From Candidatus Eiseniibacteriota bacterium (GTDB lineage: Bacteria > Eisenbacteria > RBG-16-71-46), in contig JANMQY010000016.1 of the NCBI GenBank assembly GCA_031370785.1, positions 32,001 through 96,000 of the forward strand: 64,000 nt of DNA. Direction: 5' to 3'. The notes beneath the pieces were generated by a model. The model worked only from the letters and a program-made list of their open reading frames with translations. It did not search any database and was not told the DNA's origin. Positions 1 through 64,000 of this stretch are shown here, piece after piece (the first letter of the stretch is position 1; every line of letters begins with the position of its first letter). Position numbers and translations under genes: made by a program.

Positions 1-1343
1 TTCAACGTGGCCAGTCGCCGGGGCGCGCCGTCCTGGCTGCCCGAAGGCAGGCCGAGGTACTGGAGCGCGAGCCACTGGCCCATCTGTCCGCCGAGCGTCT
101 CGAGCGGGAGCGAGTAGGTGTCGATCGCGACGCGCCGGATCGGCGCGAACTCGGCATCGCCGGGCGGATTCTTCACGAACTCGCGGAACTGACGGCGCAG
201 GAATTCGGTGGCCGCAGCAGCGGAGTCGGTTCGCACCGGAGTCGCGACCGTGAACAGCCCGCCATCGCGCAGGGTGAGGATGGTTCCGCGCACGTTGTTC
301 CCGAGCATGCGCCGGACCTCGGGTCCGCGCAGCCCGGTGTCGTCCCCTCCCCCGAACAGGGTCGCGCCCAGGGTGAGCGGGAGATCGTCCTCGGAAGCGC
401 GGCCCGGGAGCAGCAGCGCGAGCCGTAGTTCGGTCGCGGTCGCCTCGGGCATGTCGACGATGCGGATCGGCCGGCGCGCAGAGGGCCCGTCGCCCGGCAG
501 CGCCGGACTCGGGATCGCGGCGGCGGTCCCGACCCAGCGGCCGAACCGGTCCTCGGCCGCGGCGAACGCCTCGTCCGGCGTCACGTCGCCCGCGATCGCG
601 AGCATGGCACCCGTCGGGCGGTAGCGGTCGCGGTAGAACGTGCGGATCTGATCGCGGGTCAGCGCGAGGATCGAGCTCTCGGTCCCGTAGGGCGGGCGGC
701 CATAGGGATGGTCCCCGAACGCCAGCGACCACGCCTGCTCATCGGCGGTCGACGACGGATCCGAGTGAAGCTGAGAGAGACTGCGCACTGCCTGCACCCG
801 CGTGTTGCGCAGCTCTTCGTCAGGGAAGATCGGATTGAGCGCGGCGTCGCTCAGCAGCTCCAACCCGGCGGTGAAGTCACGCGCGAGGAACGCTCCGTTC
901 ACGGTCGCGTAGTCGCGCGAGGCGCCCGAGGTGATGCTGCCGCCGAGCCGTTCGACGTCGGCGGCGAACCGCGCGGCATCGCGCGAGGTGGATCCGCGCC
1001 GGATCAGCTGCGCGGTCAGGTAGGCGACCCCGTTCGCTCCGGCCGGCTCGGCCGAGATTCCGGCGGGCACCAGCAATTCCATCTGGACGATCGGTAGCCG
1101 TTTGCTCGGGAACACCGCCACGGTGAGTCCGTTGGAGAGCTTGCGCACCACCGGATCCACCTGCTGGAACGGCGGGCTCGGCGTCTGGGGAATGACGGGA
1201 CTTGGGGCCCGGGCCGGCGCGATGGTGCGCGCCGGTACGGCGCGACGTGCCGCAGCCGCAGGCGGCGCGGTTGCGGATCGCGCGACCGCGCCGCACAGCA
1301 TCAGCGCAGCGAGCGCCGGGAGGAGCTGGAGTGACCGGTTCAT
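1..1343 (-). CDS. M16B (pitrilysin-family) peptidase, non-catalytic subunit, exported; 3' end lies outside the window
   Basis: Not in the ORF track. Manual translation from ATG at 1343 (overlaps the upstream stop): MNRSLQLLPALAALMLCG (signal peptide)...VRKLSNGLTVAVFP...GVAYLTAQLIRRGS...FGDHPYGRPPYGTESSILALTRDQIRTFYRDRYRP. These are M16 motifs, with no HxxEH. Confidence 0.85.
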   Translation of the reverse strand, partial: MNRSLQLLPALAALMLCGAVARSATAPPAAAARRAVPARTIAPARAPSPVIPQTPSPPFQQVDPVVRKLSNGLTVAVFPSKRLPIVQMELLVPAGISAEPAGANGVAYLTAQLIRRGSTSRDAARFAADVERLGGSITSGASRDYATVNGAFLARDFTAGLELLSDAALNPIFPDEELRNTRVQAVRSLSQLHSDPSSTADEQAWSLAFGDHPYGRPPYGTESSILALTRDQIRTFYRDRYRPTGAMLAIAGDVTPDEAFAAAEDRFGRWVGTAAAIPSPALPGDGPSARRPIRIVDMPEATATELRLALLLPGRASEDDLPLTLGATLFGGGDDTGLRGPEVRRMLGNNVRGTILTLRDGGLFTVATPVRTDSAAAATEFLRRQFREFVKNPPGDAEFAPIRRVAIDTYSLPLETLGGQMGQWLALQYLGLPSGSQDGAPRRLATL

Positions 1344-2725
1344 CAGCGGCCTCCCTTCGGCGTGGGCACGGGCGCTGGACGCGGCGCGCGCGGTCCGGGG
1401 GACCCGGGAGCCTGCGCTGCCCCCGGCATGAGCCAGACCAGCGCGCGATTCCGGGGCGTCAGCACTCTCGCGGCGACCCGGCTCACGTCCTCGGCGGACA
1501 GGGCGCGCAGCTGCGCGAGGCGGCGCTCCAGGATCGTGACATCGCCATCCAGCAGGCGCGCAGCCCCGAGCGACTGCGCAAAGCCGCGCGTCGTCTGCCA
1601 GCCCATGAGCAGCTCGGCCTCGGCCTGACGCTTCGCGCCCTCGAGCTCTTCGGGCTGAAGCGGTTCCCCGGCCAGCTTCTCGACCTCGTTCAGAAGCGCG
1701 CTCTCGACCGCCGCGGTGTCGGCACCCGGACGGGCCGCCGCGATCGCGAACAGCAATCCGCCCTCGCGCCGGCTGTCGAGGTCGCCCTGGGTGAGCAGGC
1801 ACAGCCGCTGCTTCTGGACCAGCTCGCGCTCGAGTCGATGCCCGCTGCCGAGCGCGCGCGCCAGCACCTCGAGCGCCGCGCCATCGGCGCTGCTGTCGGG
1901 CGGCGTGCGCCAGCCCGCGAACACCAGCGGCACCTGAGCTTCGCTATTGCGCCGCGCACGACCGCCGGCCGCGGCGGTCGCGACCGGCGCGGTCGGGAGA
2001 GATGGGCGACGGGCGACGCCCGAGAATGCGCGGCGCACCGACGCTTCGGCGACCGCGGGATCGAACCGGCCGACCACAGTGACCAGCGCGTTGCCCGGAC
2101 CGTAGCGCTCGCGGTGGAACGCGATGCAGTCGGCGAGCGTGATGCGTGGCAGATCGCCGGTCAGCCCGCTCGCCGGCCAGCGATAGGGATGCCCCGCCCA
2201 CGCGAGCGCATACAGCGCACGCAGGCCCTGGCCGACCGGCGCATTTTCCGCGCTCGATGCCTTGCGCGCGGCGATTGCCTGGCGCCGTGCGGCTTCGACG
2301 GTGGCGGCGGTGAGCGTGACCGATGCCATGCGGTCCGCCTCGAGCACCAGCGCGAGATCGAGCGCCGGGGGCGGCACGGTCTCGTAGAAGCAGGAATAGT
2401 CCGGCGTGGTGAACGTGCCCAGCGTGCCGCCGGCCGCCGCGATGCGCTGCCGATGCTCCCCGGAGCCGAAGCGCGAGGAGCCCGCGAACATCAGGCCTTC
2501 GATGAGATGCGTGATCCCGGTTCTGCCGGCGCGCTCCCAGCGCGTTCCTGCCCTGTACCAGACCGCGACATCGACCGTGGTCGCGGCGGGATCGGGCGCG
2601 AGCAGCACGGTGAGTCCGTTCTCCAGCTTCAGCTCCTTCACCGGCGCCGGCAGATCCGCGGCCCGGCCGGGCGCAGCCATCAACGCCAGCGCCAGAGCCA
2701 CGGCCGGCCCCATGCAGGTCTTCAT
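1343..2725 (-). CDS. M16B family peptidase, exported, with degenerate Zn motif (HLIEG)
   Basis: LENGLTVLL, VWYRAG, GITHLIEGLMFAGS, LEADRM, HPYRWP; signal peptide; start placed at MKTCMG. Confidence 0.88.
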   Translation of the reverse strand: MKTCMGPAVALALALMAAPGRAADLPAPVKELKLENGLTVLLAPDPAATTVDVAVWYRAGTRWERAGRTGITHLIEGLMFAGSSRFGSGEHRQRIAAAGGTLGTFTTPDYSCFYETVPPPALDLALVLEADRMASVTLTAATVEAARRQAIAARKASSAENAPVGQGLRALYALAWAGHPYRWPASGLTGDLPRITLADCIAFHRERYGPGNALVTVVGRFDPAVAEASVRRAFSGVARRPSLPTAPVATAAAGGRARRNSEAQVPLVFAGWRTPPDSSADGAALEVLARALGSGHRLERELVQKQRLCLLTQGDLDSRREGGLLFAIAAARPGADTAAVESALLNEVEKLAGEPLQPEELEGAKRQAEAELLMGWQTTRGFAQSLGAARLLDGDVTILERRLAQLRALSAEDVSRVAARVLTPRNRALVWLMPGAAQAPGSPGPRAPRPAPVPTPKGGR

Positions 2726-2751
2726 TCGATTTGCCTTTCGTCGAGTTCGCT

Positions 2752-4617
2752 TCAGCGCAGCCACACCACTCGCGCCGCCGAGCGATGCCCGGCGGCCTCG
2801 AATGCCACGAAGTAGAGTCCGGCGCCGACACTGTGGCCGTCGTCGTCACGGCCGTTCCATTCGACCGTCCGGTATTCGCCACGCGCGATCACGCCCGAGA
2901 ACAGTCCACGCACGCGGCGACCCTGGGCGTCGAACACATCGAGCCGGGCGGAAGCGGATGGCGGAGATCCCGCGCCCAGCGCGAAGCGGATCGCGCTCCC
3001 ACCGTCGCAGGAGGAGAGCGGATTGGGCCCGAGCAGGGCGAGACCGAGCGCGGCGACGGGCGGCGTGCCCACGCTCACACCCGGGAAGCCCCAGCGCAGC
3101 GCGGCCAGGCCATTGGGAATGCCGTAGCCCCTGAGCGTGTCGGGGGAACCCGCCTGCGAGGCGGTCTCGCGCAGCGCGCGGATGATCATCGAAGGCGTGA
3201 AGTGCGGGCGGGCCTGGATCAGGCAGGCCGTGAGCCCGGCGAGGATCGGGGTCGAGAACGAGGTTCCGCTCCCGAATCCGTAGGCCTGCGGGTTGCCGTT
3301 CGACGAGACCAGCGAATTGGAGACGCCGAGCGCGCACAGGTCGGGCTTGATGCGGCCATCGGCGCTCGGGCCACGAGAAGAGAAGTTGGCCAGCACACCG
3401 CTGGAGTTGACCGCCCCGACCGCGATCAGGCTGTCCCCGTGGACGTCGGCGGGCGCGACGATCTTCTTCCAGAGCTTGTCGCCTTCGTTACCCGCGGCGT
3501 TCAGCACCAGGATGCCCTTGGCCGCGGCGATCTCGGCGGCGCGCGACACCACCGTCGTGTGGCCGTCCATGTCGGCGTAGGTGTAGCTGCCGACGCCGCC
3601 ATCGAACTGGTTGTAGCCGAGCGATGAAGTGATGAGATCCGCGCCCAGGCTGTCCGCCCACTCCGCGCCCATCCCCCAGTTCACCATCTCCTGCGGTGTC
3701 TCGCTGAAGTAATTCTCGGTGCGGCCAAGCGCGTATGTGGCGCCGAAGGCCGAGCCCATGTAGACGCCCGACCTGTTGCCGGCGATGCAGCCCATCACGT
3801 TGGTTCCGTGGTTGTAACCGACCCCGCTCGTGGTGTCGCTGGCCAGCGTGTCACCACCGACGAAGTCGCGTTCGTGGCCGGGGCCGAGCAGCACGTTTCG
3901 CAGCGCTTCGTGCTTGCTGTGGAAGTTGAAGCCCTCGTCGAGAATGCACACCAGCACGCCGGTGCCGATGTAGCCGGAATCATGCACCGCCGGCACCCCG
4001 ATCTGGGTCATCGCGCCTGTCATCATGGAGCCGTAGTCGAAGCTCGTCACCCGCTTCATGCAGGTGGCGCATTCCACCGCCGAAGGCGCAACCTCGGGAG
4101 TGCCGTCGTCGGGGGCCGGGCGCATGCGCGTCGCCAGCTCGACCGGGCGCAGGTGCTGGACGAATGGAAGCGCGGCGAGATCGACGAGGCGCCCGGCGGG
4201 CACGCGAACGGCCACGCGATTGAACCACCGCGACTGGCCGTAGGGCACGAGGCCGCGCGCGCGAAGTGCATCGACGTAGGGCGCGTGCAGCGGCACGTCG
4301 AGGTAGTCCACCAGAGGCGAGACGCGGGCGCGCTCGCGCCGCGCGCGGCTGCGCGGGCTCAGCTCGGTCTCGGCGCGCGCGAGCATCATCGCCAGCTCGC
4401 CGGGACTCCTTTCACCCTTGTCTGAAAAGGAAACCCACACCGAAACCGGCTCCTCGGGTGTCGCGAGCGCGGCGGCCAGGCGCGGGTCGAGCTTGAGCGC
4501 GACGCGTTCATCGAGCGGCGCGACCACCTTTGAGAGGTCGGGCGCCGGCGCGGCGATCGAGCGCGAGGCAGCGCCCACCATCAGGATGCTGAGCAGGATG
4601 CGAAGTCCCGGTCTCAC
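2752..4617 (-). CDS. S8 subtilisin-family serine protease with C-terminal FlgD-Ig/T9SS-like domain
   Basis: Catalytic triad motifs ILDEGF, HGTNVMG, SGTSFSTP; AAGN oxyanion residue; C-terminus GPNP...DVFDAQGRRVR...WNGRDDDG..VGAGLYF. Confidence 0.93.
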   Translation of the reverse strand: MRPGLRILLSILMVGAASRSIAAPAPDLSKVVAPLDERVALKLDPRLAAALATPEEPVSVWVSFSDKGERSPGELAMMLARAETELSPRSRARRERARVSPLVDYLDVPLHAPYVDALRARGLVPYGQSRWFNRVAVRVPAGRLVDLAALPFVQHLRPVELATRMRPAPDDGTPEVAPSAVECATCMKRVTSFDYGSMMTGAMTQIGVPAVHDSGYIGTGVLVCILDEGFNFHSKHEALRNVLLGPGHERDFVGGDTLASDTTSGVGYNHGTNVMGCIAGNRSGVYMGSAFGATYALGRTENYFSETPQEMVNWGMGAEWADSLGADLITSSLGYNQFDGGVGSYTYADMDGHTTVVSRAAEIAAAKGILVLNAAGNEGDKLWKKIVAPADVHGDSLIAVGAVNSSGVLANFSSRGPSADGRIKPDLCALGVSNSLVSSNGNPQAYGFGSGTSFSTPILAGLTACLIQARPHFTPSMIIRALRETASQAGSPDTLRGYGIPNGLAALRWGFPGVSVGTPPVAALGLALLGPNPLSSCDGGSAIRFALGAGSPPSASARLDVFDAQGRRVRGLFSGVIARGEYRTVEWNGRDDDGHSVGAGLYFVAFEAAGHRSAARVVWLR

Positions 4618-4689
4618 GTGTTCTCCACGAAGTCACCCTGGGGACGAGGAAACATTCGCCCCAGGCGACAGATGATATCCGGATCGGGG

Positions 4690-5709
4690 TCAGCCGACCG
4701 CGGGCTCCAGTCTTCTTGCGACCGCTTCGATCACGCCGACTTCGAGTCCGGCGTGGTTGCGCAGGATCGGCCTCGCCAGGTCGGCGAGCCGTTCCGCCTC
4801 GCCCGGCTCCAGCGCGCCGAGCTGATCGAGCGCGGCGAACAGCGCCGGCCCCAGACCGCGTGCCTGCCCGTCCTCGGATTTGAGCGCGAGGCCCAGGTCA
4901 CGTGCGGGGAGCGCGACGCACTCGAGTCCCTCGGCTCCGCCCTTGGCGATCCGATCCTTCGCTCCGCGTTCCATCAGCTCGCTGCTCAACCTTCCCACCC
5001 CTCCGGTCGCGCGCGGATACGCGCGCATCGCGCCGCGGATCCGCGCCAGCGCGCTCTCGCGCGCATCACCCGATTCGCTTGCCGCGGCAAGCCGGGCATA
5101 GGCGCGCGCCATGCCCGACAGCGGCAGCGCGAACACCACCACGCTGCACCCGTCCACCGCAGTCAGCAGCGAATCCGCCGACACTCCGCACAGTTCGGCG
5201 ATGGTGCGACACATGAGCTGCTGCACGGGATGATCGGCCCGCTCGTAGCCGCGTACCGGCCAGCCTTCGGAGAGCGCGAGGCACAGCATCCCGGCGTGTT
5301 TTCCCGAGCAGTTATTGTACAGGCCCGAGCGCTTCTCAGGATGGGCCTTCACATCGGCCAGGGATTCGGGATCGAGCGGGTCGTGATAGCCGCATGCGAG
5401 CGCGGAGGCGTCGAGTCCGAGCCGGTCGAGCACCCCGGAGACCAGCTCGAGATGATAGGAGCTGCCGGTGTGCGAGGCGCACATCACCGCCAGCTCCTGG
5501 TCGGTGAGCTTCCAGCGCTCTGCGTGACCGCGCTCGACCAGCGGCAGGAGCTGGAAGGGTTTGGCGGCCGAGCGGAAGGTCGTGACCATCCCGGGCCGTT
5601 CGGTCTCGAGCGCCATCCGCCCGTCCGGGTCGACGGCGACCGCCTGGATGCGGTGGACCGACTCGGCGATCTCCCCGCGGCGAACCACCACGTCGAGTCT
5701 CAGACGCAT
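4690..5709 (-). CDS. L-asparaginase, Rhizobium-type (asparaginase II family)
   Basis: ESVH, RSAAKPFQ, CASHTG, NNCSGKHAG, DGC, KGGAEG, KSEDG motifs. Confidence 0.9.
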   Translation of the reverse strand: MRLRLDVVVRRGEIAESVHRIQAVAVDPDGRMALETERPGMVTTFRSAAKPFQLLPLVERGHAERWKLTDQELAVMCASHTGSSYHLELVSGVLDRLGLDASALACGYHDPLDPESLADVKAHPEKRSGLYNNCSGKHAGMLCLALSEGWPVRGYERADHPVQQLMCRTIAELCGVSADSLLTAVDGCSVVVFALPLSGMARAYARLAAASESGDARESALARIRGAMRAYPRATGGVGRLSSELMERGAKDRIAKGGAEGLECVALPARDLGLALKSEDGQARGLGPALFAALDQLGALEPGEAERLADLARPILRNHAGLEVGVIEAVARRLEPAVG

Positions 5710-5767
5710 GTCCGGATGCGGGGCGGAAGCGCGAGGGCCCGCGACTCGACGGCGCGGACCACGCGGA

Positions 5768-6853
5768 TCAGCGCACCACCACGAAGCGGCTCTGGAACGA
5801 GAATGAACTCGCCTCCACGCGATAGACGTAGATGCCGGAGGCGACCGCCTGGCCGTTCGCGTTGGTCAGATTCCAGCGTTCGAAGTCGCGCACCGGATCG
5901 TCGTGCTTGAGCGTGGTGACGAGGTCCCCGGCGACGGTGTAGACGCGGATCGTGGATTGGGCGGGCAGGTTGATGAAATGGACCTCGTGATCGCCCGAGC
6001 GATCCCACACCTCGTGCGCTCGATACGGATTGGGCACGACCGCGACGCGCTCCAGATTCGAGGTGGGCCCGCCGGTCGGCTCGATCGGCGCGGCGATCAT
6101 GTTCGTGTTCTTGCTATTCAGGTTGGTGCGCGGGCAGGTCGTGGAGTCCCCATAGGTCCCGCACCGCGCGTAATTGCCCGAGGTGTCGTAGGGGCCCGGC
6201 ACGAAGAGATCGGAGTAGGTGTTGTCCAGCAGATTCAGGCCCTCGTAGGTGATCGAGTACCAGGTGCGGAAGCCATCATGGGGCCCGGGCGGCGCGATCA
6301 GGCGGATGACTGAGTCGCCGCGGGAAAGGCAGCGCCCGAGCGCGTCGAGCAGGCGGCACTGCTTCACGTAGTTTCCGTTGGAATCCGGATCCACGAAGGT
6401 CACGACGCTGTCGTGCGCAACGCTGCCCTGACACATGAACTCGAGCGTGGTCGGATCCACCACCGAAAAGTTCCAGGTGCGCGCGTCGCCGAAATTCCGC
6501 GAGAAGCGGCGGATCAGCTGCATGCGGGTGGTGTCGGGTGTGCCGACCACCCGGTAGATACGATAGCCCCCGAAGTCCGCGCGCGCCTCGGCCCGGCGAT
6601 CGCGCAGGAACCGCAGCGACACCGTACGCGGTTTTGCCTCGAGGCTCTCAGCCGGCAGACCCTGGAACAACCCGACGCACAACTGCGGAATGTAGAGGCT
6701 GCTGTCGCGGAACGCGCCGGAGAGTGCCCAGACCGGAATGCGAGGGAAGCCGGCCTGCGCATCGCTGCGTGACACGAACCCGGCGCCGGCCGCAAGGGCC
6801 AGCGCCAGGATCAGGAGCAGACGTCGGAACGAGATTTCACGGTCCTGCGCCAT
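5768..6853 (-). CDS. Secreted hypothetical protein with C-terminal PNPY-type sorting-like Ig domain
   Basis: Signal peptide; DFGGYRIYR; C-terminus VAVVPNPY...VHFINLP...IRVYTVAGDLV...WNLTNANGQAVASGIYVY. Confidence 0.8.
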   Translation of the reverse strand: MAQDREISFRRLLLILALALAAGAGFVSRSDAQAGFPRIPVWALSGAFRDSSLYIPQLCVGLFQGLPAESLEAKPRTVSLRFLRDRRAEARADFGGYRIYRVVGTPDTTRMQLIRRFSRNFGDARTWNFSVVDPTTLEFMCQGSVAHDSVVTFVDPDSNGNYVKQCRLLDALGRCLSRGDSVIRLIAPPGPHDGFRTWYSITYEGLNLLDNTYSDLFVPGPYDTSGNYARCGTYGDSTTCPRTNLNSKNTNMIAAPIEPTGGPTSNLERVAVVPNPYRAHEVWDRSGDHEVHFINLPAQSTIRVYTVAGDLVTTLKHDDPVRDFERWNLTNANGQAVASGIYVYRVEASSFSFQSRFVVVR

Positions 6854-6859
6854 GCGGTC

Positions 6860-9298
6860 TTACTCCAGGGGTTTTCGGACAGGTCCGGTCGGAAGCGGCG
6901 TCGCTCGCTGGTCGCGCAGCACGCGATCGACCGCTCGCGACGATCCACGTGGTGCACTGCGGAGCACCGGCGTGACGCCTCCCTTCCAGGCACTGGCGGG
7001 CACCAGATTCGTGCGCGGCATGGGGCCGGTGCGTGGAATGCCGAAGACATCGGTGAGCACGAACCGTGATACGGCCTCCGCGTCCGAACGCGTGAAGAAC
7101 CAGACCGGAAACCCCGAGAACACCAGCGGACCGTTCGCCTGGCCATGGTAGTAGGTCATGACCGGGCCGAGGAAGAAGTTCGAGGTCGACACGCTGTACA
7201 GCGTGTCGAGGGCCGACTGCTCGTTCACTCCAAGGATCGACGGATCGAAATCCTCGATGATGAAGTTTGGCGCCGTGGCCGTGATGTACTCGATCTCCTT
7301 GTCGACCTGATAGAACGCCGCCGGTCCCTGGCCCGTGCGATTCGGCGGGAACGGGTCCAGGCTCGGATTCTTGGGACGAATGTACTGTGGCAGCAACCCG
7401 TAGTTGGGCGGACCAGGGATGTCGCGATTCGGCCCGTGGCCGGTCCAGGGAACGCCGATACGGGAATACTTGCTCACGGCGGTTGGTGTAATCGTCGCCG
7501 AAGTATTGGCGACTTCAGTCCGCCAGTGCACGAGGTCGTACATCATGCGTCCCGGGATCAGTTCGTTGCGATTGCCGTTCCAGATCGAAGTCTGGTTGCT
7601 GCGGTTCGTCCAGTCCTTGAGACTCGCGAGCGCAATGCCCCCGCCCATGAGCCACAGCCGGCCGCCCGACTTGCTGTAGGTGGCAATCGTGTTGACGTGG
7701 TTGGGGAAGGCCATGTAGCGCAAAGATGTGTATTTCTTCCCCGCGCCGAACACGATGGTCGCCCCCGCCTGATCGACGAACCAGACCACCGTACGATACT
7801 GGCCCATGATGGAAAGTGGGAAGGTCTGGTCGATCTTGCCGGTCTCGGTGGTGGCGGTGTCGTATGCGTAGCCGCTGAACAGGCCCGGTGGTGAGATCGT
7901 TCCCGTCGGGTACTTCTGCCAGGGCACACCGCCCACCGCGAACAGGAACGTGTCGAGCTCGGCTCGTGACGGCCAGGGCCCGGTCGGCGCCTTGTAGTCG
8001 CCAGGGCCAAAGCCGGGAGGATACGGCGGTGTCAGCGTCTGGTCGACGGTCAGGCGGGTGTCGTTGACGAACAGCACCGGCTTCGCGAAGGTCGGCTTGA
8101 CCACCGTGAACCGGATCGCGCCCAGGCTCTTGAGGCCGTTGTTGTCGGTCGCCTCGATGTAGAAGCGAAGCAGCGTGTCACGCGCGAACGGTCCGACCGT
8201 TGCCGAGGTGGTCCCGAGGGATGGCGCCGACCAGTGACTGACGTCGGTCTGCTCGTTCGTGCGCGGGGTCTCATCACCCACGTCGCCGCCGAGTTTCCAG
8301 CGATAGCTTTCGATGTCCGCGCCTTCGCGGGCCGGGTCGGCGAACCAGTTGAAGGTCACCGGCTGATTCGCCGGGATCTCCAGGGCCACTTCGCACCGCG
8401 GGTCGTTGCAGTAGCCGCCGCTCGGATACCTGTAGAAGAAGAATTCGTTGAACATCGTGATGACCGGCCCGTTGCTCCCCGCAAACGTGGTCCGGAGTCG
8501 GAGCATGTTGGTGTCGAGCGAGAAGATGGGCGAGTACGCGCCCGCCTCGTCGAACGCGACCACTGCGAACAGATAGTCGGTGTTTGGGGACAGATTCGTA
8601 TATTGAACGGTGGTGGTGTCGGTGCTGCTCGAATCCCAGCCCACGAAATTGGGCGCGAAGAAGATTCGGAACGCATTGGGGTCGCGTATCGCCTCACTGA
8701 TGGGATACGCGCCGCCGGGAGCGAACAGCTTGAACTTGTATTTTTTCGGCTTGGTGCTGCTCTGGCCGTCAGGATCGGTCCCGGTCCAGTTGATTCGCAC
8801 CGCGGGCGTGACGTACGCCACCGAGAGGTGCGTGGGCCTCGGCGACAGGATGAGCACCGTGGGCGCGACGGTGTACGAGTAGAAGGAACGGGTCACGGCC
8901 TCGCAGGTGTCCCCCTGATCATCGACCGCGACGATATAGAAGGTATGGAAATCGGAGGAACGATCCTCCGAAGTGCCGCCGGTGGTGTCCGGGCGCGCTG
9001 CCGCGAACTGGATGATCTGCTCGTTCTTGGTGGTGAGCGTCCGCGGGATCTTCTTTCCGTCGTCCGCCCAGTAGATGTAGTGGTCCACGCGACCATCTGG
9101 ATCGTATCCGACCCAGTTGATCCGGTAGGAATAGAAGTAGCGGTTGGTCGTGTCGTACGGCGCGCTGCTGAGGCGCACCGTCGGCGGCTGGTTCGGCACG
9201 AGCGCGCTCTTCAGGCTCTTGCTGCAGCCGGACGCCGCGAGCGCGGCCAGAGCCGCGACCAGCAGCGAGAGGCTCAGGGCGAGGCGCGTGGACTTCAT
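6860..9298 (-). CDS. Uncharacterised large lipoprotein with repeated Fn3/Ig-like beta modules
   Basis: Lipobox AASGC; repeats of W-x-G-x-D-P-D-G ... F-x-V-x-A-x-D-x-x-G; ATGA overlap with the upstream gene. Confidence 0.8.
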   Translation of the reverse strand: MKSTRLALSLSLLVAALAALAASGCSKSLKSALVPNQPPTVRLSSAPYDTTNRYFYSYRINWVGYDPDGRVDHYIYWADDGKKIPRTLTTKNEQIIQFAAARPDTTGGTSEDRSSDFHTFYIVAVDDQGDTCEAVTRSFYSYTVAPTVLILSPRPTHLSVAYVTPAVRINWTGTDPDGQSSTKPKKYKFKLFAPGGAYPISEAIRDPNAFRIFFAPNFVGWDSSSTDTTTVQYTNLSPNTDYLFAVVAFDEAGAYSPIFSLDTNMLRLRTTFAGSNGPVITMFNEFFFYRYPSGGYCNDPRCEVALEIPANQPVTFNWFADPAREGADIESYRWKLGGDVGDETPRTNEQTDVSHWSAPSLGTTSATVGPFARDTLLRFYIEATDNNGLKSLGAIRFTVVKPTFAKPVLFVNDTRLTVDQTLTPPYPPGFGPGDYKAPTGPWPSRAELDTFLFAVGGVPWQKYPTGTISPPGLFSGYAYDTATTETGKIDQTFPLSIMGQYRTVVWFVDQAGATIVFGAGKKYTSLRYMAFPNHVNTIATYSKSGGRLWLMGGGIALASLKDWTNRSNQTSIWNGNRNELIPGRMMYDLVHWRTEVANTSATITPTAVSKYSRIGVPWTGHGPNRDIPGPPNYGLLPQYIRPKNPSLDPFPPNRTGQGPAAFYQVDKEIEYITATAPNFIIEDFDPSILGVNEQSALDTLYSVSTSNFFLGPVMTYYHGQANGPLVFSGFPVWFFTRSDAEAVSRFVLTDVFGIPRTGPMPRTNLVPASAWKGGVTPVLRSAPRGSSRAVDRVLRDQRATPLPTGPVRKPLE

Positions 9299-11400
9299 GG
9301 TTGGGTACTCCTCGACACGTCAGTGGATGACCCCGGTCCTGGGCGATCCAGTGGCTTCGGCCTCGCCGGGACCGCGGAAGCGGGCGGCGGCGGCACGGTG
9401 AAAGGCACCAGAAATCTCGTGCAACGACCCTCTCCGGCCTGCAACTCGCACAGGCGGCAGTCGCACAGCTCGATGTCCGCGATCACGGTGGTGCTGACGA
9501 TGTAGGACGGGATGGTGATGTTGGAGGCCTGTGTGCTTGCCATCGGATTCAGGAACGCCGGCGCGTACACGGTGTCCGCCCCGCTGGCGTCCTGGCCGCG
9601 GAACTTGACGCTGATCCGGATCACGGTGCTGGCCGAGGGACGTCCCGGCGGCGGCTTCGACACGCTGGTCCCGGCGGCTTCGAAGTCGTAGGGGTCGTCG
9701 TCCCCCGCCGGAAGGTTCAGCGTGATGTCCCGGGTCGGATACACGGTCTGTGGCCTCGGCGGGAATGCGGGCGTAAAGCCCGGCTGCGCCGTCCGGAAGT
9801 ACGGCAGCTTGTCCACGTAGAAGGTCAGGATTCGTTTCCTGAGATCCGTCTCGTAGTCGGTTCGCTGGCCGGTCGGTGTGCCGTCCACCTGATTCGCGAA
9901 GATGGGTGGATCGAGCACCTGCAGGTCCATTCCACCGACCCCGCGTCCGTCTCCGTCCTCGGCGCGCAGAATCGCGTAGGCCCTGCCCGCGTTGATCATC
10001 GGCCAGTACGCGTTCATGCGCGGGGCCCGGAAAGTGGAAGCGGGATCGAAGACCGGAAGGACTCCCGAGAGCGAAGGGTAGCTTCGCTGCTGGGACGGAT
10101 TGAGCTCGATCACGACCTGGGAACGGAAGCCGATCGGCGAACCGTTCGGAGGTCCGGGGCGGAGCACGACCGCCGCGCCCGGAGCCAGCCCGCTCGTGTC
10201 GGGGAGGTTCGGATCCTTGTCCGAGACCTTGACGTTGTACGGAGAGTCGGCGTCGATTCCGCCGCCGCTCAGCACCACCCACGAGTTCATGTTGACGGTG
10301 TCGTTCTCGCTGCGCACGTAGATCCGGTTCTTGTAGATCTCGAAGAACGTCCGTTGCTCGGGACGCAACGCGGGGAGCACGGTCACCGAATCCTTGCTGA
10401 GCTGGCTTCCAGTGATGGCAGGCACCGGGGACCCGGGGCTGAGCTCGAGGTAGGTGGCGCCGGTCGCTGCGTCGCGCGTGTACGGAAAGGCGTTCGGGTC
10501 GGGGCCCGCGAACCACGTGTACGGGCTCATGTTCATCTGGAAACGCCGATTGGCCTGACGCGCACCACCTGCCTGATCGACCGCGCGCACAGTGAAGCGC
10601 TTCGCTCCAGGCGCCACGGCGTCCGACGGTCCCGAATTGTAGGTCACCACGCGGGTGGACGAATCCACTTCGATGAAATTGGGCTCGTCGAGCTTGTACT
10701 TGAACTTGGTCACGTATGTGCCGGGCAGCGTGGGCTCGGCGTGCCAGCGGAACGTGAGCATGCTGGTCGATGGAATGGTGTCCTTGACCAGGGTCGCGGC
10801 GTTGACGGTATCGGTGATGAAGAAGGTGCGACGCACCAGCGTCACCCCACCGCCGGGCGCGCGAATGAACAGGTCGCCGATCGCCTTCGCTTCATCGATG
10901 TAGAGCGCGGGAGGGTACTTGTCCTGCGCGTTGAAGATGACCCGGGCCGGAGTCGCGTCCGCGCGGCCCTTGTTGTCCACCGCGTAGACGTAGAACCCGT
11001 GCTGGCGGTCGGGATGTCCCTCGGAGACGTTGAAGATCAACGTCGTGTCGCTGCGCGTAGTGAAGTGGTAGTCGGCAGGCTTGGGGCCAGGGAGATTGGG
11101 AATATCGCGCAGGCCCGGAGGCGGGTCCGGAAGGGTTTCCGTCACCGCGAAGTAGTAGCCGACGACCTCGCCGTCCTCGTCCGCTCCGGCCCAGTACAGG
11201 TGGAAGCGAACCGGGATCTTCCCGGGCGGTGAAGGCACGACCCTGCCCTGCGCGTCCTTGGTGACCAGAGTGTCCTGGGGCGCCGCGGTAAGCCAGGTTT
11301 CAGGGGCTTTATTGTTGTCGGCGGGCGACAGAGGCTTGCGACATCCGAGACCCGCGAGAATCGCGATGACAAATAGAAATACACCAGCACGTAAACGCAT
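9295..11400 (-). CDS. Uncharacterised large lipoprotein, related to the downstream lipoprotein
   Basis: Lipobox LAGLGC; NKAPETWLTAAP, WAGADEDGEVVGY, FYVYAVDNKG modules; C-terminal CDCRLC...C. Confidence 0.8.
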   Translation of the reverse strand: MRLRAGVFLFVIAILAGLGCRKPLSPADNNKAPETWLTAAPQDTLVTKDAQGRVVPSPPGKIPVRFHLYWAGADEDGEVVGYYFAVTETLPDPPPGLRDIPNLPGPKPADYHFTTRSDTTLIFNVSEGHPDRQHGFYVYAVDNKGRADATPARVIFNAQDKYPPALYIDEAKAIGDLFIRAPGGGVTLVRRTFFITDTVNAATLVKDTIPSTSMLTFRWHAEPTLPGTYVTKFKYKLDEPNFIEVDSSTRVVTYNSGPSDAVAPGAKRFTVRAVDQAGGARQANRRFQMNMSPYTWFAGPDPNAFPYTRDAATGATYLELSPGSPVPAITGSQLSKDSVTVLPALRPEQRTFFEIYKNRIYVRSENDTVNMNSWVVLSGGGIDADSPYNVKVSDKDPNLPDTSGLAPGAAVVLRPGPPNGSPIGFRSQVVIELNPSQQRSYPSLSGVLPVFDPASTFRAPRMNAYWPMINAGRAYAILRAEDGDGRGVGGMDLQVLDPPIFANQVDGTPTGQRTDYETDLRKRILTFYVDKLPYFRTAQPGFTPAFPPRPQTVYPTRDITLNLPAGDDDPYDFEAAGTSVSKPPPGRPSASTVIRISVKFRGQDASGADTVYAPAFLNPMASTQASNITIPSYIVSTTVIADIELCDCRLCELQAGEGRCTRFLVPFTVPPPPASAVPARPKPLDRPGPGSSTDVSRSTQP

Positions 11401-11443
11401 TCACGTCCCCCGGCACGCCCAGTCTTGTGAAGGGAATGGGGGG

Positions 11444-11472
11444 ACGCTATCAAGCGGGGAACAGGGCGTCAA
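11444..11472 (-). promoter_or_regulatory. sigma70-type promoter for the lipoprotein operon
   Basis: Minus strand TTGACG-17 nt-TAGCGT, about 45 nt upstream of the 11400 start. Confidence 0.65.
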
Positions 11473-11569
11473 GCGGCAAAACCGGGCAAACGCTGGATTT
11501 CGACCGGACCCGAAGGCTCGAGAGCCGCACGGTGAACTCGACGATGACCGCCTGGCCTGGATTCCGCAC

Positions 11570-11605
11570 AAAAGACGGCGGACGGGGCTTGCGCCCCGCC
11601 CGCCG
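11570..11605 (-). terminator. Rho-independent terminator of the giant secreted protein gene
   Basis: Minus strand CGGCGGGCGGGGC-GCAA-GCCCCGTCCGCCG followed by TCTTTT, 20 nt after the stop at 11626. Confidence 0.8.
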
Positions 11606-11625
11606 CTTGAAACCGCAGACCGTCT

Positions 11626-14600
11626 TTACTTCAGGACGATCAGCTTCTTCGCATCGACGAACCGGCTGTTCACGTACTTGACCTGAGTGAAGTAGACGCC
11701 ACGGGCAACCTGCGCACCGTGATCGTTCACGCCGTCCCAGGTAATGGTGTGCTCACCGGCGGGGAACTGACGCTCCACCAGATTGCGCACCTGCCGACCG
11801 GCGACGTCGTACACCTTGATCTCGACCCGGTCAGACTTCGCCAGGCCGAAGTGCACGGACGCCATACCCGTCGTGAGCGGGTTGTTCCGCAGGTTCATGA
11901 AGTTCACGAACTGCGAACCATCGCGCAGCCCCGGGACGTCCAACGTCACCAGCGCATTCCCAACAACTGGGCAGCCACTGATTCCGGCGAAGACGTTCGA
12001 GAGCGCGTTGTAGTAGTACGCGAGACGACCATAGCTCGTGATGTCGTACCGGCTGGTCACAGTCGCGATATCGAAGCCTTCCGCAATTGCCACCCACGGA
12101 CGAGCCGCCGAAATCGGCTTGACGCTCACGGCCACGTACGGACCATTCGTACCCACGTTCTGGTATTCCGCGCCGGTGACCACCTCAGGAATGCCGAGCT
12201 GATTCAGGAGCAGCACGTCCTGGGTGTACGTGCACGAATTGCGGACACCGTAGATGTCCGAAGCGTGCGCCGCACCGACCAGAGCACTCGTCGGGATCAG
12301 ATCAGCAGCCTGAGCCGAGTTCAGCGAAGCTGCGCGGTAACCCGGGAAGTTGAGATCCATTCCGAAGAACAGGGTGTTCAGGTCTTCCTGATAGAAGTCC
12401 CAATCGAAGTTCGACTGGGCGAAGCCATTGCCGCCGACCCACACGCCGACCGGGTTCGCCGTCGTCGCGCCGAGCATGTAGTCCTCGAACGCCTTGACGT
12501 CGTCAGCCGTCTTGTCGGTCACAGGACCCAGCAGGCCCGAGTTGAGATCGCCGAACAGGGCGAAGACAACTTTGTAGTAGGCCTGCAGCATCTCGGTGGT
12601 CGGTGCATTCAAGGCGTACTTGTTGTGGACCTTGTTGGCCGCGGCCGGATTGCGAACCGCGAAGCGGGAGCCGAGTGAACCGGAACCCGTATTCAGCGAC
12701 TCCGAGGCCTTCACGCCGTACATGTCGAACAACGTTCCGGCAGACAGATTCTTGCCATGCACGCGGTACGCCGGGTTGTTGATGGCGTCTCCCGTGCTGC
12801 CGGTGTGGTTGTCGACGTTGCCCGGTGCCCGCCAACCGTTGTGACCGCCACGATGCGCCGCACTGGTGGCGCCGATCGAGTCAGCAACGCTGACCCAGAT
12901 CCGCTCGTCACCACGGCGATCGTTCCAGTCGACATAGAGCATGCAGGCGCTCTTCCAACGATCCGGAAGGACGCTGAACTCCTGCCAACGGTGAGCGTCG
13001 GTCGAGGATTCGAGCTCCTGCGGCGTCACGGTGTTCGTGTCAGGAACCATGTCGAATACCGTGGCCACACCCTTGAGATCCTGACGACGGAAGAAGTACT
13101 GGACGTGCGTGCCAGGCGTGAAGATTCCGTCCGGCAGAATCGAGGTGTACTCGATCGTCGACGCATTGCCGTCGTAGCCGACAGCCGCTGGATTCGACGT
13201 CACCCACGACGGCGGAGTGCCGTTGCAGACGACGTTAGGATCCGTGAGGGAGGCATTCACCGGATCGACTATGAAGCAGCGGAACTTGCTGAGGCCGAGC
13301 GACGTGTAGTGCGGGTCGAGCTCGTGCAGAGTCGACTGCCACGCCGTTCCGCCGACGTCCTGCGGAATGAAGCCCTTGCCCAGCACCGGGAAGTAGTTGG
13401 TCTCCTGCGTGTCGCAGCGAGCGCTGTTCCACACGATGGAGCTCCAACCGCTCGGAGCGGCCGCGTGCTGAGCGATTGCGCCGGACGAAGACTTCTCACC
13501 CGGGATCGCTTCATACGCGCCCCAGAACGAGCCGTCGCCAACGGTGACGGGGGTCGTGCTGGTCGGAATACGACGCAGACCGGTCGACGGATCGCCCACG
13601 GTGACGTAGTTGCCGACGCCGGGACGAATGCGGAAGACCATGTCGATCCGGAGCGAATCGCCCGGAGAGATGACGGAAACCGAGTCACCCGGAACGTCGA
13701 AGCGCAGGCCGGAAGCACCCGGGGTCTGAGTGGTATTCAGACCGGTACGGATGAGTGCTGCGGTCGTGTCGAAGTTCGCGGTGCCGGGAAGTCCGGCGGT
13801 CTCATTCGCAGGGAACGTGTCCTGGAACCAGTGCCAGATGTCGACGCTGATCGCCTGCGGATTGCCGTCGATGATCACGAGGGCGGAATTATCGAAGTAG
13901 CATCCGTCCGTCGGGGAGCACCCGGCCGTGACACCGAAGCGATAGCAGGTCTGGATCTTGCGCAGCATGATTCGCATGGAGTCCGGAATGGCAGTGGGAT
14001 TCGAGGTCTTTATGAGGCCATACTGCTTGGCAGCGTCTAAAACATAGAAACACTGCTTGTCCGGGTTGAAGAAGATGAATCCCGGGGTACGGATGGCGCC
14101 CCACTCCTTGGTTCCGGGAGCAGGACCACCGGCAGGCTGGGTCGAGGGGTAGTTCTGCATACCACTCTGCCAGGCGTTGCCGGACGCGAAGATGTCGAAG
14201 ATACCGGCATATATCGCGTACCAGATGTAGTAGTCCGCGGTAGCGGTCGCCTCTTCACCGGTCAGATCCCAGGCATTCTTGGTCTTCGAGAGCGCCTTGA
14301 GGTTGACGGTGGGAGAGATCATGCCCCAGCTGCCGGCTTCGTTCGGGCTGTGATTCGCGTTGTTGATCGGATCGCCAGCACGCTCGAAGAAGTCGTGGTT
14401 ACCGGCCGAAACCACTGTGCCCTTGAGGTCGCAGATGCGGAACGTGCTGTTCACGTCACCGCACAGGTCCTCGAAGGTCAGGCTTGCCAGATTGTGCGCA
14501 TGGAAGTAGATCGCCGGCGGCTTGCCGGTCGACTTCCACCGCTGCTCGGCCGTGAACGACGAGCTGTTGTCGATATCGCTTGCGGCCGATTCGAAGTCAC

Positions 14601-15918
14601 CGATGGTGACCGCGCCGGCGCCGATGTTGTAAGCGACGTCATCCAGCCGCGCCGCACCACGGCCCTTCGAAGTAAACGCCGTGCCCTGATCGTCGAAGCC
14701 ACGGTTGGTGTGCACACGGAACACCACACGCAGCCTGTTGCCCGACGACTTGAGTGCGTTCACGTCCGCGTTGCTGATGACGATGCTGGGAGAGCCGGCC
14801 GAGCTGTCCGTGCTGCTGAACAGCCACAGCCGCTTGTCCTTGTTCACGACCTCGTTGAACCAGCGACGGAGGTCGTCGTAGATCGCACGGGTCGTACCAT
14901 CCGAGCCCTTCCAGGTGCCTTCCACCGGCTCGCCCACGTACACCTGGAACGAGTCGACCGGAGCCAGGGCGTTTGCCGCGAATGCCGGCGGTCCCGCCTC
15001 GGCGCTGATGAAGTTGCCCGCGGCCGTGGTGAGAGGATCGCCATCGAACCAGCCGGTCCGGGTGGCGGGCGCCACACCCTTGCCCGTCGACATCTGAGTC
15101 GCATAGTTGAAGCTCAGCGTCAGATTGTTGGCGCCGATGCCTGAGACGTCGATGTCACGGTAGAGAATCTGATCCATCTGCGAGGCGTAGCCCGGGAAGC
15201 GATCCCCGGCGCCGTTGCCGATGGTCGAGGTGTTGGTCTGATTGCTGGTCATCTGAAGCGCGCCGACGTTGAAGGCGTTGCCCGTGAGGGGGTCCGACAC
15301 CGTCAAATCGCCGGCATTGCGAAGACCCATCCACGCCGACCTGGTGCCGGTGATCGGGGTCCAGCCCACGCCGAGTCCGGCGCCGGCTCCGGTGTTACCC
15401 GGATCGCTGTGCCACACACCCACTACGCCGAACGTGCGGTTGCCGACCAGATTCGACGTGTAGTCGTGGCTCCGCGCTTCGTTGATCACGTAGTTGGCGG
15501 TGTTGCCCATTTCGATCGCCCACCAGGGACGATTGACGTCGACGCGCACGGCACCAGAAGCGTTGCCGTGAACCATGCGAATCGACCACCAGCCCTGCAT
15601 GGAGTCCCCGTTCACCGGGTTCTCCCAGGTCCAGAGTCCGTTCTCGTTGGAGTTCGGACGATTCGGACCTTTTCCGACCTTCCAGTAATTCGTGGCGCCC
15701 GGCAGATTGGAGTAGCCGACCCACACCGTATCGTTCGGACTCGGGGTGGACGAGACTCCCATCTTGGCGGCACGCGAGCGCAACTGGGTGGACATCTGTG
15801 CGTTGTTCAGCATCGGCTGAACGCCGTCACCGAGTCCATTGTCCTGCGCGATCGCGAGACTCGCCGTGAGCGCAGCAGCCCCTGCCATCAGGAGCAGCGC
15901 GACGTACGACTTTCTCAT
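11626..15918 (-). CDS. Giant (about 1430 aa) secreted protein with C-terminal FlgD-Ig domain, function unknown
   Basis: GGAGG RBS before MRKSYVALLLMAGAAALTASLAIA (signal peptide); C-terminus NNP...VEIKVYDVAGRQVR...WDGVNDHGAQVARGVYF. Confidence 0.88.
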   Translation of the reverse strand: MRKSYVALLLMAGAAALTASLAIAQDNGLGDGVQPMLNNAQMSTQLRSRAAKMGVSSTPSPNDTVWVGYSNLPGATNYWKVGKGPNRPNSNENGLWTWENPVNGDSMQGWWSIRMVHGNASGAVRVDVNRPWWAIEMGNTANYVINEARSHDYTSNLVGNRTFGVVGVWHSDPGNTGAGAGLGVGWTPITGTRSAWMGLRNAGDLTVSDPLTGNAFNVGALQMTSNQTNTSTIGNGAGDRFPGYASQMDQILYRDIDVSGIGANNLTLSFNYATQMSTGKGVAPATRTGWFDGDPLTTAAGNFISAEAGPPAFAANALAPVDSFQVYVGEPVEGTWKGSDGTTRAIYDDLRRWFNEVVNKDKRLWLFSSTDSSAGSPSIVISNADVNALKSSGNRLRVVFRVHTNRGFDDQGTAFTSKGRGAARLDDVAYNIGAGAVTIGDFESAASDIDNSSSFTAEQRWKSTGKPPAIYFHAHNLASLTFEDLCGDVNSTFRICDLKGTVVSAGNHDFFERAGDPINNANHSPNEAGSWGMISPTVNLKALSKTKNAWDLTGEEATATADYYIWYAIYAGIFDIFASGNAWQSGMQNYPSTQPAGGPAPGTKEWGAIRTPGFIFFNPDKQCFYVLDAAKQYGLIKTSNPTAIPDSMRIMLRKIQTCYRFGVTAGCSPTDGCYFDNSALVIIDGNPQAISVDIWHWFQDTFPANETAGLPGTANFDTTAALIRTGLNTTQTPGASGLRFDVPGDSVSVISPGDSLRIDMVFRIRPGVGNYVTVGDPSTGLRRIPTSTTPVTVGDGSFWGAYEAIPGEKSSSGAIAQHAAAPSGWSSIVWNSARCDTQETNYFPVLGKGFIPQDVGGTAWQSTLHELDPHYTSLGLSKFRCFIVDPVNASLTDPNVVCNGTPPSWVTSNPAAVGYDGNASTIEYTSILPDGIFTPGTHVQYFFRRQDLKGVATVFDMVPDTNTVTPQELESSTDAHRWQEFSVLPDRWKSACMLYVDWNDRRGDERIWVSVADSIGATSAAHRGGHNGWRAPGNVDNHTGSTGDAINNPAYRVHGKNLSAGTLFDMYGVKASESLNTGSGSLGSRFAVRNPAAANKVHNKYALNAPTTEMLQAYYKVVFALFGDLNSGLLGPVTDKTADDVKAFEDYMLGATTANPVGVWVGGNGFAQSNFDWDFYQEDLNTLFFGMDLNFPGYRAASLNSAQAADLIPTSALVGAAHASDIYGVRNSCTYTQDVLLLNQLGIPEVVTGAEYQNVGTNGPYVAVSVKPISAARPWVAIAEGFDIATVTSRYDITSYGRLAYYYNALSNVFAGISGCPVVGNALVTLDVPGLRDGSQFVNFMNLRNNPLTTGMASVHFGLAKSDRVEIKVYDVAGRQVRNLVERQFPAGEHTITWDGVNDHGAQVARGVYFTQVKYVNSRFVDAKKLIVLK

Positions 15919-16261
15919 CTGACTACCTCCATCGTCGCAATGCATGGGCAATGCGAAGTCTTCCAAATTACAGATTGCGAGCGAGGTGTCGCGGAAAACA
16001 GTTCGGCCGCCGGACTCTCAAGTGAAACGAGTGGAATCCGTCGGACGATAGCTGCTCGAAGAGCCCATCCCCCCTTTCCGCTGCCGCGCGCCGGTCTTTA
16101 GGCAGTTCAGACCGAACACGGCACTATTGAATGCGCGAACTCGTTGTCGAGCTGAAGAGCACACGTCGACCGCTGCCAGCCATCGGGTGCCCAACAACCG
16201 CGGAACTTGAGGTGCATCTGGGGGTTCATACAGGACGCACCACTACCCCAGCACGAGAAGA

Positions 16262-16291
16262 AGGCTAGGACTCCTGACAGGGTTCTGTCAA
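16262..16291 (-). promoter_or_regulatory. sigma70 promoter of the giant secreted gene, with a palindrome overlapping -35
   Basis: TTGACA-18 nt-TAGCCT on the minus strand, upstream A-tract; TGACAG-N4-CTGTCA palindrome at 16275-16290. Confidence 0.7.
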
Positions 16292-16331
16292 TCCGTTTTT
16301 TTGCTGAGACTTGGCGTCGGTGCAAGCCGCT

Positions 16332-17636
16332 TCAATTCAGCATGATCGAGCGCGCCGCCCATGCCGAAATCCATCCGGCATCCTGACTGGCGACCAGCAC
16401 GGGACCTTTCTCCGCGCGCCTGGCGATCAGAGCGCCCAGAGCCATGCGCCTCATGGGGTCGAGCCCCGCGGTCGGCTCATCCAGGCAGAGCAGTCCGGCC
16501 GGGGCGATGAGCGCTCCGATCACCTGGACCATGCGCTTCTCGCCGCCCGATAGCCCCCAGCACCGGCGCTCGAAGAATGTGCCGGGCGAGAGCCCGAGCG
16601 ATTCGAAGCAGGCCGCGGCGCGCGCGAGCGCGGCGGATCGGACCACTCCCCTGCTGACCGCGGCGTAGACCAGCTCGTCCGCTACCCTCTCTTCGAAGAT
16701 CTGGTGCTCCGGGTACTGCGTCGCCAGAATCGGAGGCGGACCCGCGATGACCTCCGGATCGAGCGTGATCTGATCCGGGCGGATGAGGCCGCTCGCGGCC
16801 GCGAGAATCACGCTCTTCCCGGAACCGTTGGGGCCCGAAACCGCGGTCACCGCGCGGGATGCCAGCACGATCTCGCTCATGGCACCGACCTGCACGCGCG
16901 GCCCCTCGAGCGGCAGCCGGGGCGAAACCCGGATCGTCAGAGCGACCTCGCTCCCGGGATCGGGCGTCGGGTCGGACCCTCGCGGCGGCCGCCCGGCGGA
17001 TTCGCCCAGATCCAGGGTGCGATCGGCGGCGCTGCGCTCGACCGGGTCCTGCGTCACCCACACCACTGCAAGGCCGCGCCCCACTTCCTCCCGTACCAGC
17101 GCCAGCACCGCGGCGCGGGCCGCGGGGTCGAGGTGGGCGGCCGGCTCGTCGGCAATCAGCAGGCGGGGAGAGGCCGCGAGGGCCGCGGCGATCAGAACCA
17201 GCTGCTGGCGCCCTGCTGAGAGGGAAGCGCTCTCGCGCGTCAGCTCCGAGCCCAGGCCCAGCCGCTCGGCCAGAGCCGACACCTGGCCCTTGACCTCGGA
17301 GGGTGGGCGAGCGAGGTTCCGGGCGGTGAATGCGATCTCGTCGGCGACGTGCCGCTGGAGCAGCTGACTCGCGGGGTCCTGCAGCACCACCGCGACCTGG
17401 GCCCGCTCGCGGGGATGGCTCTCGGGTCCGAAGGCGCGCCCGTTCAACTCCAGCGTGCCGCGCCGCGCGGGCCACAGACCGGCGAGGGTGAGAGCGAGCG
17501 TGGACTTGCCGCCGCCATTCGGTCCGCCAACCGCGAGCCACTCCCCGGGCCTAAGGTCAAGCGACAGGCCGCGCAGCACAGCTTCCGGTGCCCCCGGCGG
17601 ACCGCCCCACAGATCGCACGCGCGGAGCAGCGGCAC
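16332..17636 (-). CDS. ECF-type ABC ATPase with two fused ATPase domains (EcfA-A' / CbiO-like)
   Basis: Two Walker A motifs (GPNGGGKST, GPNGSGKS), QDP/QYPE Q-loops, LSAG/LSGG signatures, DEP Walker B; start placed at GTG (VPLLRA). Confidence 0.82.
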   Translation of the reverse strand: MPLLRACDLWGGPPGAPEAVLRGLSLDLRPGEWLAVGGPNGGGKSTLALTLAGLWPARRGTLELNGRAFGPESHPRERAQVAVVLQDPASQLLQRHVADEIAFTARNLARPPSEVKGQVSALAERLGLGSELTRESASLSAGRQQLVLIAAALAASPRLLIADEPAAHLDPAARAAVLALVREEVGRGLAVVWVTQDPVERSAADRTLDLGESAGRPPRGSDPTPDPGSEVALTIRVSPRLPLEGPRVQVGAMSEIVLASRAVTAVSGPNGSGKSVILAAASGLIRPDQITLDPEVIAGPPPILATQYPEHQIFEERVADELVYAAVSRGVVRSAALARAAACFESLGLSPGTFFERRCWGLSGGEKRMVQVIGALIAPAGLLCLDEPTAGLDPMRRMALGALIARRAEKGPVLVASQDAGWISAWAARSIMLN

Positions 17637-17647
17637 GCCGGAACCGC

Positions 17648-18826
17648 TCAAGCGCCCGGGCGCCGGTTCCAGGCCGCAAGCGCGGCCTCGGCGACCTCGC
17701 GCAGCGAGCGCGCACCCCGCTCGGCCGCCGCGCGAACCGATTCGAACTCGGGCACCGCGCGCTCGCTGCCGTCCGGCAGAGCCGCGACCTTGAGCGCAAT
17801 CTTTCCGTACGTGGTCTCGACCTCGACCTGGTGACGCGGCAGCTCGTAGCGCTCGTCGATCCGGACCCGCACGCCCAGAGTCGAGGTGTCGCGCATCAGG
17901 CGCTGAGCAAGCGCCTCGGCGTCGGCCGGCTCCGCGATCACGACCAGCCACAATCCGGGGCGCCCCTTCTTCATGACGGTCGGCACCACCATGGCATCCA
18001 GCGCGCCGGCCGCGAGCAGCTGCGGAATCAGCGCCGCCACGTACTGGGGGTTGTCATCGTCGAGCGCGGTCTCGAGCACCGCGACCGGGCGCCGGCCCGC
18101 ACGCGCGTTCTCGACCTCGCCGATCATCACCCGCAGCACGTTCGGCTGCTCCGCGAGATCGCGCCCGCCGGCGCCGGTGCCGATGCGCTCGAGCCGATAC
18201 GGCGGGGGCGCCTCCCAGCGCCGGACCAGCGTGCTCAGCAGCGCGGCGCCGGTTGGCGTCACCAGTTCGAAATCGACCGGACCGTGGCGCACCGGAACTC
18301 CGCGCAGGAGCAGCGCGGTGGCCGGCGCCGGCACCGGGATGCGGCCATGCTCGCAGTCCACCGTGCCGCCGCCGAGCGGAAGGGTCGACGCATACACCTC
18401 GTCGACTCCCAGAGCGTGGAGTCCCTCGACCGCGCCGACCACGTCGATCAGAGCATCCACCGCCCCGACCTCGTGAAAGTGCACCTTCTCGAGGGTGGTG
18501 CCGTGCACCTCGGCCTCGGCTTCGGCCAGCCTGCGGAAGACGGCGCGCGCTCCGGCACGCACCGGCGCGGCGAGATCGCCGGCGTCGATCATGGCTTCGA
18601 GGTGCTGGAGATGGCGGTGCGGCTGTTTTCCCTCCGCGTGCACGTCCACCTTGACCGCGGTGAACGCGCCGCGGCGCGCCGCTCCGATCTCGACCCGCGC
18701 GCCTTCGAGATGGAGCCTGCGCGGCAGCGCTTCGAGCTCGGCCGCCGGCCAGCCCGCCGAGACCAGCGCACCCAGCGTCATGTCGCCGCTGATTCCCGAG
18801 AAACAGTCGAAGTAGGCGAGCCTCAA
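17648..18826 (-). CDS. larC: Nickel-pincer cofactor biosynthesis protein LarC
   Basis: YFDCFSGISGDM, VHFHEVGAVDA, HGRIPVPAPAT, ELVTPTGAA, MKKGRPG, TLGVR, PEFE; TTG start. Confidence 0.95.
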   Translation of the reverse strand: MRLAYFDCFSGISGDMTLGALVSAGWPAAELEALPRRLHLEGARVEIGAARRGAFTAVKVDVHAEGKQPHRHLQHLEAMIDAGDLAAPVRAGARAVFRRLAEAEAEVHGTTLEKVHFHEVGAVDALIDVVGAVEGLHALGVDEVYASTLPLGGGTVDCEHGRIPVPAPATALLLRGVPVRHGPVDFELVTPTGAALLSTLVRRWEAPPPYRLERIGTGAGGRDLAEQPNVLRVMIGEVENARAGRRPVAVLETALDDDNPQYVAALIPQLLAAGALDAMVVPTVMKKGRPGLWLVVIAEPADAEALAQRLMRDTSTLGVRVRIDERYELPRHQVEVETTYGKIALKVAALPDGSERAVPEFESVRAAAERGARSLREVAEAALAAWNRRPGA

Positions 18827-18830
18827 CCCC

Positions 18831-18886
18831 TCGCTCCGTTCATTCCGCGCTTCGCTGCGCTCATTCTGACCCTTCGCTGCGCTCAG
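18831..18886. repeat. Three degenerate short direct repeats (TCGCTGCGCTCA core) in the larB-larC spacer
   Basis: ctcgctccgttcattc / cttcgctgcgctcattc / cttcgctgcgctcag. Confidence 0.5.
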
Positions 18887-19650
18887 TGGCGCGAGGCCGC
18901 GGTGTTGATGAGGTGCGCGGCGTACCCCGCGCCGAACCCGTTGTCGATGTTCACCACCGTCACTCCGGCGGCGCACGAATTGAGCATGGCCAGCAGCGGC
19001 GCGAGTCCGGAGAAGTGCGCTCCGTAGCCGACGCTGGTCGGCACCGCGATCAGCGGGCGATCGGTGAGCCCGCCCACCACGCTCGGCAGCGCGCCTTCGA
19101 GACCCGCCACCACCACCAGCACGCGCGCCCCGCGCAGCCGCGCGCCGTGGGCGAGCAGACGATGCAATCCGGCCACGCCCACGTCCGCGATCAGCTCTGC
19201 CCTGCTTCCCATGACCTGGGCGGTGACCAGTGCTTCCTCCGCAACCGGCAGATCGGCGGTTCCCGCACATACGATGAGCACGCGCCCGCGGCCCGCGCCA
19301 TTCGATGCGGCCCGCCCCCGGCGCAGCACGACCGCGCGCGCGCGCTCGTGGCGCTCGGCATTCGGAAACGCCTCGGCGACCGCCGCCATTCCCGCCTCGT
19401 CGACCCGCGTCGCCAGCACCCGCGGGTGGCGACGGTGCAGCCGCGAGAGGATCGTCACCAGCTGGCGCGGGGTCTTGCCCTGACCGAACACCACCTCCGG
19501 AAAACCGGCGCGCAGTCCGCGCTGATGGTCGATCGTCGCGAATTCGAGGCGCTCGAGCGGCGCCTCTCCGATGCGCCGCGCTGCTTCCGACGGAGCAACG
19601 GCGCCGCGCCTCACGCGCGCGAGCAGCCGCATGAGCTCATCCGGTCGCAA
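18883..19650 (-). CDS. larB: Nickel-pincer cofactor biosynthesis protein LarB
   Basis: FATIDHQR, GFPEVVFGQGKT, AGTADLPVAEEA, DVGVAGLHRL, GLEGALPSVV, PTSVGYG, VNIDNGFGA. Confidence 0.96.
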   Translation of the reverse strand: MRPDELMRLLARVRRGAVAPSEAARRIGEAPLERLEFATIDHQRGLRAGFPEVVFGQGKTPRQLVTILSRLHRRHPRVLATRVDEAGMAAVAEAFPNAERHERARAVVLRRGRAASNGAGRGRVLIVCAGTADLPVAEEALVTAQVMGSRAELIADVGVAGLHRLLAHGARLRGARVLVVVAGLEGALPSVVGGLTDRPLIAVPTSVGYGAHFSGLAPLLAMLNSCAAGVTVVNIDNGFGAGYAAHLINTAASRH

Positions 19651-20686
19651 CCACGCCCCCCATTTCGCCGTGCGTGCGCTCGTCGGGGACGAACGCCTCC
19701 AGACCGCCCAGCTCGAGCTCGACCAGGTACGCGCGCAACAGTTCGACCATCTCGCCGACGCTGCGGGTGCGGTTCACCTGCTCGCGCACCCGCGCGCTAT
19801 TGGGCAGGCCCTTCACGTACCAGGCCACGTGCTTGCGCATCTCGCGCGCCGCCGATGCGTCGCCCACCGCGGCGATCATGAGGTACAGGTGGCGCACTCC
19901 GGCCTCGAGGCGCTCCGAGGCGGTCGGCAGCGGCAGCTGTTCGCCGCGCTCGTAGAACGCACGCAGGCGCTTGAACACCCAGGGATCGCCGAACGCGGCG
20001 CGCCCGAGCATCACCGCGTCGCAACCGGTGGTCTCGAGCATCCGCACCGCATCGTCCGGGCCGCGCACGTCGCCGTTGCCGATCACCGGGATGTTCACGG
20101 CCCGCTTCGCCTCGCCGATCATTTCCCAGTGGGCATCGCCCTCGAACTTCTCGGCGCGGGTGCGCGCGTGAATCGCCACGGCCTGCGCGCCCGCGTCTTC
20201 GAGTGCCTTCGAGACCTCGACCACGTTCTTCGAATTGCCGTCCCAGCCGAGGCGGATCTTGGCAGTGATCGGGATCCGGCTGGCGTCGTTCATGCTGCGG
20301 ACGATCTCGCCGATCAGCGGCACATTGGTGAGCAGCGCCGCGCCGGCGCAGCGGGTCACCACCTTGCGCACCGGGCAGCCCATGTTGATGTCGATGAGAT
20401 CCGGACGCCGATCCTCGGGCAGGTCGTTCAGCACCCGCGCGGCCTCGGCCATGATCGCCGGATCGGAGCCGAACACCTGGATGCCGATCGGGCGCTCGGC
20501 CTGATCGAACGCACAGTAGTCGAGCGTCGCCTGATTGCCGCGGATGAGCCCGTCGGCCGAGACCATCTCGGTGAAGACCATCGAGGCGCCCTGTTCGCGC
20601 GCGAGCATGCGGAACGGCGAGTCGCTCACCCCGGCCAGCGGGGCGAGCATGAACGGAGAATCGTAGGCGACATTCCCGATGCGCAT
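19637..20686 (-). CDS. dusB: tRNA-dihydrouridine synthase DusB
   Basis: LAPLAGVSD, TEMVS, DINMGCP, KIRLGW, IHARTR, GNGDV, RKH; start at MRIGN. Confidence 0.93.
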   Translation of the reverse strand: MRIGNVAYDSPFMLAPLAGVSDSPFRMLAREQGASMVFTEMVSADGLIRGNQATLDYCAFDQAERPIGIQVFGSDPAIMAEAARVLNDLPEDRRPDLIDINMGCPVRKVVTRCAGAALLTNVPLIGEIVRSMNDASRIPITAKIRLGWDGNSKNVVEVSKALEDAGAQAVAIHARTRAEKFEGDAHWEMIGEAKRAVNIPVIGNGDVRGPDDAVRMLETTGCDAVMLGRAAFGDPWVFKRLRAFYERGEQLPLPTASERLEAGVRHLYLMIAAVGDASAAREMRKHVAWYVKGLPNSARVREQVNRTRSVGEMVELLRAYLVELELGGLEAFVPDERTHGEMGGVVATG

Positions 20687-20693
20687 GATTCCT

Positions 20694-21362
20694 CTAGGAG
20701 CCGGCGGCCGCGTTCGGGCGCGCTGCCCAGGCGGCGACGTCGGCAAAGTCTTCGAACGGGTGCGCGGCCAGTTTCTCTCGCGCGCACCACTCGCGCAGGC
20801 CGGCGCGTGCCAGCACCGTATCTGCGGCGCGCGCGCCACAGCGATCCGAGTAGCCGTCGCCGACCATCACAGTGCGGTAGCCGCGCGCGGCGAAGGCGCG
20901 CACGTGCTGTGCCTTGCAGTTGCCGCACCGGGCGCACGAGGGGGTCGGGTGCGGGAATTCCGGGATCACGCGCCCGGCTTCGAAGCGCAGCCGGTTCGCC
21001 GCGCGCGGCAGCGCTCCCAGGCCCGCGGCCTCGAGCAGCGCGGCGATGTAGAAGTCGAACCCTTCGCTCACCACCATCACCGCATCGCCGCGCGCCTCGG
21101 CCGCGCGCGCGAACGCCGCGAAGTGCGGATCGATGGCGAAGCCTCGCACGAACGCGGCGGCCTCGTTCTCGCTCACCTCGAGTACCGCGCACTCGGCCTC
21201 GGTCAGCTCGCGGTGGCCGAGCTCGCCCGAACGCCAGCGCGGCTCGAGCGAACGGAACACCGCGCCATCATCGGTCGCGAAGCGCCGCGCGAAACGCGCT
21301 CCGACGTCGGAGGGCGCGATGGTCCCGTCGAAGTCGCACAGGTACGCGACCGGGTGGCTCAA
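20694..21362 (-). CDS. HAD-IB phosphatase, MtnX-like
   Basis: DFDGT, VVSEG, CGNCK, VGDGYSDRCGA motifs. Confidence 0.85.
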   Translation of the reverse strand: MSHPVAYLCDFDGTIAPSDVGARFARRFATDDGAVFRSLEPRWRSGELGHRELTEAECAVLEVSENEAAAFVRGFAIDPHFAAFARAAEARGDAVMVVSEGFDFYIAALLEAAGLGALPRAANRLRFEAGRVIPEFPHPTPSCARCGNCKAQHVRAFAARGYRTVMVGDGYSDRCGARAADTVLARAGLREWCAREKLAAHPFEDFADVAAWAARPNAAAGS

Positions 21363-22951
21363 TGGGCCACGGCTCCGGCCGGGGCCGGACGCGCCGCATC
21401 CGGAATGCCCGCGAAAACGTCGCGCGGCAGCCGCGCGTGCCCGAGCGCCGCCAGCGCCCGCTGAACCACCGGGTCGGTCTCGAACGCGATCCGCGCCGCG
21501 GCCGCGTCCCCCGAGAGCCGGCGCGCCAGCTCGCGACGCAGCGCGCGCTCGAGGCGTGGCCGCTCCGCGCGCGCCGCCTCATCGCTCACCGCCACCTTCG
21601 CGGTGCGCGCAAAGCTCAGGAAAGCATTCCAGGTGTCCTCGCCAATCGCGGCGCCGGACTTGAGCCCGGGATGCGTGTTGACCCAGCGATTCGCGAAGCG
21701 GAACGGCAGGCCCTGCCGCTCGAGCAGGAGCGTCAGGGGGGGCAGCGAATCCGGGATCACTTCCATGTCGGGAGTGATTCCGCCGCCGCCGTAGACGAGC
21801 CGTCCCGCCGTGGTGTGGAAGCGCGGGCGCGGCAGCGAATCGCCGCCGGTCGCGCTGGTGTCGGGCGTATCACCCTCCTCGGTGTCGCTCGTCCCTCTGG
21901 TCCTGCGGTGGATCGAGCGCCCGCTCGGAGTGTAGTAGAGCGCGGTGGTCAGCTTGAGCGCCTCCGAGCCTCCCGCGATCGGAAAGACGCGCTGCACCGA
22001 ACCCTTGCCGTACGAGGTCTGACCGATCAGCAGCGCGCGATCCAGGTCCTGAAGCGCGCCGGCGACGATCTCCGAGGCGGACGCGCTGCCACCGTCGATC
22101 AGCACCGCGACCGGCCACTCGAGGTTCGCTCTCGCACCGGCCGCGTAGTAGCGGCTGTCCTGTCCCGCCCCCCGGCCGCGCCGGGACACGATGAGCGCGC
22201 CCCTGGGCAGCAACTGCTCCGAGACGTCCACCGCCTGCTCGAGCACGCCGCCCGGATTCGAGCGCAGGTCCAGCACCAGGCTGGTCGCGCCTTCCGCGGC
22301 GAGCCGGGCAATCGCGGCGCGCACTTCGGCGCCCGAAGTCTCGGAGAAGTTCGAAAGCCGCACGTAGCCGGTTCTGCGCCCGGCCATGAACGCGTACGGA
22401 ACGCTCCGGGTCACGATCTCGCGCCGGGTGAGCGTGTAGTCGTGGCCCTCCTCGTCGCCCTCCGCGCGAACGCTGAGTCTGACCTCGGTACCTGCCGGGC
22501 CGCGCAGCTTGTCCGCGACCTCCTCCAGGTTGAGGCCCGCCGCCGAGGAAGCGTCGATCCTCACGATCGCATCCCCGGCGCGCAGTCCCGCCTCCCACGC
22601 CGGACCGCCCTCGATCGGGGAGATCACGATCGGCCAGTTGTCACGCACGCTGACCGTGATGCCGACACCACCGTAGTGGCCGGTGGTCACGGTGAGAAGC
22701 TGCGCGTAGGCCCGCCGGTCGAGGTACTGCGAAAAGGGATCGAGGTCGGCAATCATGCCACGCAGCGCGCCGTCGATCAGTTTGGCCGGATCCACCGGGT
22801 CGACGTAGTTGTCCTGAACCTTGTGGATCACCTCGACGAACTGATCGAGGTTCGAGTAGAGGTCGCTCGAAGCTCCGCCCCTGCCGACCCACCAGCCCAG
22901 GCCGAACAGCAGCAGGAACAGGCCGCTCACGATGACTCGACGACGGATCAA
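21359..22951 (-). CDS. ctpA: S41A carboxy-terminal processing protease (CtpA-like)
   Basis: LDPFS, PDZ domain, DLRSNPGG, SASASEIVAGALQD, GKGSVQ, YYTPSGRSI; TTG start after GGAGG. Confidence 0.92.
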   Translation of the reverse strand: MIRRRVIVSGLFLLLFGLGWWVGRGGASSDLYSNLDQFVEVIHKVQDNYVDPVDPAKLIDGALRGMIADLDPFSQYLDRRAYAQLLTVTTGHYGGVGITVSVRDNWPIVISPIEGGPAWEAGLRAGDAIVRIDASSAAGLNLEEVADKLRGPAGTEVRLSVRAEGDEEGHDYTLTRREIVTRSVPYAFMAGRRTGYVRLSNFSETSGAEVRAAIARLAAEGATSLVLDLRSNPGGVLEQAVDVSEQLLPRGALIVSRRGRGAGQDSRYYAAGARANLEWPVAVLIDGGSASASEIVAGALQDLDRALLIGQTSYGKGSVQRVFPIAGGSEALKLTTALYYTPSGRSIHRRTRGTSDTEEGDTPDTSATGGDSLPRPRFHTTAGRLVYGGGGITPDMEVIPDSLPPLTLLLERQGLPFRFANRWVNTHPGLKSGAAIGEDTWNAFLSFARTAKVAVSDEAARAERPRLERALRRELARRLSGDAAAARIAFETDPVVQRALAALGHARLPRDVFAGIPDAARPAPAGAVAH

Positions 22952-23028
22952 ACGCCCTCCGGAGGGGGAACCGTCAGCGACGGTTCGGCACGCGATCTTC
23001 CGCGCGCGCAGTGGTGGAAAGGGCCGAA

Positions 23029-23037
23029 AATATAGCA
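23029..23037 (-). promoter_or_regulatory. Extended -10 promoter (TGcTATATT) upstream of ctpA
   Basis: Minus strand GTGTGCTATATTTT, an AT-rich island about 80 nt upstream of the start. Confidence 0.5.
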
Positions 23038-23103
23038 CACCGCGGGGCCTCCGGCCGACCGCCCCAGGCGCCCGGCGCGGCGCTCACGGCGGCTCGATGC
23101 AGC

Positions 23104-23736
23104 TCAGCGCCCGAGGCAGCGCAGGCGGTCTTCGACCGCTTCCCGGATGCGCAGCTCGAGCTGGTCGGGATCGAGCGCGGCATCGAGCAGGATCCAGCGT
23201 CGGGGTTCGCTCCTGGCCAGCTCGAGGTAGCGCGCGCGCACGCGCTGGTGAAATCCGGCGGGCTCGCGGTCCAGCCGGTTGGTGTCGCCGGCGGCGCTGC
23301 CGCGCCGCTCGAGCCCGATGCGCGGATCGACATCGAACAGCAGGGTCAGGTCCGGGCGAAGGCCGCCGGTCGCCGCCGCGTTCCATCCGCGCAACATTGC
23401 GTCATCGAGGCCGCGCCCCGCACCCTGATAGGCGAGCGTGGAATCGTCGTAGCGGTCGCACAGCACGACCCGGCCTGCCGCCAGCGCCGGCCGCAGCACG
23501 GTCTCGACCAGATCGGCGCGCGCCGCCTCCATCAGCAGCGCCTCACTGATCCCGTTCGGACTGAGCGCCGGATCGAGCAGCAGCGCGCGCACCCGCTCGG
23601 CGAGCGGCGTGCCGCCCGGCTCGCGGGTCACGAGCGGCTCGGGCCCTCGCGTGGCGAGATGCGCCGCGAGGCGCCGGATCTGGGTGGACTTGCCCGACCC
23701 TTCGCCGCCTTCGAAGGTGACGAACAGCCCGGGCAT
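23104..23736 (-). CDS. tmk: Thymidylate kinase
   Basis: FVTFEGGEGSGKST, TREPGGT, CDRYDDSTLAYQG; true start is MPGLF inside the longer ORF call. Confidence 0.95.
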   Translation of the reverse strand: MPGLFVTFEGGEGSGKSTQIRRLAAHLATRGPEPLVTREPGGTPLAERVRALLLDPALSPNGISEALLMEAARADLVETVLRPALAAGRVVLCDRYDDSTLAYQGAGRGLDDAMLRGWNAAATGGLRPDLTLLFDVDPRIGLERRGSAAGDTNRLDREPAGFHQRVRARYLELARSEPRRWILLDAALDPDQLELRIREAVEDRLRCLGR

Positions 23737-23744
23737 GGCGCCAG

Positions 23745-25007
23745 TCAGCGCGCCACGGCCTTGCGCCGCCTCTTCGCGGTGCGCGTCGCGCGAGGCCTGG
23801 GGCGCGCCGCCGCAGCACGCTTCGCGACCGCCTTGCCGCTGGCTTCCCCGTTCATCGACGGGCCGCTCTTCTTCAGAGGCTTGCCCTCGCGTTTGACCGT
23901 CGGCATGTCGTGGTCGCGTAGCCGGCGCTCGACCGCCCTGGGATCCTTGATGAACGCCTCGGTCAGCTCGCGCGCGGTCTCGTCCGGGAACTGGTAGGGC
24001 GGCGACTTCTTGAAGTAGGAGCAGGGCGCGATCAGTGCGCCCTTGAGCCCGTTGTCGAGTCCAAGCTTCGCGCAGCGTACCGCATCGATCACCACCCCCG
24101 CCGAGTTGGGCGAGTCCCATACTTCGAGCTTCATCTCGAGGTTGAGCGGCACGTCGCCGAAGGTCGTGCCCTCCATCCGGATGTGGCACCACTTGCGATC
24201 CTTGAGCCACGGCACGTAGTCGCTGGGGCCGACGTGGATGTCCTCTTCCGGCAGCTCGTAGGGGAGGATGCTGGTGACCGCGGTGGTCTTGCTGATCTTC
24301 TTCGACTCGAGACGCTCGCGCTCGAGCATGTTCATGAAGTCGGTGTTGCCGCCGAAGTTCAGCTGGTAGGTGCAGTCGATGCGCACCCCGCGCTCGACGA
24401 ACAGGCGCGCCAGAACGCGGTGGGTGATGGTCGCGCCCACCTGCGACTTGATGTCATCGCCGATCACCGGCAGGCCGCGCTTCTCGAATCTCTGCTGCCA
24501 GTACTTCTCGCGCGCGATGAAGACCGGGATGCAGTTCACGAACGCACAGCCGGCTTCGAGGATCTGCTCGACGTACCACTTGGTGGCCTCTTCCGATCCG
24601 ACCGGCAGATAGTTCACGACCACGTCGGTGCGCGTGTCGCGCAGCAGCTTCACGATGTCGACGGTCGAGCCGGGCGCCTTCTGGATGATCTTGGACAGAT
24701 ATTTTCCCAGCCCGTCGTGGGTCATGCCGCGCTGAACGGTCACGCCCATCCGCGGGACTTTCGAGAACACCACGGTGTTGTTCGGCCAGGTGACGATCGC
24801 CTCGGAGACATCCTTGCCCACCTTGTTGCGATCGATGTCGATCGCGGCGGAGATCTCGATGTCGCGCACGTGATACCCGCCGAGGTTGACATGCATCAGC
24901 CCCGGTACGCGGTCGGTCTCCTTCGCACTGCGGTAGTAATGCAGGCCCTGCACGAACGACGAAGCGCAGTTGCCCACGCCGATGATCGCGACTCTCACCT
25001 TGCCCAT
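23745..25007 (-). CDS. ino1: myo-inositol-1-phosphate synthase (actinobacterial/archaeal type) with basic C-terminal tail
   Basis: [51 protein letters not shown]. Confidence 0.95.
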
Positions 25008-25041
25008 GGGGACGAACCTCCCGAACGGTCGCCGGGACCCC

Positions 25042-25872
25042 TCAACGGGTCCGCGTGATCCGGTAGACGTGCGCCACGCGCTGCGCGGCGGTGATGAACG
25101 AGAACAGGGCCAGCACCAGCAGTGCGCCGGACATGGCCGAGAATGCTTTCAATGCTCCGGCCAGGATCAGCAGCAGCAGTCGCTCCGGCCTTTCGAACCA
25201 TCCGACCTTGCACTCGAGGCCGAGCCCCTCGGCGCGCGCCCGGGTGTACGACACCAGGAACGAGCCGGTGAGGGCGAGCATCGCGGTCATGCCGACCACG
25301 GCCCAGGTCCAGGGCGCCAGTCCCATGGTCGTCTGCTCGACGACGCTCATGGAGTCGAACACCAGCGCGACCAGGTTGCGCAGGCAGAAGCCGAGAATGC
25401 CGAGCAGGACCAGCGCCTCGCTCAGCCGGTCGAGCGTCGAGTCGAAGAACGCGCCGAACCGGGTCTCGCCCCCGGCGGCGCGCGCCAGCTGTCCGTCGAG
25501 GATGTCGCACACTCCGGACAGCGCGAGCAGCAGCGCGCCGAGCCGTGAGTGACCGTCGAAGAACGCGAGCCCGGCGGCCGCGCTCAGGCTGAGTCCGATC
25601 AGGGTGAGGTGATTCGCGCCAATGCCGATCCGGAGCATGACGCGCACCGTCGGATCGAGCGCCGAATGCGCGAACCGTCGCAACGCATCCTTGATGCGCG
25701 AGAGCCTGCCGGAAGGGAGGGCTCCGCGCGGCACGGGATTCCCGCCCGCGCCACGAGCGCTCATGCGTTCGGCACTGCCCGCCGACTCCGCGGACGCGCC
25801 GGGCTCGGACGCCGGATGCTCGGCAGCCGCATGTGCGGAGGCCGCATGCGCGGCCACCGGGGCCTCGCTCAT
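25042..25872 (-). CDS. CDP-alcohol phosphotransferase, phosphatidylinositol-phosphate synthase-like
   Basis: DILDGQLAR...[10 protein letters not shown] signature; [17 protein letters not shown]; adjacent to ino1. Confidence 0.88.
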
Positions 25873-26588
25873 GGCGCTTCCTCCGCCTCTTTTCGAGTTC
25901 TTCCACCCATCACGAGAACCATCTCTCCGCGTCTCCGCGCGGGAACCAGCGCGGCGCGCACTTCGCGCGCGGTGCCCCGCAGGACCTCTTCGAATGCCTT
26001 GGTGAGTTCGCGCGCCAGTGCGATCGGGCGCCCTCCCCACACCGCCTCGAGATCCTCGAGGCAGGCGTCGATCCGGTGCGGCGATTCGAACGCCACCACG
26101 GTTTCGCGCCTTTCCTTCAGCTCCTCCAGTCGCCGGCGTCGCGCCGCGGAACGCACCGGCAGGAAACCCACGAACGTGAATGCATCGGTCGGCAGCCCGC
26201 TGACCTGCAGCGCGGCGATCACCGCGCTCGCGCCGGGCACGCTCTCCACTCTCACACCCGCGGCGAGCGCGGCACGCACCAGAGGGAAGCCCGGGTCGCT
26301 CAAGCCCGGCGAGCCCGCGTCGGTGACCAGCGCCACTGATTCGCCCGACTCGAGTCGGCGCAGGATGCCGGGCACGCGCGCACGCTCATTGTGCTCGAAC
26401 AGCCGGGTCACGCTCGCACGAATGCCGTAGTGGTCGAGCAGCCGTCGGGTATGCGCGGGATGCTCGGCTGCCACCACCGCCACTTCGCCCAGCACGCGCA
26501 ACGCGCGATGGGTGACGTCTTCGAGGTTGCCGATGGGGGTCGCCACCAGATAGAGCGTGCCACCCGGCGCTGGTCGCGCGTCCGTCAA
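25869..26588 (-). CDS. rsmI: 16S rRNA C1402 2'-O-methyltransferase RsmI
   Basis: LYLVATPIGNLED, DAGSPGLSDPG, FESPHR, ARELTK. Confidence 0.95.
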   Translation of the reverse strand: MTDARPAPGGTLYLVATPIGNLEDVTHRALRVLGEVAVVAAEHPAHTRRLLDHYGIRASVTRLFEHNERARVPGILRRLESGESVALVTDAGSPGLSDPGFPLVRAALAAGVRVESVPGASAVIAALQVSGLPTDAFTFVGFLPVRSAARRRRLEELKERRETVVAFESPHRIDACLEDLEAVWGGRPIALARELTKAFEEVLRGTAREVRAALVPARRRGEMVLVMGGRTRKEAEEAP

Positions 26589-26675
26589 TTCAAGTCCTTC
26601 GGCCCGCGCGGGCCCGCCGTGTCCGCTGTCCGGAGCCGGCGCAAGGTAGCATGGGGACCACGGCCCGTCCACCGC

Positions 26676-27725
26676 TCAGCGGCGCGCGAGACTGACCTCT
26701 CCTGTCACGCTCGAGAACGCCTCGATCGCGCGCGCGATCCCGGCGTCATCCACGTCCAGATGGGTGATGGCGCGCAACCGCCGCCCCCCGAACGCCGTCA
26801 TGCGCACGCCGCGCCCTTCCAGCCCCGCGAGGACCCGGGCCGGGTCGAGCGCCGCGTGCTCCAGCTCGACGATCACGATGTTGGTGTCGGGCTCGATCAC
26901 GCGCACCCCGCTCGCCGCGCGAAATCCGGCAGCGAGGGTACGGGCCCGGGCGTGATCCTCCGCCAGCCGGGCGAGGTGATGGTCGAGCGCGTAGAGGCAG
27001 GCCGCGGCGAGGATGCCGACCTGGCGCATGCCGCCGCCCCACCGCTTGCGTGTGCGGCGTGCGTGCCGCACCAGCGCCGCGCTGCCGGTCAGGATCGAGC
27101 CGATCGGCGCGCCGAGGCCCTTCGAGAAGCACATCATCACGCTGTCGGCGGTCGCGGCCCATTCGCGGATCGGCACGCCGGCCGCGACGCTCGCGTTCCA
27201 CAGTCGCGCGCCGTCCAGATGAACGCGCACGCCACGTGCGCGCGCCGCCTGGGAGAGCGCTTGCAGGCGCTCGAGCGGCACCACCAGGCCCCCGCCGCGA
27301 TTGTGCGTGTTCTCGAGACACACCAGGCGAACGTGCGCGACATGATCGTCTTCCTCGCGCAGCGAGGCCTCGAGCGCCTCGATCGGGATCGCGCCGCGCT
27401 CCCCGGCCACGATGTGGGCGAGCGCTCCCGAGTTCGCGGCGATCCCACCCTGTTCGTAAAGGAAGATGTGCGACTCGGCCTCGAGCAGCACTTCGTCGCC
27501 GCTCGAGACGTGCGCATTGACCGCGAGCTGATTGCCCATGGTGCCGCTTGGCACGAACAGCGCCGCTTCCTTGCCCGCGAGCTCGGCGATGCGCCGCTCG
27601 AGTGCGTGCACCGTCGGATCGTCGCCGTACACGTCGTCGCCGACCTCGGCCTCGAGCATGAAGCGACGCATCCCCGCGGTAGGACGGGTGACGGTGTCGC
27701 TGCGCAGATCGACGGCCGGACTCAT
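26676..27725 (-). CDS. ltaE: Low-specificity L-threonine aldolase
   Basis: DLRSDTVT, VGDDVYGDDPT, SGTMGNQ, ENTHN, HLDGARLWNA, SKGLGAP. Confidence 0.93.
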   Translation of the reverse strand: MSPAVDLRSDTVTRPTAGMRRFMLEAEVGDDVYGDDPTVHALERRIAELAGKEAALFVPSGTMGNQLAVNAHVSSGDEVLLEAESHIFLYEQGGIAANSGALAHIVAGERGAIPIEALEASLREEDDHVAHVRLVCLENTHNRGGGLVVPLERLQALSQAARARGVRVHLDGARLWNASVAAGVPIREWAATADSVMMCFSKGLGAPIGSILTGSAALVRHARRTRKRWGGGMRQVGILAAACLYALDHHLARLAEDHARARTLAAGFRAASGVRVIEPDTNIVIVELEHAALDPARVLAGLEGRGVRMTAFGGRRLRAITHLDVDDAGIARAIEAFSSVTGEVSLARR

Positions 27726-28021
27726 CAGGGAGCATCCTCGAGTGGGGAAGGCGTGGCACCGAAGCGCCGCCGCAGTCTACGCGGAACCGGCGACGTCTCC
27801 CAAACCAGGGGCACGGCTGACAGTGGCTTGACAACCACTCCTCGCGCATGGCTTTTCATGCGCGGCACCGCGCCGGCTCTCCCACTTGGGGCCGGCAACA
27901 CTGCGGAACGACGCGAGGGCCCCGCAATTCCGGAATCGGCTCGCGCGTCGTGCATCCAACGAGCGGCGTGTAACCGCCCCGCGGGATGTCCCGCGGAACC
28001 ACCCGAAGGAGTGAAGCCGCA

Positions 28022-28717
28022 ATGCCGTTCCTGTTCAACGATCCGACCATCCTGCTGCTGCTGCCCGCGCTCGCGTTCGCGATGTGGGCGCAGTGGAAGG
28101 TGCAGCACACCTACTCCAAATACTCCGCAGTGCGCGCCGCGAACGGTCTCACCGGCCGCGACATGGCGCGCGCGATCATGGTGCGCAACGGAGTCACCGA
28201 TGTCGCGGTCGAGGAAGTGCCGGGAGTGCTGAGCGATCACTACGACCCGCGCTCGAAGACCGTGCGCCTCTCGCAGCCGATCTTCGAAGGCGATTCGATC
28301 GCATCGATCGCGGTTGCGGCCCATGAAGTGGGACACGTCCTGCAGCACGCGCAGGGCTACGTGCCGCTCAACCTGCGCTCGGCGATCGCCCCGGTCGCGA
28401 GCTTCGGCAGCCTGGCGGCGTTCCCGCTGTTCTTCATCGGGTTCATCTTCCACAACCCGGCGCTCACCTGGCTCATGGACCTGGGGATCCTGTTCTTCAC
28501 CGGCGCGGTCCTGTTCCAGGTCATCACCCTGCCGGTCGAGTTCGACGCCTCGAAGCGTGCGCTGGCCCAGCTCACCGCCAACGGCGCGATCGCGCCCGAA
28601 GAGGTGGCCGCGGCGAAGCAGGTGCTGGACGCGGCGGCGCTCACCTACGTCGCGGCCGCTGCCATGGCGGCGATCCAGCTGCTGCGTCTGGTCGTGCTGC
28701 GCGGCAGCCGCCGCTAG
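28022..28717 (+). CDS. Membrane zinc metallopeptidase (YugP-like)
   Basis: LSDHYDP, VAAHEVGH, TLPVEFDAS, AAALTYVA; GGAG RBS before MPFLF. Confidence 0.92.
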   Translation: MPFLFNDPTILLLLPALAFAMWAQWKVQHTYSKYSAVRAANGLTGRDMARAIMVRNGVTDVAVEEVPGVLSDHYDPRSKTVRLSQPIFEGDSIASIAVAAHEVGHVLQHAQGYVPLNLRSAIAPVASFGSLAAFPLFFIGFIFHNPALTWLMDLGILFFTGAVLFQVITLPVEFDASKRALAQLTANGAIAPEEVAAAKQVLDAAALTYVAAAAMAAIQLLRLVVLRGSRR

Positions 28718-28739
28718 ACGCGCCCGCGACTCGAAAGCG

Positions 28740-28773
28740 AATGAGGTGAGCGCTCATCAGCGCTCACCTCATT
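28740..28773. terminator. Perfect 15-bp hairpin between convergent genes (probable bidirectional terminator)
   Basis: AATGAGGTGAGCGCT-CATC-AGCGCTCACCTCATT. Confidence 0.7.
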
Positions 28774-28807
28774 TCGTGACCGGGCCGCTCGAATCGGCGC
28801 GAATCCG

Positions 28808-29086
28808 TCAGCCCTGCGCCACCATGTCCTTCAGCTCCTTGGAAACCTTGAAGACCGGGACCTTGCGCGGCGGTACGGGCACGGCCTCGCCGGTGCGTGG
28901 ATTGCGCGCGATGCGCGACTTGCGGTCCTTGACCCGGAACGTGCCGAAGCCGCGGATCTCGATGTGGTGTCCATTTGCCAACGCCTTGGCTACCGCGTTG
29001 AGGAAAGAATCCACGGTTTCCGCTACGTCCTTCTTGGTCAGTCCGGTTCGCTCGGCAATCTGATCCACGATATCTGCCTTCGTCAT
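28808..29086 (-). CDS. HU/IHF family nucleoid protein
   Basis: MTKADIV...IEIRGFGTF...ARNPRTGE...PVFKVSKELK. Confidence 0.95.
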   Translation of the reverse strand: MTKADIVDQIAERTGLTKKDVAETVDSFLNAVAKALANGHHIEIRGFGTFRVKDRKSRIARNPRTGEAVPVPPRKVPVFKVSKELKDMVAQG

Positions 29087-29156
29087 CACTTCCTCCTCGC
29101 GCCGTCGGGGCTCCCAGACGGGAGTCCGGGACCGAAGGGCCGGCCCGCTCGCGCGC

Positions 29157-29186
29157 AGGCTAGCAGGGCCGCGAAAAATCTGTCAA
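29157..29186 (-). promoter_or_regulatory. sigma70 promoter of the HU gene
   Basis: TTGACA-18 nt-TAGCCT on the minus strand. Confidence 0.7.
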
Positions 29187-29215
29187 TCAGTTTTTGGACA
29201 AGGCGTTGCGCGTTT

Positions 29216-30175
29216 TTACCTCTTCCGCTCGCGCGTCCCGTCGATTTCCAGGGCCTCCCGACGGGCCGCCTCGATCGGGTGCGCGTCCTGGGAACGGAGC
29301 TCCGGCTCCAGGGTCTTGCGGCCCGCGCGCACCTCGGCCAGCCACTCCCGCGCGAACGCGCCGCTCTGCACTTCGTCGAGGATTTCGCGCATCGCGGAGC
29401 GGCTTGCCGGTCCGATCACGCGCGGTCCGCGGGTGAGATCGCCGTAGAGGGCGGTGCCGCTGATGCCGCGCCGCATCCCGGCCACGCCGCGCTCGTGGAG
29501 GAGGTCGGCGAGGTACTTGATCTGGTGCACGCACTCGAGGTAGGCGATCGCCGGCGAATAGCCGCGCTCGACCAGGGTCTCGAATGCGGCGCGCACCAGC
29601 GCGTTCATCCCGCCGCACAGCACCGCCTGCTCGCCGAACAGGTCCACCTCGGTCTCTTCACGAACCGTGGTGCGCCATAGCGGAGCGCAGCCGATGGCCG
29701 CCGCGTACTGGCTCGCCAGGTCCCATGCGAGCCCGCCCGGATCGCGGTGGACGGCGATGTAGGCGGGCAGACGATTCCCTGCGTCACGCACCGCGCGCAG
29801 CACGCGGCCGGGCGCGGTCGGCGAGACCAGCACCACGTCCTGGCGCTTTCCGAACGACGGCTCGGCGTAGAGCAGGTTGAATCCATGCGCGAATACGAAG
29901 GAGGCCTCGGCCCTTGCGCGGGATGCGATGGCCGGCCAGGCCTCGGCGACTGCCTCGTCGGGAATCAGGACCGCGATCACGCTGGCGCGCACTGCGGCCT
30001 CAGGCAGATCGAACACTTCGAAGCCGTGTCCGCGAGCGCGGGCCTCGGCCTCGCGTCCCGGGCGGGCCCCAACGATGACGCGCACCCCGGCGTCGCGCAG
30101 GTTGAGCGCCTGCGCTTCGCCCTGGTTGCCGAAGCCCAGCACCGCGACGGTTCCGCCCCGCACCCGATCGCTCAT
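29216..30175 (-). CDS. ilvC: Ketol-acid reductoisomerase
   Basis: GFGNQG..QALNLRD, FAHGFN, ETEVDLFGEQAVLCGG, AYLEC, ISGTA. Confidence 0.9.
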   Translation of the reverse strand: MSDRVRGGTVAVLGFGNQGEAQALNLRDAGVRVIVGARPGREAEARARGHGFEVFDLPEAAVRASVIAVLIPDEAVAEAWPAIASRARAEASFVFAHGFNLLYAEPSFGKRQDVVLVSPTAPGRVLRAVRDAGNRLPAYIAVHRDPGGLAWDLASQYAAAIGCAPLWRTTVREETEVDLFGEQAVLCGGMNALVRAAFETLVERGYSPAIAYLECVHQIKYLADLLHERGVAGMRRGISGTALYGDLTRGPRVIGPASRSAMREILDEVQSGAFAREWLAEVRAGRKTLEPELRSQDAHPIEAARREALEIDGTRERKR

Positions 30176-30247
30176 GCGACCCTCCGCCGGAAATGCCGAC
30201 GCCGCGCGACCGCGTGTCGCGGGCCGCGCGGCGTCATCGGCGTGCGC

Positions 30248-31696
30248 CTACTTCTTGCCCGTCGCCGTGCCGGCGTCGAGCGTGCTCCAGTCCGACCTGC
30301 CGTAGGCGTTGCCATTCTGGAAGTGATAGGCCTGATTCTTCGACCAGTAGAACCAGGTCTCGACCTTGTTCTGGTCGACCTCCCACGGAATGATCGCGTC
30401 GGGCGGACCGTTCGCCGCCAGGGCCTTCGCCGCCGCGCTTCCGGCCGGCGCTGCCCTGGCACGGGTCGCGGGATCGTCGACCGGCTTTCCGTTCTGAAGC
30501 GCGAGGAACACCATCAGCTCTTCGGTCGACTTCGGGTTGTTGCCGATCTTGGTGTAGACCGCGCCGAGCTGGCGGTGGAGCGTCTTGTTCTTCGGACTCT
30601 TGAGGACGCCGTCGTGCAGCACCCGCAGCGCCTCGTCGAACTTCTTCAGCTCGGATAGCGAGGCGCCGAGCGCCGAGATCGCATCGACGTCTTCCGGACG
30701 CAGCCTGAGCGTGGCGCGCCACTGGGCTTCGGCCTGGTCCCATGCGCCGGCGTTCTGGTAGGCCAGCGCCGCGTTGAACGGCAGGTCGGCATCGTTGGGC
30801 TTGAGCGCGGCGGCCTTGGCGTATTCGTCAGCCGCCGCCTTGTATTCCGCCTTTGCGGCGTCGCCCTTGGCCTCGGTGGCGCGCTTGAAGTAGGCGTCGG
30901 CGAGACCGAGATGCAGATCGGAATTCTTCGGATCGAGCTTCACCAGCTCCTGGTAGTACTCGATCGCCTCGTTGTACTTCTTTTCGGCGAGCAGCTGGTT
31001 CGCACGGTTCGCGCGCACCGACTTGATCGACTCGAGCAGCGAGCTGTCGTTGGGCGCGACTTCGAGCCCGGCGCGGAACACCTTGTCGGCGGTGGCGAAG
31101 TCGCACGTGAACGCGTACACCGACCCCAGCGTGCGCAGGGTCTGGGGATTCCCGGGCTTGAGCAGCGATGCGCGGGTCAGGCTGACGAGCGCCTCTTCGT
31201 ACTTCTTGCCGGCTTCCTTCCTCAGCGTCTCGTCGCTCTCGCTCTCGGGTTTCTTGCAGTATTCGAGATAGACCTGCTGCGCCTGGCCGATCTTGGCGAT
31301 GCCGTCGTTGAAGGCATTCGCCCAGTAGGACTCGCGGTTGTTGTTGACCCAGTCGGCCTTCTTCAAGTCGCCCTTGGTGCGCAGGCCCGCGATCGCGGTC
31401 GCGAACGCCTTGCCCGCCGGACCCGCGCTGTCGAGCTCCGCATAGGCCCAGCCCAGGTAGCCGATCGCTTCGAAGTCGTTGGGATCTTCGGAGGAGCACT
31501 GCTCGAGCTGCTGGACGGCCTTGTTCATCTCGCGCCGATAGTCCTCCATGTTGCCCCGGTCCTTGTCCTTCGTGCCCTGGACGACGTACTGGATGCCTCC
31601 GGCGCAGTGCGGATTGCGCGCGTAGGCGACGCCGCCGAGCGCGAGCACGCCGAACGCACCGGCCAGCAGTCCAAGCGCGATGCTGCGAAGAGTCAC
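30248..31696 (-). CDS. Exported tetratricopeptide-repeat protein
   Basis: Signal peptide; multiple TPR-like helix pairs ending in P-x-N/D; small C-terminal alpha/beta domain. Confidence 0.85.
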   Translation of the reverse strand: MTLRSIALGLLAGAFGVLALGGVAYARNPHCAGGIQYVVQGTKDKDRGNMEDYRREMNKAVQQLEQCSSEDPNDFEAIGYLGWAYAELDSAGPAGKAFATAIAGLRTKGDLKKADWVNNNRESYWANAFNDGIAKIGQAQQVYLEYCKKPESESDETLRKEAGKKYEEALVSLTRASLLKPGNPQTLRTLGSVYAFTCDFATADKVFRAGLEVAPNDSSLLESIKSVRANRANQLLAEKKYNEAIEYYQELVKLDPKNSDLHLGLADAYFKRATEAKGDAAKAEYKAAADEYAKAAALKPNDADLPFNAALAYQNAGAWDQAEAQWRATLRLRPEDVDAISALGASLSELKKFDEALRVLHDGVLKSPKNKTLHRQLGAVYTKIGNNPKSTEELMVFLALQNGKPVDDPATRARAAPAGSAAAKALAANGPPDAIIPWEVDQNKVETWFYWSKNQAYHFQNGNAYGRSDWSTLDAGTATGKK

Positions 31697-31710
31697 GGAC
31701 TTCCTCCTTG

Positions 31711-32451
31711 TCAGGTGAGGCGGTTGCCGTTGACCGACAGGCCGAACGACGTTCCGAGGAACTTGGCCGCCTTGCGCGACGCCAGCATGCGCGTCATGAA
31801 GATCTCGAAGTACTCCATGACCTGCGAAATCGCGGGGTCGATCGTGAGCTCGAGGGTGATGGTCTTGGCGCCCTCGTCCACGTTGAGAAAGCTCTTCTGG
31901 ACCGCGTAGTTCACGCGATCGTGGATGTCGAACTTGATCATGTCCGGGTTGCGCACCCGAGTGCGGTGCACGTCGCTCTTGTCGGCGAGAATGACCGCGG
32001 CGGCGACCGGGCTGACCGGATCGCCGACGTTCTCGTGGTGGTTCCCGATCGCGCCCATCACGCGCACGATCTCGGCGTCGCTCATGCTCATGTCGCTGAG
32101 GATCTGCATCGCGATCACCGCGCCGGTCTGGGCGTGCTGCTCGCGATTCACGGAGTTGCCGATGTCGTGCAGCAGGCCGGCGATCTCGGCCAGCTCGCAG
32201 TCGCGCTGCGGATAGCCGAGGCGCTTGAGGATGTTGAACGCGATGTGCGAGACCAGCCCCACATGGCGCTCGCCGTGCTCGGTGTAGCCGATCTCGGCGA
32301 GCGAGGCGTCGGCCTGGCGGATGAAGGTCCGCACCCGCGGATGGTCGCGCACCATGTCGGGCGTCACCCCGGCGGGCCCGAGGTTGCGGTCGAGCGCATC
32401 TCCGGCGACCGCGTCGGTCGGACTGTGCGAGACGTTGGAAGGTCTGGGCAT
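31711..32451 (-). CDS. HD-domain phosphohydrolase
   Basis: GYTEHGERH, LLHDIGN, NHHE, LADKSD, DIHDRVN. Confidence 0.88.
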   Translation of the reverse strand: MPRPSNVSHSPTDAVAGDALDRNLGPAGVTPDMVRDHPRVRTFIRQADASLAEIGYTEHGERHVGLVSHIAFNILKRLGYPQRDCELAEIAGLLHDIGNSVNREQHAQTGAVIAMQILSDMSMSDAEIVRVMGAIGNHHENVGDPVSPVAAAVILADKSDVHRTRVRNPDMIKFDIHDRVNYAVQKSFLNVDEGAKTITLELTIDPAISQVMEYFEIFMTRMLASRKAAKFLGTSFGLSVNGNRLT

Positions 32452-32517
32452 GAAGGCTTTCGGATGCGGGAATGGTGCCAGCGTGGTGCCGGCGTCAGGC
32501 CGGCAGCGGAGGCGCGG

Positions 32518-32547
32518 ACTTTAGGTCCGTAAAAACGTGTGCGTCAA
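32518..32547 (-). promoter_or_regulatory. sigma70 promoter for the HD-TPR-ilvC genes
   Basis: TTGACG-18 nt-TAAAGT on the minus strand. Confidence 0.6.
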
Positions 32548-32681
32548 GCGGAAAGCCCCCGGAAACTCATGCGAAGAACCGGCGCGGCAACCGGAAGCAC
32601 GGTCGCCTGGTGAGTCGCGGCCGCGACGCTGTTGCGGCGGTGGGCGCTCGCGAGGTCACGTCCTTCACAAGTCCGGAGCGG

Positions 32682-34679
32682 TTACAGCACCTCGACCGGA
32701 TCCACGTCCACCGCGACGCGAACCTTTGTCCTGCCCGCTTCCTCGCCGGCTTCGAGTCCGAGTCGGGCCGCCTCGCGCACCCTGGCGGCGTGCGCGCCCT
32801 TGAGCAGCAGATGCCAGCGATAGCGCCCGCGCAGCCTCGCCAGCGCCTGCGGGGCGGGGCCGAGCACCTCGACCCCGAGCGTCTCGGCCGGAGCGCTCAG
32901 CGCCTCGGCGGTGTGGGTCGCGACCCGTTCCACGTCCGCTTCGCTCGCGCCCGTGAAGAGCAGGGCTGCGAGCCGCGTGTAGGGCGGATAGCGCGCCTCC
33001 CTGCGCTCGGCCAGCTCGCGATCCAGAAACGTGCGCGCGCCGTGCATGAGCGCGGCCGCGATCGCCGGATGGTCGGGAGTACAGGTCTGCACGAACACCT
33101 CGCCCGGGGTGCGCCCGCGACCCGCACGACCGGCAACCTGCACCAGCAGCTGGAACGTGCGCTCGGCCGCGCGGAAGTCGGGAAGGTGCAGCGCCACGTC
33201 GGCGTCCAGCACTCCGACCAGCGTGACCTTCGGGAAATCGAGCCCCTTGGCGATCATCTGGGTGCCGAGCAGCACGTCGGCCTCGCCGCGCGCGAACGCC
33301 TCCAGCACCTGCGCGGGGCGCGCCCGATCGCGGGCGACGTCGGTATCGAGGCGCAGCACGCGCGCCCTGGGAAACACCGTTGCCAGCTCGCGCTCGACCC
33401 GCTGCGTGCCCGCGCCCGAGAAGCGCAGCAGCGCCGCTCCGCATTTCGGGCACTCGACCGGAGCGCTCTCGCGGTGATCGCAATAGTGGCAGCGCCACTC
33501 GCGCGGCGGCAGGTGCAGGGTGAGCGTGATGTCGCACTGCGGGCACCGGGGCACGAAGGCGCACGCGCGGCACTGGGTGTGGTGCGAGTGCCCGCGGCGA
33601 TTGAGGTAGAGCAGCGACTGCTCGCCGCGGTCGAGCCGCTCGGCCAGGGCCGCGCGCAGCGGCTGCGACAGCATTCCTCGATCCGAGCCCTCGCGCGTCA
33701 GATCCACCGCACGCATCACCGGGAGCGTGCGACGGTCCACGCGTTCCGGCAGATGCAGCAGCCGGTACTTGCCGCGCGCCGCGTTGGCCAGCGACTCGAG
33801 GCTCGGGGTGGCCGAGCCGAGCACGACCGGGACGCCCAGCATCTGCGCGCGGCGCACCGCGACGTCGCGCCCGTGGTAGCGGAGCTGCTCGCTCTGCTTG
33901 TAGGCCGGCTCGTGCTCTTCGTCCACCACGATCAGCCCGAGCTTGGGCAGCGGTGCGAACACCGCCGAGCGCGCTCCGACCACCACATCCAGCGCGCCGC
34001 GACTGGCCAGCTCCCAGTTGCGCCGCCGCTCGCCCACCGAGAGATAGGAGTGCAGCACACCGACGCGGCCGCCGAAGCGCGCGCGAAACGCGGCGACCAC
34101 CTGCGCGCCGAGTGCGATCTCGGGCACCAGCACCAGGGTCTGCCGGCCCGCCTCGCGTGCGGCGCGCGCGCCGCGCAGGTACACCTCGGTCTTGCCGCTG
34201 GCGGTGACGCCGTGGAGCAGCAACGGCGCGAATTCTGCGCCCTGGACCGCGCGCTCGACCTCCTTCACCGCTTCGCGCTGGGCCGCGGTCAGCGTGATGC
34301 GCTCGGGGAACGCGAGGCGGACCACGACGTCTTCGAGCGCGTTGCGTCGCGCGCGGCTCGCCGCGAAGCCCTCGAGGCCGCCCGGCAGCATCGCGGCCAG
34401 CACCTCGCCGAGCGGCGCGACGTAGTACTCGGCGATCCAGCGCGCGAGCGACATCAGGTGCGCGGTGAGCGGCGGCCCGGGCAGCACCGCCGCCAGGTCG
34501 CGCACCTCGGCCAGCTCGGAGCGGGGCGCGAGCGAGATCACCACGCCGCGCACCGCGCGCCCGCGGAACGGGGCCTGCACCTGCGCACCGGGGCTCACCC
34601 GGTCGGCGAGCGCCTCGGGGATGCGATAGGTGAACGTCCGCCGGAGCGGCAGCGGCAATGCGATTTCAGCGAAAGGCAT
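32682..34679 (-). CDS. priA: Primosomal protein N'
   Basis: GVTASGKTEVY, VPEIAL, DEEHE, GSATPSLES, four CxxC pairs, GTQMIAKG, QVAGRAGR. Confidence 0.97.
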   Translation of the reverse strand: MPFAEIALPLPLRRTFTYRIPEALADRVSPGAQVQAPFRGRAVRGVVISLAPRSELAEVRDLAAVLPGPPLTAHLMSLARWIAEYYVAPLGEVLAAMLPGGLEGFAASRARRNALEDVVVRLAFPERITLTAAQREAVKEVERAVQGAEFAPLLLHGVTASGKTEVYLRGARAAREAGRQTLVLVPEIALGAQVVAAFRARFGGRVGVLHSYLSVGERRRNWELASRGALDVVVGARSAVFAPLPKLGLIVVDEEHEPAYKQSEQLRYHGRDVAVRRAQMLGVPVVLGSATPSLESLANAARGKYRLLHLPERVDRRTLPVMRAVDLTREGSDRGMLSQPLRAALAERLDRGEQSLLYLNRRGHSHHTQCRACAFVPRCPQCDITLTLHLPPREWRCHYCDHRESAPVECPKCGAALLRFSGAGTQRVERELATVFPRARVLRLDTDVARDRARPAQVLEAFARGEADVLLGTQMIAKGLDFPKVTLVGVLDADVALHLPDFRAAERTFQLLVQVAGRAGRGRTPGEVFVQTCTPDHPAIAAALMHGARTFLDRELAERREARYPPYTRLAALLFTGASEADVERVATHTAEALSAPAETLGVEVLGPAPQALARLRGRYRWHLLLKGAHAARVREAARLGLEAGEEAGRTKVRVAVDVDPVEVL

Positions 34680-34846
34680 GAAGGAACATGAAGGATTCGA
34701 TTCGAACGGGGAGAACTCGTGGGCTTAAGGATTCAGCACACACAGTGGGGCGCGCCACGCGCCACGGCAAGAAAAACCTCGCGACCCGCGGGCACACTCA
34801 CGCGGGCCGGCTTCCGATACGAACGCGGGTGCGTCCGACCGGAAGC

Positions 34847-35242
34847 CTAGGCCTGCAGGCGCTGCGGGCTGGACTGACCGAGCAGCGCGTTGATGCGCTC
34901 GACCAGCTTTCGCGGACTGAACGGCTTGGTGATGTAATCGTCCGCGCCGACTTCGAAACCGATCTTCTGATCCACGTTGCGGCCCTTGGCCGACAGCAGG
35001 ATCACCGGAATGGTTCGGGTCGCCTCGTCCGATTTCAGCATCTTGCAGGTTTCGTAGCCATCCAGCTTCGGCATCATGATATCCAGCACGATGAGATCGG
35101 GGTGTTCGCTCCGCGCCTTCTCGAGAGCCTGTTCGCCGTCGAGCGCGGTCAACACCTCGTAGCCCTCCATGCCCAGACTGAAATCCAGGATGTGGACGAT
35201 GTAGATCTCGTCATCCACGACCAGGATCTTTCCCTTGGCCAT
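34847..35242 (-). CDS. Single-domain response regulator
   Basis: ILVVDDE, LDIMMPKLDG, LSAK, DYITKPF; no output domain. Alternative GTG start at 35251. Confidence 0.93.
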   Translation of the reverse strand: MAKGKILVVDDEIYIVHILDFSLGMEGYEVLTALDGEQALEKARSEHPDLIVLDIMMPKLDGYETCKMLKSDEATRTIPVILLSAKGRNVDQKIGFEVGADDYITKPFSPRKLVERINALLGQSSPQRLQA

Positions 35243-35247
35243 CTCAC

Positions 35248-37944
35248 TCACCTCCCTGAGTCGTGCATCGCGCGCTCGCCGGCCGCGCCCTTGTCGGGCA
35301 TGGCTCCACGGACTGCGGATGCGTTGTGCCGCTCGCTGGCGGCCAGTGCGCTTGCGAACATCTGCACCAGTGCGGGATCGAACTGCCGACCCGACAGGCG
35401 TATCAATTCGCCGAGCGCTTCATCCCTGCTTCGGGCGGGCTTGTGTGCCCGGCCCACGACCATGCTTTCCCATGCATCCACCAGCGCGAGCACGCGCGAG
35501 CCGATCGGAATCGCCTCGCCGCTCAGCTGCCGCGGATAACCGGTCCCATCCCACCACTCGTGGTGGGCCAGGATCACGTCCTGCACCGCGCCCAGGGTCT
35601 CGAGCGGCTCGAGCAGATCCGCACCGACTTCGGGGTGGTCCAGCACGGCCTGACGTTCCACATCCGACAACCGGCCGACGCCTTCGATCACGCTCTCGCC
35701 GAGTTTGTTCATGCCCACGTCGTGAATGCTCGCCGCGAAACTCACCAGCGCGGCTTCGGCCTCGTCGAGTCCCGCTTCGCGCGCGAGAGCGCGCGCCAGA
35801 TTCACGCGATCCGGCGCGCTGCGTCGCGCGCGCTCGAGATGGCGAACCACCTGGCGCAGTGTCGCGGCCACTTCACTGGCTCCGTCGCTGGATCTGCTCG
35901 CCTGCTGCCACGCCACGGCCACGCGCGCGGCAACCTGCAGGAGCAGGTGACAGTCTTCCGCTTCGAAAGGCCTTCCACCCTCCGGGTCGGTCACGTTGAG
36001 CACGCCGAGCAGGCCCTGCGAGCCTTCCAGCGGAACCGACAGATAGGTGTCGCTGAAATACGTTTCGCGCCTGGATGCGGGCTGGTCGCCGTTCTCTCCG
36101 GCGTGCGCCACACACAGCGGGCGCCGCTCCGACGCGACGCGACCGGCGACACCGAAGCCGGGAGCGACCCGGGTGTCACGGACCACGGTCTCGTCCAGCC
36201 CGACCGCGGCCTGGATGCGCAGCGCTCCGTCCGGCTCGGGAGTGAGCAGCGAGACCACACGCGCGTTCATCACCTCGGACACCATCTCGATCGCGAGGCG
36301 CAGCAGGTCTTCGGTTGCGCTCTCGCCATGCGGAAGCGAGCGCACCACGACCGGCGGTCCATTGCGGCGCGGCAGCACCACCGTGAAACGCGAACCCAGG
36401 CCCGGCGTACTCTCCGCGCTCACGCGGCCGCCGTGCCACTCCACGATCGATTTGCAGATAGCGAGTCCCAATCCGGTTCCGCCGTAACGTCGCACCAGCG
36501 ACGAATCCACCTGATAGAAGCGTTCGAAGATCTTTTCCAGCGCCTGCTCGGGAATCCCGATGCCGGTGTCTTCCACCTGCAGCGTGACCTCGCGCGAATC
36601 CCCTCGGAGCCGGAGCAATACCGAGCCTCCCGCCGGAGTGAATTTGATCGCGTTGCTGCCCAGATGGAGCACCAGCTGGCGCAGCTGATCGCGATCCGCG
36701 TCGACGCGTGTATCGGCCAGCTCCGTGACTACCTTGAGGTTCACCTGCCCGGTAATGGCCACCGGAGCCAGCAACCGCTCACTCTCTCCGAGCAATTCAG
36801 CCATGTCGACCGCCTGGCGGACCAGCTTCACGGCCCCCGAGTCGAACCGGTTCAGATCGAGTACCGACTCGATCAACCGGGCCAGCCGCTGGTTCTCGTC
36901 CCGGATGATGGTCAGGAAGTGCTGCTGGCGGTCGCGGGGGACTTCCCGGTCCCCGGCGGCCAGCAGCGTGTCCACGCAGGCTTTGATCGCCGTGAGCGGG
37001 GTGCGCAGCTCGTGCGAAACCGTCGAAACGAAGTTGCTCTTGAGCGCATGCAGCTCCTGCATCCGCGTTCCCGCTTCCTCCAGCTCGCGGGTGTGCTGCT
37101 CGAGCTGCCGGTAGAGCCGGGCATTCTCGATCGCCACTACCGCGTGATTGCCAAAGATCTCGAGCAATTCCATGGTCTCGCTCGAGGGCACCAGCCGGTC
37201 GATCGGATCGTCCACCGAGAAGTAGGCCACCAGTTCGCCCGAGCGGTTGAACAGGGGCACCAGCAGGACATCGTCCTTGTGCCACTCCCACTCCTCGCGC
37301 GTCCCCAGGTCGGGCGTGTAGCCGGTCGGCAGGGTGCGATTGAACGAGTGGCTGTGACTGATGAAGTAGGAGCGTCCGACCTTGAAGTCCTCGCGCAGCC
37401 AGGACAGGAACTCTTCGAGCTTCACGTCCTGGGATTGGAGCAGCACGCGCGCCGCTGGCGTGATTCCGCTGAACGCGCACGCATGCAGGCGCGAGGTGCC
37501 GGGCTCGCGCAGGCGGATCAGCACCACGCCGAAGCCGAGCGTGGTCGTGATCGTCTCGCACAGCCCCTGCAGCAGGTCGTCGAGATCGAGATGCGAGTTG
37601 ATCTGGCAGATGTTCTCGAGGATCTGGTGCAGCTTGCCGGCGCGCTTGCGATTCTCTTCGACCTGGCTGAAGTAGAGCTTGCTCAGCCGCTGGCGCGTCG
37701 TGGACAGCTCCTCGACCTGGGCGCGCAGCCCTTCGAGCTCGCCCGGCGCGGCGGCAGTGCCCTCGCTCGCGGCCTGGGCTTGCCCATTGGTTCCGGGGAC
37801 GTCCGAATCACTCCGCCTGGGACGCACCGGATCGGCGGCCTCCCGCTTCATCCGGGAGTTGTCACGCCGGGTGCGGTCCAGCTCGGAGCGCAGCCGGACT
37901 TCGGCATCGGACGGCGGCGCGATCCCGGCCTTGCGCTTCTTCAT
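35248..37944 (-). CDS. Coiled coil-GAF-histidine kinase-GAF-HD-GYP fusion protein
   Basis: SHELRTPL, SNAIKF, EDTGIG, GTGLGL; second GAF (GVAGRVA...GVLNVT); HDVG, HHEWWDGTGYP, QFDP. Confidence 0.88.
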   Translation of the reverse strand: MKKRKAGIAPPSDAEVRLRSELDRTRRDNSRMKREAADPVRPRRSDSDVPGTNGQAQAASEGTAAAPGELEGLRAQVEELSTTRQRLSKLYFSQVEENRKRAGKLHQILENICQINSHLDLDDLLQGLCETITTTLGFGVVLIRLREPGTSRLHACAFSGITPAARVLLQSQDVKLEEFLSWLREDFKVGRSYFISHSHSFNRTLPTGYTPDLGTREEWEWHKDDVLLVPLFNRSGELVAYFSVDDPIDRLVPSSETMELLEIFGNHAVVAIENARLYRQLEQHTRELEEAGTRMQELHALKSNFVSTVSHELRTPLTAIKACVDTLLAAGDREVPRDRQQHFLTIIRDENQRLARLIESVLDLNRFDSGAVKLVRQAVDMAELLGESERLLAPVAITGQVNLKVVTELADTRVDADRDQLRQLVLHLGSNAIKFTPAGGSVLLRLRGDSREVTLQVEDTGIGIPEQALEKIFERFYQVDSSLVRRYGGTGLGLAICKSIVEWHGGRVSAESTPGLGSRFTVVLPRRNGPPVVVRSLPHGESATEDLLRLAIEMVSEVMNARVVSLLTPEPDGALRIQAAVGLDETVVRDTRVAPGFGVAGRVASERRPLCVAHAGENGDQPASRRETYFSDTYLSVPLEGSQGLLGVLNVTDPEGGRPFEAEDCHLLLQVAARVAVAWQQASRSSDGASEVAATLRQVVRHLERARRSAPDRVNLARALAREAGLDEAEAALVSFAASIHDVGMNKLGESVIEGVGRLSDVERQAVLDHPEVGADLLEPLETLGAVQDVILAHHEWWDGTGYPRQLSGEAIPIGSRVLALVDAWESMVVGRAHKPARSRDEALGELIRLSGRQFDPALVQMFASALAASERHNASAVRGAMPDKGAAGERAMHDSGR

Positions 37945-40256
37945 GACTGCGCGCCCTTCTCTTCGCGCTCGAGAACGCGCACCAGCGCCTCGACCACCTG
38001 CGGATCGAACTGCGAGCCGCACTCGCGGCGCAGCTCCGTAATCGCCTGCTCCTGTGAGCGCGGCGAGCGGTAGGCGCGTTCGTGGGTCATGCTCTCGTAC
38101 GCGTCGACCACAGCCAGCACGCGCCCGCCGAGCGGAATGGCTTCGCCGCGCAGGCCGCGCGGATAACCGGTGCCGTCCCAGCGCTCGTGATGGGTCAGGA
38201 TCAGCTCGCGAACCTGCCCGAGATAATCGAGCGGCCGGATGATCTCGACACTGGTCTCGGGATGGCTCGCCAGCGCCTGGATCTGCTCGAATCCGAGCGC
38301 GCCCGGGCCGCCGACACGGTCGTGCAGCCGGGTCATGCCCAGGTCGTGAATGCTCGCGACGTAGCCGATGAGATCGGCCTCGGCCTCGGGAAGTCCGAGC
38401 TCGCGGGACACCGCGCGCGCGAGATGCACCAGGTCGTGCCCGCCCAGCTGGAACTCGCGCTTGAGCCTGGTGACGCTCTGCACCGCCTCGACCGCCTCGG
38501 TCACGATGCGCGGCGACTCAGGGTGTGCGACCGCCCGTTCGACCGCACTCGCCACGCGATCGATCAAAGCCGAGAGCACCGAGAGGTCGTCTTCGTCGAA
38601 CGGCTCCCCGGAGATCTTGTTGTTCACGTTGAACACACCGAGCACTTCACCCTGCACGCGCAGAGGCGAACACAGCAGCGACTTGGTCTTGTACTGCGGG
38701 TGATTCAGCCGGCGGAAGCGCCGATCGGTTTCGATGTTGTTGACCAGCAGCGGCCGGCCCCAGGCGGCGACCGAGCCAGCAACGCCCGAGCGCACCGAGG
38801 TGCGCCGGCCGAGCAGATTCTGGCCTTCCAGTCCCCGCGAGGTCGCAATGAACAGATCTCCGTGATCTGGATCCACCAGCATCAGCGACACGATGTCGGC
38901 GTCCATCGAGGCGGCCAGCATCTCGACCGTGTGATCGAACAGGTCGCGCAGGTCTCCGCGGATCCAGACCTGCCGGGCGATGCGGCGCGCGCGCGGGCTG
39001 GCCAGCTGACGCACCGGCATTGAGAAGCAGAAACGCGTGCCGTGCGGCTGGAGCGGCTGGACCCAGATGCGTCCGCCGTGCAGTTCGACGATGCCACGTG
39101 CGATCGCAAGCCCCAGTCCGGTGCCTTCGATCTCCTTCTCGCTGACGTTGCGCGCGCGGAAGAAACGCTCGAACACGTGCGGGACGTCGTCGGGCGGGAT
39201 TCCGGGGCCCTCATCCTCCACGAAGCCGGACCACTCCTCGCCGCGCTCGCTGGCCTGAATGCGAATCTTCCCGCCGGCAGGCGAGAACTTGATCGCGTTC
39301 CCCACCAGATTGATGAGCAGGCGGCGCAGCAGGTCGGGATCGGCCTCGGGGCTCAGGGTGGACTCGATCTCGAGATCGAACTTCACCTCACGCGCCCGGC
39401 TCTGGGTCAGGAGTCCGTCGAGGATCTCGCGCACCATGCCGTCCAGCCCCAGCCGCGCCAGACGCAACGGTCGCTGACCCGCCTCGAGCCGCGAGAGGTC
39501 GAGGATGTCGGTGACCAGCCGGGTGAGCCGGTCGCACTCGTCGTTGATGATGCCGAGGAAACGTTCGCGCGGCGCGTGCGGGTTGGTGAGGTTGTCGAGC
39601 ATCGCCTCGGTGTATGCCTTGATCGCGGTGAGCGGGCTCTTGATCTCGTGCGCGACCACCGACATCAGGCTCGACGAGGCTTCCTCGCCTTCATTCATGC
39701 GCTGCTCGAGCGTGTCGCTGCGCTGGCGCTCCTCCTGCAGAGTCCGCTTGAGCGCATCCCGCTCCAGGGTGAGCGCCATCGCGTCGGCAAGCGTCTGGGC
39801 TACGGTCCGGTCGGCGGCGGTGAACAGTCGAGGCGCGGTGAAGGCGAGCAACAGCACGCCCTGGGCGTGTCCGCCGGAGAGCAGCGGCAGGGTCACGAGC
39901 GCCGCCGGCGGATCGAGCCACAGCCCGCTCTCGCGCGGCGCGGGCGCGGAACCGTCATCGAAGGTGGGTGCATTGTCGCGCAGCGCGCGCTCGACCGGGC
40001 CATCGGAATCCGGCAGGCACGGCGTCTCGACTCCCGACTCGTCGAGCGCGCGCAGCGCACCGGTACGGGTGTCGAGGTGGAGCAGGCGGTAGTCGCTCGC
40101 ATCGAGCGCGCGCATCGCGCACACCCCTGCGATCGCGCACGCGGTTCCCAGGTCGCCGGTGCTGCGCAGCGCGAGCAGCGCCTGCGCGAGCAGGGCGAGT
40201 CCCTCGGCCGGACCGACTTCCGAGGCCGTGAGGTTGCGCGTGCTGGCCACTGCCAT
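37941..40256 (-). CDS. GAF-histidine kinase-GAF-HD-GYP fusion protein (paralog of the downstream gene)
   Basis: AHEIKSPL, GNAIKF, EDEGPG, GTGLGL; GAF (GVAGSVA...GVFNVNNK); HDLG, HHERWDGTGYP, QFDP. Confidence 0.88.
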   Translation of the reverse strand: MAVASTRNLTASEVGPAEGLALLAQALLALRSTGDLGTACAIAGVCAMRALDASDYRLLHLDTRTGALRALDESGVETPCLPDSDGPVERALRDNAPTFDDGSAPAPRESGLWLDPPAALVTLPLLSGGHAQGVLLLAFTAPRLFTAADRTVAQTLADAMALTLERDALKRTLQEERQRSDTLEQRMNEGEEASSSLMSVVAHEIKSPLTAIKAYTEAMLDNLTNPHAPRERFLGIINDECDRLTRLVTDILDLSRLEAGQRPLRLARLGLDGMVREILDGLLTQSRAREVKFDLEIESTLSPEADPDLLRRLLINLVGNAIKFSPAGGKIRIQASERGEEWSGFVEDEGPGIPPDDVPHVFERFFRARNVSEKEIEGTGLGLAIARGIVELHGGRIWVQPLQPHGTRFCFSMPVRQLASPRARRIARQVWIRGDLRDLFDHTVEMLAASMDADIVSLMLVDPDHGDLFIATSRGLEGQNLLGRRTSVRSGVAGSVAAWGRPLLVNNIETDRRFRRLNHPQYKTKSLLCSPLRVQGEVLGVFNVNNKISGEPFDEDDLSVLSALIDRVASAVERAVAHPESPRIVTEAVEAVQSVTRLKREFQLGGHDLVHLARAVSRELGLPEAEADLIGYVASIHDLGMTRLHDRVGGPGALGFEQIQALASHPETSVEIIRPLDYLGQVRELILTHHERWDGTGYPRGLRGEAIPLGGRVLAVVDAYESMTHERAYRSPRSQEQAITELRRECGSQFDPQVVEALVRVLEREEKGAQS

Positions 40257-40278
40257 GTGCGACTCCCTTTGAAGAGCC

Positions 40279-41241
40279 TTAGGCGACGTTCTGATCCGAC
40301 TCGGCGTCGTCTTCGCTGCGGCGGTCACCGACGAGTACGCTGCCCGGAATTCCCTTGCCGTGCGCCTTGAGCTCCTGCGCGATGTCGTTGAGCTGCGCCA
40401 GGTGAGAGACCGGCATCCGGTCGGTACTGACCAGCGCGATGGTGAGACTCATCAGCGGCAGGCGCTCGACGACATGCCGGCGATTGATCACTTCGACGTA
40501 GTTGCGCTCGAAATCGGCCGGGTCGTACAGCGACGGCAGCGTGCGATTGAATTCCTCGATCACGCTGCGGCCGAGCGCCTCGGCGTGCTCCGGCGCGGTC
40601 AGCACCACGAAGTCGTCGCCACCGATGTGGCCGACGAAGTTCGCATCGCCGCCATGCTTCTGCGCCGCATCCACCAGCAGGCGCGCCACGGTCTGGATCG
40701 CCTGGTCGCCACGCGCATAGCCGTAGTGGTCGTTGAAAGCCTTGAAGTAGTCGACGTCGATCTGGAGCAGCGCGAAAGGCATGTTGCTGTCGAGTAGCCG
40801 CGTCAGCTCGTCACTGATCGAGTGATTGCCGGGCAACCCGGTCAGCGGGCTCGCCGCGCGCTGCTGCTTGCTCCATTCCAGCACGTTGCGGATGCGGAGC
40901 ATCAGCTCCTTGGATTCCCACGGCTTGGTGACGTAGTCGTTGGCGCCGTTCTCGAGACCCAGAACCTTGTCGGCGTTCTCGCTTTTGGCGGTCAGCAGGA
41001 TGATCGGGATGTGGCGGGTGGCGAACGTCGAGCGCAGCTCGCGACACACCGAGAATCCGTCGCGGCGCGGCATCATGAGATCGCACAGCACGAGATCGGG
41101 CAGCACTTCCACCGCGCGTTCCACGGCCTCCTGGCCGTCGCGCGCCTCGATGACCGCAAAGCCTGCGGCCTCGAGCTGAAAGCGCAACACCTCGCGCAGG
41201 TGAAGCTCGTCCTCGGCAACCAGAATTCGCTGCTGGTTCAC
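40279..41241 (-). CDS. Response regulator with GGDEF domain (GGDDF variant)
   Basis: ILVAEDE, CDLMMP, TKPW; PLTGLPGN, DVDYFKAFNDHYG, GHIGGDDF; GTG start after GGGAGAG. Confidence 0.9.
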   Translation of the reverse strand: MNQQRILVAEDELHLREVLRFQLEAAGFAVIEARDGQEAVERAVEVLPDLVLCDLMMPRRDGFSVCRELRSTFATRHIPIILLTAKSENADKVLGLENGANDYVTKPWESKELMLRIRNVLEWSKQQRAASPLTGLPGNHSISDELTRLLDSNMPFALLQIDVDYFKAFNDHYGYARGDQAIQTVARLLVDAAQKHGGDANFVGHIGGDDFVVLTAPEHAEALGRSVIEEFNRTLPSLYDPADFERNYVEVINRRHVVERLPLMSLTIALVSTDRMPVSHLAQLNDIAQELKAHGKGIPGSVLVGDRRSEDDAESDQNVA

Positions 41242-41307
41242 GCTGATCTCTCCCTGATGGACTGCTTCCTCTGACCCAGGCAGACACACATCGCCACTCC
41301 ACCAGGT

Positions 41308-41323
41308 CGCAATCGCTATGCCA
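41308..41323 (-). promoter_or_regulatory. sigma54 (-24/-12) promoter motif
   Basis: TGGCAT-AGCGA-TTGCG, exact consensus spacing, about 65 nt upstream of the operon start. Confidence 0.7.
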
Positions 41324-41482
41324 TGCAGGACGCCGCGAACACCGCGCCCATTCTCCGGAGCGCGTGATACGCCAGGCGCATGCAGCGACAGAGCTCGCAC
41401 CACCTGAAGCGGGCCACGACCGGCCGTGCACGCTGCACGAAGTCGGCGCGTTCCCCAGGGTGAAAGCTCGCCGTCTCCCGTG

Positions 41483-41509
41483 GTATCGGCCAGCTTCCCG
41501 TCGCCCTGA
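41483..41509 (-). promoter_or_regulatory. sigma28 (FliA/SigD)-like promoter motif
   Basis: TCAG-15 nt-GCCGATAC versus consensus TAAA-N15-GCCGATAA. Confidence 0.5.
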
Positions 41510-41698
41510 AGTGGCGTCACGAGGGGGTGTAAAGGAGGGTTCGGGCTGTTCGGGGGGCGGAGCGGCGGAAAATGACCTTGGGTTCAGGGGAGGCGGGGAT
41601 GCTCGAAGAGGGGATGGGGCGCCGGATCGCGGAGAAACCTCAGAGGAGGAGCTGCCTCATCGAAGTGAGGCGGCCGTCACTCGAGTGGCCGGGCTACC

Positions 41699-42802
41699 TC
41701 AGACCGGCACTTCTCCGACCGCCAGCGGCATGTCCACGATGAAGACACAGCCCTTGCCCGGAATGTCGCGGAACGTGATCTTCCCCCGATCCGCCTCGAT
41801 CGCCTGGCGGCTGATCGCAAGGCCGAGCCCCAGTCCCGCGCGGTCGGATCCCCGCTGTTCGAACGGCCGGAACAACGCGTCGGCTGCTCCCGGCATAAGG
41901 CCGCCGCACTCGTCTTCGACTTCGATCGAAACCCGATCGTCCGTCGAACGGATCCTGACCTTCACGTGGCCACCGATCCGGGTGAACTTGAATGCGTTCT
42001 GGAGCACGTTGGAGATCGCAGAGGCGAAAAGGTGTCGGTCGACATCCACGAGCAGCTTGTTGTCTGCGCGCTCGACACTGAACTGAAGACCGCGTTCCAT
42101 TGCGTCAGCGGAGGCGTTGATCTCCATCTCCTCGATGAACTCCGCCACGCGCAGGCGTTCTTTCTGATGCGTGCCCGAAGCGAGCCGCACCTCCGACACC
42201 GAGCGGTCGACCAGCTCGCGCAGCCCGCGCAGGCTGCGATCGAGCACCTCGAAAGTGCTGCCACTGACGCCGACTTTGCCACTCTTCACCGCCTGAAACG
42301 CGAGCATGGCGGTGTTGAGGTAATTGCGCAGCTCGTGCGCGAAGAAGCCCTGACGCCTGGTCTCCGCACCGGATGAGTCCACGTCGCGCGAGCGCGCATA
42401 CTCGGTCACCGCGCTGGCAATCGCGTTGTCGAGGCACCGATTCAGAGTGCGGAAATCATCGGTGCCGATCGGAAGTTTCAGATCCAGTGCCAGCTCGGTG
42501 ATCGCCTGGCAGATGTCGCCGTAGTCGTGCACGACCTGGGCGATGGTGTACCCCTGCCCGAGCAGGTCAGCGCCGTGCTCGCCCGCGCTCTTCCCCATGG
42601 CGGTGGCATCGGGACTAGTAGGGCTAGGGGAATCCGCGGCGGCTTCCTGCTTCAGGATCACGCCCAACTGGGTGAGGAACAGCGGCACACCGTTCGCGAG
42701 TTCGTGCGTCGTCGCGAGCGGCGCGGCTCTCGCGGCGACCTTCCCCCGCGCGCGCTTGATGATCTCGTCACGTTGCGTTGCGATGAAGCTTTCGAGGTTC
42801 AC
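41699..42802 (-). CDS. Soluble histidine kinase with N-terminal RsbRD_N-like domain
   Basis: EHG...QVVHDYGDICQAIT; AHELRN, QNAFKF, EDECGG, GLGLGL; GTG start after AAGGA. Confidence 0.87.
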   Translation of the reverse strand: MNLESFIATQRDEIIKRARGKVAARAAPLATTHELANGVPLFLTQLGVILKQEAAADSPSPTSPDATAMGKSAGEHGADLLGQGYTIAQVVHDYGDICQAITELALDLKLPIGTDDFRTLNRCLDNAIASAVTEYARSRDVDSSGAETRRQGFFAHELRNYLNTAMLAFQAVKSGKVGVSGSTFEVLDRSLRGLRELVDRSVSEVRLASGTHQKERLRVAEFIEEMEINASADAMERGLQFSVERADNKLLVDVDRHLFASAISNVLQNAFKFTRIGGHVKVRIRSTDDRVSIEVEDECGGLMPGAADALFRPFEQRGSDRAGLGLGLAISRQAIEADRGKITFRDIPGKGCVFIVDMPLAVGEVPV

Positions 42803-42944
42803 TATCCAGTCCTTTTCTGCGGTCTGATTCTGTGCCCTCACAGCATTGTACTCCGTCACTCGCGGAACCAGTACGACTCAATCCTCGGTGGGACATTCTG
42901 GCCGATCGCGCTCGATGAAGTGACTGTTTGCTGGCGAATCAATC

Positions 42945-43991
42945 TCAACTCGGGTTCATTTCCAACCCTGAATCCTCCAGCCCCGCCACCACATCCAGCT
43001 CCGGATCCATGGCATCGCCGCGCTCCAGCATCCACGCGCCGATCAGCGCCACCATCGCCGCATTGTCCGCGCACAGGCGCGGCGATGGGATGCGCAGCAC
43101 GACCCCGCGCCCGGCGCAGGCCACCTCGAGTCGCTCGCGCAGCTCCCGATTGCACGCGACTCCCCCGCCGAGATTCAGCGCGCGCGCGCCGGTCGCATCC
43201 ACTGCGCTCATGGTGCGAGTCACCAGCGTCTCGACCACCGCCGCCTGGAACGAGGCCGCGATGTCGGCAAGAAGGGCGTCCGCGTACGGCGGCTCGCCGT
43301 AGGGCGCGAGCGCCTGAGCGACCGCGGTCTTGAGTCCCGAGAACGAGAAGTCCCAGCCCGGCCGATCCAGCATGGGTCGCGGCAGCGCGAACGCTCTCGG
43401 ATTGCCCTCGCGGGCGAGTGCGTCGATCAGCGGACCTCCGGGGAAGCCGAGGCCGAGTCTCTTCGCCACCTTGTCGTAGGCCTCGCCGGCCGCGTCATCC
43501 CGGGTGCTACCCATCCAGCGATAGCTTCCGAAACCCGCGACTTCGACCAGCTCGGTGTGGCCGCCCGAGACCACCAGCGCAATCGCGGGGTAGGCGCAGG
43601 GTCCGTGTTCCAGCGTGCCCGCGTGCAGATGACCTTCGATGTGATTCACGCCGACCACGGGAATTCCGAGCGCGAGGCCATATGCCTTGGCGAACGCCAC
43701 CCCGACCACCAGCGAACCGACCAGTCCCGGCGCGCGCGTCACCGCAATCGCGGTCAGCGCCGCCGCGGGAACGTCGGCCTCTTCGAGCGCGTGAGCGACC
43801 AGCCCCGGCAGCAGCTCGAGGTGCGCGCGCGAGGCGAGCTCGGGGACCACTCCCCCGTAGAGCCGGTGCACATCCTGGGCGGCGATCAGATGTGCGCGCA
43901 GGGTGCGCCCTCCCTCGAGCACCGCAACCGAGGTGTCGTCGCACGAGGTCTCGATGCCGAGCACCATGCCTGCGTCAAGGGTCCGGCTCAC
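42945..43991 (-). CDS. tsaD: tRNA N6-threonylcarbamoyltransferase TsaD
   Basis: LGIETSCDDT, GGVVPELASRAH, HIEGH, VSGGHT, DDAAGEAYDK, SFSGLKT, DNAAM; GTGA overlap with cutA. Confidence 0.96.
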   Translation of the reverse strand: MSRTLDAGMVLGIETSCDDTSVAVLEGGRTLRAHLIAAQDVHRLYGGVVPELASRAHLELLPGLVAHALEEADVPAAALTAIAVTRAPGLVGSLVVGVAFAKAYGLALGIPVVGVNHIEGHLHAGTLEHGPCAYPAIALVVSGGHTELVEVAGFGSYRWMGSTRDDAAGEAYDKVAKRLGLGFPGGPLIDALAREGNPRAFALPRPMLDRPGWDFSFSGLKTAVAQALAPYGEPPYADALLADIAASFQAAVVETLVTRTMSAVDATGARALNLGGGVACNRELRERLEVACAGRGVVLRIPSPRLCADNAAMVALIGAWMLERGDAMDPELDVVAGLEDSGLEMNPS

Positions 43992-44314
43992 GCCTCGGGC
44001 TCCAGTACTTCCTCGAGCCACGCCATGTACTTTGGCGCGCCGGCCGCGACCCGCACCGCGACACACTCGGGAGTCTCGTAGGGATGCAGCTCGTGAAGCC
44101 GCGAGAGCAGCGCGGTCCAGTCCTGCTTACGCGTCTTCATCAGCACCACGACTTCGCGGGTGTCTTCGATTCCCTTCTTCCAGCGATAGAGCGACCTGGC
44201 GCCGCCCAGCAGGTTCGCGCATGCGATCAGCCGCTCCTCGATGAGGACGCGGGCCACGCGCGCCGCGTCTTCTTCATTGGCGAACGTGGTGAACACCATC
44301 AGGATTTCGGTCAT
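43988..44314 (-). CDS. cutA: Divalent-cation tolerance protein CutA
   Basis: LIACAN, SLYRWK, KT, LHPYETPE. Confidence 0.93.
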   Translation of the reverse strand: MTEILMVFTTFANEEDAARVARVLIEERLIACANLLGGARSLYRWKKGIEDTREVVVLMKTRKQDWTALLSRLHELHPYETPECVAVRVAAGAPKYMAWLEEVLEPEA

Positions 44315-44423
44315 CCTCGAGCCTCGGTTCAGATCCAGTGGTTCGTGTGGAGTGGCGCACGGTCCCCAAGACAACTGTGGATCGGCGCCTTGCCGAAAAT
44401 GGGCGCCAGTGTAGCATTCACGC

Positions 44424-46199
44424 ATGCGAGCGGCCTTTCGAACCTACTGGCGTGTGCGCCACGCTGCCGCGGCTGCGCGCCTTGCACTGGTCGCGGCCTG
44501 CGCGATCCTGCCCCAGTTCGTCGCATCACGCGCGATGCCGGTGCCTGATCCTTCTGATGGCAGTGCGCGCGCTTCGCAGCCCGCACGTACGCTTTTCGAT
44601 TCGGAAGAAGCTGCCGAAGCGGTGCGCACGGGCGCGCTGCCGGCGTTCGTATTCGTCTCGCGCAAACCGCCGCCTGCGGGGCGCGACGAGATCCCGGGGT
44701 TCGGACCGCACGGAAGGACGCTGGTGGTGGGCGGTCGGCTGATAGTCCGCGAGCGCGACGGTTCGGTGCGCGAGCTGCTGAAGCACGGAGCGTTTTTCGA
44801 CGTGAGCCATCCCGCGGTCTCCCCGGAGGCGAGGCGGGTCGCATTCGCAGCGGTTCGCTCGCGCCGCGACGCGTGGCGTATCTGGGTGGTGAATCTCGAC
44901 GGCAGCGGACTGCGCCGGGTCTCTCCCGAGGCTCGCGCGGGCGCGCGGCTGCCCGAGCTGCCACGCATGCTCCTTCGCTTCGACGATCTGCAACCGTGCT
45001 GGACCGGCGCAGACGAGCTGTGTTTCGCGAGCACGCGCTATCCGCAGCGCAGCGAGTACGGCGATCTACCGGTGACGAATCTGTACGTGCTGCGCCTGAG
45101 CGACGGCGCGCTGCGTCGCGTGACTTCGGAGCGCAACGGCGCGGAGACTCCGTTCTACGACGGCGCGAGCGGAGATCTGCTGTTCTCGCGCTGGTGGTTC
45201 AACCGCTGGCGCGCCTCGGACACGGACCTCTCGGGCGTGACCCGTGATGCCGCGGCTGCGCTGCCCGGGGACAGCGTCAACCTGTGGCAACCCATGCGCC
45301 GCGCGGCGGCCTTCGGCGAGAGCCGGCTCGCGGTCGGCGACGCGAGATCGCGCCTGCGCAGCATGGGCTATCAGCCCACGGTGCTGGCCGACGGTTCGAT
45401 CGCGACCGTATACGCGCGCAACCTCGGACTTTCCCCCCGGCCAGGGCCGACCGGGATCTGGATCTACTCGGACCGTTTCGGCGCTCCGCGGCGCCTTGCC
45501 GGAGCGGCGGTCGGCGAGTCGCCAGAGGATCCGTACACTGCCGCAGCAGGCCTCGCGGCGCCTTCCGCGTGCGCGCCGGCCGGGCTGCCGGACGGACGTC
45601 TGCTGTTCGCGTACGACCCGGGCGCGCGCGGCGACTTCGGGATCTGGGTCGCGAATCCCGACGGCGAGCACATGGCACGGGTGGTCGATGTGCCGGACAT
45701 GCTGGAGCTGGATCCGGCTCCGATCGTGAAGCGCAATGGCGGGCGGGACCCCGCAGCGGAAGGGAACGGGCTCGAGCCGCCGGATGCGCCGTTCGCGAGC
45801 GCACTCGATCTCGAGCATCCGCGGCGCACCTTCACCTTCCACGATCTCGACGTATTCGGCGGGGGAGATGGCGCGGGCGGGCGCGGCGATCCGCCCGCAC
45901 GGATCGCGGGCGCAAGGCTCCGATTCTACGCGGCGCTCGCGCGTCCGTTCGCGGTGGGCGGCGACACCGTGGTGCTGGTGCGCGAGGTCCGGGTTGGCGA
46001 GAGCGGCGAAGTGCTGGCAGCCGGACTTCCCGCCGACGCCCCGATGTTCGAGCAGCTGGTGGATTCGGCCGGGCGCGTGCTGCTCTCGGCGCACGGCCCG
46101 GCCCACGTGCGCGGTTTCAACATAGGCAGTCCGCTCCACGAGACGCGCTGCATCGGGTGCCACGTGGGGCACTCCGCGATTCCGGTCCCCGAGCGCTGA
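44424..46199 (+). CDS. HzsA-related (hydrazine synthase alpha-like) TolB-type beta-propeller with C-terminal CxxCH
   Basis: N-terminal hydrophobic segment; PD40-like repeats (DVSHPAVSPEARRVAF, FASTR, NLY); LPADAPMFEQLVD; RCIGCH. Start uncertain. Confidence 0.7.
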   Translation: MRAAFRTYWRVRHAAAAARLALVAACAILPQFVASRAMPVPDPSDGSARASQPARTLFDSEEAAEAVRTGALPAFVFVSRKPPPAGRDEIPGFGPHGRTLVVGGRLIVRERDGSVRELLKHGAFFDVSHPAVSPEARRVAFAAVRSRRDAWRIWVVNLDGSGLRRVSPEARAGARLPELPRMLLRFDDLQPCWTGADELCFASTRYPQRSEYGDLPVTNLYVLRLSDGALRRVTSERNGAETPFYDGASGDLLFSRWWFNRWRASDTDLSGVTRDAAAALPGDSVNLWQPMRRAAAFGESRLAVGDARSRLRSMGYQPTVLADGSIATVYARNLGLSPRPGPTGIWIYSDRFGAPRRLAGAAVGESPEDPYTAAAGLAAPSACAPAGLPDGRLLFAYDPGARGDFGIWVANPDGEHMARVVDVPDMLELDPAPIVKRNGGRDPAAEGNGLEPPDAPFASALDLEHPRRTFTFHDLDVFGGGDGAGGRGDPPARIAGARLRFYAALARPFAVGGDTVVLVREVRVGESGEVLAAGLPADAPMFEQLVDSAGRVLLSAHGPAHVRGFNIGSPLHETRCIGCHVGHSAIPVPER

Positions 46200-46263
46200 G
46201 CGGTCGCACTTCCGGCTACCCTGCGCCGAGCGATCTCACTTCCCGCTGCCCTGCGCTGAGCGG
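46193..46263. repeat. Degenerate 30-bp tandem repeat (about 2.4 copies) between convergent genes
   Basis: gcgctgagcggtcgcacttccggctaccct / gcgccgagcgatctcacttcccgctgccct / gcgctgagcgg. Confidence 0.65.
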
Positions 46264-46273
46264 CGGCCCGTCC

Positions 46274-47947
46274 CTAGAATGTCTTGTCGAAGATCCACAG
46301 CGCTTCGCTTCCGTCCGGTCGATGGATGATCGAGTCCGGTCTGGCCAGCCCCAGCTCATTCGGGCGCACGATGAAGACTCCGCGGTCGTCGCGCCCGTTG
46401 TTCTCGAGCGCTTCGACTCGGGGCCGGCACAGATCGGCATAGAGGAAGTGCATCTTCCCGTAGCGCACGACCAGGTCCCAGCCATCAACGGATCGTTGGA
46501 TATCGCGTGGCTCCCGGAACCAGCGCCTCGGATCCCACCCGAGCTCGACCAGCGAGGTCGCGAACGGCTCGTTCAGCTCGCGGGTGGTGATGAAGACCGC
46601 ATCGATGCGGTCGAGCCGCGGCTTCAGCCACTTGCAGGCCTCGATCAGATCGACCTGGTATTCGCTCCAGATCTGCGGCCGCCTGTTCCACTCACCGTAG
46701 AACCTGGGCAGATAGCGGAGGTTGATCGCGAAGAACACGAGCGCGAATGCCACGCCGGCACCGCGTGCCACCGCCGGCCCGCGCGCGTAAGCCCATGCCC
46801 ATGCGCGCATCGCGCCGTAAGCCGCGAGCAGGACCAGCGCGCCGATCCCGGGCGAGCTGCGCAGCGCGTGCGCTCCTTCGTAGCGCGCGATCAGATCGCC
46901 TGCCGGGTACGCCGCGACCAGCGCCAGCACGGTACGCGCCGCGAGGTCGTGAGGGGCAGCCCGCACGGCAGCGACGAGCCCGACGATCAACAACGGCAGC
47001 ACGTACCAGTGCAGCATGCCCTGATCTGGCGGCGACATGATGGGGAACACGTCGCCGCGCATGAACAGGAAGCGGGGATCGAAGTGCACGAGCCAGCGTG
47101 CCACGATCTTCACGACGATTTCGCCGAGCGGTGCGCCTCTTTCCCACAGGCGCGTCATCTCGGCGCGACGTGCGGTTCCGGGGTCGGTCAGGTGGCGAAG
47201 CGCGAGCGGCCCGAAGGTGAGCGCGAGACCCGCCGCGAACGCGGCCGCCGCACGCACTCCGGCCGGGGCGCGCAGCACCTCGCGCCAGCGCGACCACGAG
47301 GCGAGCACCATCAGCATCAGCGCGGCCGGCAGAAAGAGGCGAATCGGCCAGTAGCCGTAGCATGCGATTCCGACCGCCGCGCCTCCGAGCGCGGCGCGCC
47401 ACGCGCGTGGCCGGGAGTTCGCGCCGGCCGGCGGAAGGCCGGCCCACAGCAGTGCGGCGGGCGCGAGCAGCCCGAGGAGCGGGCACAGGCTGCCATCGAA
47501 GCCTCCCCAGCGAGAGACCAGCAGCGCCCAGGGGTCGAACGCCATCAGGAGCCCGGCGAGGAGGCCTGCCCACCGCCCAAACAGGCGAGCCCCGACGAAG
47601 TAGACCAGGGGCACGCACAGAATCCCTGCGAACACCCCGGGCAGTCGCGTGGTCCACACATTGAGCCCGCCCAGCGCCTGAAATGGGAGCATGGCGTAGA
47701 AGAGCAGGGTGGTGCGGTTGTCGCCGATGGCGTGCGCGTAGAAGATCGGCCAGCGCGCACCCACCATGTCGTGCCCGGTGCGCAGCATGCAGAACGCGTT
47801 CCACGCGTTGATCGCTTCGTCCTGATTGAGCCCGGGCGGTGAGCTTCCGAAGTGGAACAGGCGCAGAAAGGCGGCGACCAGCGTGATCGCCGCCAGCGCG
47901 AAACCGGTCACGCGTGCCGAGGGCCCGGGTGCGGGGCCCGGCTTCAT
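46274..47947 (-). CDS. GT-C (ArnT/PMT, GT39-like) membrane glycosyltransferase
   Basis: LR...PPGLNQDE after TM1, RLP motif, many TM helices, soluble C-terminal domain; ATGA overlap with osmC. Confidence 0.85.
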   Translation of the reverse strand: MKPGPAPGPSARVTGFALAAITLVAAFLRLFHFGSSPPGLNQDEAINAWNAFCMLRTGHDMVGARWPIFYAHAIGDNRTTLLFYAMLPFQALGGLNVWTTRLPGVFAGILCVPLVYFVGARLFGRWAGLLAGLLMAFDPWALLVSRWGGFDGSLCPLLGLLAPAALLWAGLPPAGANSRPRAWRAALGGAAVGIACYGYWPIRLFLPAALMLMVLASWSRWREVLRAPAGVRAAAAFAAGLALTFGPLALRHLTDPGTARRAEMTRLWERGAPLGEIVVKIVARWLVHFDPRFLFMRGDVFPIMSPPDQGMLHWYVLPLLIVGLVAAVRAAPHDLAARTVLALVAAYPAGDLIARYEGAHALRSSPGIGALVLLAAYGAMRAWAWAYARGPAVARGAGVAFALVFFAINLRYLPRFYGEWNRRPQIWSEYQVDLIEACKWLKPRLDRIDAVFITTRELNEPFATSLVELGWDPRRWFREPRDIQRSVDGWDLVVRYGKMHFLYADLCRPRVEALENNGRDDRGVFIVRPNELGLARPDSIIHRPDGSEALWIFDKTF

Positions 47948-48372
47948 TGCTTGAGAGTGGCCTTCAGCGTGATCGGGGTCGCGGCCAGCGCCTTCGAGAT
48001 CGGGCATCCCTTCTTCGCGCCTTCGGCTTCCGCGGCGAATTTCGCCTCATCGATTCCCGGCACTTCGGCGTCGGTCACGAGCTCGATGCGTGTGATGCCG
48101 AACCCCTCGCCCACCTTTTCCAGGTGCACGTTCGCGACCGTGTGCACGCGCTTCGGGGTGAAACCGGCCTTGGTCAGCCCGGCCGAGAGCGCCATCGAGA
48201 AGCACGCAGCGTGCGCCGCGCCGATCAGCTCCTCGGGATTCGTGCCCTTTCCATCTTCGAAGCGCGACGCGAACGAGTACGGTCCCTCGTAGCCGCCGCG
48301 GCCCAGCTTCACCTTCCCCTGCCCCTCGCGCAGGTTGCCCTTCCACTCCGCTTCCGACTGACGTACCGACAT
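47944..48372 (-). CDS. osmC: OsmC peroxiredoxin
   Basis: YSFASRFE, GTNPEELIGAAHAACFSMAL, AKKGCPISKAL; AGGAGG RBS. Confidence 0.95.
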   Translation of the reverse strand: MSVRQSEAEWKGNLREGQGKVKLGRGGYEGPYSFASRFEDGKGTNPEELIGAAHAACFSMALSAGLTKAGFTPKRVHTVANVHLEKVGEGFGITRIELVTDAEVPGIDEAKFAAEAEGAKKGCPISKALAATPITLKATLKQ

Positions 48373-48636
48373 TGTGTTTCCTCCTTTTCGAATTGGAGCG
48401 CGATCAGCGCGCGGCGATGACCATGAAGGAGGTCCTGCTCCGGTTCGAGTGAGGTTCAGCCGGGACCCAGGGCCGGTCCGCGAAGCTAGCCGACGGCCAC
48501 CGCGCGGCACAAGCGCTCTGCCGCGATCCGGCAGGCAGATCGCACAGCTCGCGGCCCTTCCGCCCGGTCGGGAGGCTTGCTAAGGTCCCGCGCACCCGCC
48601 CACCGCCACACCGAGCGCCACCTTTAAGAGAAGCAC

Positions 48637-50445
48637 GTGACTCCATCTCAAGAGCCGCTCATTCCGGATTCACAGGCCGATCTCGAGCGCCGAATCGCGC
48701 GCCTTTCGCAGCTGCTCGAGGTGGCGCGCGCCCTGATCGGAGCGCCGGATGCGCGCGCCGCCGCCGCGCGGCTGTGTTACTCAGCGATGGGCGTGCTCGG
48801 TGCGCGCTCGGCGACGCTGTTCGCGGCCGAGGGGCACGGGCGCTACGTCGTCAGGCATTCGAGCCTCGCAGACGTCTCGCCCGGGGAGACGATCCGGCTC
48901 GGTGAGAGCGCTCGCCAATGGATGCTGCGCGAGGGCGCCTTCGCCGTGAGCGGCCCGGCGGCGCTGCGTGGACTGGGCGACACTCGCGAGCGTCTCGCCC
49001 GGCGCGACGCGGCGCTCGGCATGGCGGTCGCGGATGGCGAAGGGCTGCTCGCACTGCTGGTGCTGGGGCCTCGCGTGGTCGGCGAGGGATATGGGGCCGA
49101 GGACGTGGCCCAGCTCGAGGCGCTGGCCACACTCGCCGCTCCCGCACTCGCGGTGCGCGAACGCGAGGCGCGAGCCGCGACCCGTTCTCGGACCGAGCCG
49201 CCGGCCGGCGCGAAAGGCGCCGCCGGGCTCGAAGCGTTGCGCCGTCGCCATCCCGCGCTGCGCGCGCTGGTCGGCGCGAGCGAGCCGATTCGCGAGGCTT
49301 CGCACGATCTGGTCGCCGCGGCCGATCTGCGCTTTCCGGTGCTGATCACCGGCGAGTCGGGCGCCGGCAAGGAGGTGGCGGCCCGCACACTGCACGCGCT
49401 CTCCCGGCGTGCGGCGGGCCCGTTCGAAGTGGTCGACTGCGGGTCGATCCCGGCCGAGCTGATCGAGAGCGAGCTGTTCGGGCACGTGCGCGGGGCGTTC
49501 ACTGGCGCCCACCGCGATCGGCGCGGCGCGTTCGAGATCGCACACCGCGGCACGCTGTTCCTGGATGAGATCGGGGACATGCCGCTCCAGCTCCAGACCC
49601 GGCTGCTCCGCGTGCTGCAGGAGGGGCACATCCGCCGCGTCGGAGACGAGGATCGTATCGAGGTGGACGTGCGCGTGGTGGCGGCCACGCATCGCGATCT
49701 GATCGCCGCGGTCGCCGCTCAGCGTTTCCGCGAGGACCTCTACTACCGGCTCAACGTGTTCAACATCCATCTGCCGCCGCTGCGCGAGCGGCCGGGCGAT
49801 CTTGCGCTGCTGATCGAGCACTTTCTCGCTCGCGGGGCGCACGAGCTGGGCGCGAGCGGATGGACGATGGACCGCGACGTGATGGATGCCCTCGAGACCC
49901 ACGAGTTTCCGGGCAATCTGCGCGAGCTCTCGAACCTGTGCGCGGCCCTGACGGCGCGCGTGCGCGGCGGCGGGCACATCACGCTCGATCACCTGGAGCA
50001 GGTGTGGCGACGCCAGCGCGGCGGCGAGCCTCCGTGGCGCGACACGACGCACGCGGCGGCGGGCGGGCTTGGGGGCTGGGTGCTCGCTCAGCTGCGGGCG
50101 ACGCGCTTCAATCTGATCGCGGCCGAGCGCGAGCTGCGCCGCAAGCGCAAGGGTGGCAGGGCCACTCCCCTCGGCGAGCGCTCGGCGCTGGCCTACTACC
50201 TGAACGGAGAGATCCTGCGCGCGCTGGTCGAGGCGGGCGGAGATCGTGAAGTCGCGGCGCGCGCTCTGGCCGGAGACACGGATCTGGCGGAGCGTGTCGC
50301 GCCGAGGGTGGACAAGGTGTGCGAAGCGCTGCGCGCCGCCGGGTCGAACCGCGACCGCCTCGAGAAGACCTTCGCCAAGCTCCCGGCCGACTACACGAGC
50401 CTGCTCGAGCCGGCGGCGCGCTGCGTCGGGCGCCAGACGAGCTGA
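48637..50445 (+). CDS. sigma54-dependent enhancer-binding activator, GAF-AAA+ with atypical C-terminus
   Basis: [45 protein letters not shown]. Confidence 0.92.
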
Positions 50446-50447
50446 CG

Positions 50448-50485
50448 AAAACGCGGAGCCCCGGCCAGCGTGCCCGGGGCTCCGT
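50448..50485. terminator. GC-rich hairpin after the activator gene
   Basis: CGGAGCCCCGG...CCGGGGCTCCG; the A-run at 50448-50451 would give a U-tail on the minus strand only. Confidence 0.5.
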
Positions 50486-50804
50486 GCGTGCGGCCAGAAG
50501 GTGTGGCAGCGAGCGAAGCCCACCCTTTCATGTGCACGCGATTCGATTCTCGACGCGAGTGGCGCTGCAGGTGTGGCGGTCGCGGCGCTCGCAGCGCCGT
50601 AACCGTGCCCGATCCACCCCCACAGCGCCTCTCGCGCCGCTGGATCCGAAGAACAGCAAGCGGCGGGCCACTCGCCGTTCCGCGCGAAACCCGCATGAAT
50701 CGTGGGTCTGCGCGCTTCGAAGCCAGGAACCGACTGCTGAATTTCCGCATTCGATGCGGAATCTCCTGTGGAGCCAAGCTCCCTCTGCTAGTGTTTCGCG
50801 CCTG

Positions 50805-52181
50805 ATGATCCTCTCGAGCCTGCTGGTCGTTGCTCTGGCTGCCGCCGCTCCGGCATCGCGCCCCGCCACGCACCCCGCGCCTTCTCGGGCGGCTGCAGTG
50901 CCGATGGTGGTGCCGTTCATCCAGGACGATTACGCGAGAGCGCTGGCCGATGCGCGCGCGCGCGGCGTCCCCCTGTTCATCGAGGCCTGGGCGCCCTGGT
51001 GACACACCTGTCGCTCGATGAGAGCTTTCGTCTTCACCGACAGGGCGCTCGCCGGGCAAGCCGGGCGGTTCGCCTGGCTGGAGATGGACACCGAGAAGGC
51101 GAAGAACGCGGCGCTCCGCAAGAAGTTCCCGGTCGAAGCGCTGCCCACGTTCTTCATCGTCGATCCGGTGGATGAGAAGGTCGCTCTGCGCTGGGTAGGC
51201 GGCGCGACCGGCCAACAGATGCTGAAGATCCTCGCCGACGGCCGTGCCGCGGTCGCACGCGCGCATGGCCCCGGGCCGCTCGCGGCCGGCCCGTTGCCCG
51301 CGGCGGATCGGGCGTTCTTCGAAGCCGAGCGCGCCTATGGCGAAGCCGACTACGCGAGGGCGGCCCCGGCCTATCGCGCCGCGCTCGCTGCCGCGCCGCC
51401 GGGGTGGGAACACCGAGGGCGCGCGGTCGAATCCCTGCTCTACTCGCTCGGCCAGCTTGACAGCACTGCGGCGGTGGCCTCCCTCGCGCGCGACGAATAC
51501 CCCAGGTTGCGCCACACCTCTTCCGCCGCCAACGTCGCCGTGAGCGGGCTCGATGCCGCGCTCTCGCTGCCGGCCGATCACCCGGAGCGCGCCCGGCTGG
51601 TCGCGACACTCGAAGCCGATGCGCGCGAGGTGGTGAGCGATCGCACCGCGCCGCTCGCCGCGGACGACCGGTCGTCCGTCTACGGCAGCCTGATCGATGC
51701 GCGCGAGGATGCACACGATTCGACCGGAGCGCTGGCGATGAAGCGCGAGTGGTCCGCGTTCCTGGACCGCGAAGCCGCGCGAGCAAAGACCCCGGACGCG
51801 CGTGCGGTCTACGACTCGCACCGCCTCTCCGCCTATCTCGCGCTCGGCGAGCCCGAGCGCGCGGTGCCCATGCTCGAGGCCTCCGAGAAGGCGATGCCCA
51901 ACGACTACAACCCGCCGGCGCGCCTCGCGATCGCGTACAAGGCGATGAAGCGCTGGGACGATGCGCTCGCCGCCTCGGACCGCGCGATGGCAAAGGCTTA
52001 TGGGCCGCGCAAGCTCGGTTTCTACCAGATGCGCGCCGATATCTACGTGGGTCTCCGCGACACCACCGCGGCGAGGCGCACGCTGGAAGAGGCGATCGCG
52101 ATGGCCGACTCGCTTCCGGCCGGGCAGCGCTCGGAGCGCACCATCGCCGCGCTCAGAAAGAAGCTCGAAGGGCTGAAGTAA
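50805..52181 (+). CDS. Exported thioredoxin-fold plus TPR-like protein with in-frame UGA (predicted selenocysteine, UxxC)
   Basis: ORFs 50319-51002 and 51018-52181 share a frame. Reading through TGA 51000-51002 gives FIEAWAPW-U-HTCRSMRAFVF...FPVEALPTFF, a complete thioredoxin fold. Signal peptide MILSSLLVVALAAA. Confidence 0.85.
51007..51044 (+). promoter_or_regulatory. Candidate bacterial SECIS element
   Basis: CCUGUCG/CGACAGG lower stem plus GAUGAG-AGCU-UUCGUC upper stem-loop immediately 3' of the UGA. Confidence 0.65.
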
Positions 52182-52248
52182 GCGAGCGGTGCTCCGCGCA
52201 CGCGGCTGTGCTACCGGCCGGAGCACCGGCCCTCGGCGCGGTGTGAGC

Positions 52249-52614
52249 TCAGCCTTTTGCGCGCTGGACCGTGTCCGGGGAGAACGCGGGCATGCACACC
52301 GCGACGTATTCCGCCCCGTCCGCTTCGGGCGTGCTGTACCTCACCCACTCGCCCGCCTTCGCGATCACCGCTTCGCCCTCGCGCACGTCGATCTCGCCGC
52401 CCACGTGGGTCACGCGCAGCATGCCGCGCAGCACCACCGTATATTCGTCGAACCGGGGCGTCTGCGCCGGCTCGATCCAGCCAGCCGGACTCTTCATGCG
52501 CGCGATGCTCAGCGCCTCGGTGCCCGAGTTCACGCGACCCACGAATTCTTCGATCTGTTTAGGTCTGTTGCCGGCGGACGTGATCCGGCTGGGGCGAAGG
52601 ATGTGAACCGGCAC
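52249..52614 (-). CDS. Cupin domain protein (EutQ-like)
   Basis: IEEFVGRVNS, GWIEPAQTP.FDEYT.VL.G, WVRYSTP, PAFSP. Confidence 0.85.
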   Translation of the reverse strand: MPVHILRPSRITSAGNRPKQIEEFVGRVNSGTEALSIARMKSPAGWIEPAQTPRFDEYTVVLRGMLRVTHVGGEIDVREGEAVIAKAGEWVRYSTPEADGAEYVAVCMPAFSPDTVQRAKG

Positions 52615-52617
52615 GGG

Positions 52618-54396
52618 CTACGGCTGGAGATGGAGCAGGCGGGTCGCAACCAGGATCGGGATGATCACCGCGACGATCGCCTCGCCGGCGATGAAGCCCG
52701 AGGCCAGCGGCGTGACGTGGCGCTCGTAGTTCGCCTTCGCGGCCGCGCGCCAGATCTCGGCGAGCGCGCCGCCCACGAACATGGTGACGATCGCGCTGCC
52801 CGGCACCAGCATGCCGATGCCGATGCCGGTCGGCGACGGCACCCACTTCTTGAACCGGGTTTCCTCGAGCACGGTGAGCCCGATCCCGATCAGCGATCCG
52901 ATGATCAGCGCCGCGATCGCGCCCTTCGGAAGAGCGCTCACGCCCTGTGACAGAATCATCGCGAACCCGACGAAGCGCTGCGAGATCGGCGACTGAAGTC
53001 CGTGCTCACCGCCAATCTTGTACGTGTCGCGCAGCAACGGGTAGACGTAGGACACCGCCAGCGCGCCGACCGGCACCGCCATCAACTGGGCGTAAGTCAG
53101 GAAGCGCGGCGTGCTGCCGATCATATAGCCGGTCTTGTAGTCCTGCATCAGCCCCTCGGACTGGGTCGCGATCGAGCCGGTGACACCGGTCGACACCAGG
53201 TTGGGGCCGATCGCGCCGGGCGCGATCACGCCGAAAATGCCCTGCATCATGTTCGAGAGCGTGCTGATCGGGCCCCAGTTGGTTTCCCCGAGCACGCGGA
53301 TGCCGACCAGCATCAGCGGGATCGAGAAGACGATCGCCGCGATGGTGAGCCAGACCGGCATCCCGAGCGTCAGCTTCTGGACGATCACCAGCGCGATCGC
53401 GCTCGCGATCGAACCCCAGATCACCCACTTGAGCGGGAAATCACCGGTGCTGATCTTCGCACCCGCCAGGTTCTGGAAGGTCGCCACCAGCGATCTCCAG
53501 CGCAGCGCCATCGCAGTCAGCCCTCCGGCCACCAGTATTCCGACCGCGGGCCACATGATCCAGAACAGCATCTCGCGTCGCACCATGTGCCCGACCCATC
53601 CCTGATGCAGCAGCAGCGGCGGCGCGATGACCCACGCCGCGATCGTGCCGATCAGCATGCTGGTGTTGATGCGCATGCCGACCAGCATCCCCGAGCCGAT
53701 GTTGAGCAGGCTCCAGCTGAGCCCGACGTTCATGATCGCGCCGGTGGCGCCGAGCTTCAGCATCTCCGGCACGCGGAAGAACACCTCGCCCAGCACCCGG
53801 GTGTCCTCGCGGATGACCATGAGAATCCCGGAAAACACCCCGCCGAGCGCGAGCGAGCGCGCCGCGCCGCGCGATTCGCTGCCCCGCGAGTCGAGCACGA
53901 TCAGGGTTTCCCCGGCCGCGACGCCGTCGGCGAACGTGAGCTTCTCGTCCACCACGAAGTGCTGGCGCATCGGGACCGAGAGCAGCACCCCGAGGAATCC
54001 CGCCGCGGTCAGCCACAGGAAGGCCGTGAAGGGCGGCAGCGTCTGAGTGAAATGCGCGCTCGGTTCCGCGCGCAGAAGATCGAAGGCGGCCATGATCACG
54101 CAAAGGAACGCGGTCTGCCCCGCCGCCGTACCGGCGGTCTGGACGATGTTGTTCTCCCAGCGATTGAAGGTCTTCGAGAACAGTCCGAGCGCGAGGTAGC
54201 CGAAGAACGCCGAGACCACCGAGATGTTCGGGCCGAACCCGAGCTTGAGGACGATGTACGGGTAGGAGGCGCCGATCACCGCGGCGACCAGCATCGCGGT
54301 GATCACGGCGCGCGGCGTGAACTCGCGCACGCCTTCGGGCTTCAAAGGATATGCGTGAGGATCCGGCACGGGCGCGGCCTGCTGCGGAATCGCCAT
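52618..54396 (-). CDS. OPT/YSL-family oligopeptide transporter
   Basis: EFTPRA, LKLG, ENNIVQT, GET, MQDYKTG; many TM helices. Confidence 0.9.
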   Translation of the reverse strand: MAIPQQAAPVPDPHAYPLKPEGVREFTPRAVITAMLVAAVIGASYPYIVLKLGFGPNISVVSAFFGYLALGLFSKTFNRWENNIVQTAGTAAGQTAFLCVIMAAFDLLRAEPSAHFTQTLPPFTAFLWLTAAGFLGVLLSVPMRQHFVVDEKLTFADGVAAGETLIVLDSRGSESRGAARSLALGGVFSGILMVIREDTRVLGEVFFRVPEMLKLGATGAIMNVGLSWSLLNIGSGMLVGMRINTSMLIGTIAAWVIAPPLLLHQGWVGHMVRREMLFWIMWPAVGILVAGGLTAMALRWRSLVATFQNLAGAKISTGDFPLKWVIWGSIASAIALVIVQKLTLGMPVWLTIAAIVFSIPLMLVGIRVLGETNWGPISTLSNMMQGIFGVIAPGAIGPNLVSTGVTGSIATQSEGLMQDYKTGYMIGSTPRFLTYAQLMAVPVGALAVSYVYPLLRDTYKIGGEHGLQSPISQRFVGFAMILSQGVSALPKGAIAALIIGSLIGIGLTVLEETRFKKWVPSPTGIGIGMLVPGSAIVTMFVGGALAEIWRAAAKANYERHVTPLASGFIAGEAIVAVIIPILVATRLLHLQP

Positions 54397-54540
54397 GGTC
54401 GCGCAGACTAGCAGCAACCCATGGCCGGATGCAGCCTGGAATTCAGGCGGTCGCGGTCGTGGTGAAATCCGATACAGTCCAATTCGAGCAGGTGATCGGA
54501 GCCACGCGCGGGCGCGCCCGCATCCTCCGGAGGAATGGCT

Positions 54541-54789
54541 ATGGCCGAAGCGCCAAAGTTCTACAAGAATCCAGCGATCGCGACAGTGTTGTCATTCTTC
54601 TTCATGGGTCTCGGACAAATCTACAATGGGCAGATCGGCAAGGGTGTTCTGTTCGTAGTTCTCTACGGCGTATCCCTAGCTCTGACGTGGATCATCATCG
54701 GATTCATCACGACGCCGATCCTGTGGATCTGGGGGATGGTAGACGCGAACAACTCGGCGAAACGAATCAACCAGGAACTCGCACGCTAA
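54541..54789 (+). CDS. Small TM2-like membrane protein
   Basis: KNPAIATVLSFFFMGLGQIYNGQIGKG...WIWGMVDA; GGAGG RBS. Confidence 0.8.
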   Translation: MAEAPKFYKNPAIATVLSFFFMGLGQIYNGQIGKGVLFVVLYGVSLALTWIIIGFITTPILWIWGMVDANNSAKRINQELAR

Positions 54790-54807
54790 TCTGGCCAGAG
54801 CCTCGGC

Positions 54808-55521
54808 CTAGTGCAGCCCCGCCACGTGCGTGTCGAGCGAGCCCCAGATCTGCTTCAGCCGCTGGTCGCGCCCGCATCCCAGCCGGTAAGTCTGATAGCG
54901 CACGGGATCCTTGCGCCAGAAGTCCTGGTGGTACTCCTCGGCCGGATAGAACGTGGTGGCGGCGACGATCTGGGTGACGATCGGCTTCCTGAAGCGCCCC
55001 GAAGCCTCGATCTTCTTCCTCGACTCCTCGGCGAGACGGTGCTGCTTCTCGTCGCGATAGAAGATCGCGGAGCGGTACTGATTCCCGTGATCGCAGAACT
55101 GCCCGTCGGCCTGGGTGGGATCCACGTTGTGCCAGAAGATCTCGAGCAGGCGTTCGTACGAGATCTTCTTAGGGTCGTAGACGATGTTGACCGATTCGGC
55201 GTGTCCGGTGACTCCCGAGCTCACCTCTTCGTACGTCGGATTCAGCTTCTGCCCGCCGGTGTATCCGGAGGTCACCGAGAGCACTCCGTCACGCTGCTCG
55301 AAGGCAGTCTCCTCGCACCAGAAGCACCCACCCGCGAATGTGGCCTCGGCGAGTCCCGCGCCAGGCGCGGAGGTGGTCTCGCCCGGAGCGCCGGCGCGGG
55401 ACGCGGCAGCAGCGGATGCGCTGGACTTGCCCTTCGCGCCGTCGGCGGCGCAGGAGGTCGTGAGAATCGCAGCGCCCAGCAGGGCGGCGAGTGCGAGCGT
55501 CGTCGATCGGATCGACTTCAT
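54808..55521 (-). CDS. msrA: Peptide-methionine (S)-S-oxide reductase, with lipoprotein-type signal
   Basis: AGGCFWC, NPTYEEV, GHAE, GQFCD.G.QYRS, AEEYHQ; N-terminus MKSIR...LTTSC. Confidence 0.93.
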   Translation of the reverse strand: MKSIRSTTLALAALLGAAILTTSCAADGAKGKSSASAAAASRAGAPGETTSAPGAGLAEATFAGGCFWCEETAFEQRDGVLSVTSGYTGGQKLNPTYEEVSSGVTGHAESVNIVYDPKKISYERLLEIFWHNVDPTQADGQFCDHGNQYRSAIFYRDEKQHRLAEESRKKIEASGRFRKPIVTQIVAATTFYPAEEYHQDFWRKDPVRYQTYRLGCGRDQRLKQIWGSLDTHVAGLH

Positions 55522-55726
55522 CGGGTCTCCCGGATGGGCAACTCGCTCTGGAGCGAGTTGCAGGTCGGCCGCCTGAACTTGAAGGCAGGTCGGACGCGAA
55601 GGCGGATTGCGATCATCGCCATACCTTACTGAAGAAACCGCCCCGGCGTGACCGGGAACCGTATCCTCCTTCAGGCGCCCGGCGACCCGGCCGAACACCC
55701 TTGCGGACAATCCCGGAGGAATGCCC

Positions 55727-55942
55727 ATGAATACGAGACTCTGGCTGCTGGCCGCGGCACTGGTCGCGCTGGCCGGCTGTTCGAGCGGCAGCGACCGACC
55801 CGCCTCGACGCTCACCGAGCATCAGCGCGACAGCGTGCTCGCGAAATCCATACTGCCGGGCGCCGCCGTCGTCGGCCGCGCGCTCTCCGAGTCCGAGCGC
55901 GCGTCGACTTCGTCCGCGAGCATGGATTCGCTCTCGCGCTAG
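55727..55942 (+). CDS. Small lipoprotein
   Basis: GGAGGA RBS; MNTRLWLLAAALVALAGC lipobox. Confidence 0.75.
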   Translation: MNTRLWLLAAALVALAGCSSGSDRPASTLTEHQRDSVLAKSILPGAAVVGRALSESERASTSSASMDSLSR

Positions 55943-56065
55943 AATCGAAATCGCCCGGCGGTGCTTTGCCGGGCGACTGATCGCTGTATCCCCCTCGCGA
56001 GCGCGAGAAGTCGTAAGGCGTGCGTCCTGCGCACACCGCTGTTCCTTGCGGTGCTCCGCGCGGTC

Positions 56066-56338
56066 TCAGGCGGCGCGCGCCGGTCCCACCGAATCGGCCA
56101 GCACCGAAGCCTGATTGTTCGACACCTCGAAGAACCCGCCAGTCACCTGCCACACCTCTTCGGTCCCGCCGCGGCGACGCACGGTGAGCCGGCCTTCGGC
56201 GAGCGCGGTCACCAGCGCGGCATGGTGCGCGAGCACGCCCAGGTAGCCTTCGCTGCCGGGCACCTGCACGTACTCGACCGGGCCTTCGAACACGGTGCGC
56301 TCGGGCGTCAGGATCGAAAGCTGGAATTCGGCGGCCAT
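56066..56338 (-). CDS. atpC: ATP synthase F1 epsilon (short, N-terminal domain only)
   Basis: ILTPE, VPGSEGYLGVLAHHAA, GGFFEV, VLAD. Confidence 0.93.
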   Translation of the reverse strand: MAAEFQLSILTPERTVFEGPVEYVQVPGSEGYLGVLAHHAALVTALAEGRLTVRRRGGTEEVWQVTGGFFEVSNNQASVLADSVGPARAA

Positions 56339-56339
56339 G

Positions 56340-57809
<1,470 letters not shown>

Positions 57810-58682
57810 CTACCTGAGTGCCTCGGCGCCGCCCACGATCTCGGCGATTTCCTTGGTGATGGCTGCCTGCCGCATGCGATTGCGCAACAGGGTGAGACTG
57901 TCCACCAGCTCGCCGGCGTTCTTGCGCGCCGCACCCATCGCGACCATGCGCGCGGAGTGCTCGGCGGCAAGCGCATCGGCGAGCGCGGCGAACATCTTGG
58001 CTCCGGCGTAGCGCAGGAGCAGCTGCTCGAAGATCGCTTCCGGGTTGGGCTCGAAGATGGTGCCGCGATCCTGCGGCGGCGGAGCCGCGGCATCGCCCGC
58101 CACCGCGGAGCCGCCTACCGGCAGGAACACCTCGCTCACGATCCGCCGGTTGAGCGCCGAGATGAACTGCGTGTACAGCACTTCGACGCGATCCACCGCA
58201 CCGGACATGAACAGCTCGATCAGATCGCCAGTGAGCTTCTTCGCGAAATCGAGATTGGCCTCCGCCGGCAGATCGACATGGGTGGCGAGCACCGGATAGC
58301 GACGACGCTTGAAGTACTCGCGGCCCTTGCGGCCCACCAGCACCAGCTTGAGCGTGCCCGGCGCCGCGGCGCGCAGTCGGGTCTCGGCCTCGCGCATCAG
58401 GTTCGTGTTGTATGCGCCGCACAGGCCGCGGTCGGCGGTCACCAGCACCAGCGCCGTCACCTTCGCCTCGCGCGCGCGGAACAATGGGCTCTCGAGCTCG
58501 CTCGCCGCGCCGGCCAGCTTGCCGAGCATCTCGGTGAGCTTGGCGGCGTAGGGCCGCGCGGCGACGGCGCGCGCCTGAGCGCGACGCAGCTTGGAGGCAG
58601 CCACCATCTCCATGGCCTTGGTGATCTGCTGCGTGCTCTTGGTCGAGCGGATGCGCCGCCTGAGGTCCTTCAGGGATGCCAT
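57810..58682 (-). CDS. atpG: ATP synthase F1 gamma
   Basis: QITKAMEMVAASK, DRGLCG, RQAAITKEIAEIVGG. Confidence 0.99.
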   Translation of the reverse strand: MASLKDLRRRIRSTKSTQQITKAMEMVAASKLRRAQARAVAARPYAAKLTEMLGKLAGAASELESPLFRAREAKVTALVLVTADRGLCGAYNTNLMREAETRLRAAAPGTLKLVLVGRKGREYFKRRRYPVLATHVDLPAEANLDFAKKLTGDLIELFMSGAVDRVEVLYTQFISALNRRIVSEVFLPVGGSAVAGDAAAPPPQDRGTIFEPNPEAIFEQLLLRYAGAKMFAALADALAAEHSARMVAMGAARKNAGELVDSLTLLRNRMRQAAITKEIAEIVGGAEALR

Positions 58683-58685
58683 GGC

Positions 58686-60194
<1,509 letters not shown>

Positions 60195-60239
60195 GCTGTC
60201 AGCCCCGAATTCTATGAGAGGTGATGGAAGGCAGCGCCA

Positions 60240-60785
60240 TCAGACGCTGACCTCGTGTAGACGCCTTGAAATCGTGTCGAGCAGGGTGCGCACCGAGCGG
60301 TCGATCACGCGATCGCCGATACGCACCAGCGCCCCGCCGATCAAGGCGGGATCGGTCTCGCTGGTGAGCCGGATCGTGGTGCCGGTGCGGCGCTCCAGTC
60401 CGGCCTGAAGCTTCTCGGTCTCGGCCGCGGTCAGCGGCACCGCGCTGACCAGGTGGGCGCGACGCACGCCCTGCGCCTTCTCGACGATCGCTTCGAACTC
60501 ATCCACGATGGTCGGGAACTCGCCCAGACGCTTCTTGCGCAGCAGCAGGTCGACAAACACGATCGCGGTACGCAGCACATGCTTCTCGAGCCCGGTCCGC
60601 AGCGCCTTGCGCTTGTCCTCGAGGCGCGTCTCGGGCGAAGCAAGGAAGCGCCCGACCCTGCCATCGTGACGGAGCACCTCGCGCAGACCCTGCAGATCCT
60701 CGAGGGCGCGCACCGTCTCGCCGCGCTTCTCGGTGATCATGAACAGCGCCCGGGCGTAACGCGCCGCGACAGTGGTGTCCTTCAT
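60240..60785 (-). CDS. atpH: ATP synthase delta
   Basis: VAARYARALF, SAVPL, DPALIGG...DRS. Confidence 0.96.
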   Translation of the reverse strand: MKDTTVAARYARALFMITEKRGETVRALEDLQGLREVLRHDGRVGRFLASPETRLEDKRKALRTGLEKHVLRTAIVFVDLLLRKKRLGEFPTIVDEFEAIVEKAQGVRRAHLVSAVPLTAAETEKLQAGLERRTGTTIRLTSETDPALIGGALVRIGDRVIDRSVRTLLDTISRRLHEVSV

Positions 60786-61270
60786 TTCTTCGCTCCGACT
60801 TCGTCCACGAACTCGCCGACCAGCTTGCGCTGGGTCGGGTCGTCGATCTTCTGCCGCAGGATCTTCTCGGCGGTCAGGATCGAAAGCGTCACCACCTGAT
60901 CCTTGAACTGCTCCTTGGCCTTCTCTCGCTCGCGCAGGATCTCGTCCTCGGCGCGCTGCACCCGCTGCGCGGCCTCGGCCTGCGCCTGTGCCTTGATCTC
61001 GGCCGCCGCCTTCTGCCCGTCTTCGACCGCGGCCAGGATGCGCTGGCGGGCTTCGGCGTCTGCGCCGCGCAGCTTCTGCTCGTAAGCAACCTTCAGGTCG
61101 TTGGCCTCTGCCTTCGCGCGGTCCGCCGCCTTGAAGTCACCGGCAATCTTCTCGCGCCGCGCCTCGAGCATGCCGCTGAGCGGGCCCCACGCGTACTTGC
61201 GCAGGATCCACAGCATCAGCAGGAAGCCGATGATCTGGGTGAGAACTTGCCGGATGTCGATCAGGTTCAT
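60782..61270 (-). CDS. atpF: ATP synthase F0 b
   Basis: N-terminal TM with ..AWGP, then a long coiled coil; operon position. Confidence 0.95.
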   Translation of the reverse strand: MNLIDIRQVLTQIIGFLLMLWILRKYAWGPLSGMLEARREKIAGDFKAADRAKAEANDLKVAYEQKLRGADAEARQRILAAVEDGQKAAAEIKAQAQAEAAQRVQRAEDEILREREKAKEQFKDQVVTLSILTAEKILRQKIDDPTQRKLVGEFVDEVGAKK

Positions 61271-61331
61271 GCACGCTCCTTGACGGCGCCCCGTCCGAAC
61301 CGGCCAGGGGACCGCGCGTCGAGCAAGGTCT

Positions 61332-61562
61332 CTAGATCTTGCTCGACAGCAGGAACATGGTCACGAACGCGTAGATCGTGAGTGCTTCGGCCAGCGCCGC
61401 GATGATGATCATCGCGAGCTGAATCTTCGCGGTCGCTTCCGGCTGACGGCCGATCGCCTGCATGGCGCCCTGACCGATCAGACCCAGACCGATGCCCGAG
61501 CCGACGGCCGCGATGCCGATGCCGATGGGAAGGCCGAGTGATAATGCCGCGTGGAAATCCAT
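61332..61562 (-). CDS. atpE: ATP synthase F0 c (H+-type signature)
   Basis: GxGxGxG, RQPE loop, AEALTIY. Confidence 0.97.
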   Translation of the reverse strand: MDFHAALSLGLPIGIGIAAVGSGIGLGLIGQGAMQAIGRQPEATAKIQLAMIIIAALAEALTIYAFVTMFLLSSKI

Positions 61563-61566
61563 TGAG

Positions 61567-62970
61567 TCATCCCTCCTGTACTTGTGGCGAGTGGGCGTGG
61601 TGCGCTTCCTCTTCGTGCTCGTGATCGTCGTGCGGCAGCATGAGAAGGAAGTAGATGGTGCTGAGAACGGTGAACACCAGGGCCTGCAGGGTGCTGGAGA
61701 GCAGCGCGAGGAACAGGAACGGCAGGTGCAGCGGCAGACCGAACGGCAGGTGCGTGAACGACAGCATGGTCACGCCAAGGGTCGCAAAGGCGACCAGCAG
61801 CATGTCCTCGCCGAAGATGTTGCCGAAGAGTCGGCACGAGAGCGAGATCGGCTTGGCGAGCTCGCCGAGCAGGTGGATCGGAAAGATCAGCGGCGCCACG
61901 ATCCACGAGGTCACATCGCGCGGGTTGCCGAGCATGTGGTCGAAGTATCCGACCAGGCCCAGCTCCCTGAACCCGGTAAACTGCACGTAGACGAACACCG
62001 TCAGCGCGAGCGCGACGGTGACGTTCAGGTTCGAGGTCGGCGAGTGCATGAACGGGATCAGCCCGAACAGGTTCATCGCCAGGATGTAGATGAACAGTGT
62101 GCCGAGGAATGGCACGTAGCGCGGGCCGAATTTCGGGCCGAGGATCCCGACGATGAAGTCGTGGAGCGCCTCGACCAGAGCCTCGACCGCGTTCTGCAGC
62201 CGACCTGGATACATCTTCGCGTTGCGACTGGCGAGGAAGGCGAGGAAGCACAGCAGCAGCGCGATGAACAGCGAGTAGACCAGCACTTCGTAGTGCTCGA
62301 GGAAATGCGCCCAGGTCGCGTGCGGAAACGCTCCGGCCAGGATTCCGATCACGTTCGGGAACTCTTGCGGACCTTCGCTCTTCGCCTCGCCGTGCTCGGC
62401 GCCTTCGGCCGCGTGGCTCTCGGCCGCGGTGGTCTCGGCAGCGTGGCCTTCGGCCGCGCCGGTCTCGCTCGCGGCCAGCGCCGCGCTCCCGGCGTCGCGC
62501 GCGACACCGCTGCGTGGCAGCGCACCGAGCGCGCCCCATGCGAGTGCCACGGTCGCCACCACTACCAGCGCCGCGCGCCACGGGCGGCGCGTGATCGCGG
62601 CCCACGCGCGCGATTCGAGCAGCAGCCGCGCGGCGGCCTTGAGCACGATCACGGTGAATGGAAGGAAGAAGCCGGCCATCAGCCAGTGCGGCGCGAGCCG
62701 GGTCAGCAGCAGCGGCCCCGCGGCGAAGAGCGCGAGCATGCCGAGCAGCGCGAGCCCGATGCGGCGCAGCGAGGCGGGCCGGGTGCGCTTAAGACCGGTG
62801 AGCGTGACGATCAGACGCTCGATCAGCGCGAGGTTCACGAGCGACCACAGCGCGCCGGCCCCGAACGCCAGGCCGGTAAGCGGCGAGGCGTAGGTCGCAA
62901 TCATCAGCGATGCGACCGCGCCCACCCAGAGCGTGGTCGTGCGGACGCGTGCGAGAAACTCGAGGCCCAT
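61567..62970 (-). CDS. atpB: ATP synthase F0 a, N-terminally fused to an AtpI-like membrane domain
   Basis: PGRLQN, SPTSNLN, KPISLSCRLFGN, LQALVF in the C-terminal half; four-TM AtpI-like N-terminal region in the same frame. Confidence 0.9.
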   Translation of the reverse strand: MGLEFLARVRTTTLWVGAVASLMIATYASPLTGLAFGAGALWSLVNLALIERLIVTLTGLKRTRPASLRRIGLALLGMLALFAAGPLLLTRLAPHWLMAGFFLPFTVIVLKAAARLLLESRAWAAITRRPWRAALVVVATVALAWGALGALPRSGVARDAGSAALAASETGAAEGHAAETTAAESHAAEGAEHGEAKSEGPQEFPNVIGILAGAFPHATWAHFLEHYEVLVYSLFIALLLCFLAFLASRNAKMYPGRLQNAVEALVEALHDFIVGILGPKFGPRYVPFLGTLFIYILAMNLFGLIPFMHSPTSNLNVTVALALTVFVYVQFTGFRELGLVGYFDHMLGNPRDVTSWIVAPLIFPIHLLGELAKPISLSCRLFGNIFGEDMLLVAFATLGVTMLSFTHLPFGLPLHLPFLFLALLSSTLQALVFTVLSTIYFLLMLPHDDHEHEEEAHHAHSPQVQEG

Positions 62971-62996
62971 ATCCGCGTGCGGCGCCCGACGTGAGG

Positions 62997-63251
62997 TCAG
63001 CGGCGCTTTCCGCGCTCCTCTTCTGCCATGTAGCGGCGGTAGATCAGGAAGGTTTCACGTCCCGCGGCGAAGAAGCCCAGGATCAGCCCGAGGATGAGGA
63101 ACCATGGGGAGGACTTCAGTCGTCGATCCAGCAGCCAGCCCAATCCGCCGCCGAGCAGGGGCGCCACGATCAGCAGAGTAGGAATGGCGAGCAGCATACC
63201 GGCTGACCTGAGCCCGGAGAACTTCGACTCGTTCCGCGGTGGTTCCGGCAT
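62997..63251 (-). CDS. AtpZ/AtpI-family (ATPase gene 1) small membrane protein
   Basis: GLGWLLDR...PWFLILGLILG motif; first gene of the atp operon. Confidence 0.88.
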   Translation of the reverse strand: MPEPPRNESKFSGLRSAGMLLAIPTLLIVAPLLGGGLGWLLDRRLKSSPWFLILGLILGFFAAGRETFLIYRRYMAEEERGKRR

Positions 63252-63326
63252 CACGTCCGCCCCGGTGAAACTTTTCACAAACACGGGGCAACCGTCGAGA
63301 TTTCAACGGCTGCCGAAGGCGGAGGC

Positions 63327-63355
63327 ACTCTAGAGAAAGGGCCCGGAACGGTCAA
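63327..63355 (-). promoter_or_regulatory. sigma70 promoter of the atp operon
   Basis: TTGACC-17 nt-TAGAGT on the minus strand. Confidence 0.65.
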
Positions 63356-63582
63356 CAGGAAACTGCCCGGAAGCCGGTCATTTCTGGGCCTGGGCCCACT
63401 CCTCTACATAGGCCGGCCCTACATGGAGCCGGGGCAACTCGCTCTGGAGCGAGTTGCGCGGACATCTGGCCCCCGGAGGGTCGGCCGCCTCAACTGGCCG
63501 CGCGGCCAGTTCCGGCGCTCGCGCGAGTTCGGCGTTCCCCCCTTCTGGCGCCACTGCCGCCATGGCCTTATCTTGCCCCACC

Positions 63583-64000
63583 GTGCCCGATATCCGCCCC
63601 GCCCACGTCGAGGTCTACGTCTTTCGCCGCCGCAAGAGGCGGGTCGAGCTGCTCACGCTTCGGCGCTCCCCGAGCCGGTCGCTGGCCGGGGTCTGGCAGC
63701 CGATCACGGGCGGCGTCGAGCGCGGCGAAGGAGCTTTCGCGGCCGCGCGCCGCGAAGTAGAGGAGGAGACCGGCCTCAGGCCCAGGAAGTGGTGGGCGCT
63801 GCAGAGCGTTACCGTGTACTTCGACCCCCGGCGCGATAGCGTGCGCATCCTGCCGCTGTTCGCGGCCGAGATTGAACCCGGGGCACGAGTCAGGCTCTCA
63901 CGCGAACACGACCGGCATGCTTTCCTCACGCCGAGTGCTGCCGGAAAGCGCTACCTGTGGGACGCGCAACGCCGCGCGCTGGCGGCGCTGCGCCACGAGG
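63583..64000 (+). CDS. NUDIX hydrolase (NudB-like), runs off the window end
   Basis: Not in the ORF track. Manual translation: MPDIRPAHVEVYVFRR...WQPITGGVERGEGAFAAARREVEEETGL (Nudix box). TATCTT lies 8 nt upstream, so it may be leaderless. Confidence 0.88.
   Translation, partial: MPDIRPAHVEVYVFRRRKRRVELLTLRRSPSRSLAGVWQPITGGVERGEGAFAAARREVEEETGLRPRKWWALQSVTVYFDPRRDSVRILPLFAAEIEPGARVRLSREHDRHAFLTPSAAGKRYLWDAQRRALAALRHE

Follow-up and report, generated by a model that had tools for sequence, protein, structure and literature searches.

Paired histidine kinases with degenerate HD-GYP tails, probable c-di-GMP receptors, in a conserved operon of Candidatus Eisenbacteria

The stretch of Candidatus Eiseniibacteriota DNA that was analysed (64,000 nt, hereafter the window) carries four genes on the reverse strand between the conserved neighbours tsaD (42945..44066) upstream and priA (32682..34679) downstream, both also on this strand, with a 167-nt gap between the operon and priA. 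The first gene encodes a 320-aa receiver-cyclase (P0001, 40279..41241; Pfam REC 6-117, GGDEF 132-217), called REC-GGDDF here after its signature motif. It is followed by two larger proteins, HK1 (P0002, 37941..40256; 771 aa; phospho-His H203), with the layout GAF-HisKA-HATPase-GAF-HD-GYP, and HK2 (P0003, 35248..37944; 898 aa; phospho-His H311), in which the same series is preceded by a predicted coiled coil, called from sequence only. The last gene encodes a single-domain receiver, the lone REC (P0004, 34847..35251, or from an ATG at 35242, which gives 131 aa). Pfam analysis of the four ORFs recovered REC and GGDEF in the first, GAF (two stretches), HisKA, HATPase_c and HD_5 in both kinases, and REC in the last, which confirmed the gene order and all the domains of the original prediction. 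That prediction also described ATGA/GTGA overlaps; these do join HK1 to HK2 (ATGA) and HK2 to the lone REC (GTGA), but 22 nt lie between REC-GGDDF and HK1, and a Shine-Dalgarno sequence in this gap precedes the ATG. The highest 19-residue hydropathy mean among the four proteins was 1.45, which indicates no transmembrane helix and agrees with their predicted solubility. An assembly or frameshift artefact was ruled out by more than 100 independent full-length homologues, by repetition of the layout in other genomes and by contigs from a second study that bridge the kinase-to-HD-GYP span in HK1 and in HK2. Contigs of two RNA-labelled runs also cover the operon; because their lengths reach 53-59 kb, they cannot show its transcription. 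The host, Ca. Eisenbacteria by best hits, is an uncultured sediment bacterium, and the hosts of the operon are known here from metagenome assemblies alone.

Upstream of the first gene, about 250 nt from its 5' end, lies a sigma28 (FliA/WhiG)-type promoter-like site (41483..41511, reverse strand; CTTCAG-N15-GCCGATAC), recognised with what we take to be the sigma28 consensus. Its -10 is of the GCCGATA type and its -35 element lies 15 nt further upstream; the genome contains one FliA/WhiG gene above cut-off. The -10-like motif was found on the coding strand upstream of 51/114 orthologous operons, compared to 4/114 on the reverse strand and 0/114 inside the gene, and from this we infer promoter activity. 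Genome-wide, 28 sigma28-type sites were counted versus 8, 8, 1 and 99 for four scrambles, one of which thus exceeded the real count. Genes downstream of these sites were mixed; no pilin was matched in 133 frames from 20 sites, and no flagellin was matched in the genome. Neither sigma70 promoters nor intrinsic terminators were detected in 34600-43100, and no riboswitch or other Rfam RNA reached the gathering score within the window.

The kinase cores of HK1 (39009..39674, reverse strand; HisKA 195-260, HATPase 306-416) and HK2 (36364..37041, reverse strand; HisKA 302-370, HATPase 417-527) belong to paralogues that share 37% identity across 627 columns. Both cores match Pfam HisKA and HATPase_c above cut-off with intact DHp-CA motifs, and the kinase boxes H, N, G1, F and G2 are all present, H, N and G as predicted; judged by these motifs, both kinases of the window look active. 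The eight motif residues of HK1 are intact in the window copy and in 44/46 loci that carry both kinases, while the HK2 core is intact in 66/68 loci. In an AlphaFold2 model of HK1 (mean pLDDT 82), the kinase core and the GAF-HD-GYP part matched known kinase cores and PmGH, the Persephonella marina GAF-HD-GYP phosphodiesterase (PDB 4MCW), separately. The whole fusion has no Pfam name and no solved structure, its PDB matches covering one part or the other. A weak match to the HK2 GAF domain (G039) proved to be a different system. The claim that the architecture was uncharacterised held: it is real and conserved, and no paper describing a kinase-HD-GYP fusion was found in the literature searched, including the accessible portions of PMC9927289 and PMC5932348, which mention none.

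Two features had not been remarked upon in the original prediction, namely the GGDDF motif of the cyclase and the missing catalytic residues in both HD-GYP domains. In REC-GGDDF, D54, D162, K167, N170, D179, the GGDDF motif and K292 are invariant in 53/53 orthologues, so that GGDDF stands in all of them in place of the canonical GG[D/E]EF signature. With residue roles that we assume to be those of PleD, the invariant residues include the receiver Asp, Thr/Ser and Lys and, in the cyclase domain, the Asp for metal, the Lys, the Asn and the Asp that binds guanine. Asp179 occupies what we take, by PleD/GacA numbering, to be the guanine-specificity position, where Hypr GGDEF domains (cGAMP synthases) carry Ser/Thr. 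The layout is common to WspR-type REC-GGDEF cyclases and the GGDDF motif to GSU1937; the operon cyclase is set apart by its Asp of the c-di-GMP type, instead of the Hypr Ser, and by the absence of an RxxD site. GSU1937 is an active GGDDF enzyme (PMC8835794), and PA3258 is given as an inactive GGDDF domain in the portion of PMC8835794 that cites it. REC-GGDDF is likely a phosphorylation-activated diguanylate cyclase. When it was modelled together with the lone REC as a complex, folded without alignments, the score was 0.00, which counts neither way.

Both kinases end in a degenerate HD-GYP domain (reverse strand; HK1, 37977..38447; HK2, 35350..35823). Family membership is supported by HD and HHExxDGxGYP motifs, by Pfam HD_5 and by PDB matches to 4R8Z, 5Z7C and 4MCW, and the modelled HK1 tail is predicted to adopt the 4MCW fold. 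The HK1 tail keeps HD, H665, HH, GYP, D718 and RxxR, and the HK2 tail keeps HD, H770, HH, GYP, D823 and RxxK; in PmGH numbering, equivalents of H221, D222, H250, H276, H277, Y285, D305, R314 and K/R317 are found in both. Over 121 HK1 sequences, D222, H250, H276, H277, D305, R314 and R317 are invariant, Y285 is kept in 120 and H221 in 98. In contrast, Lys225 of the HDxGK motif is Met in both window tails (Met641 in HK1, Met745 in HK2) and in 121/121 HK1 sequences. Its equivalent is kept in 0/138 locus copies and in 1/78 distant kinase-then-HD-GYP representatives versus 81/86 unrelated HD-GYP domains. Likewise, the equivalents of H189, D183 and E185 are not conserved in HK1, with Gly or Ala in register and a position that varies among the 121 sequences; H189 is also absent from HK2, and D308 is replaced by Glu in HK1. 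Of the 70 representatives in which the HD motif could be read, 36 have Tyr, Arg or Phe in place of its His. Complete loss of HD and HH, from which the window tails are spared, is restricted to one family (f3) and some single copies. In f3, metal ligands are lost in both tails and RxxR additionally in those of HK2, hence binding is not universal. Four other HD-GYP domains of the same genome retain H189 and K225, and no EAL domain was matched in the genome.

In the accessible part of PMC4159591, Ala at K225, D183 or H189 of PmGH essentially abolishes activity, and c-di-GMP is still bound with a single iron via Y285, R314 and K317, effects that may not transfer to kinase-fused tails. PmGH shares with the operon tails the GAF-stalk-HD-GYP arrangement and the HD, H250, HH, GYP, D305 and RxxK/R motifs; the tails differ in following a complete kinase core and in the losses and the Glu described above. 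DvhD of Desulfovibrio vulgaris shares the receptor role proposed for the operon tails and likewise has an HD-GYP domain with lost catalytic residues after a sensor domain and a helical stalk. It is inactive, binds c-di-GMP with an affinity of about 99 nM, and its stalk moves (PMC13090378); PDB 9RBZ and 9RC0 fit the constructs of that study and are taken here as DvhD. Unlike HK1 and HK2, DvhD is membrane-bound, has a periplasmic protease under its control and has lost both HD and HH, with no metal ligands left (PMC13090378), whereas the operon tails keep one metal site and their predicted output is the kinase on the same chain. As the catalytic Lys and the first His are missing while one metal site and the guanine-binding RxxR are mostly kept, the tails of HK1 and HK2 are probably c-di-GMP receptors and not phosphodiesterases. 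Of the degrading or sensing role originally proposed for them, degradation is thus not supported by the residue pattern, and sensing fits best.

The kinase-GAF-HD-GYP fusion occurs in 144/206 genomes of the Ca. Eisenbacteria phylum, usually between tsaD and priA, and the same gene order recurs in other genomes. Contigs with a Krumholzibacteriota assignment also carry the operon; in Nitrospirota the fusion occurs by itself. In a distant-locus scan of the genome collection, generic HD-GYP genes crowded the results; the top match, the sole one inspected (L021), consists of two adjoining genes and no fusion. The tree places the HK1/HK2 duplication before the Eisenbacteria/Krumholzibacteriota split. 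Either paralogue can be lost: among 92 complete kinase-bearing loci, 46 carry a single one (24 HK1-only, 22 HK2-only), which speaks against an obligate HK1/HK2 heterodimer. The kinase is intact in 21/22 HK2-only loci, in which HK1 was lost on four or more separate occasions. Conversely, it is intact in 0/24 HK1-only loci, which stem from two independent loss events only and always encode a pseudokinase whose tail is conserved. Identity within the DHp is lower in this HK1-only clade (0.59 vs 0.79), while GAF (0.77) and HD-GYP (0.67) stay conserved, and the Y285, R314 and R/K317 equivalents are kept in 22-24/24 pseudokinase copies. These derivatives are reminiscent of DivL. Furthermore, 19 loci of kinase-less families retain REC-GGDDF and the lone REC, acceptor Asp included. 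Together with the HK1-only loci, which lack an intact operon kinase, they contradict the notion of a self-contained switch.

With a mean identity of 0.86, against 0.49-0.57 for the other three genes, and presence in 185/206 genomes, the lone REC is the most conserved part of the operon. A passive phosphate sink, one of the two roles originally suggested for it, is therefore disfavoured relative to a conserved hub or output. Its helix-1 surface positions are identical in 92/92 kinase-bearing loci and are maintained even where both kinases are gone, so the fused kinases do not explain that conservation. The corresponding surface of REC-GGDDF varies among orthologues. Among 38 receivers scored in the genome, only the two of the operon have Phe at one helix-1 docking position, and both share the docking surface in Krumholzibacteria-type contigs.

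The reading we favour, to which we give slightly less than an even chance, is that of soluble kinases with receptor HD-GYP tails, in which c-di-GMP, probably made by REC-GGDDF, feeds back on the kinases predicted to phosphorylate REC-GGDDF and the lone REC. The principal kinase would be HK2, with HK1 as an additional input or an antagonist whose catalytic core is maintained only while HK2 is present; both would act on the lone REC as the conserved output, and probably also on REC-GGDDF. Phosphorylated REC-GGDDF would synthesise c-di-GMP, and its binding by the GAF-HD-GYP tail would act through the dimer stalk to tip the kinase/phosphatase balance, just as c-di-GMP moves the stalk of DvhD. Breakdown of c-di-GMP would fall to the intact HD-GYP enzymes that the genome encodes at other sites, and the two-gene receiver core would also be fed from outside the operon.

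Slow but working phosphodiesterase tails, removing the c-di-GMP that REC-GGDDF makes, are improbable. The tails retain more metal ligands than DvhD, making residual hydrolysis possible; HD, H250, HH, D305 and GYP are kept in the window and in most orthologues, the first His may be dispensable, as Lysobacter RpfG without it was reported active, and the genome offers no EAL match. All of this is set against the general absence of K225, the poor conservation of D183, E185 and H189, the frequently replaced HD His, the loss of metal ligands in f3 and the four intact domains elsewhere. Somewhat less doubtful is a role of the tails in dimerisation or docking with no nucleotide bound, such as keeping the cyclase or another partner near the kinase. 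Inactive HD-GYP proteins often regulate via protein contacts, according to the accessible part of Galperin and Chou, and tails persist both in f3, despite eroded nucleotide residues, and in pseudokinases; however, the near invariance of the three PmGH nucleotide contacts in HK1 and its pseudokinase derivatives argues against this explanation.

Two further alternatives concern the kinases. A heterodimer in which HK1 modulates or cross-phosphorylates HK2 would fit their translational coupling, the ancient duplication and the dependence of an intact HK1 core on HK2, yet the many HK2 copies intact alone mean that it cannot be obligate, and takeover by an outside kinase would also account for HK1 decay; we consider it a weak candidate, on a par with hydrolytic tails. 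Slightly better placed, and still unlikely, is control of the receivers mainly by outside kinases, with the fused kinases as accessory inputs. Besides the kinase-less loci themselves, it is favoured by a profile search with a positive control, in which none of 9 such genomes yielded a full-length fusion, and by an orphan membrane GAF kinase whose DHp helix is similar and which occurs in 143/206 genomes, including all five HK2-less genera. Families f2, f5, f7-f14 and f16 gave no match to this orphan, and the fused kinases have kept their place between the genes for the two receivers from before the split of the two phyla.

Among known systems, the favoured feedback reading resembles the c-di-GMP-binding histidine kinases SgmT, CckA, ShkA and RavS, whose activity is tuned by c-di-GMP, as proposed for HK1 and HK2. 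These bind through GGDEF (C-terminal in SgmT), CA or pseudo-REC domains, and none in the summary of PMC9600515 does so via HD-GYP. DivJ/PleC-DivK/PleD of Alphaproteobacteria (bioRxiv 10.1101/148429) likewise comprises two related kinases and a single-domain receiver encoded together with a receiver-cyclase. The operon kinases differ in being soluble, encoded within the operon and fused to HD-GYP tails, and the cyclase in consisting of one REC and GGDDF. Orthology is not indicated (NCBIfam DivJ, 126 bits vs a cut-off of 1000; PleD model, 142 vs 474), hence the operon may work in this manner by analogy only. In a bolder version, which we regard as a long shot, a deep-branching non-flagellated lineage evolved its own polarity or cell-cycle switch of this kind. 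Its kinases would carry a one-metal pseudo-HD-GYP sensor of c-di-GMP, the antagonistic ancient paralogues would converge on an ultra-conserved, sigma28-controlled receiver, and loss of the twin would twice have given a DivL-like pseudokinase receptor.

If the tails do bind c-di-GMP and tune the kinase, an HD-GYP route would join those through GGDEF (SgmT), CA (CckA/RavS) and pseudo-REC (ShkA). Since all parts are known domains, this would be new wiring and not new chemistry, and the predicted solubility of all four proteins makes it possible to reconstitute the circuit in vitro. The natural variants with both kinases, HK2 only, pseudokinase only or neither provide comparisons for the evolution of kinase pairs and pseudokinases. 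The HDxGM signature defines an HD-GYP pseudoenzyme family spanning three phyla, the members of which are often labelled phosphodiesterases or HD phosphohydrolases in databases.

The operon lies on the minus strand and comprises, by ORF and Pfam analysis, a REC-GGDDF cyclase (320 aa, 41241-40279), the fusion kinases HK1 (771 aa, 40256-37941) and HK2 (898 aa, 37944-35248), and a lone receiver (131 aa, 35242-34847, alternative GTG start at 35251). The positions of the four ORFs agree with the original prediction, and Pfam confirmed each domain claimed for the four proteins. Both kinases possess intact H, N, G1 and G2 boxes as anticipated, together with the F box, and a hydropathy scan revealed no window of transmembrane-strength hydrophobicity in any of the four proteins, as expected of soluble proteins. 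The predicted overlaps exist at two junctions (ATGA and GTGA), whereas at the first junction the two genes are separated by 22 nt that include a ribosome-binding site. HK1 and HK2 share 37% identity. Modelled with AlphaFold2, HK1 is predicted with confidence within each domain (mean pLDDT 82, pTM 0.56), and the model matches kinase cores and PmGH, the GAF-HD-GYP phosphodiesterase of Persephonella marina, each separately. Coverage of the kinase-to-HD-GYP query reaches 97% or more in 119 of the 120 best homologues listed, and the Pfam set as listed is identical in all 120. Furthermore, contigs from a second study bridge core to tail in both kinases. Therefore, the fusions are real and not assembly artefacts.

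Several of the named homologues listed belong to Ca. Eisenbacteria, and three bear other names; the DNA is also present in freshwater sediment and sediment sequencing runs. Across 206 genomes of the phylum, matches were found in 144 for the GAF-HD-GYP part (cut-off E 1e-45), in 102 for the HK2-specific GAF (one being a different system) and in 185 for the lone receiver. Mapping of 57 loci, then of 40 more, revealed the order tsaD, REC-cyclase, HK1 and/or HK2, REC, priA at every locus with sufficient contig, and a fusion kinase is present at 56 of the first 57. Kinase core and HD-GYP occur together in 79 of the 150 proteins listed as 50%-identity representatives, 78 of them in the order of the operon kinases, with named members from Nitrospirota and Krumholzibacteriota. 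Using a Krumholzibacteria-named protein, we obtained and mapped 21 loci on metagenome contigs. Eight run from a REC-cyclase through an extra small kinase and the two fusion kinases to the receiver; two others are truncated, and the remainder are unrelated HD-GYP genes. The extra kinase (~280 aa; loci L217-L228) follows REC-GGDDF and precedes the first of the fusion kinases. A tree of 65 sequences pairs HK1 (support 96) and HK2 (support 86) with one Krumholzibacteria-type fusion kinase each, so the duplication likely predates the split between Eisenbacteria and Krumholzibacteriota.

In PmGH, alanine at D183, D308, K225 or any metal ligand other than E185 and D305 essentially abolishes activity, and c-di-GMP was captured with a single iron, the nucleotide being held by Y285, R314 and K317 (PMC4159591). 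The K225 position is Met in all 121 HK1 sequences, in which the equivalents of D222, H250, H276, H277, D305, R314 and R317 are invariant; Y285 is retained in 120 and H221 in 98, and the region of H189 is variable. Among the 79 representatives, this position is Met in 46, Leu in 21, Ile, Val and Lys in one each, and unreadable in nine. As a control, K225 is retained in 81/86 unrelated HD-GYP domains. The host genome encodes four further HD-GYP domains, all with H189 and K225; it has five GGDEF, two MshEN and two PilZ matches, and no EAL match. We infer from these residues that the tails may have lost hydrolysis while retaining the binding surface. Of the "degrading or sensing" role originally proposed, degradation is disfavored, as Lys is absent from all 138 locus copies of the two paralogues, counted after exclusion of five loci that are truncated, frameshifted or non-orthologous, and sensing is favored by the binding residues kept. 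An HD-GYP domain devoid of activity, DvhD of Desulfovibrio vulgaris, can act as a high-affinity c-di-GMP switch through a stalk (PMC13090378). Three points count against this reading. DvhD lacks all metal ligands whereas the operon tails retain one metal site, so some hydrolysis may persist; a Lysobacter RpfG that lacks the first His is reportedly active; and the tails of one family of the phylum are eroded further, its HK2 copies also lacking RxxR, so binding would not be universal. In a separate kinase-GAF-GAF-HD-GYP fusion (P0181, annotated by NCBI as a PocR-domain protein), both the catalytic Lys and the first His are present, and this protein may join a kinase to an active phosphodiesterase.

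GGDDF replaces GGDEF in 53/53 REC-cyclase orthologues, and the receiver Asp and remaining catalytic residues, whose roles we presume from PleD, are invariant. GSU1937 is an active GGDDF enzyme, although PA3258, also GGDDF, reportedly does not raise c-di-GMP (PMC8835794). Together with the invariant residues, the GSU1937 precedent suggests that REC-GGDDF is likely an active cyclase. We tentatively propose, on sequence grounds, two soluble kinases whose HD-GYP tails would be c-di-GMP receptors, so that c-di-GMP, probably made by REC-GGDDF, would feed back on kinases predicted to phosphorylate both receivers. The kinases known to bind c-di-GMP do so through GGDEF, CA or pseudo-REC domains (PMC9600515), and the operon would add a variant of c-di-GMP-responsive two-component signalling. 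Its logic resembles that of DivJ/PleC, which act on DivK and PleD, themselves encoded in a shared operon (bioRxiv 10.1101/148429), but the systems did not qualify as orthologous. As the original prediction had claimed, our searches, judged mainly by titles and abstract openings and covering subscription literature thinly, found no publication on a kinase-HD-GYP fusion, nor anything for the phyla concerned. The running text of the Galperin and Chou HD-GYP census, as distinct from its Tables 1 and 3 and supplements, mentions neither HisKA nor HATPase. Overall, the operon joins known parts in an arrangement that is real and ancient and seems not to have been studied before.

The two paralogues are unequal. 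At two-kinase loci, 44/46 HK1 and 45/46 HK2 copies retain the full set of eight kinase motif residues. Among lone copies, 21/22 HK2 and 0/24 HK1 do so; the G boxes of the lone HK1 copies are changed, and those of two genera also lack the His. All 24 lone HK1 copies nonetheless retain HD, H250, HH and Y285, and in their clade DHp identity fell from 0.79 to 0.59 while GAF (0.77) and HD-GYP (0.67) stay conserved. In an 85-locus marker tree, the lone HK1 copies trace to two independent events of HK2 loss, one in a clade of four genera (support 1.0) and the other in a single genus, and the HK2-only loci form no fewer than four distinct groups. Two events are a thin sample. The decay of lone HK1 could follow from the loss of a heterodimer partner, or just as well from an outside kinase having taken over. 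The pattern of these events shows that the HK1 tail is retained for a role other than kinase catalysis. It also shows that the heterodimer suggested earlier is not obligate, since lone copies exist and HK2 stays intact on its own.

The module is not self-contained as first supposed. In 20 loci around the receiver from genomes without a fusion match, REC-GGDDF lies just upstream of it in 19, adjoining in 16 and with an intervening stretch in three. In one of the three this is a decayed HK2-like gene that lacks both the catalytic motifs and the tail (L211 4101-5522, minus), and in another it is a short coiled coil-GAF-like stub (L204 4260-4829, minus). A profile search of nine such genomes recovered its positive control and no full-length fusion. 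The receiver helix-1 surface is identical in 92/92 kinase-bearing loci and largely retained where fusion kinases are absent, which points to a conserved partner other than these kinases. One candidate outside input to the receivers is an orphan GAF kinase (L296 4122-5711, minus; contig G000:C108) with two predicted membrane helices, whose GAF and DHp helix resemble those of the operon kinases; it is found in 143/206 genomes, including all HK2-less genera. Phe at one docking position is unique to the two operon receivers among 38 scored in the host genome, which would favor their sharing the operon kinases, although this position varies across REC-cyclase orthologues.

A sigma28-type promoter-like site precedes the operon (41511-41483, minus). 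A -10-like motif occurs upstream on the coding strand in 51/114 operons, compared with 4/114 on the reverse strand and 0/114 within the gene. The host genome has one FliA/WhiG gene and no flagellin match. Scanning the whole genome yielded 28 sites, with controls that were mixed, and no pilus regulon emerged from the genes downstream of 20 of these sites (133/178 frames scanned). A further match within HK2 (36710-36738, minus) may be due to chance. On contig G000:C102 (19950-23257; L323), similar sites precede csrA and a second ORF, which we take to resemble an MglA GTPase and which has no Pfam match. On the same contig (27500-32400; L308, also L297-L304), the FliA/WhiG gene clusters with genes for a MinD/FlhG-like protein, a small protein, a GAF-GGDEF and a REC-GAF-kinase, and the GGDEF-kinase pair is found again in several of the phylum's families.

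Between tsaD and the operon, an orphan 386-aa histidine kinase (41699-42859, minus), present on a related strain's contigs and at none of the other 56 mapped loci (a same-genus genome included), is likely a recent insertion. In most relatives, the genes after priA encode a small protein with a classical HD domain and a TPR protein (31711-32451 and 30248-31696, minus), and those that come next are presumably ilvC-like and HU-like. At 5768-15966 (minus), where G+C is lower (0.62-0.65), lie three large ORFs that lack any Pfam match, along with one for a 1446-aa protein whose C-terminal part is FlgD-like.

Follow-up and report, generated by a model that had tools for sequence, protein, structure and literature searches.

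The locus considered here poses the question of whether an in-frame TGA, which takes the place of the first Cys in a thioredoxin motif, terminates a short peptide or encodes selenocysteine (Sec) and, in the latter case, which RNA signal might direct the recoding and what the complete protein might do. The full gene occupies positions 50805..52181 on the forward strand of the window, that is, the whole 64 000-nt stretch of DNA that was analyzed; it extends from ATG 50805 to the TAA at 52179-52181 and encodes 458 amino acids when the TGA at 51000-51002 is counted as Sec66. Codon 66 is the only TGA in this frame, and with the TGA translated as U, residues 62-69 form the motif W-A-P-W-U-H-T-C, in which C69 is the sole Cys of the 458-aa protein. 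The sequence-only reading of this locus had placed the TGA at exactly this position of the motif, in a frame open on both sides, and this is confirmed; in the homologous DNA, too, the frame is open on either side of a single TGA.

The same reading anticipated that the gene would be split by ORF callers, which is borne out by both the called and the deposited products. The ORF caller yields 51018-52181, a 387-aa product starting at Met72 (ATG 51018..51020, forward strand), a false start, and the entry for the source genome in the protein collection is exactly this truncated product. The mis-annotated gene is widespread, occurring in Ca. Eisenbacteria and in some of the Acidobacteriota: among the 120 best protein matches, 80 are 377-401 aa long (78 of these start with M-R/K/Q-A and two with MFT) and, accordingly, lack the putative signal peptide and the active site. 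HEY2953911.1 and HEY3216400.1 are GenBank examples of the truncated form. The full-length Cys homologues, of 435-495 aa, align across 92-99% of the query. This locus is not among the matches listed by a Pfam thioredoxin search of the source genome.

The upstream start is preceded by an extended -10-like motif (TGnTAnnnT, 50786..50794, forward strand), a possible promoter element that is separated by 10 nt from ATG 50805 and by 7 nt from a CTG in the same frame at 50802. A TAnnnT hexamer is found 6-7 nt upstream of an in-frame ATG or GTG in 91 of the 135 homologous loci, compared with 1/135 in each of two control ranges, which supports the upstream start along with leaderless translation, and the motif suggests that the mRNA might be leaderless or nearly so. 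A two-hexamer sigma-70 scan of the locus detected no promoter, and the sole terminator-like site is at chance level.

The variation of codon 66 among homologues is confined to two amino acids. Of 149 distinct alleles of homologues, 85 have TGA, 53 TGC and 11 TGT, and of 63 further distinct metagenomic alleles, 62 have TGA and one has TGT; TAA, TAG and TGG are absent from both sets. Thus, the proposed exchange of Cys in some homologues for TGA in others is found, in 64 and 85 of the 149 alleles, respectively, a ratio that is not the frequency in the family because the wider contig scan, one of whose search patterns contained Cys at the site, over-samples the Cys alleles. The 149-allele set combines 110 loci from 140 match rows in the phylum (C-terminal fragments, some short or weak matches and genome G073 were dropped) with 58 loci from that wider scan; all 168 aligned at codon 66, and duplicates were then removed. 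The metagenomes were scanned with C-terminal patterns, and of the best 80 of 260 relatives, 69 cover the codon and contribute the 63 new distinct alleles. One of the Cys rows, L175, is a distant protein with a different motif.

The gene was matched in 109 of the 206 genomes of the phylum, and the homologue-bearing relatives are assigned to Ca. Eisenbacteria, Acidobacteriota and Myxococcota. Throughout one order and in some of its sister families, each genome has a single main-family copy (82/88 in f1 and 10/10 in f2; 0/15 in f7 and 0/41 in f18), and five paralogs with 34-38% identity all have TGA at the site. In a tree of 128 near-full-length proteins, built by a quick maximum-likelihood method, Sec and Cys interchanged at least 15 times, with 10 of the changes forced by well-supported branches; as the tree is unrooted, it leaves the direction of change unshown. 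With regard to the accuracy of the codon itself, a contig from another sequencing run is identical over 50996-51858, covering the codon just 4 bases from the contig end, and among the 40 matches listed in the read-archive assembled contigs, there is no differing base at 51000-51002. A 7-kb contig from an RNA library that spans the gene at ∼90% identity probably derives from DNA and, therefore, was not counted as evidence of transcription.

The source genome, 100% complete by markers, with 68% G+C, is equipped for Sec incorporation: selA, selB, selD and tRNA-Sec, the machinery that the sequence-only reading proposed to look for, are all present, with scores over the curated cut-offs. The selD gene carries an in-frame TGA of its own and adjoins the gene for tRNA-Sec (anticodon UCA), the only tRNA with this anticodon in the genome. 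The assembled selB gene stops at the end of its contig, short of the SECIS-binding C-terminal domain, and this domain is present in 20/20 relatives. TGA terminates 945 of 1466 long ORFs, so TGA retains its role as the chief stop codon, with no genome-wide reassignment. With selA found in 185 of the 206 genomes of the phylum, its presence or absence is uninformative and cannot discriminate Sec from Cys; because selA is nearly universal, the Cys alleles mostly persist in selA-positive cells. Judging from the sequence comparisons, UGA66 is almost certainly decoded as Sec by SelB with Sec-tRNA.

The RNA signal is a different matter. The strongest candidate SECIS is a hairpin, denoted H2, at 51059..51079 on the forward strand (+57..+77, counted from the UGA), with a stability of -15.5 kcal/mol (z -4.0), a stem of 8-9 bp and a 3-nt loop, GUU at 51068-51070, that opens with G-U and is closed by a G-C pair. 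The loop begins 65 nt 3' of the UGA (62 nt in the paralogs). The hairpins were analyzed in 138 alleles (80 Sec and 58 Cys), which remained from the 149 after exclusion of the five paralogs, five divergent rows and L175. Seven of the eight H2 pairs at +58..+76 are kept in 80/80 Sec alleles and the eighth one in 71/80; all eight are kept in 3/58 Cys alleles. Two of these three H2-intact Cys rows, L032 and L051, are in the tree: L032 has a Sec row as its sister and seems to have switched recently, and the placement of L051 is ambiguous. The loop is GUU in 78/80 Sec alleles and in 61/62 held-out Sec alleles, and in the held-out metagenomic set, at least seven of the eight pairs are retained in 62/62 Sec alleles, with the single Cys allele keeping four. 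In folding predictions, which ignore the ribosome, the ensemble probability of H2 exceeds 0.5 in 141/142 Sec alleles versus 3/59 Cys alleles. Among the 118 tree rows, H2 is intact in 72/72 Sec versus 2/46 Cys, and of 10 independent pairs, H2 goes with Sec in 8-9, with the reverse never observed (sign test p 0.004-0.008).

Conservation of H2 is pronounced at the level of both pairs and codons. H2 is the only helix called in the RNAalifold consensus and is 98.5% paired; four pairs are invariant, and two of the eight show changes on both sides (G-C to A-U, 6; A-U to G-C, 2, including the source allele). Synonymous sites in the H2 stem are frozen in the Sec alleles: the codon of Gly+21 is GGA or GGG in 79/79, against a background of 60% GGC, that of Ala+20 is GCC in 78/80, against 40%, and that of Val+24 is GTC in 78/78, against 42%. 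The residue at +21 is itself Gly in 79/80 Sec versus 17/58 Cys alleles. The five paralogs, despite their 34-38% identity, retain H2, 3 nt nearer to the UGA, and the H2 loop resembles those that follow the TGAs of selD and of the UshA-like, SelW-like and YHS-like genes of the source genome. H2 matches the bacterial SECIS loop and stem pattern N1-G[G/U]N-N2 as published in section 5 of PMC13188914 but not the 16-37 nt spacing between the UGA and the apical loop that the part of that article dealing with the bSECISearch consensus gives, the 65 nt observed here being about twice the accepted distance. A search of Rfam returned four matches (E 1.6-6.9), all far below the gathering scores and none above chance. 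Altogether, the covariation with Sec is observed, and with SelB as the presumed ligand, the recoding signal is quite probably H2 at +57..+77 rather than a hairpin located 37 nt or less from the UGA.

The sequence between the UGA and H2 appears to be structured as well. The lowest-energy fold of the source region pairs +11..+55 (51013..51057, forward strand) as a second hairpin, H1, a proposed spacer hairpin that ends two bases before H2; together, H1 and H2 reach -37.2 kcal/mol (z -3.4). The core helix of H1 is 77.6% paired, with four pairs changed on both sides, and H1 is predicted in 96-104/142 Sec versus 3-4/59 Cys alleles; in the independent Sec/Cys pairs, H1 shows no significance (median p 0.375), and it is absent from the RNAalifold consensus. 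In the Sec alleles, the codon of Arg+7 is AGG in 46/69 and CGC in 0/69, against background frequencies of 4% and 55%, respectively, a bias that H1 would explain through its pairs +19/+47 and +21/+45. At +21/+45, seven held-out Sec alleles have swapped G-C for C-G, and the paralogs, which fold into H1+H2, form H1 from a different sequence. With H1 folded and ending two bases before H2, the base of H2 lies ∼11-12 unpaired nt from the UGA, which matches the 11 nt between the UGA and the upper stem of the E. coli SECIS, as given in the relevant portion of PMC8659212. The predicted geometry slightly favors a role for H1 in folding out the spacer, just beyond the ribosome from +11 onward, so that H2 would be brought to an E. 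coli-like distance. Under the proposed mechanism, the GUU-loop hairpin H2 would recruit SelB, and SelB with Sec-tRNA would decode UGA66 once the intervening 45 nt fold into H1. Whether this amounts to a second bacterial SECIS architecture, with a SelB-binding hairpin ∼60 nt downstream delivered by an upstream spacer-looping hairpin, is evenly balanced.

The alternatives to this reading concern either the position of the signal or the meaning of the codon. The sequence-only reading had proposed a stem-loop at 51007-51044 as the SECIS, and part of this proposal stands: the isolated fragment folds as described (-14.1 kcal/mol, z -2.8, loop from +21 with G in the second position) and has the consensus geometry. 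However, in the natural context of the source allele, this fold is minor (pair probability 0.19); across the Sec alleles, it is 72.3% paired overall, with the lower stem paired in 61.6% of the cells, only marginally above shuffled columns (28/500 for pairing, 59/500 for covariation), and three of its upper-stem pairs are also kept in 58/58 Cys alleles and, hence, follow from the protein sequence. The pairing is not Sec-specific, and folds within the 16-37 nt range exceed a probability of 0.5 in 0/142 Sec alleles, so 51007-51044 is not supported as the SECIS. It is, accordingly, unlikely that recoding depends on an ordinary proximal SECIS, either 51007-51044 or a G-G-C triloop at +21..+23, with H2 relegated to an accessory function such as that of a ribosome brake or a stability signal. 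G is present at +21 and +22 in 72/80 Sec versus 35/58 Cys alleles, and proximal G-G-C or G-U-C loops are found in other selenoprotein-like genes of the source genome, but only 31/80 Sec alleles form the two pairs that close the triloop, the source allele has A at +21, and the seven held-out Sec alleles with C at +21 compensate at +45, which fits the pairing in H1, not a loop G. The paralogs also keep H2 while the sequence of the proximal stem diverges. The triloop was rejected on these grounds, as was a shifted proximal hairpin with a C-U-U-C loop, given the same lack of any Sec allele in which a proximal fold dominates.

A reading of the UGA as a programmed stop, or as Cys or Trp, with a 65-aa peptide and the 387-aa Met72 protein as the products, or else a Cys protein made by leaky read-through, is highly improbable. 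Met72 is present in 79/80 Sec alleles, and the databases carry the 387-aa form, but Met72 is kept equally in the Cys alleles (58/58), so that its conservation is structural; furthermore, the Met72 AUG is buried within H1, splitting the gene here would sever the thioredoxin fold at the active site, tRNA-Sec is the genome's one tRNA with the anticodon UCA, none of the alleles contains TAA, TAG or TGG, and the upstream start is the one indicated by the promoter-like motif. Isolated breaks of a frame do occur in the source genome, as seen from the in-frame TGA in its oligoendopeptidase F gene, but a nonsense mutation, a pseudogene or an assembly error is already refuted here by family-wide conservation: the same TGA recurs, with intact frames and with a Sec-specific RNA structure, in 85/149 and 62/63 distinct alleles, and the contig of the other run agrees, even though its end is only 4 bases from the codon. 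The observations that the sequence-only reading had named in advance as counting against it (a complete genome without the Sec machinery, TGC or TGT in the reads, or close relatives that all carry Cys with no conserved hairpin) were not encountered, and its main claim, a UxxC Sec-containing exported thioredoxin-TPR protein cut short by gene callers, is strongly supported.

Compared with the canonical bacterial SECIS of the E. coli fdhF type, H2 is similarly intragenic and 3' of the UGA, with a 3-nt loop starting with G-U and a stem of 8-9 bp, but its loop is 65 nt from the UGA, as opposed to 16-37 nt in the consensus as PMC13188914 presents it, and it lies behind a second hairpin of 45 nt. The RNA signal thus appears as a non-canonical SECIS variant that would be surprising to specialists: a hairpin that tracks Sec yet lies at a distance that the spacing rules of bacterial SECIS predictors do not allow. 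The pertinent passages of PMC13188914 and PMC13326102 mention bacterial selenoprotein genes without a canonical SECIS, and the latter puts these at 12.6% of those catalogued. If SelB binds H2, the rule that the bacterial SECIS abuts the UGA needs to be revised, the non-canonical cases would become testable by a defined two-hairpin model, and designs of recombinant selenoproteins could keep the SelB site away from the active-site codons. If the second architecture is real, it would free the codons beside Sec from the constraint of the binding site, would explain part of that 12.6%, to the extent that PMC13326102 describes it, and would let entire families escape searches that rely on the SECIS. 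The more than 140 Sec alleles, together with the repeated Sec-to-Cys switches in which H2 is lost, provide a clean natural test of the distal architecture. The literature searched, with most subscription journals outside its scope, yielded no account of this thioredoxin-TPR family, of Eisenbacteria selenoproteins or of a distal bacterial SECIS with two hairpins.

The protein itself consists of two recognizable parts. The thioredoxin-fold domain (aa 34-153; 50904..51263, forward strand), similar to Thioredoxin_7, DsbD-gamma and DsbH, matches Pfam Thioredoxin_7 (PF13899) at 40-121 with an E of 2.6e-9, above the cut-off, and is followed by a TPR-like alpha-solenoid of 16 helices (aa 166-457; 51300..52175, forward strand), in which the Pfam TPR matches, at 345-444, are below their cut-offs. 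The AlphaFold model, built from a 120-sequence alignment, has a mean pLDDT of 92.2 and a pTM of 0.87, with the thioredoxin domain at ∼34-153 and the helices at 166-457; strand 57-62 leads into the active-site helix 67-76, which places U-x-x-C at the helix start. Pro114 of the ALPT loop (51144..51146, forward strand), invariant in 120/120 aligned proteins, is the candidate cis-proline, by analogy with other thioredoxin folds. By VIA-align, the thioredoxin domain is closest to 2lst (Z 15.7, rmsd 2.6, 127 aligned) and 3f9u (Z 15.3, 2.6, 122), then to 1vrs (Z 13.9, 2.2, 111) and DsbH 2ju5 (Z 13.4, 2.3, 114); the best structural matches of the solenoid are TPR superhelices, such as LGN 4wng (Z 17.4, rmsd 5.1, 285 aligned). 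A sequence search of solved structures returned only 2kuc and weak MamA matches, and an Atlas search only uncharacterized Thioredoxin_7/TPR clusters.

The protein is very likely exported via a signal peptide, tentatively mapped to aa ∼1-20 (50805..50864, forward strand) from hydropathy and low pLDDT. The N-terminal hydropathy is 2.75 over aa 1-11, no later 19-residue window exceeds 0.97, aa 1-21 are disordered in the model (pLDDT <50), and 38 of 39 full-length homologues have an N-terminal hydropathy peak of at least 1.8; a Tat motif was found by pattern in 0/39 of these. The source allele has no basic n-region residue at its N-terminus. Once in the periplasm, the U-H-T-C site might act as a thiol-disulfide reductase or isomerase on clients that the TPR groove binds and might be re-reduced by DsbD, of which the source genome encodes a three-domain (alpha, beta, gamma) form, so that the protein would be an envelope version of the CnoX chaperedoxin; this specific role is plausible but tentative. 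Jointly, Sec decoding, H2 as the signal and an exported redox role are probable.

A less likely, although still appreciable, prospect is that the selenoprotein has another job, namely that of a factor dedicated to maturing a single envelope partner, an oxidase or a metal or ligand binder. Such a dedicated factor would resemble the cytochrome c maturation proteins CcmG, CcmH and CcmI. The invariant charged motifs of the TPR part (the invariant residues are D287, D288, R333, D337, H339, R340, P370, R373 and Y399-G-P-R402) exceed the needs of a bare scaffold, one of the closest thioredoxin folds (3f9u) is an exported domain related to cytochrome c biogenesis, and the single-copy distribution across the order and some sister families would fit such a factor. 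However, clustering of the neighborhoods of 148 loci (1.5-3 kb flanks) revealed no family-wide neighbor, the largest cluster covering 18/148, and neither cytochrome maturation genes nor any other recurring partner were identified by eye among the 22 largest clusters. Free Sec/Cys exchange at the N-terminal position of the motif is typical of a redox nucleophile, and this, too, speaks against the alternative. A maturation factor would touch the function alone and is compatible with Sec decoding, H2 and H1; the periplasmic reductase or isomerase remains our preferred, if tentative, assignment.

In its thioredoxin fold, Sec at the first position of CxxC, Cys homologues and matches to PF00085, PF13098 and PF13899, the protein resembles the catalogued thioredoxin-fold UxxC selenoproteins, but it differs from these in the signal peptide and the 290-aa TPR solenoid. 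Table 1 of PMC13188914 (2026) lists 119 families, with several thioredoxin-fold UxxC types; no row of that table has a TPR domain, and its only Trx7 row is Trx7/PDZ (NF041199), a CxxU type with a PDZ domain. In the searched passages of PMC13326102, PMC12013277 and bioRxiv 2022.07.06.499078, neither 'TPR' nor 'tetratricopeptide' was found. BSepDB might list family members simply as generic thioredoxins. All 11 NCBIfam matches are below the cut-off (for example, TsoB, 26.2 vs 805). Relative to these parts of the catalogues, the protein is an uncatalogued, apparently exported thioredoxin-TPR architecture of a well-known class, and the corrected gene is a solid, if unsurprising, addition to the bacterial selenoproteome.

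Among characterized proteins, the closest solved folds for the N-terminal domain are those of DsbD-gamma and DsbH (1vrs, 2ju5 and 3f9u), and there is a weak match to the NCBIfam DsbD model; unlike these proteins, the one described here has no DsbD membrane or alpha domain, carries an appended TPR solenoid and has a U-H-T-C site. The best functional analogy is probably with CnoX (YbbN), in which, according to the portion of PMC8129009 that covers its structure, an N-terminal thioredoxin domain is fused to a C-terminal TPR domain, the same order as here. Membership in the CnoX family fails on size (458 vs 282 aa, 16 helices vs the 10 of a saddle-shaped TPR domain), on superposition (the whole model is not superposable on CnoX 3qou, with TM 0.19/0.30 and rmsd 25.1) and on the export signal, the N-terminal export-type segment pointing to an extracytoplasmic protein, unlike CnoX, a cytoplasmic holdase that works with hand-over to GroEL/ES; the Thioredoxin_7-type domain and Sec are further differences. 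Foldseek does retrieve YbbN 3qou, at E 6.8e-5, and several homologues bear the JGI name 'thioredoxin-like negative regulator of GroEL'.

Selenocysteine use appears to be nearly universal in the lineage of the window, judging by selA, which is present in 185 of the 206 genomes of the phylum set, and in 116 of the 121 high-quality ones. The family of the window gene includes a paralogous subfamily with the motif W-U-Y-S-C and 34-38% identity, which is found in five phylum genomes (L166, L168, L169, L170 and L174), and all five paralogs combine the TGA with the same two-hairpin fold, in which the hairpin H1 is followed by the hairpin H2. A search of the genome containing the window (G000) at E 1e-10 detected no member of this subfamily. 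Three Sec alleles of the window gene with an intact H2 (L044, L045 and L047) come from records titled Acidobacteriota and sit among the Cys alleles of that group; a further allele, from a record titled Acidiferrales (L046), is identical to one from a genome in the window's own family.

Several other genes of G000 contain an in-frame TGA followed by a proximal hairpin. The gene at G000:C9:33472 (+; L272) carries the TGA within a P-C-G-U motif, with a G-G-C-loop hairpin at about +26, and its best match is the UshA-like (seleno)protein NF041198, for which the partial translation scores 186 bits against a cut-off of 275. The SelW/Rdx-family gene at G000:C144:282 (-; L273), with C-x-x-U and a proximal hairpin with a G-U-C loop, scores above the TIGR02174 cut-off. 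At G000:C62:24900 (+; L274), the TGA lies within G-F-C-U-A-G-C of a YHS-like protein that is probably exported and had no matches in an NCBIfam search; the loop of its proximal hairpin is G-G-C. The candidate selenoprotein at G000:C94:11645 (-; L276), with M-U-G-G-C and a proximal hairpin, is a second, unrelated thioredoxin-TPR protein (Thioredoxin_2/7 and TPR_16 domains, ∼195 amino acids) that lacks an evident signal peptide and does not resemble the window protein significantly in sequence.

Two additional genes of G000 contain an in-frame TGA. The lipoprotein-like redoxin at G000:C25:10921 (+; L275), with T-U-S-F-C, is close to NF053656 (88 bits, under the cut-off of 100) and may be a further case of a non-canonical SECIS because no canonical hairpin is clearly present in the first 45 nt. 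In the oligoendopeptidase F gene at G000:C62:43463 (+; L277), the single interrupting TGA is probably a nonsense change or an assembly error; the site corresponds to a Trp position in this family.

In most of the homologous loci, an extended -10 motif immediately precedes the start codon (region 50786-50807 in the window), which suggests that mRNAs of this lineage are leaderless; in the window allele, an additional in-frame CTG lies 5' of the ATG. Nearby genes encode the Cys forms of the redox proteins OsmC (47944-48369, -) and MsrA (54811-55500, -), a sigma-54 activator-like protein (48637-50445, +) and an OPT transporter (52618-54417, -), none of which falls into the largest clusters formed by the neighbours of the family's loci. 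Elsewhere in the window, the translations identify an F-type ATP synthase operon (56066-63284, -), and a 591-aa protein that looks exported (44424-46199, +) ends with a C-x-x-C-H heme motif and weakly matches hydrazine synthase alpha (33 bits against a cut-off of 800).
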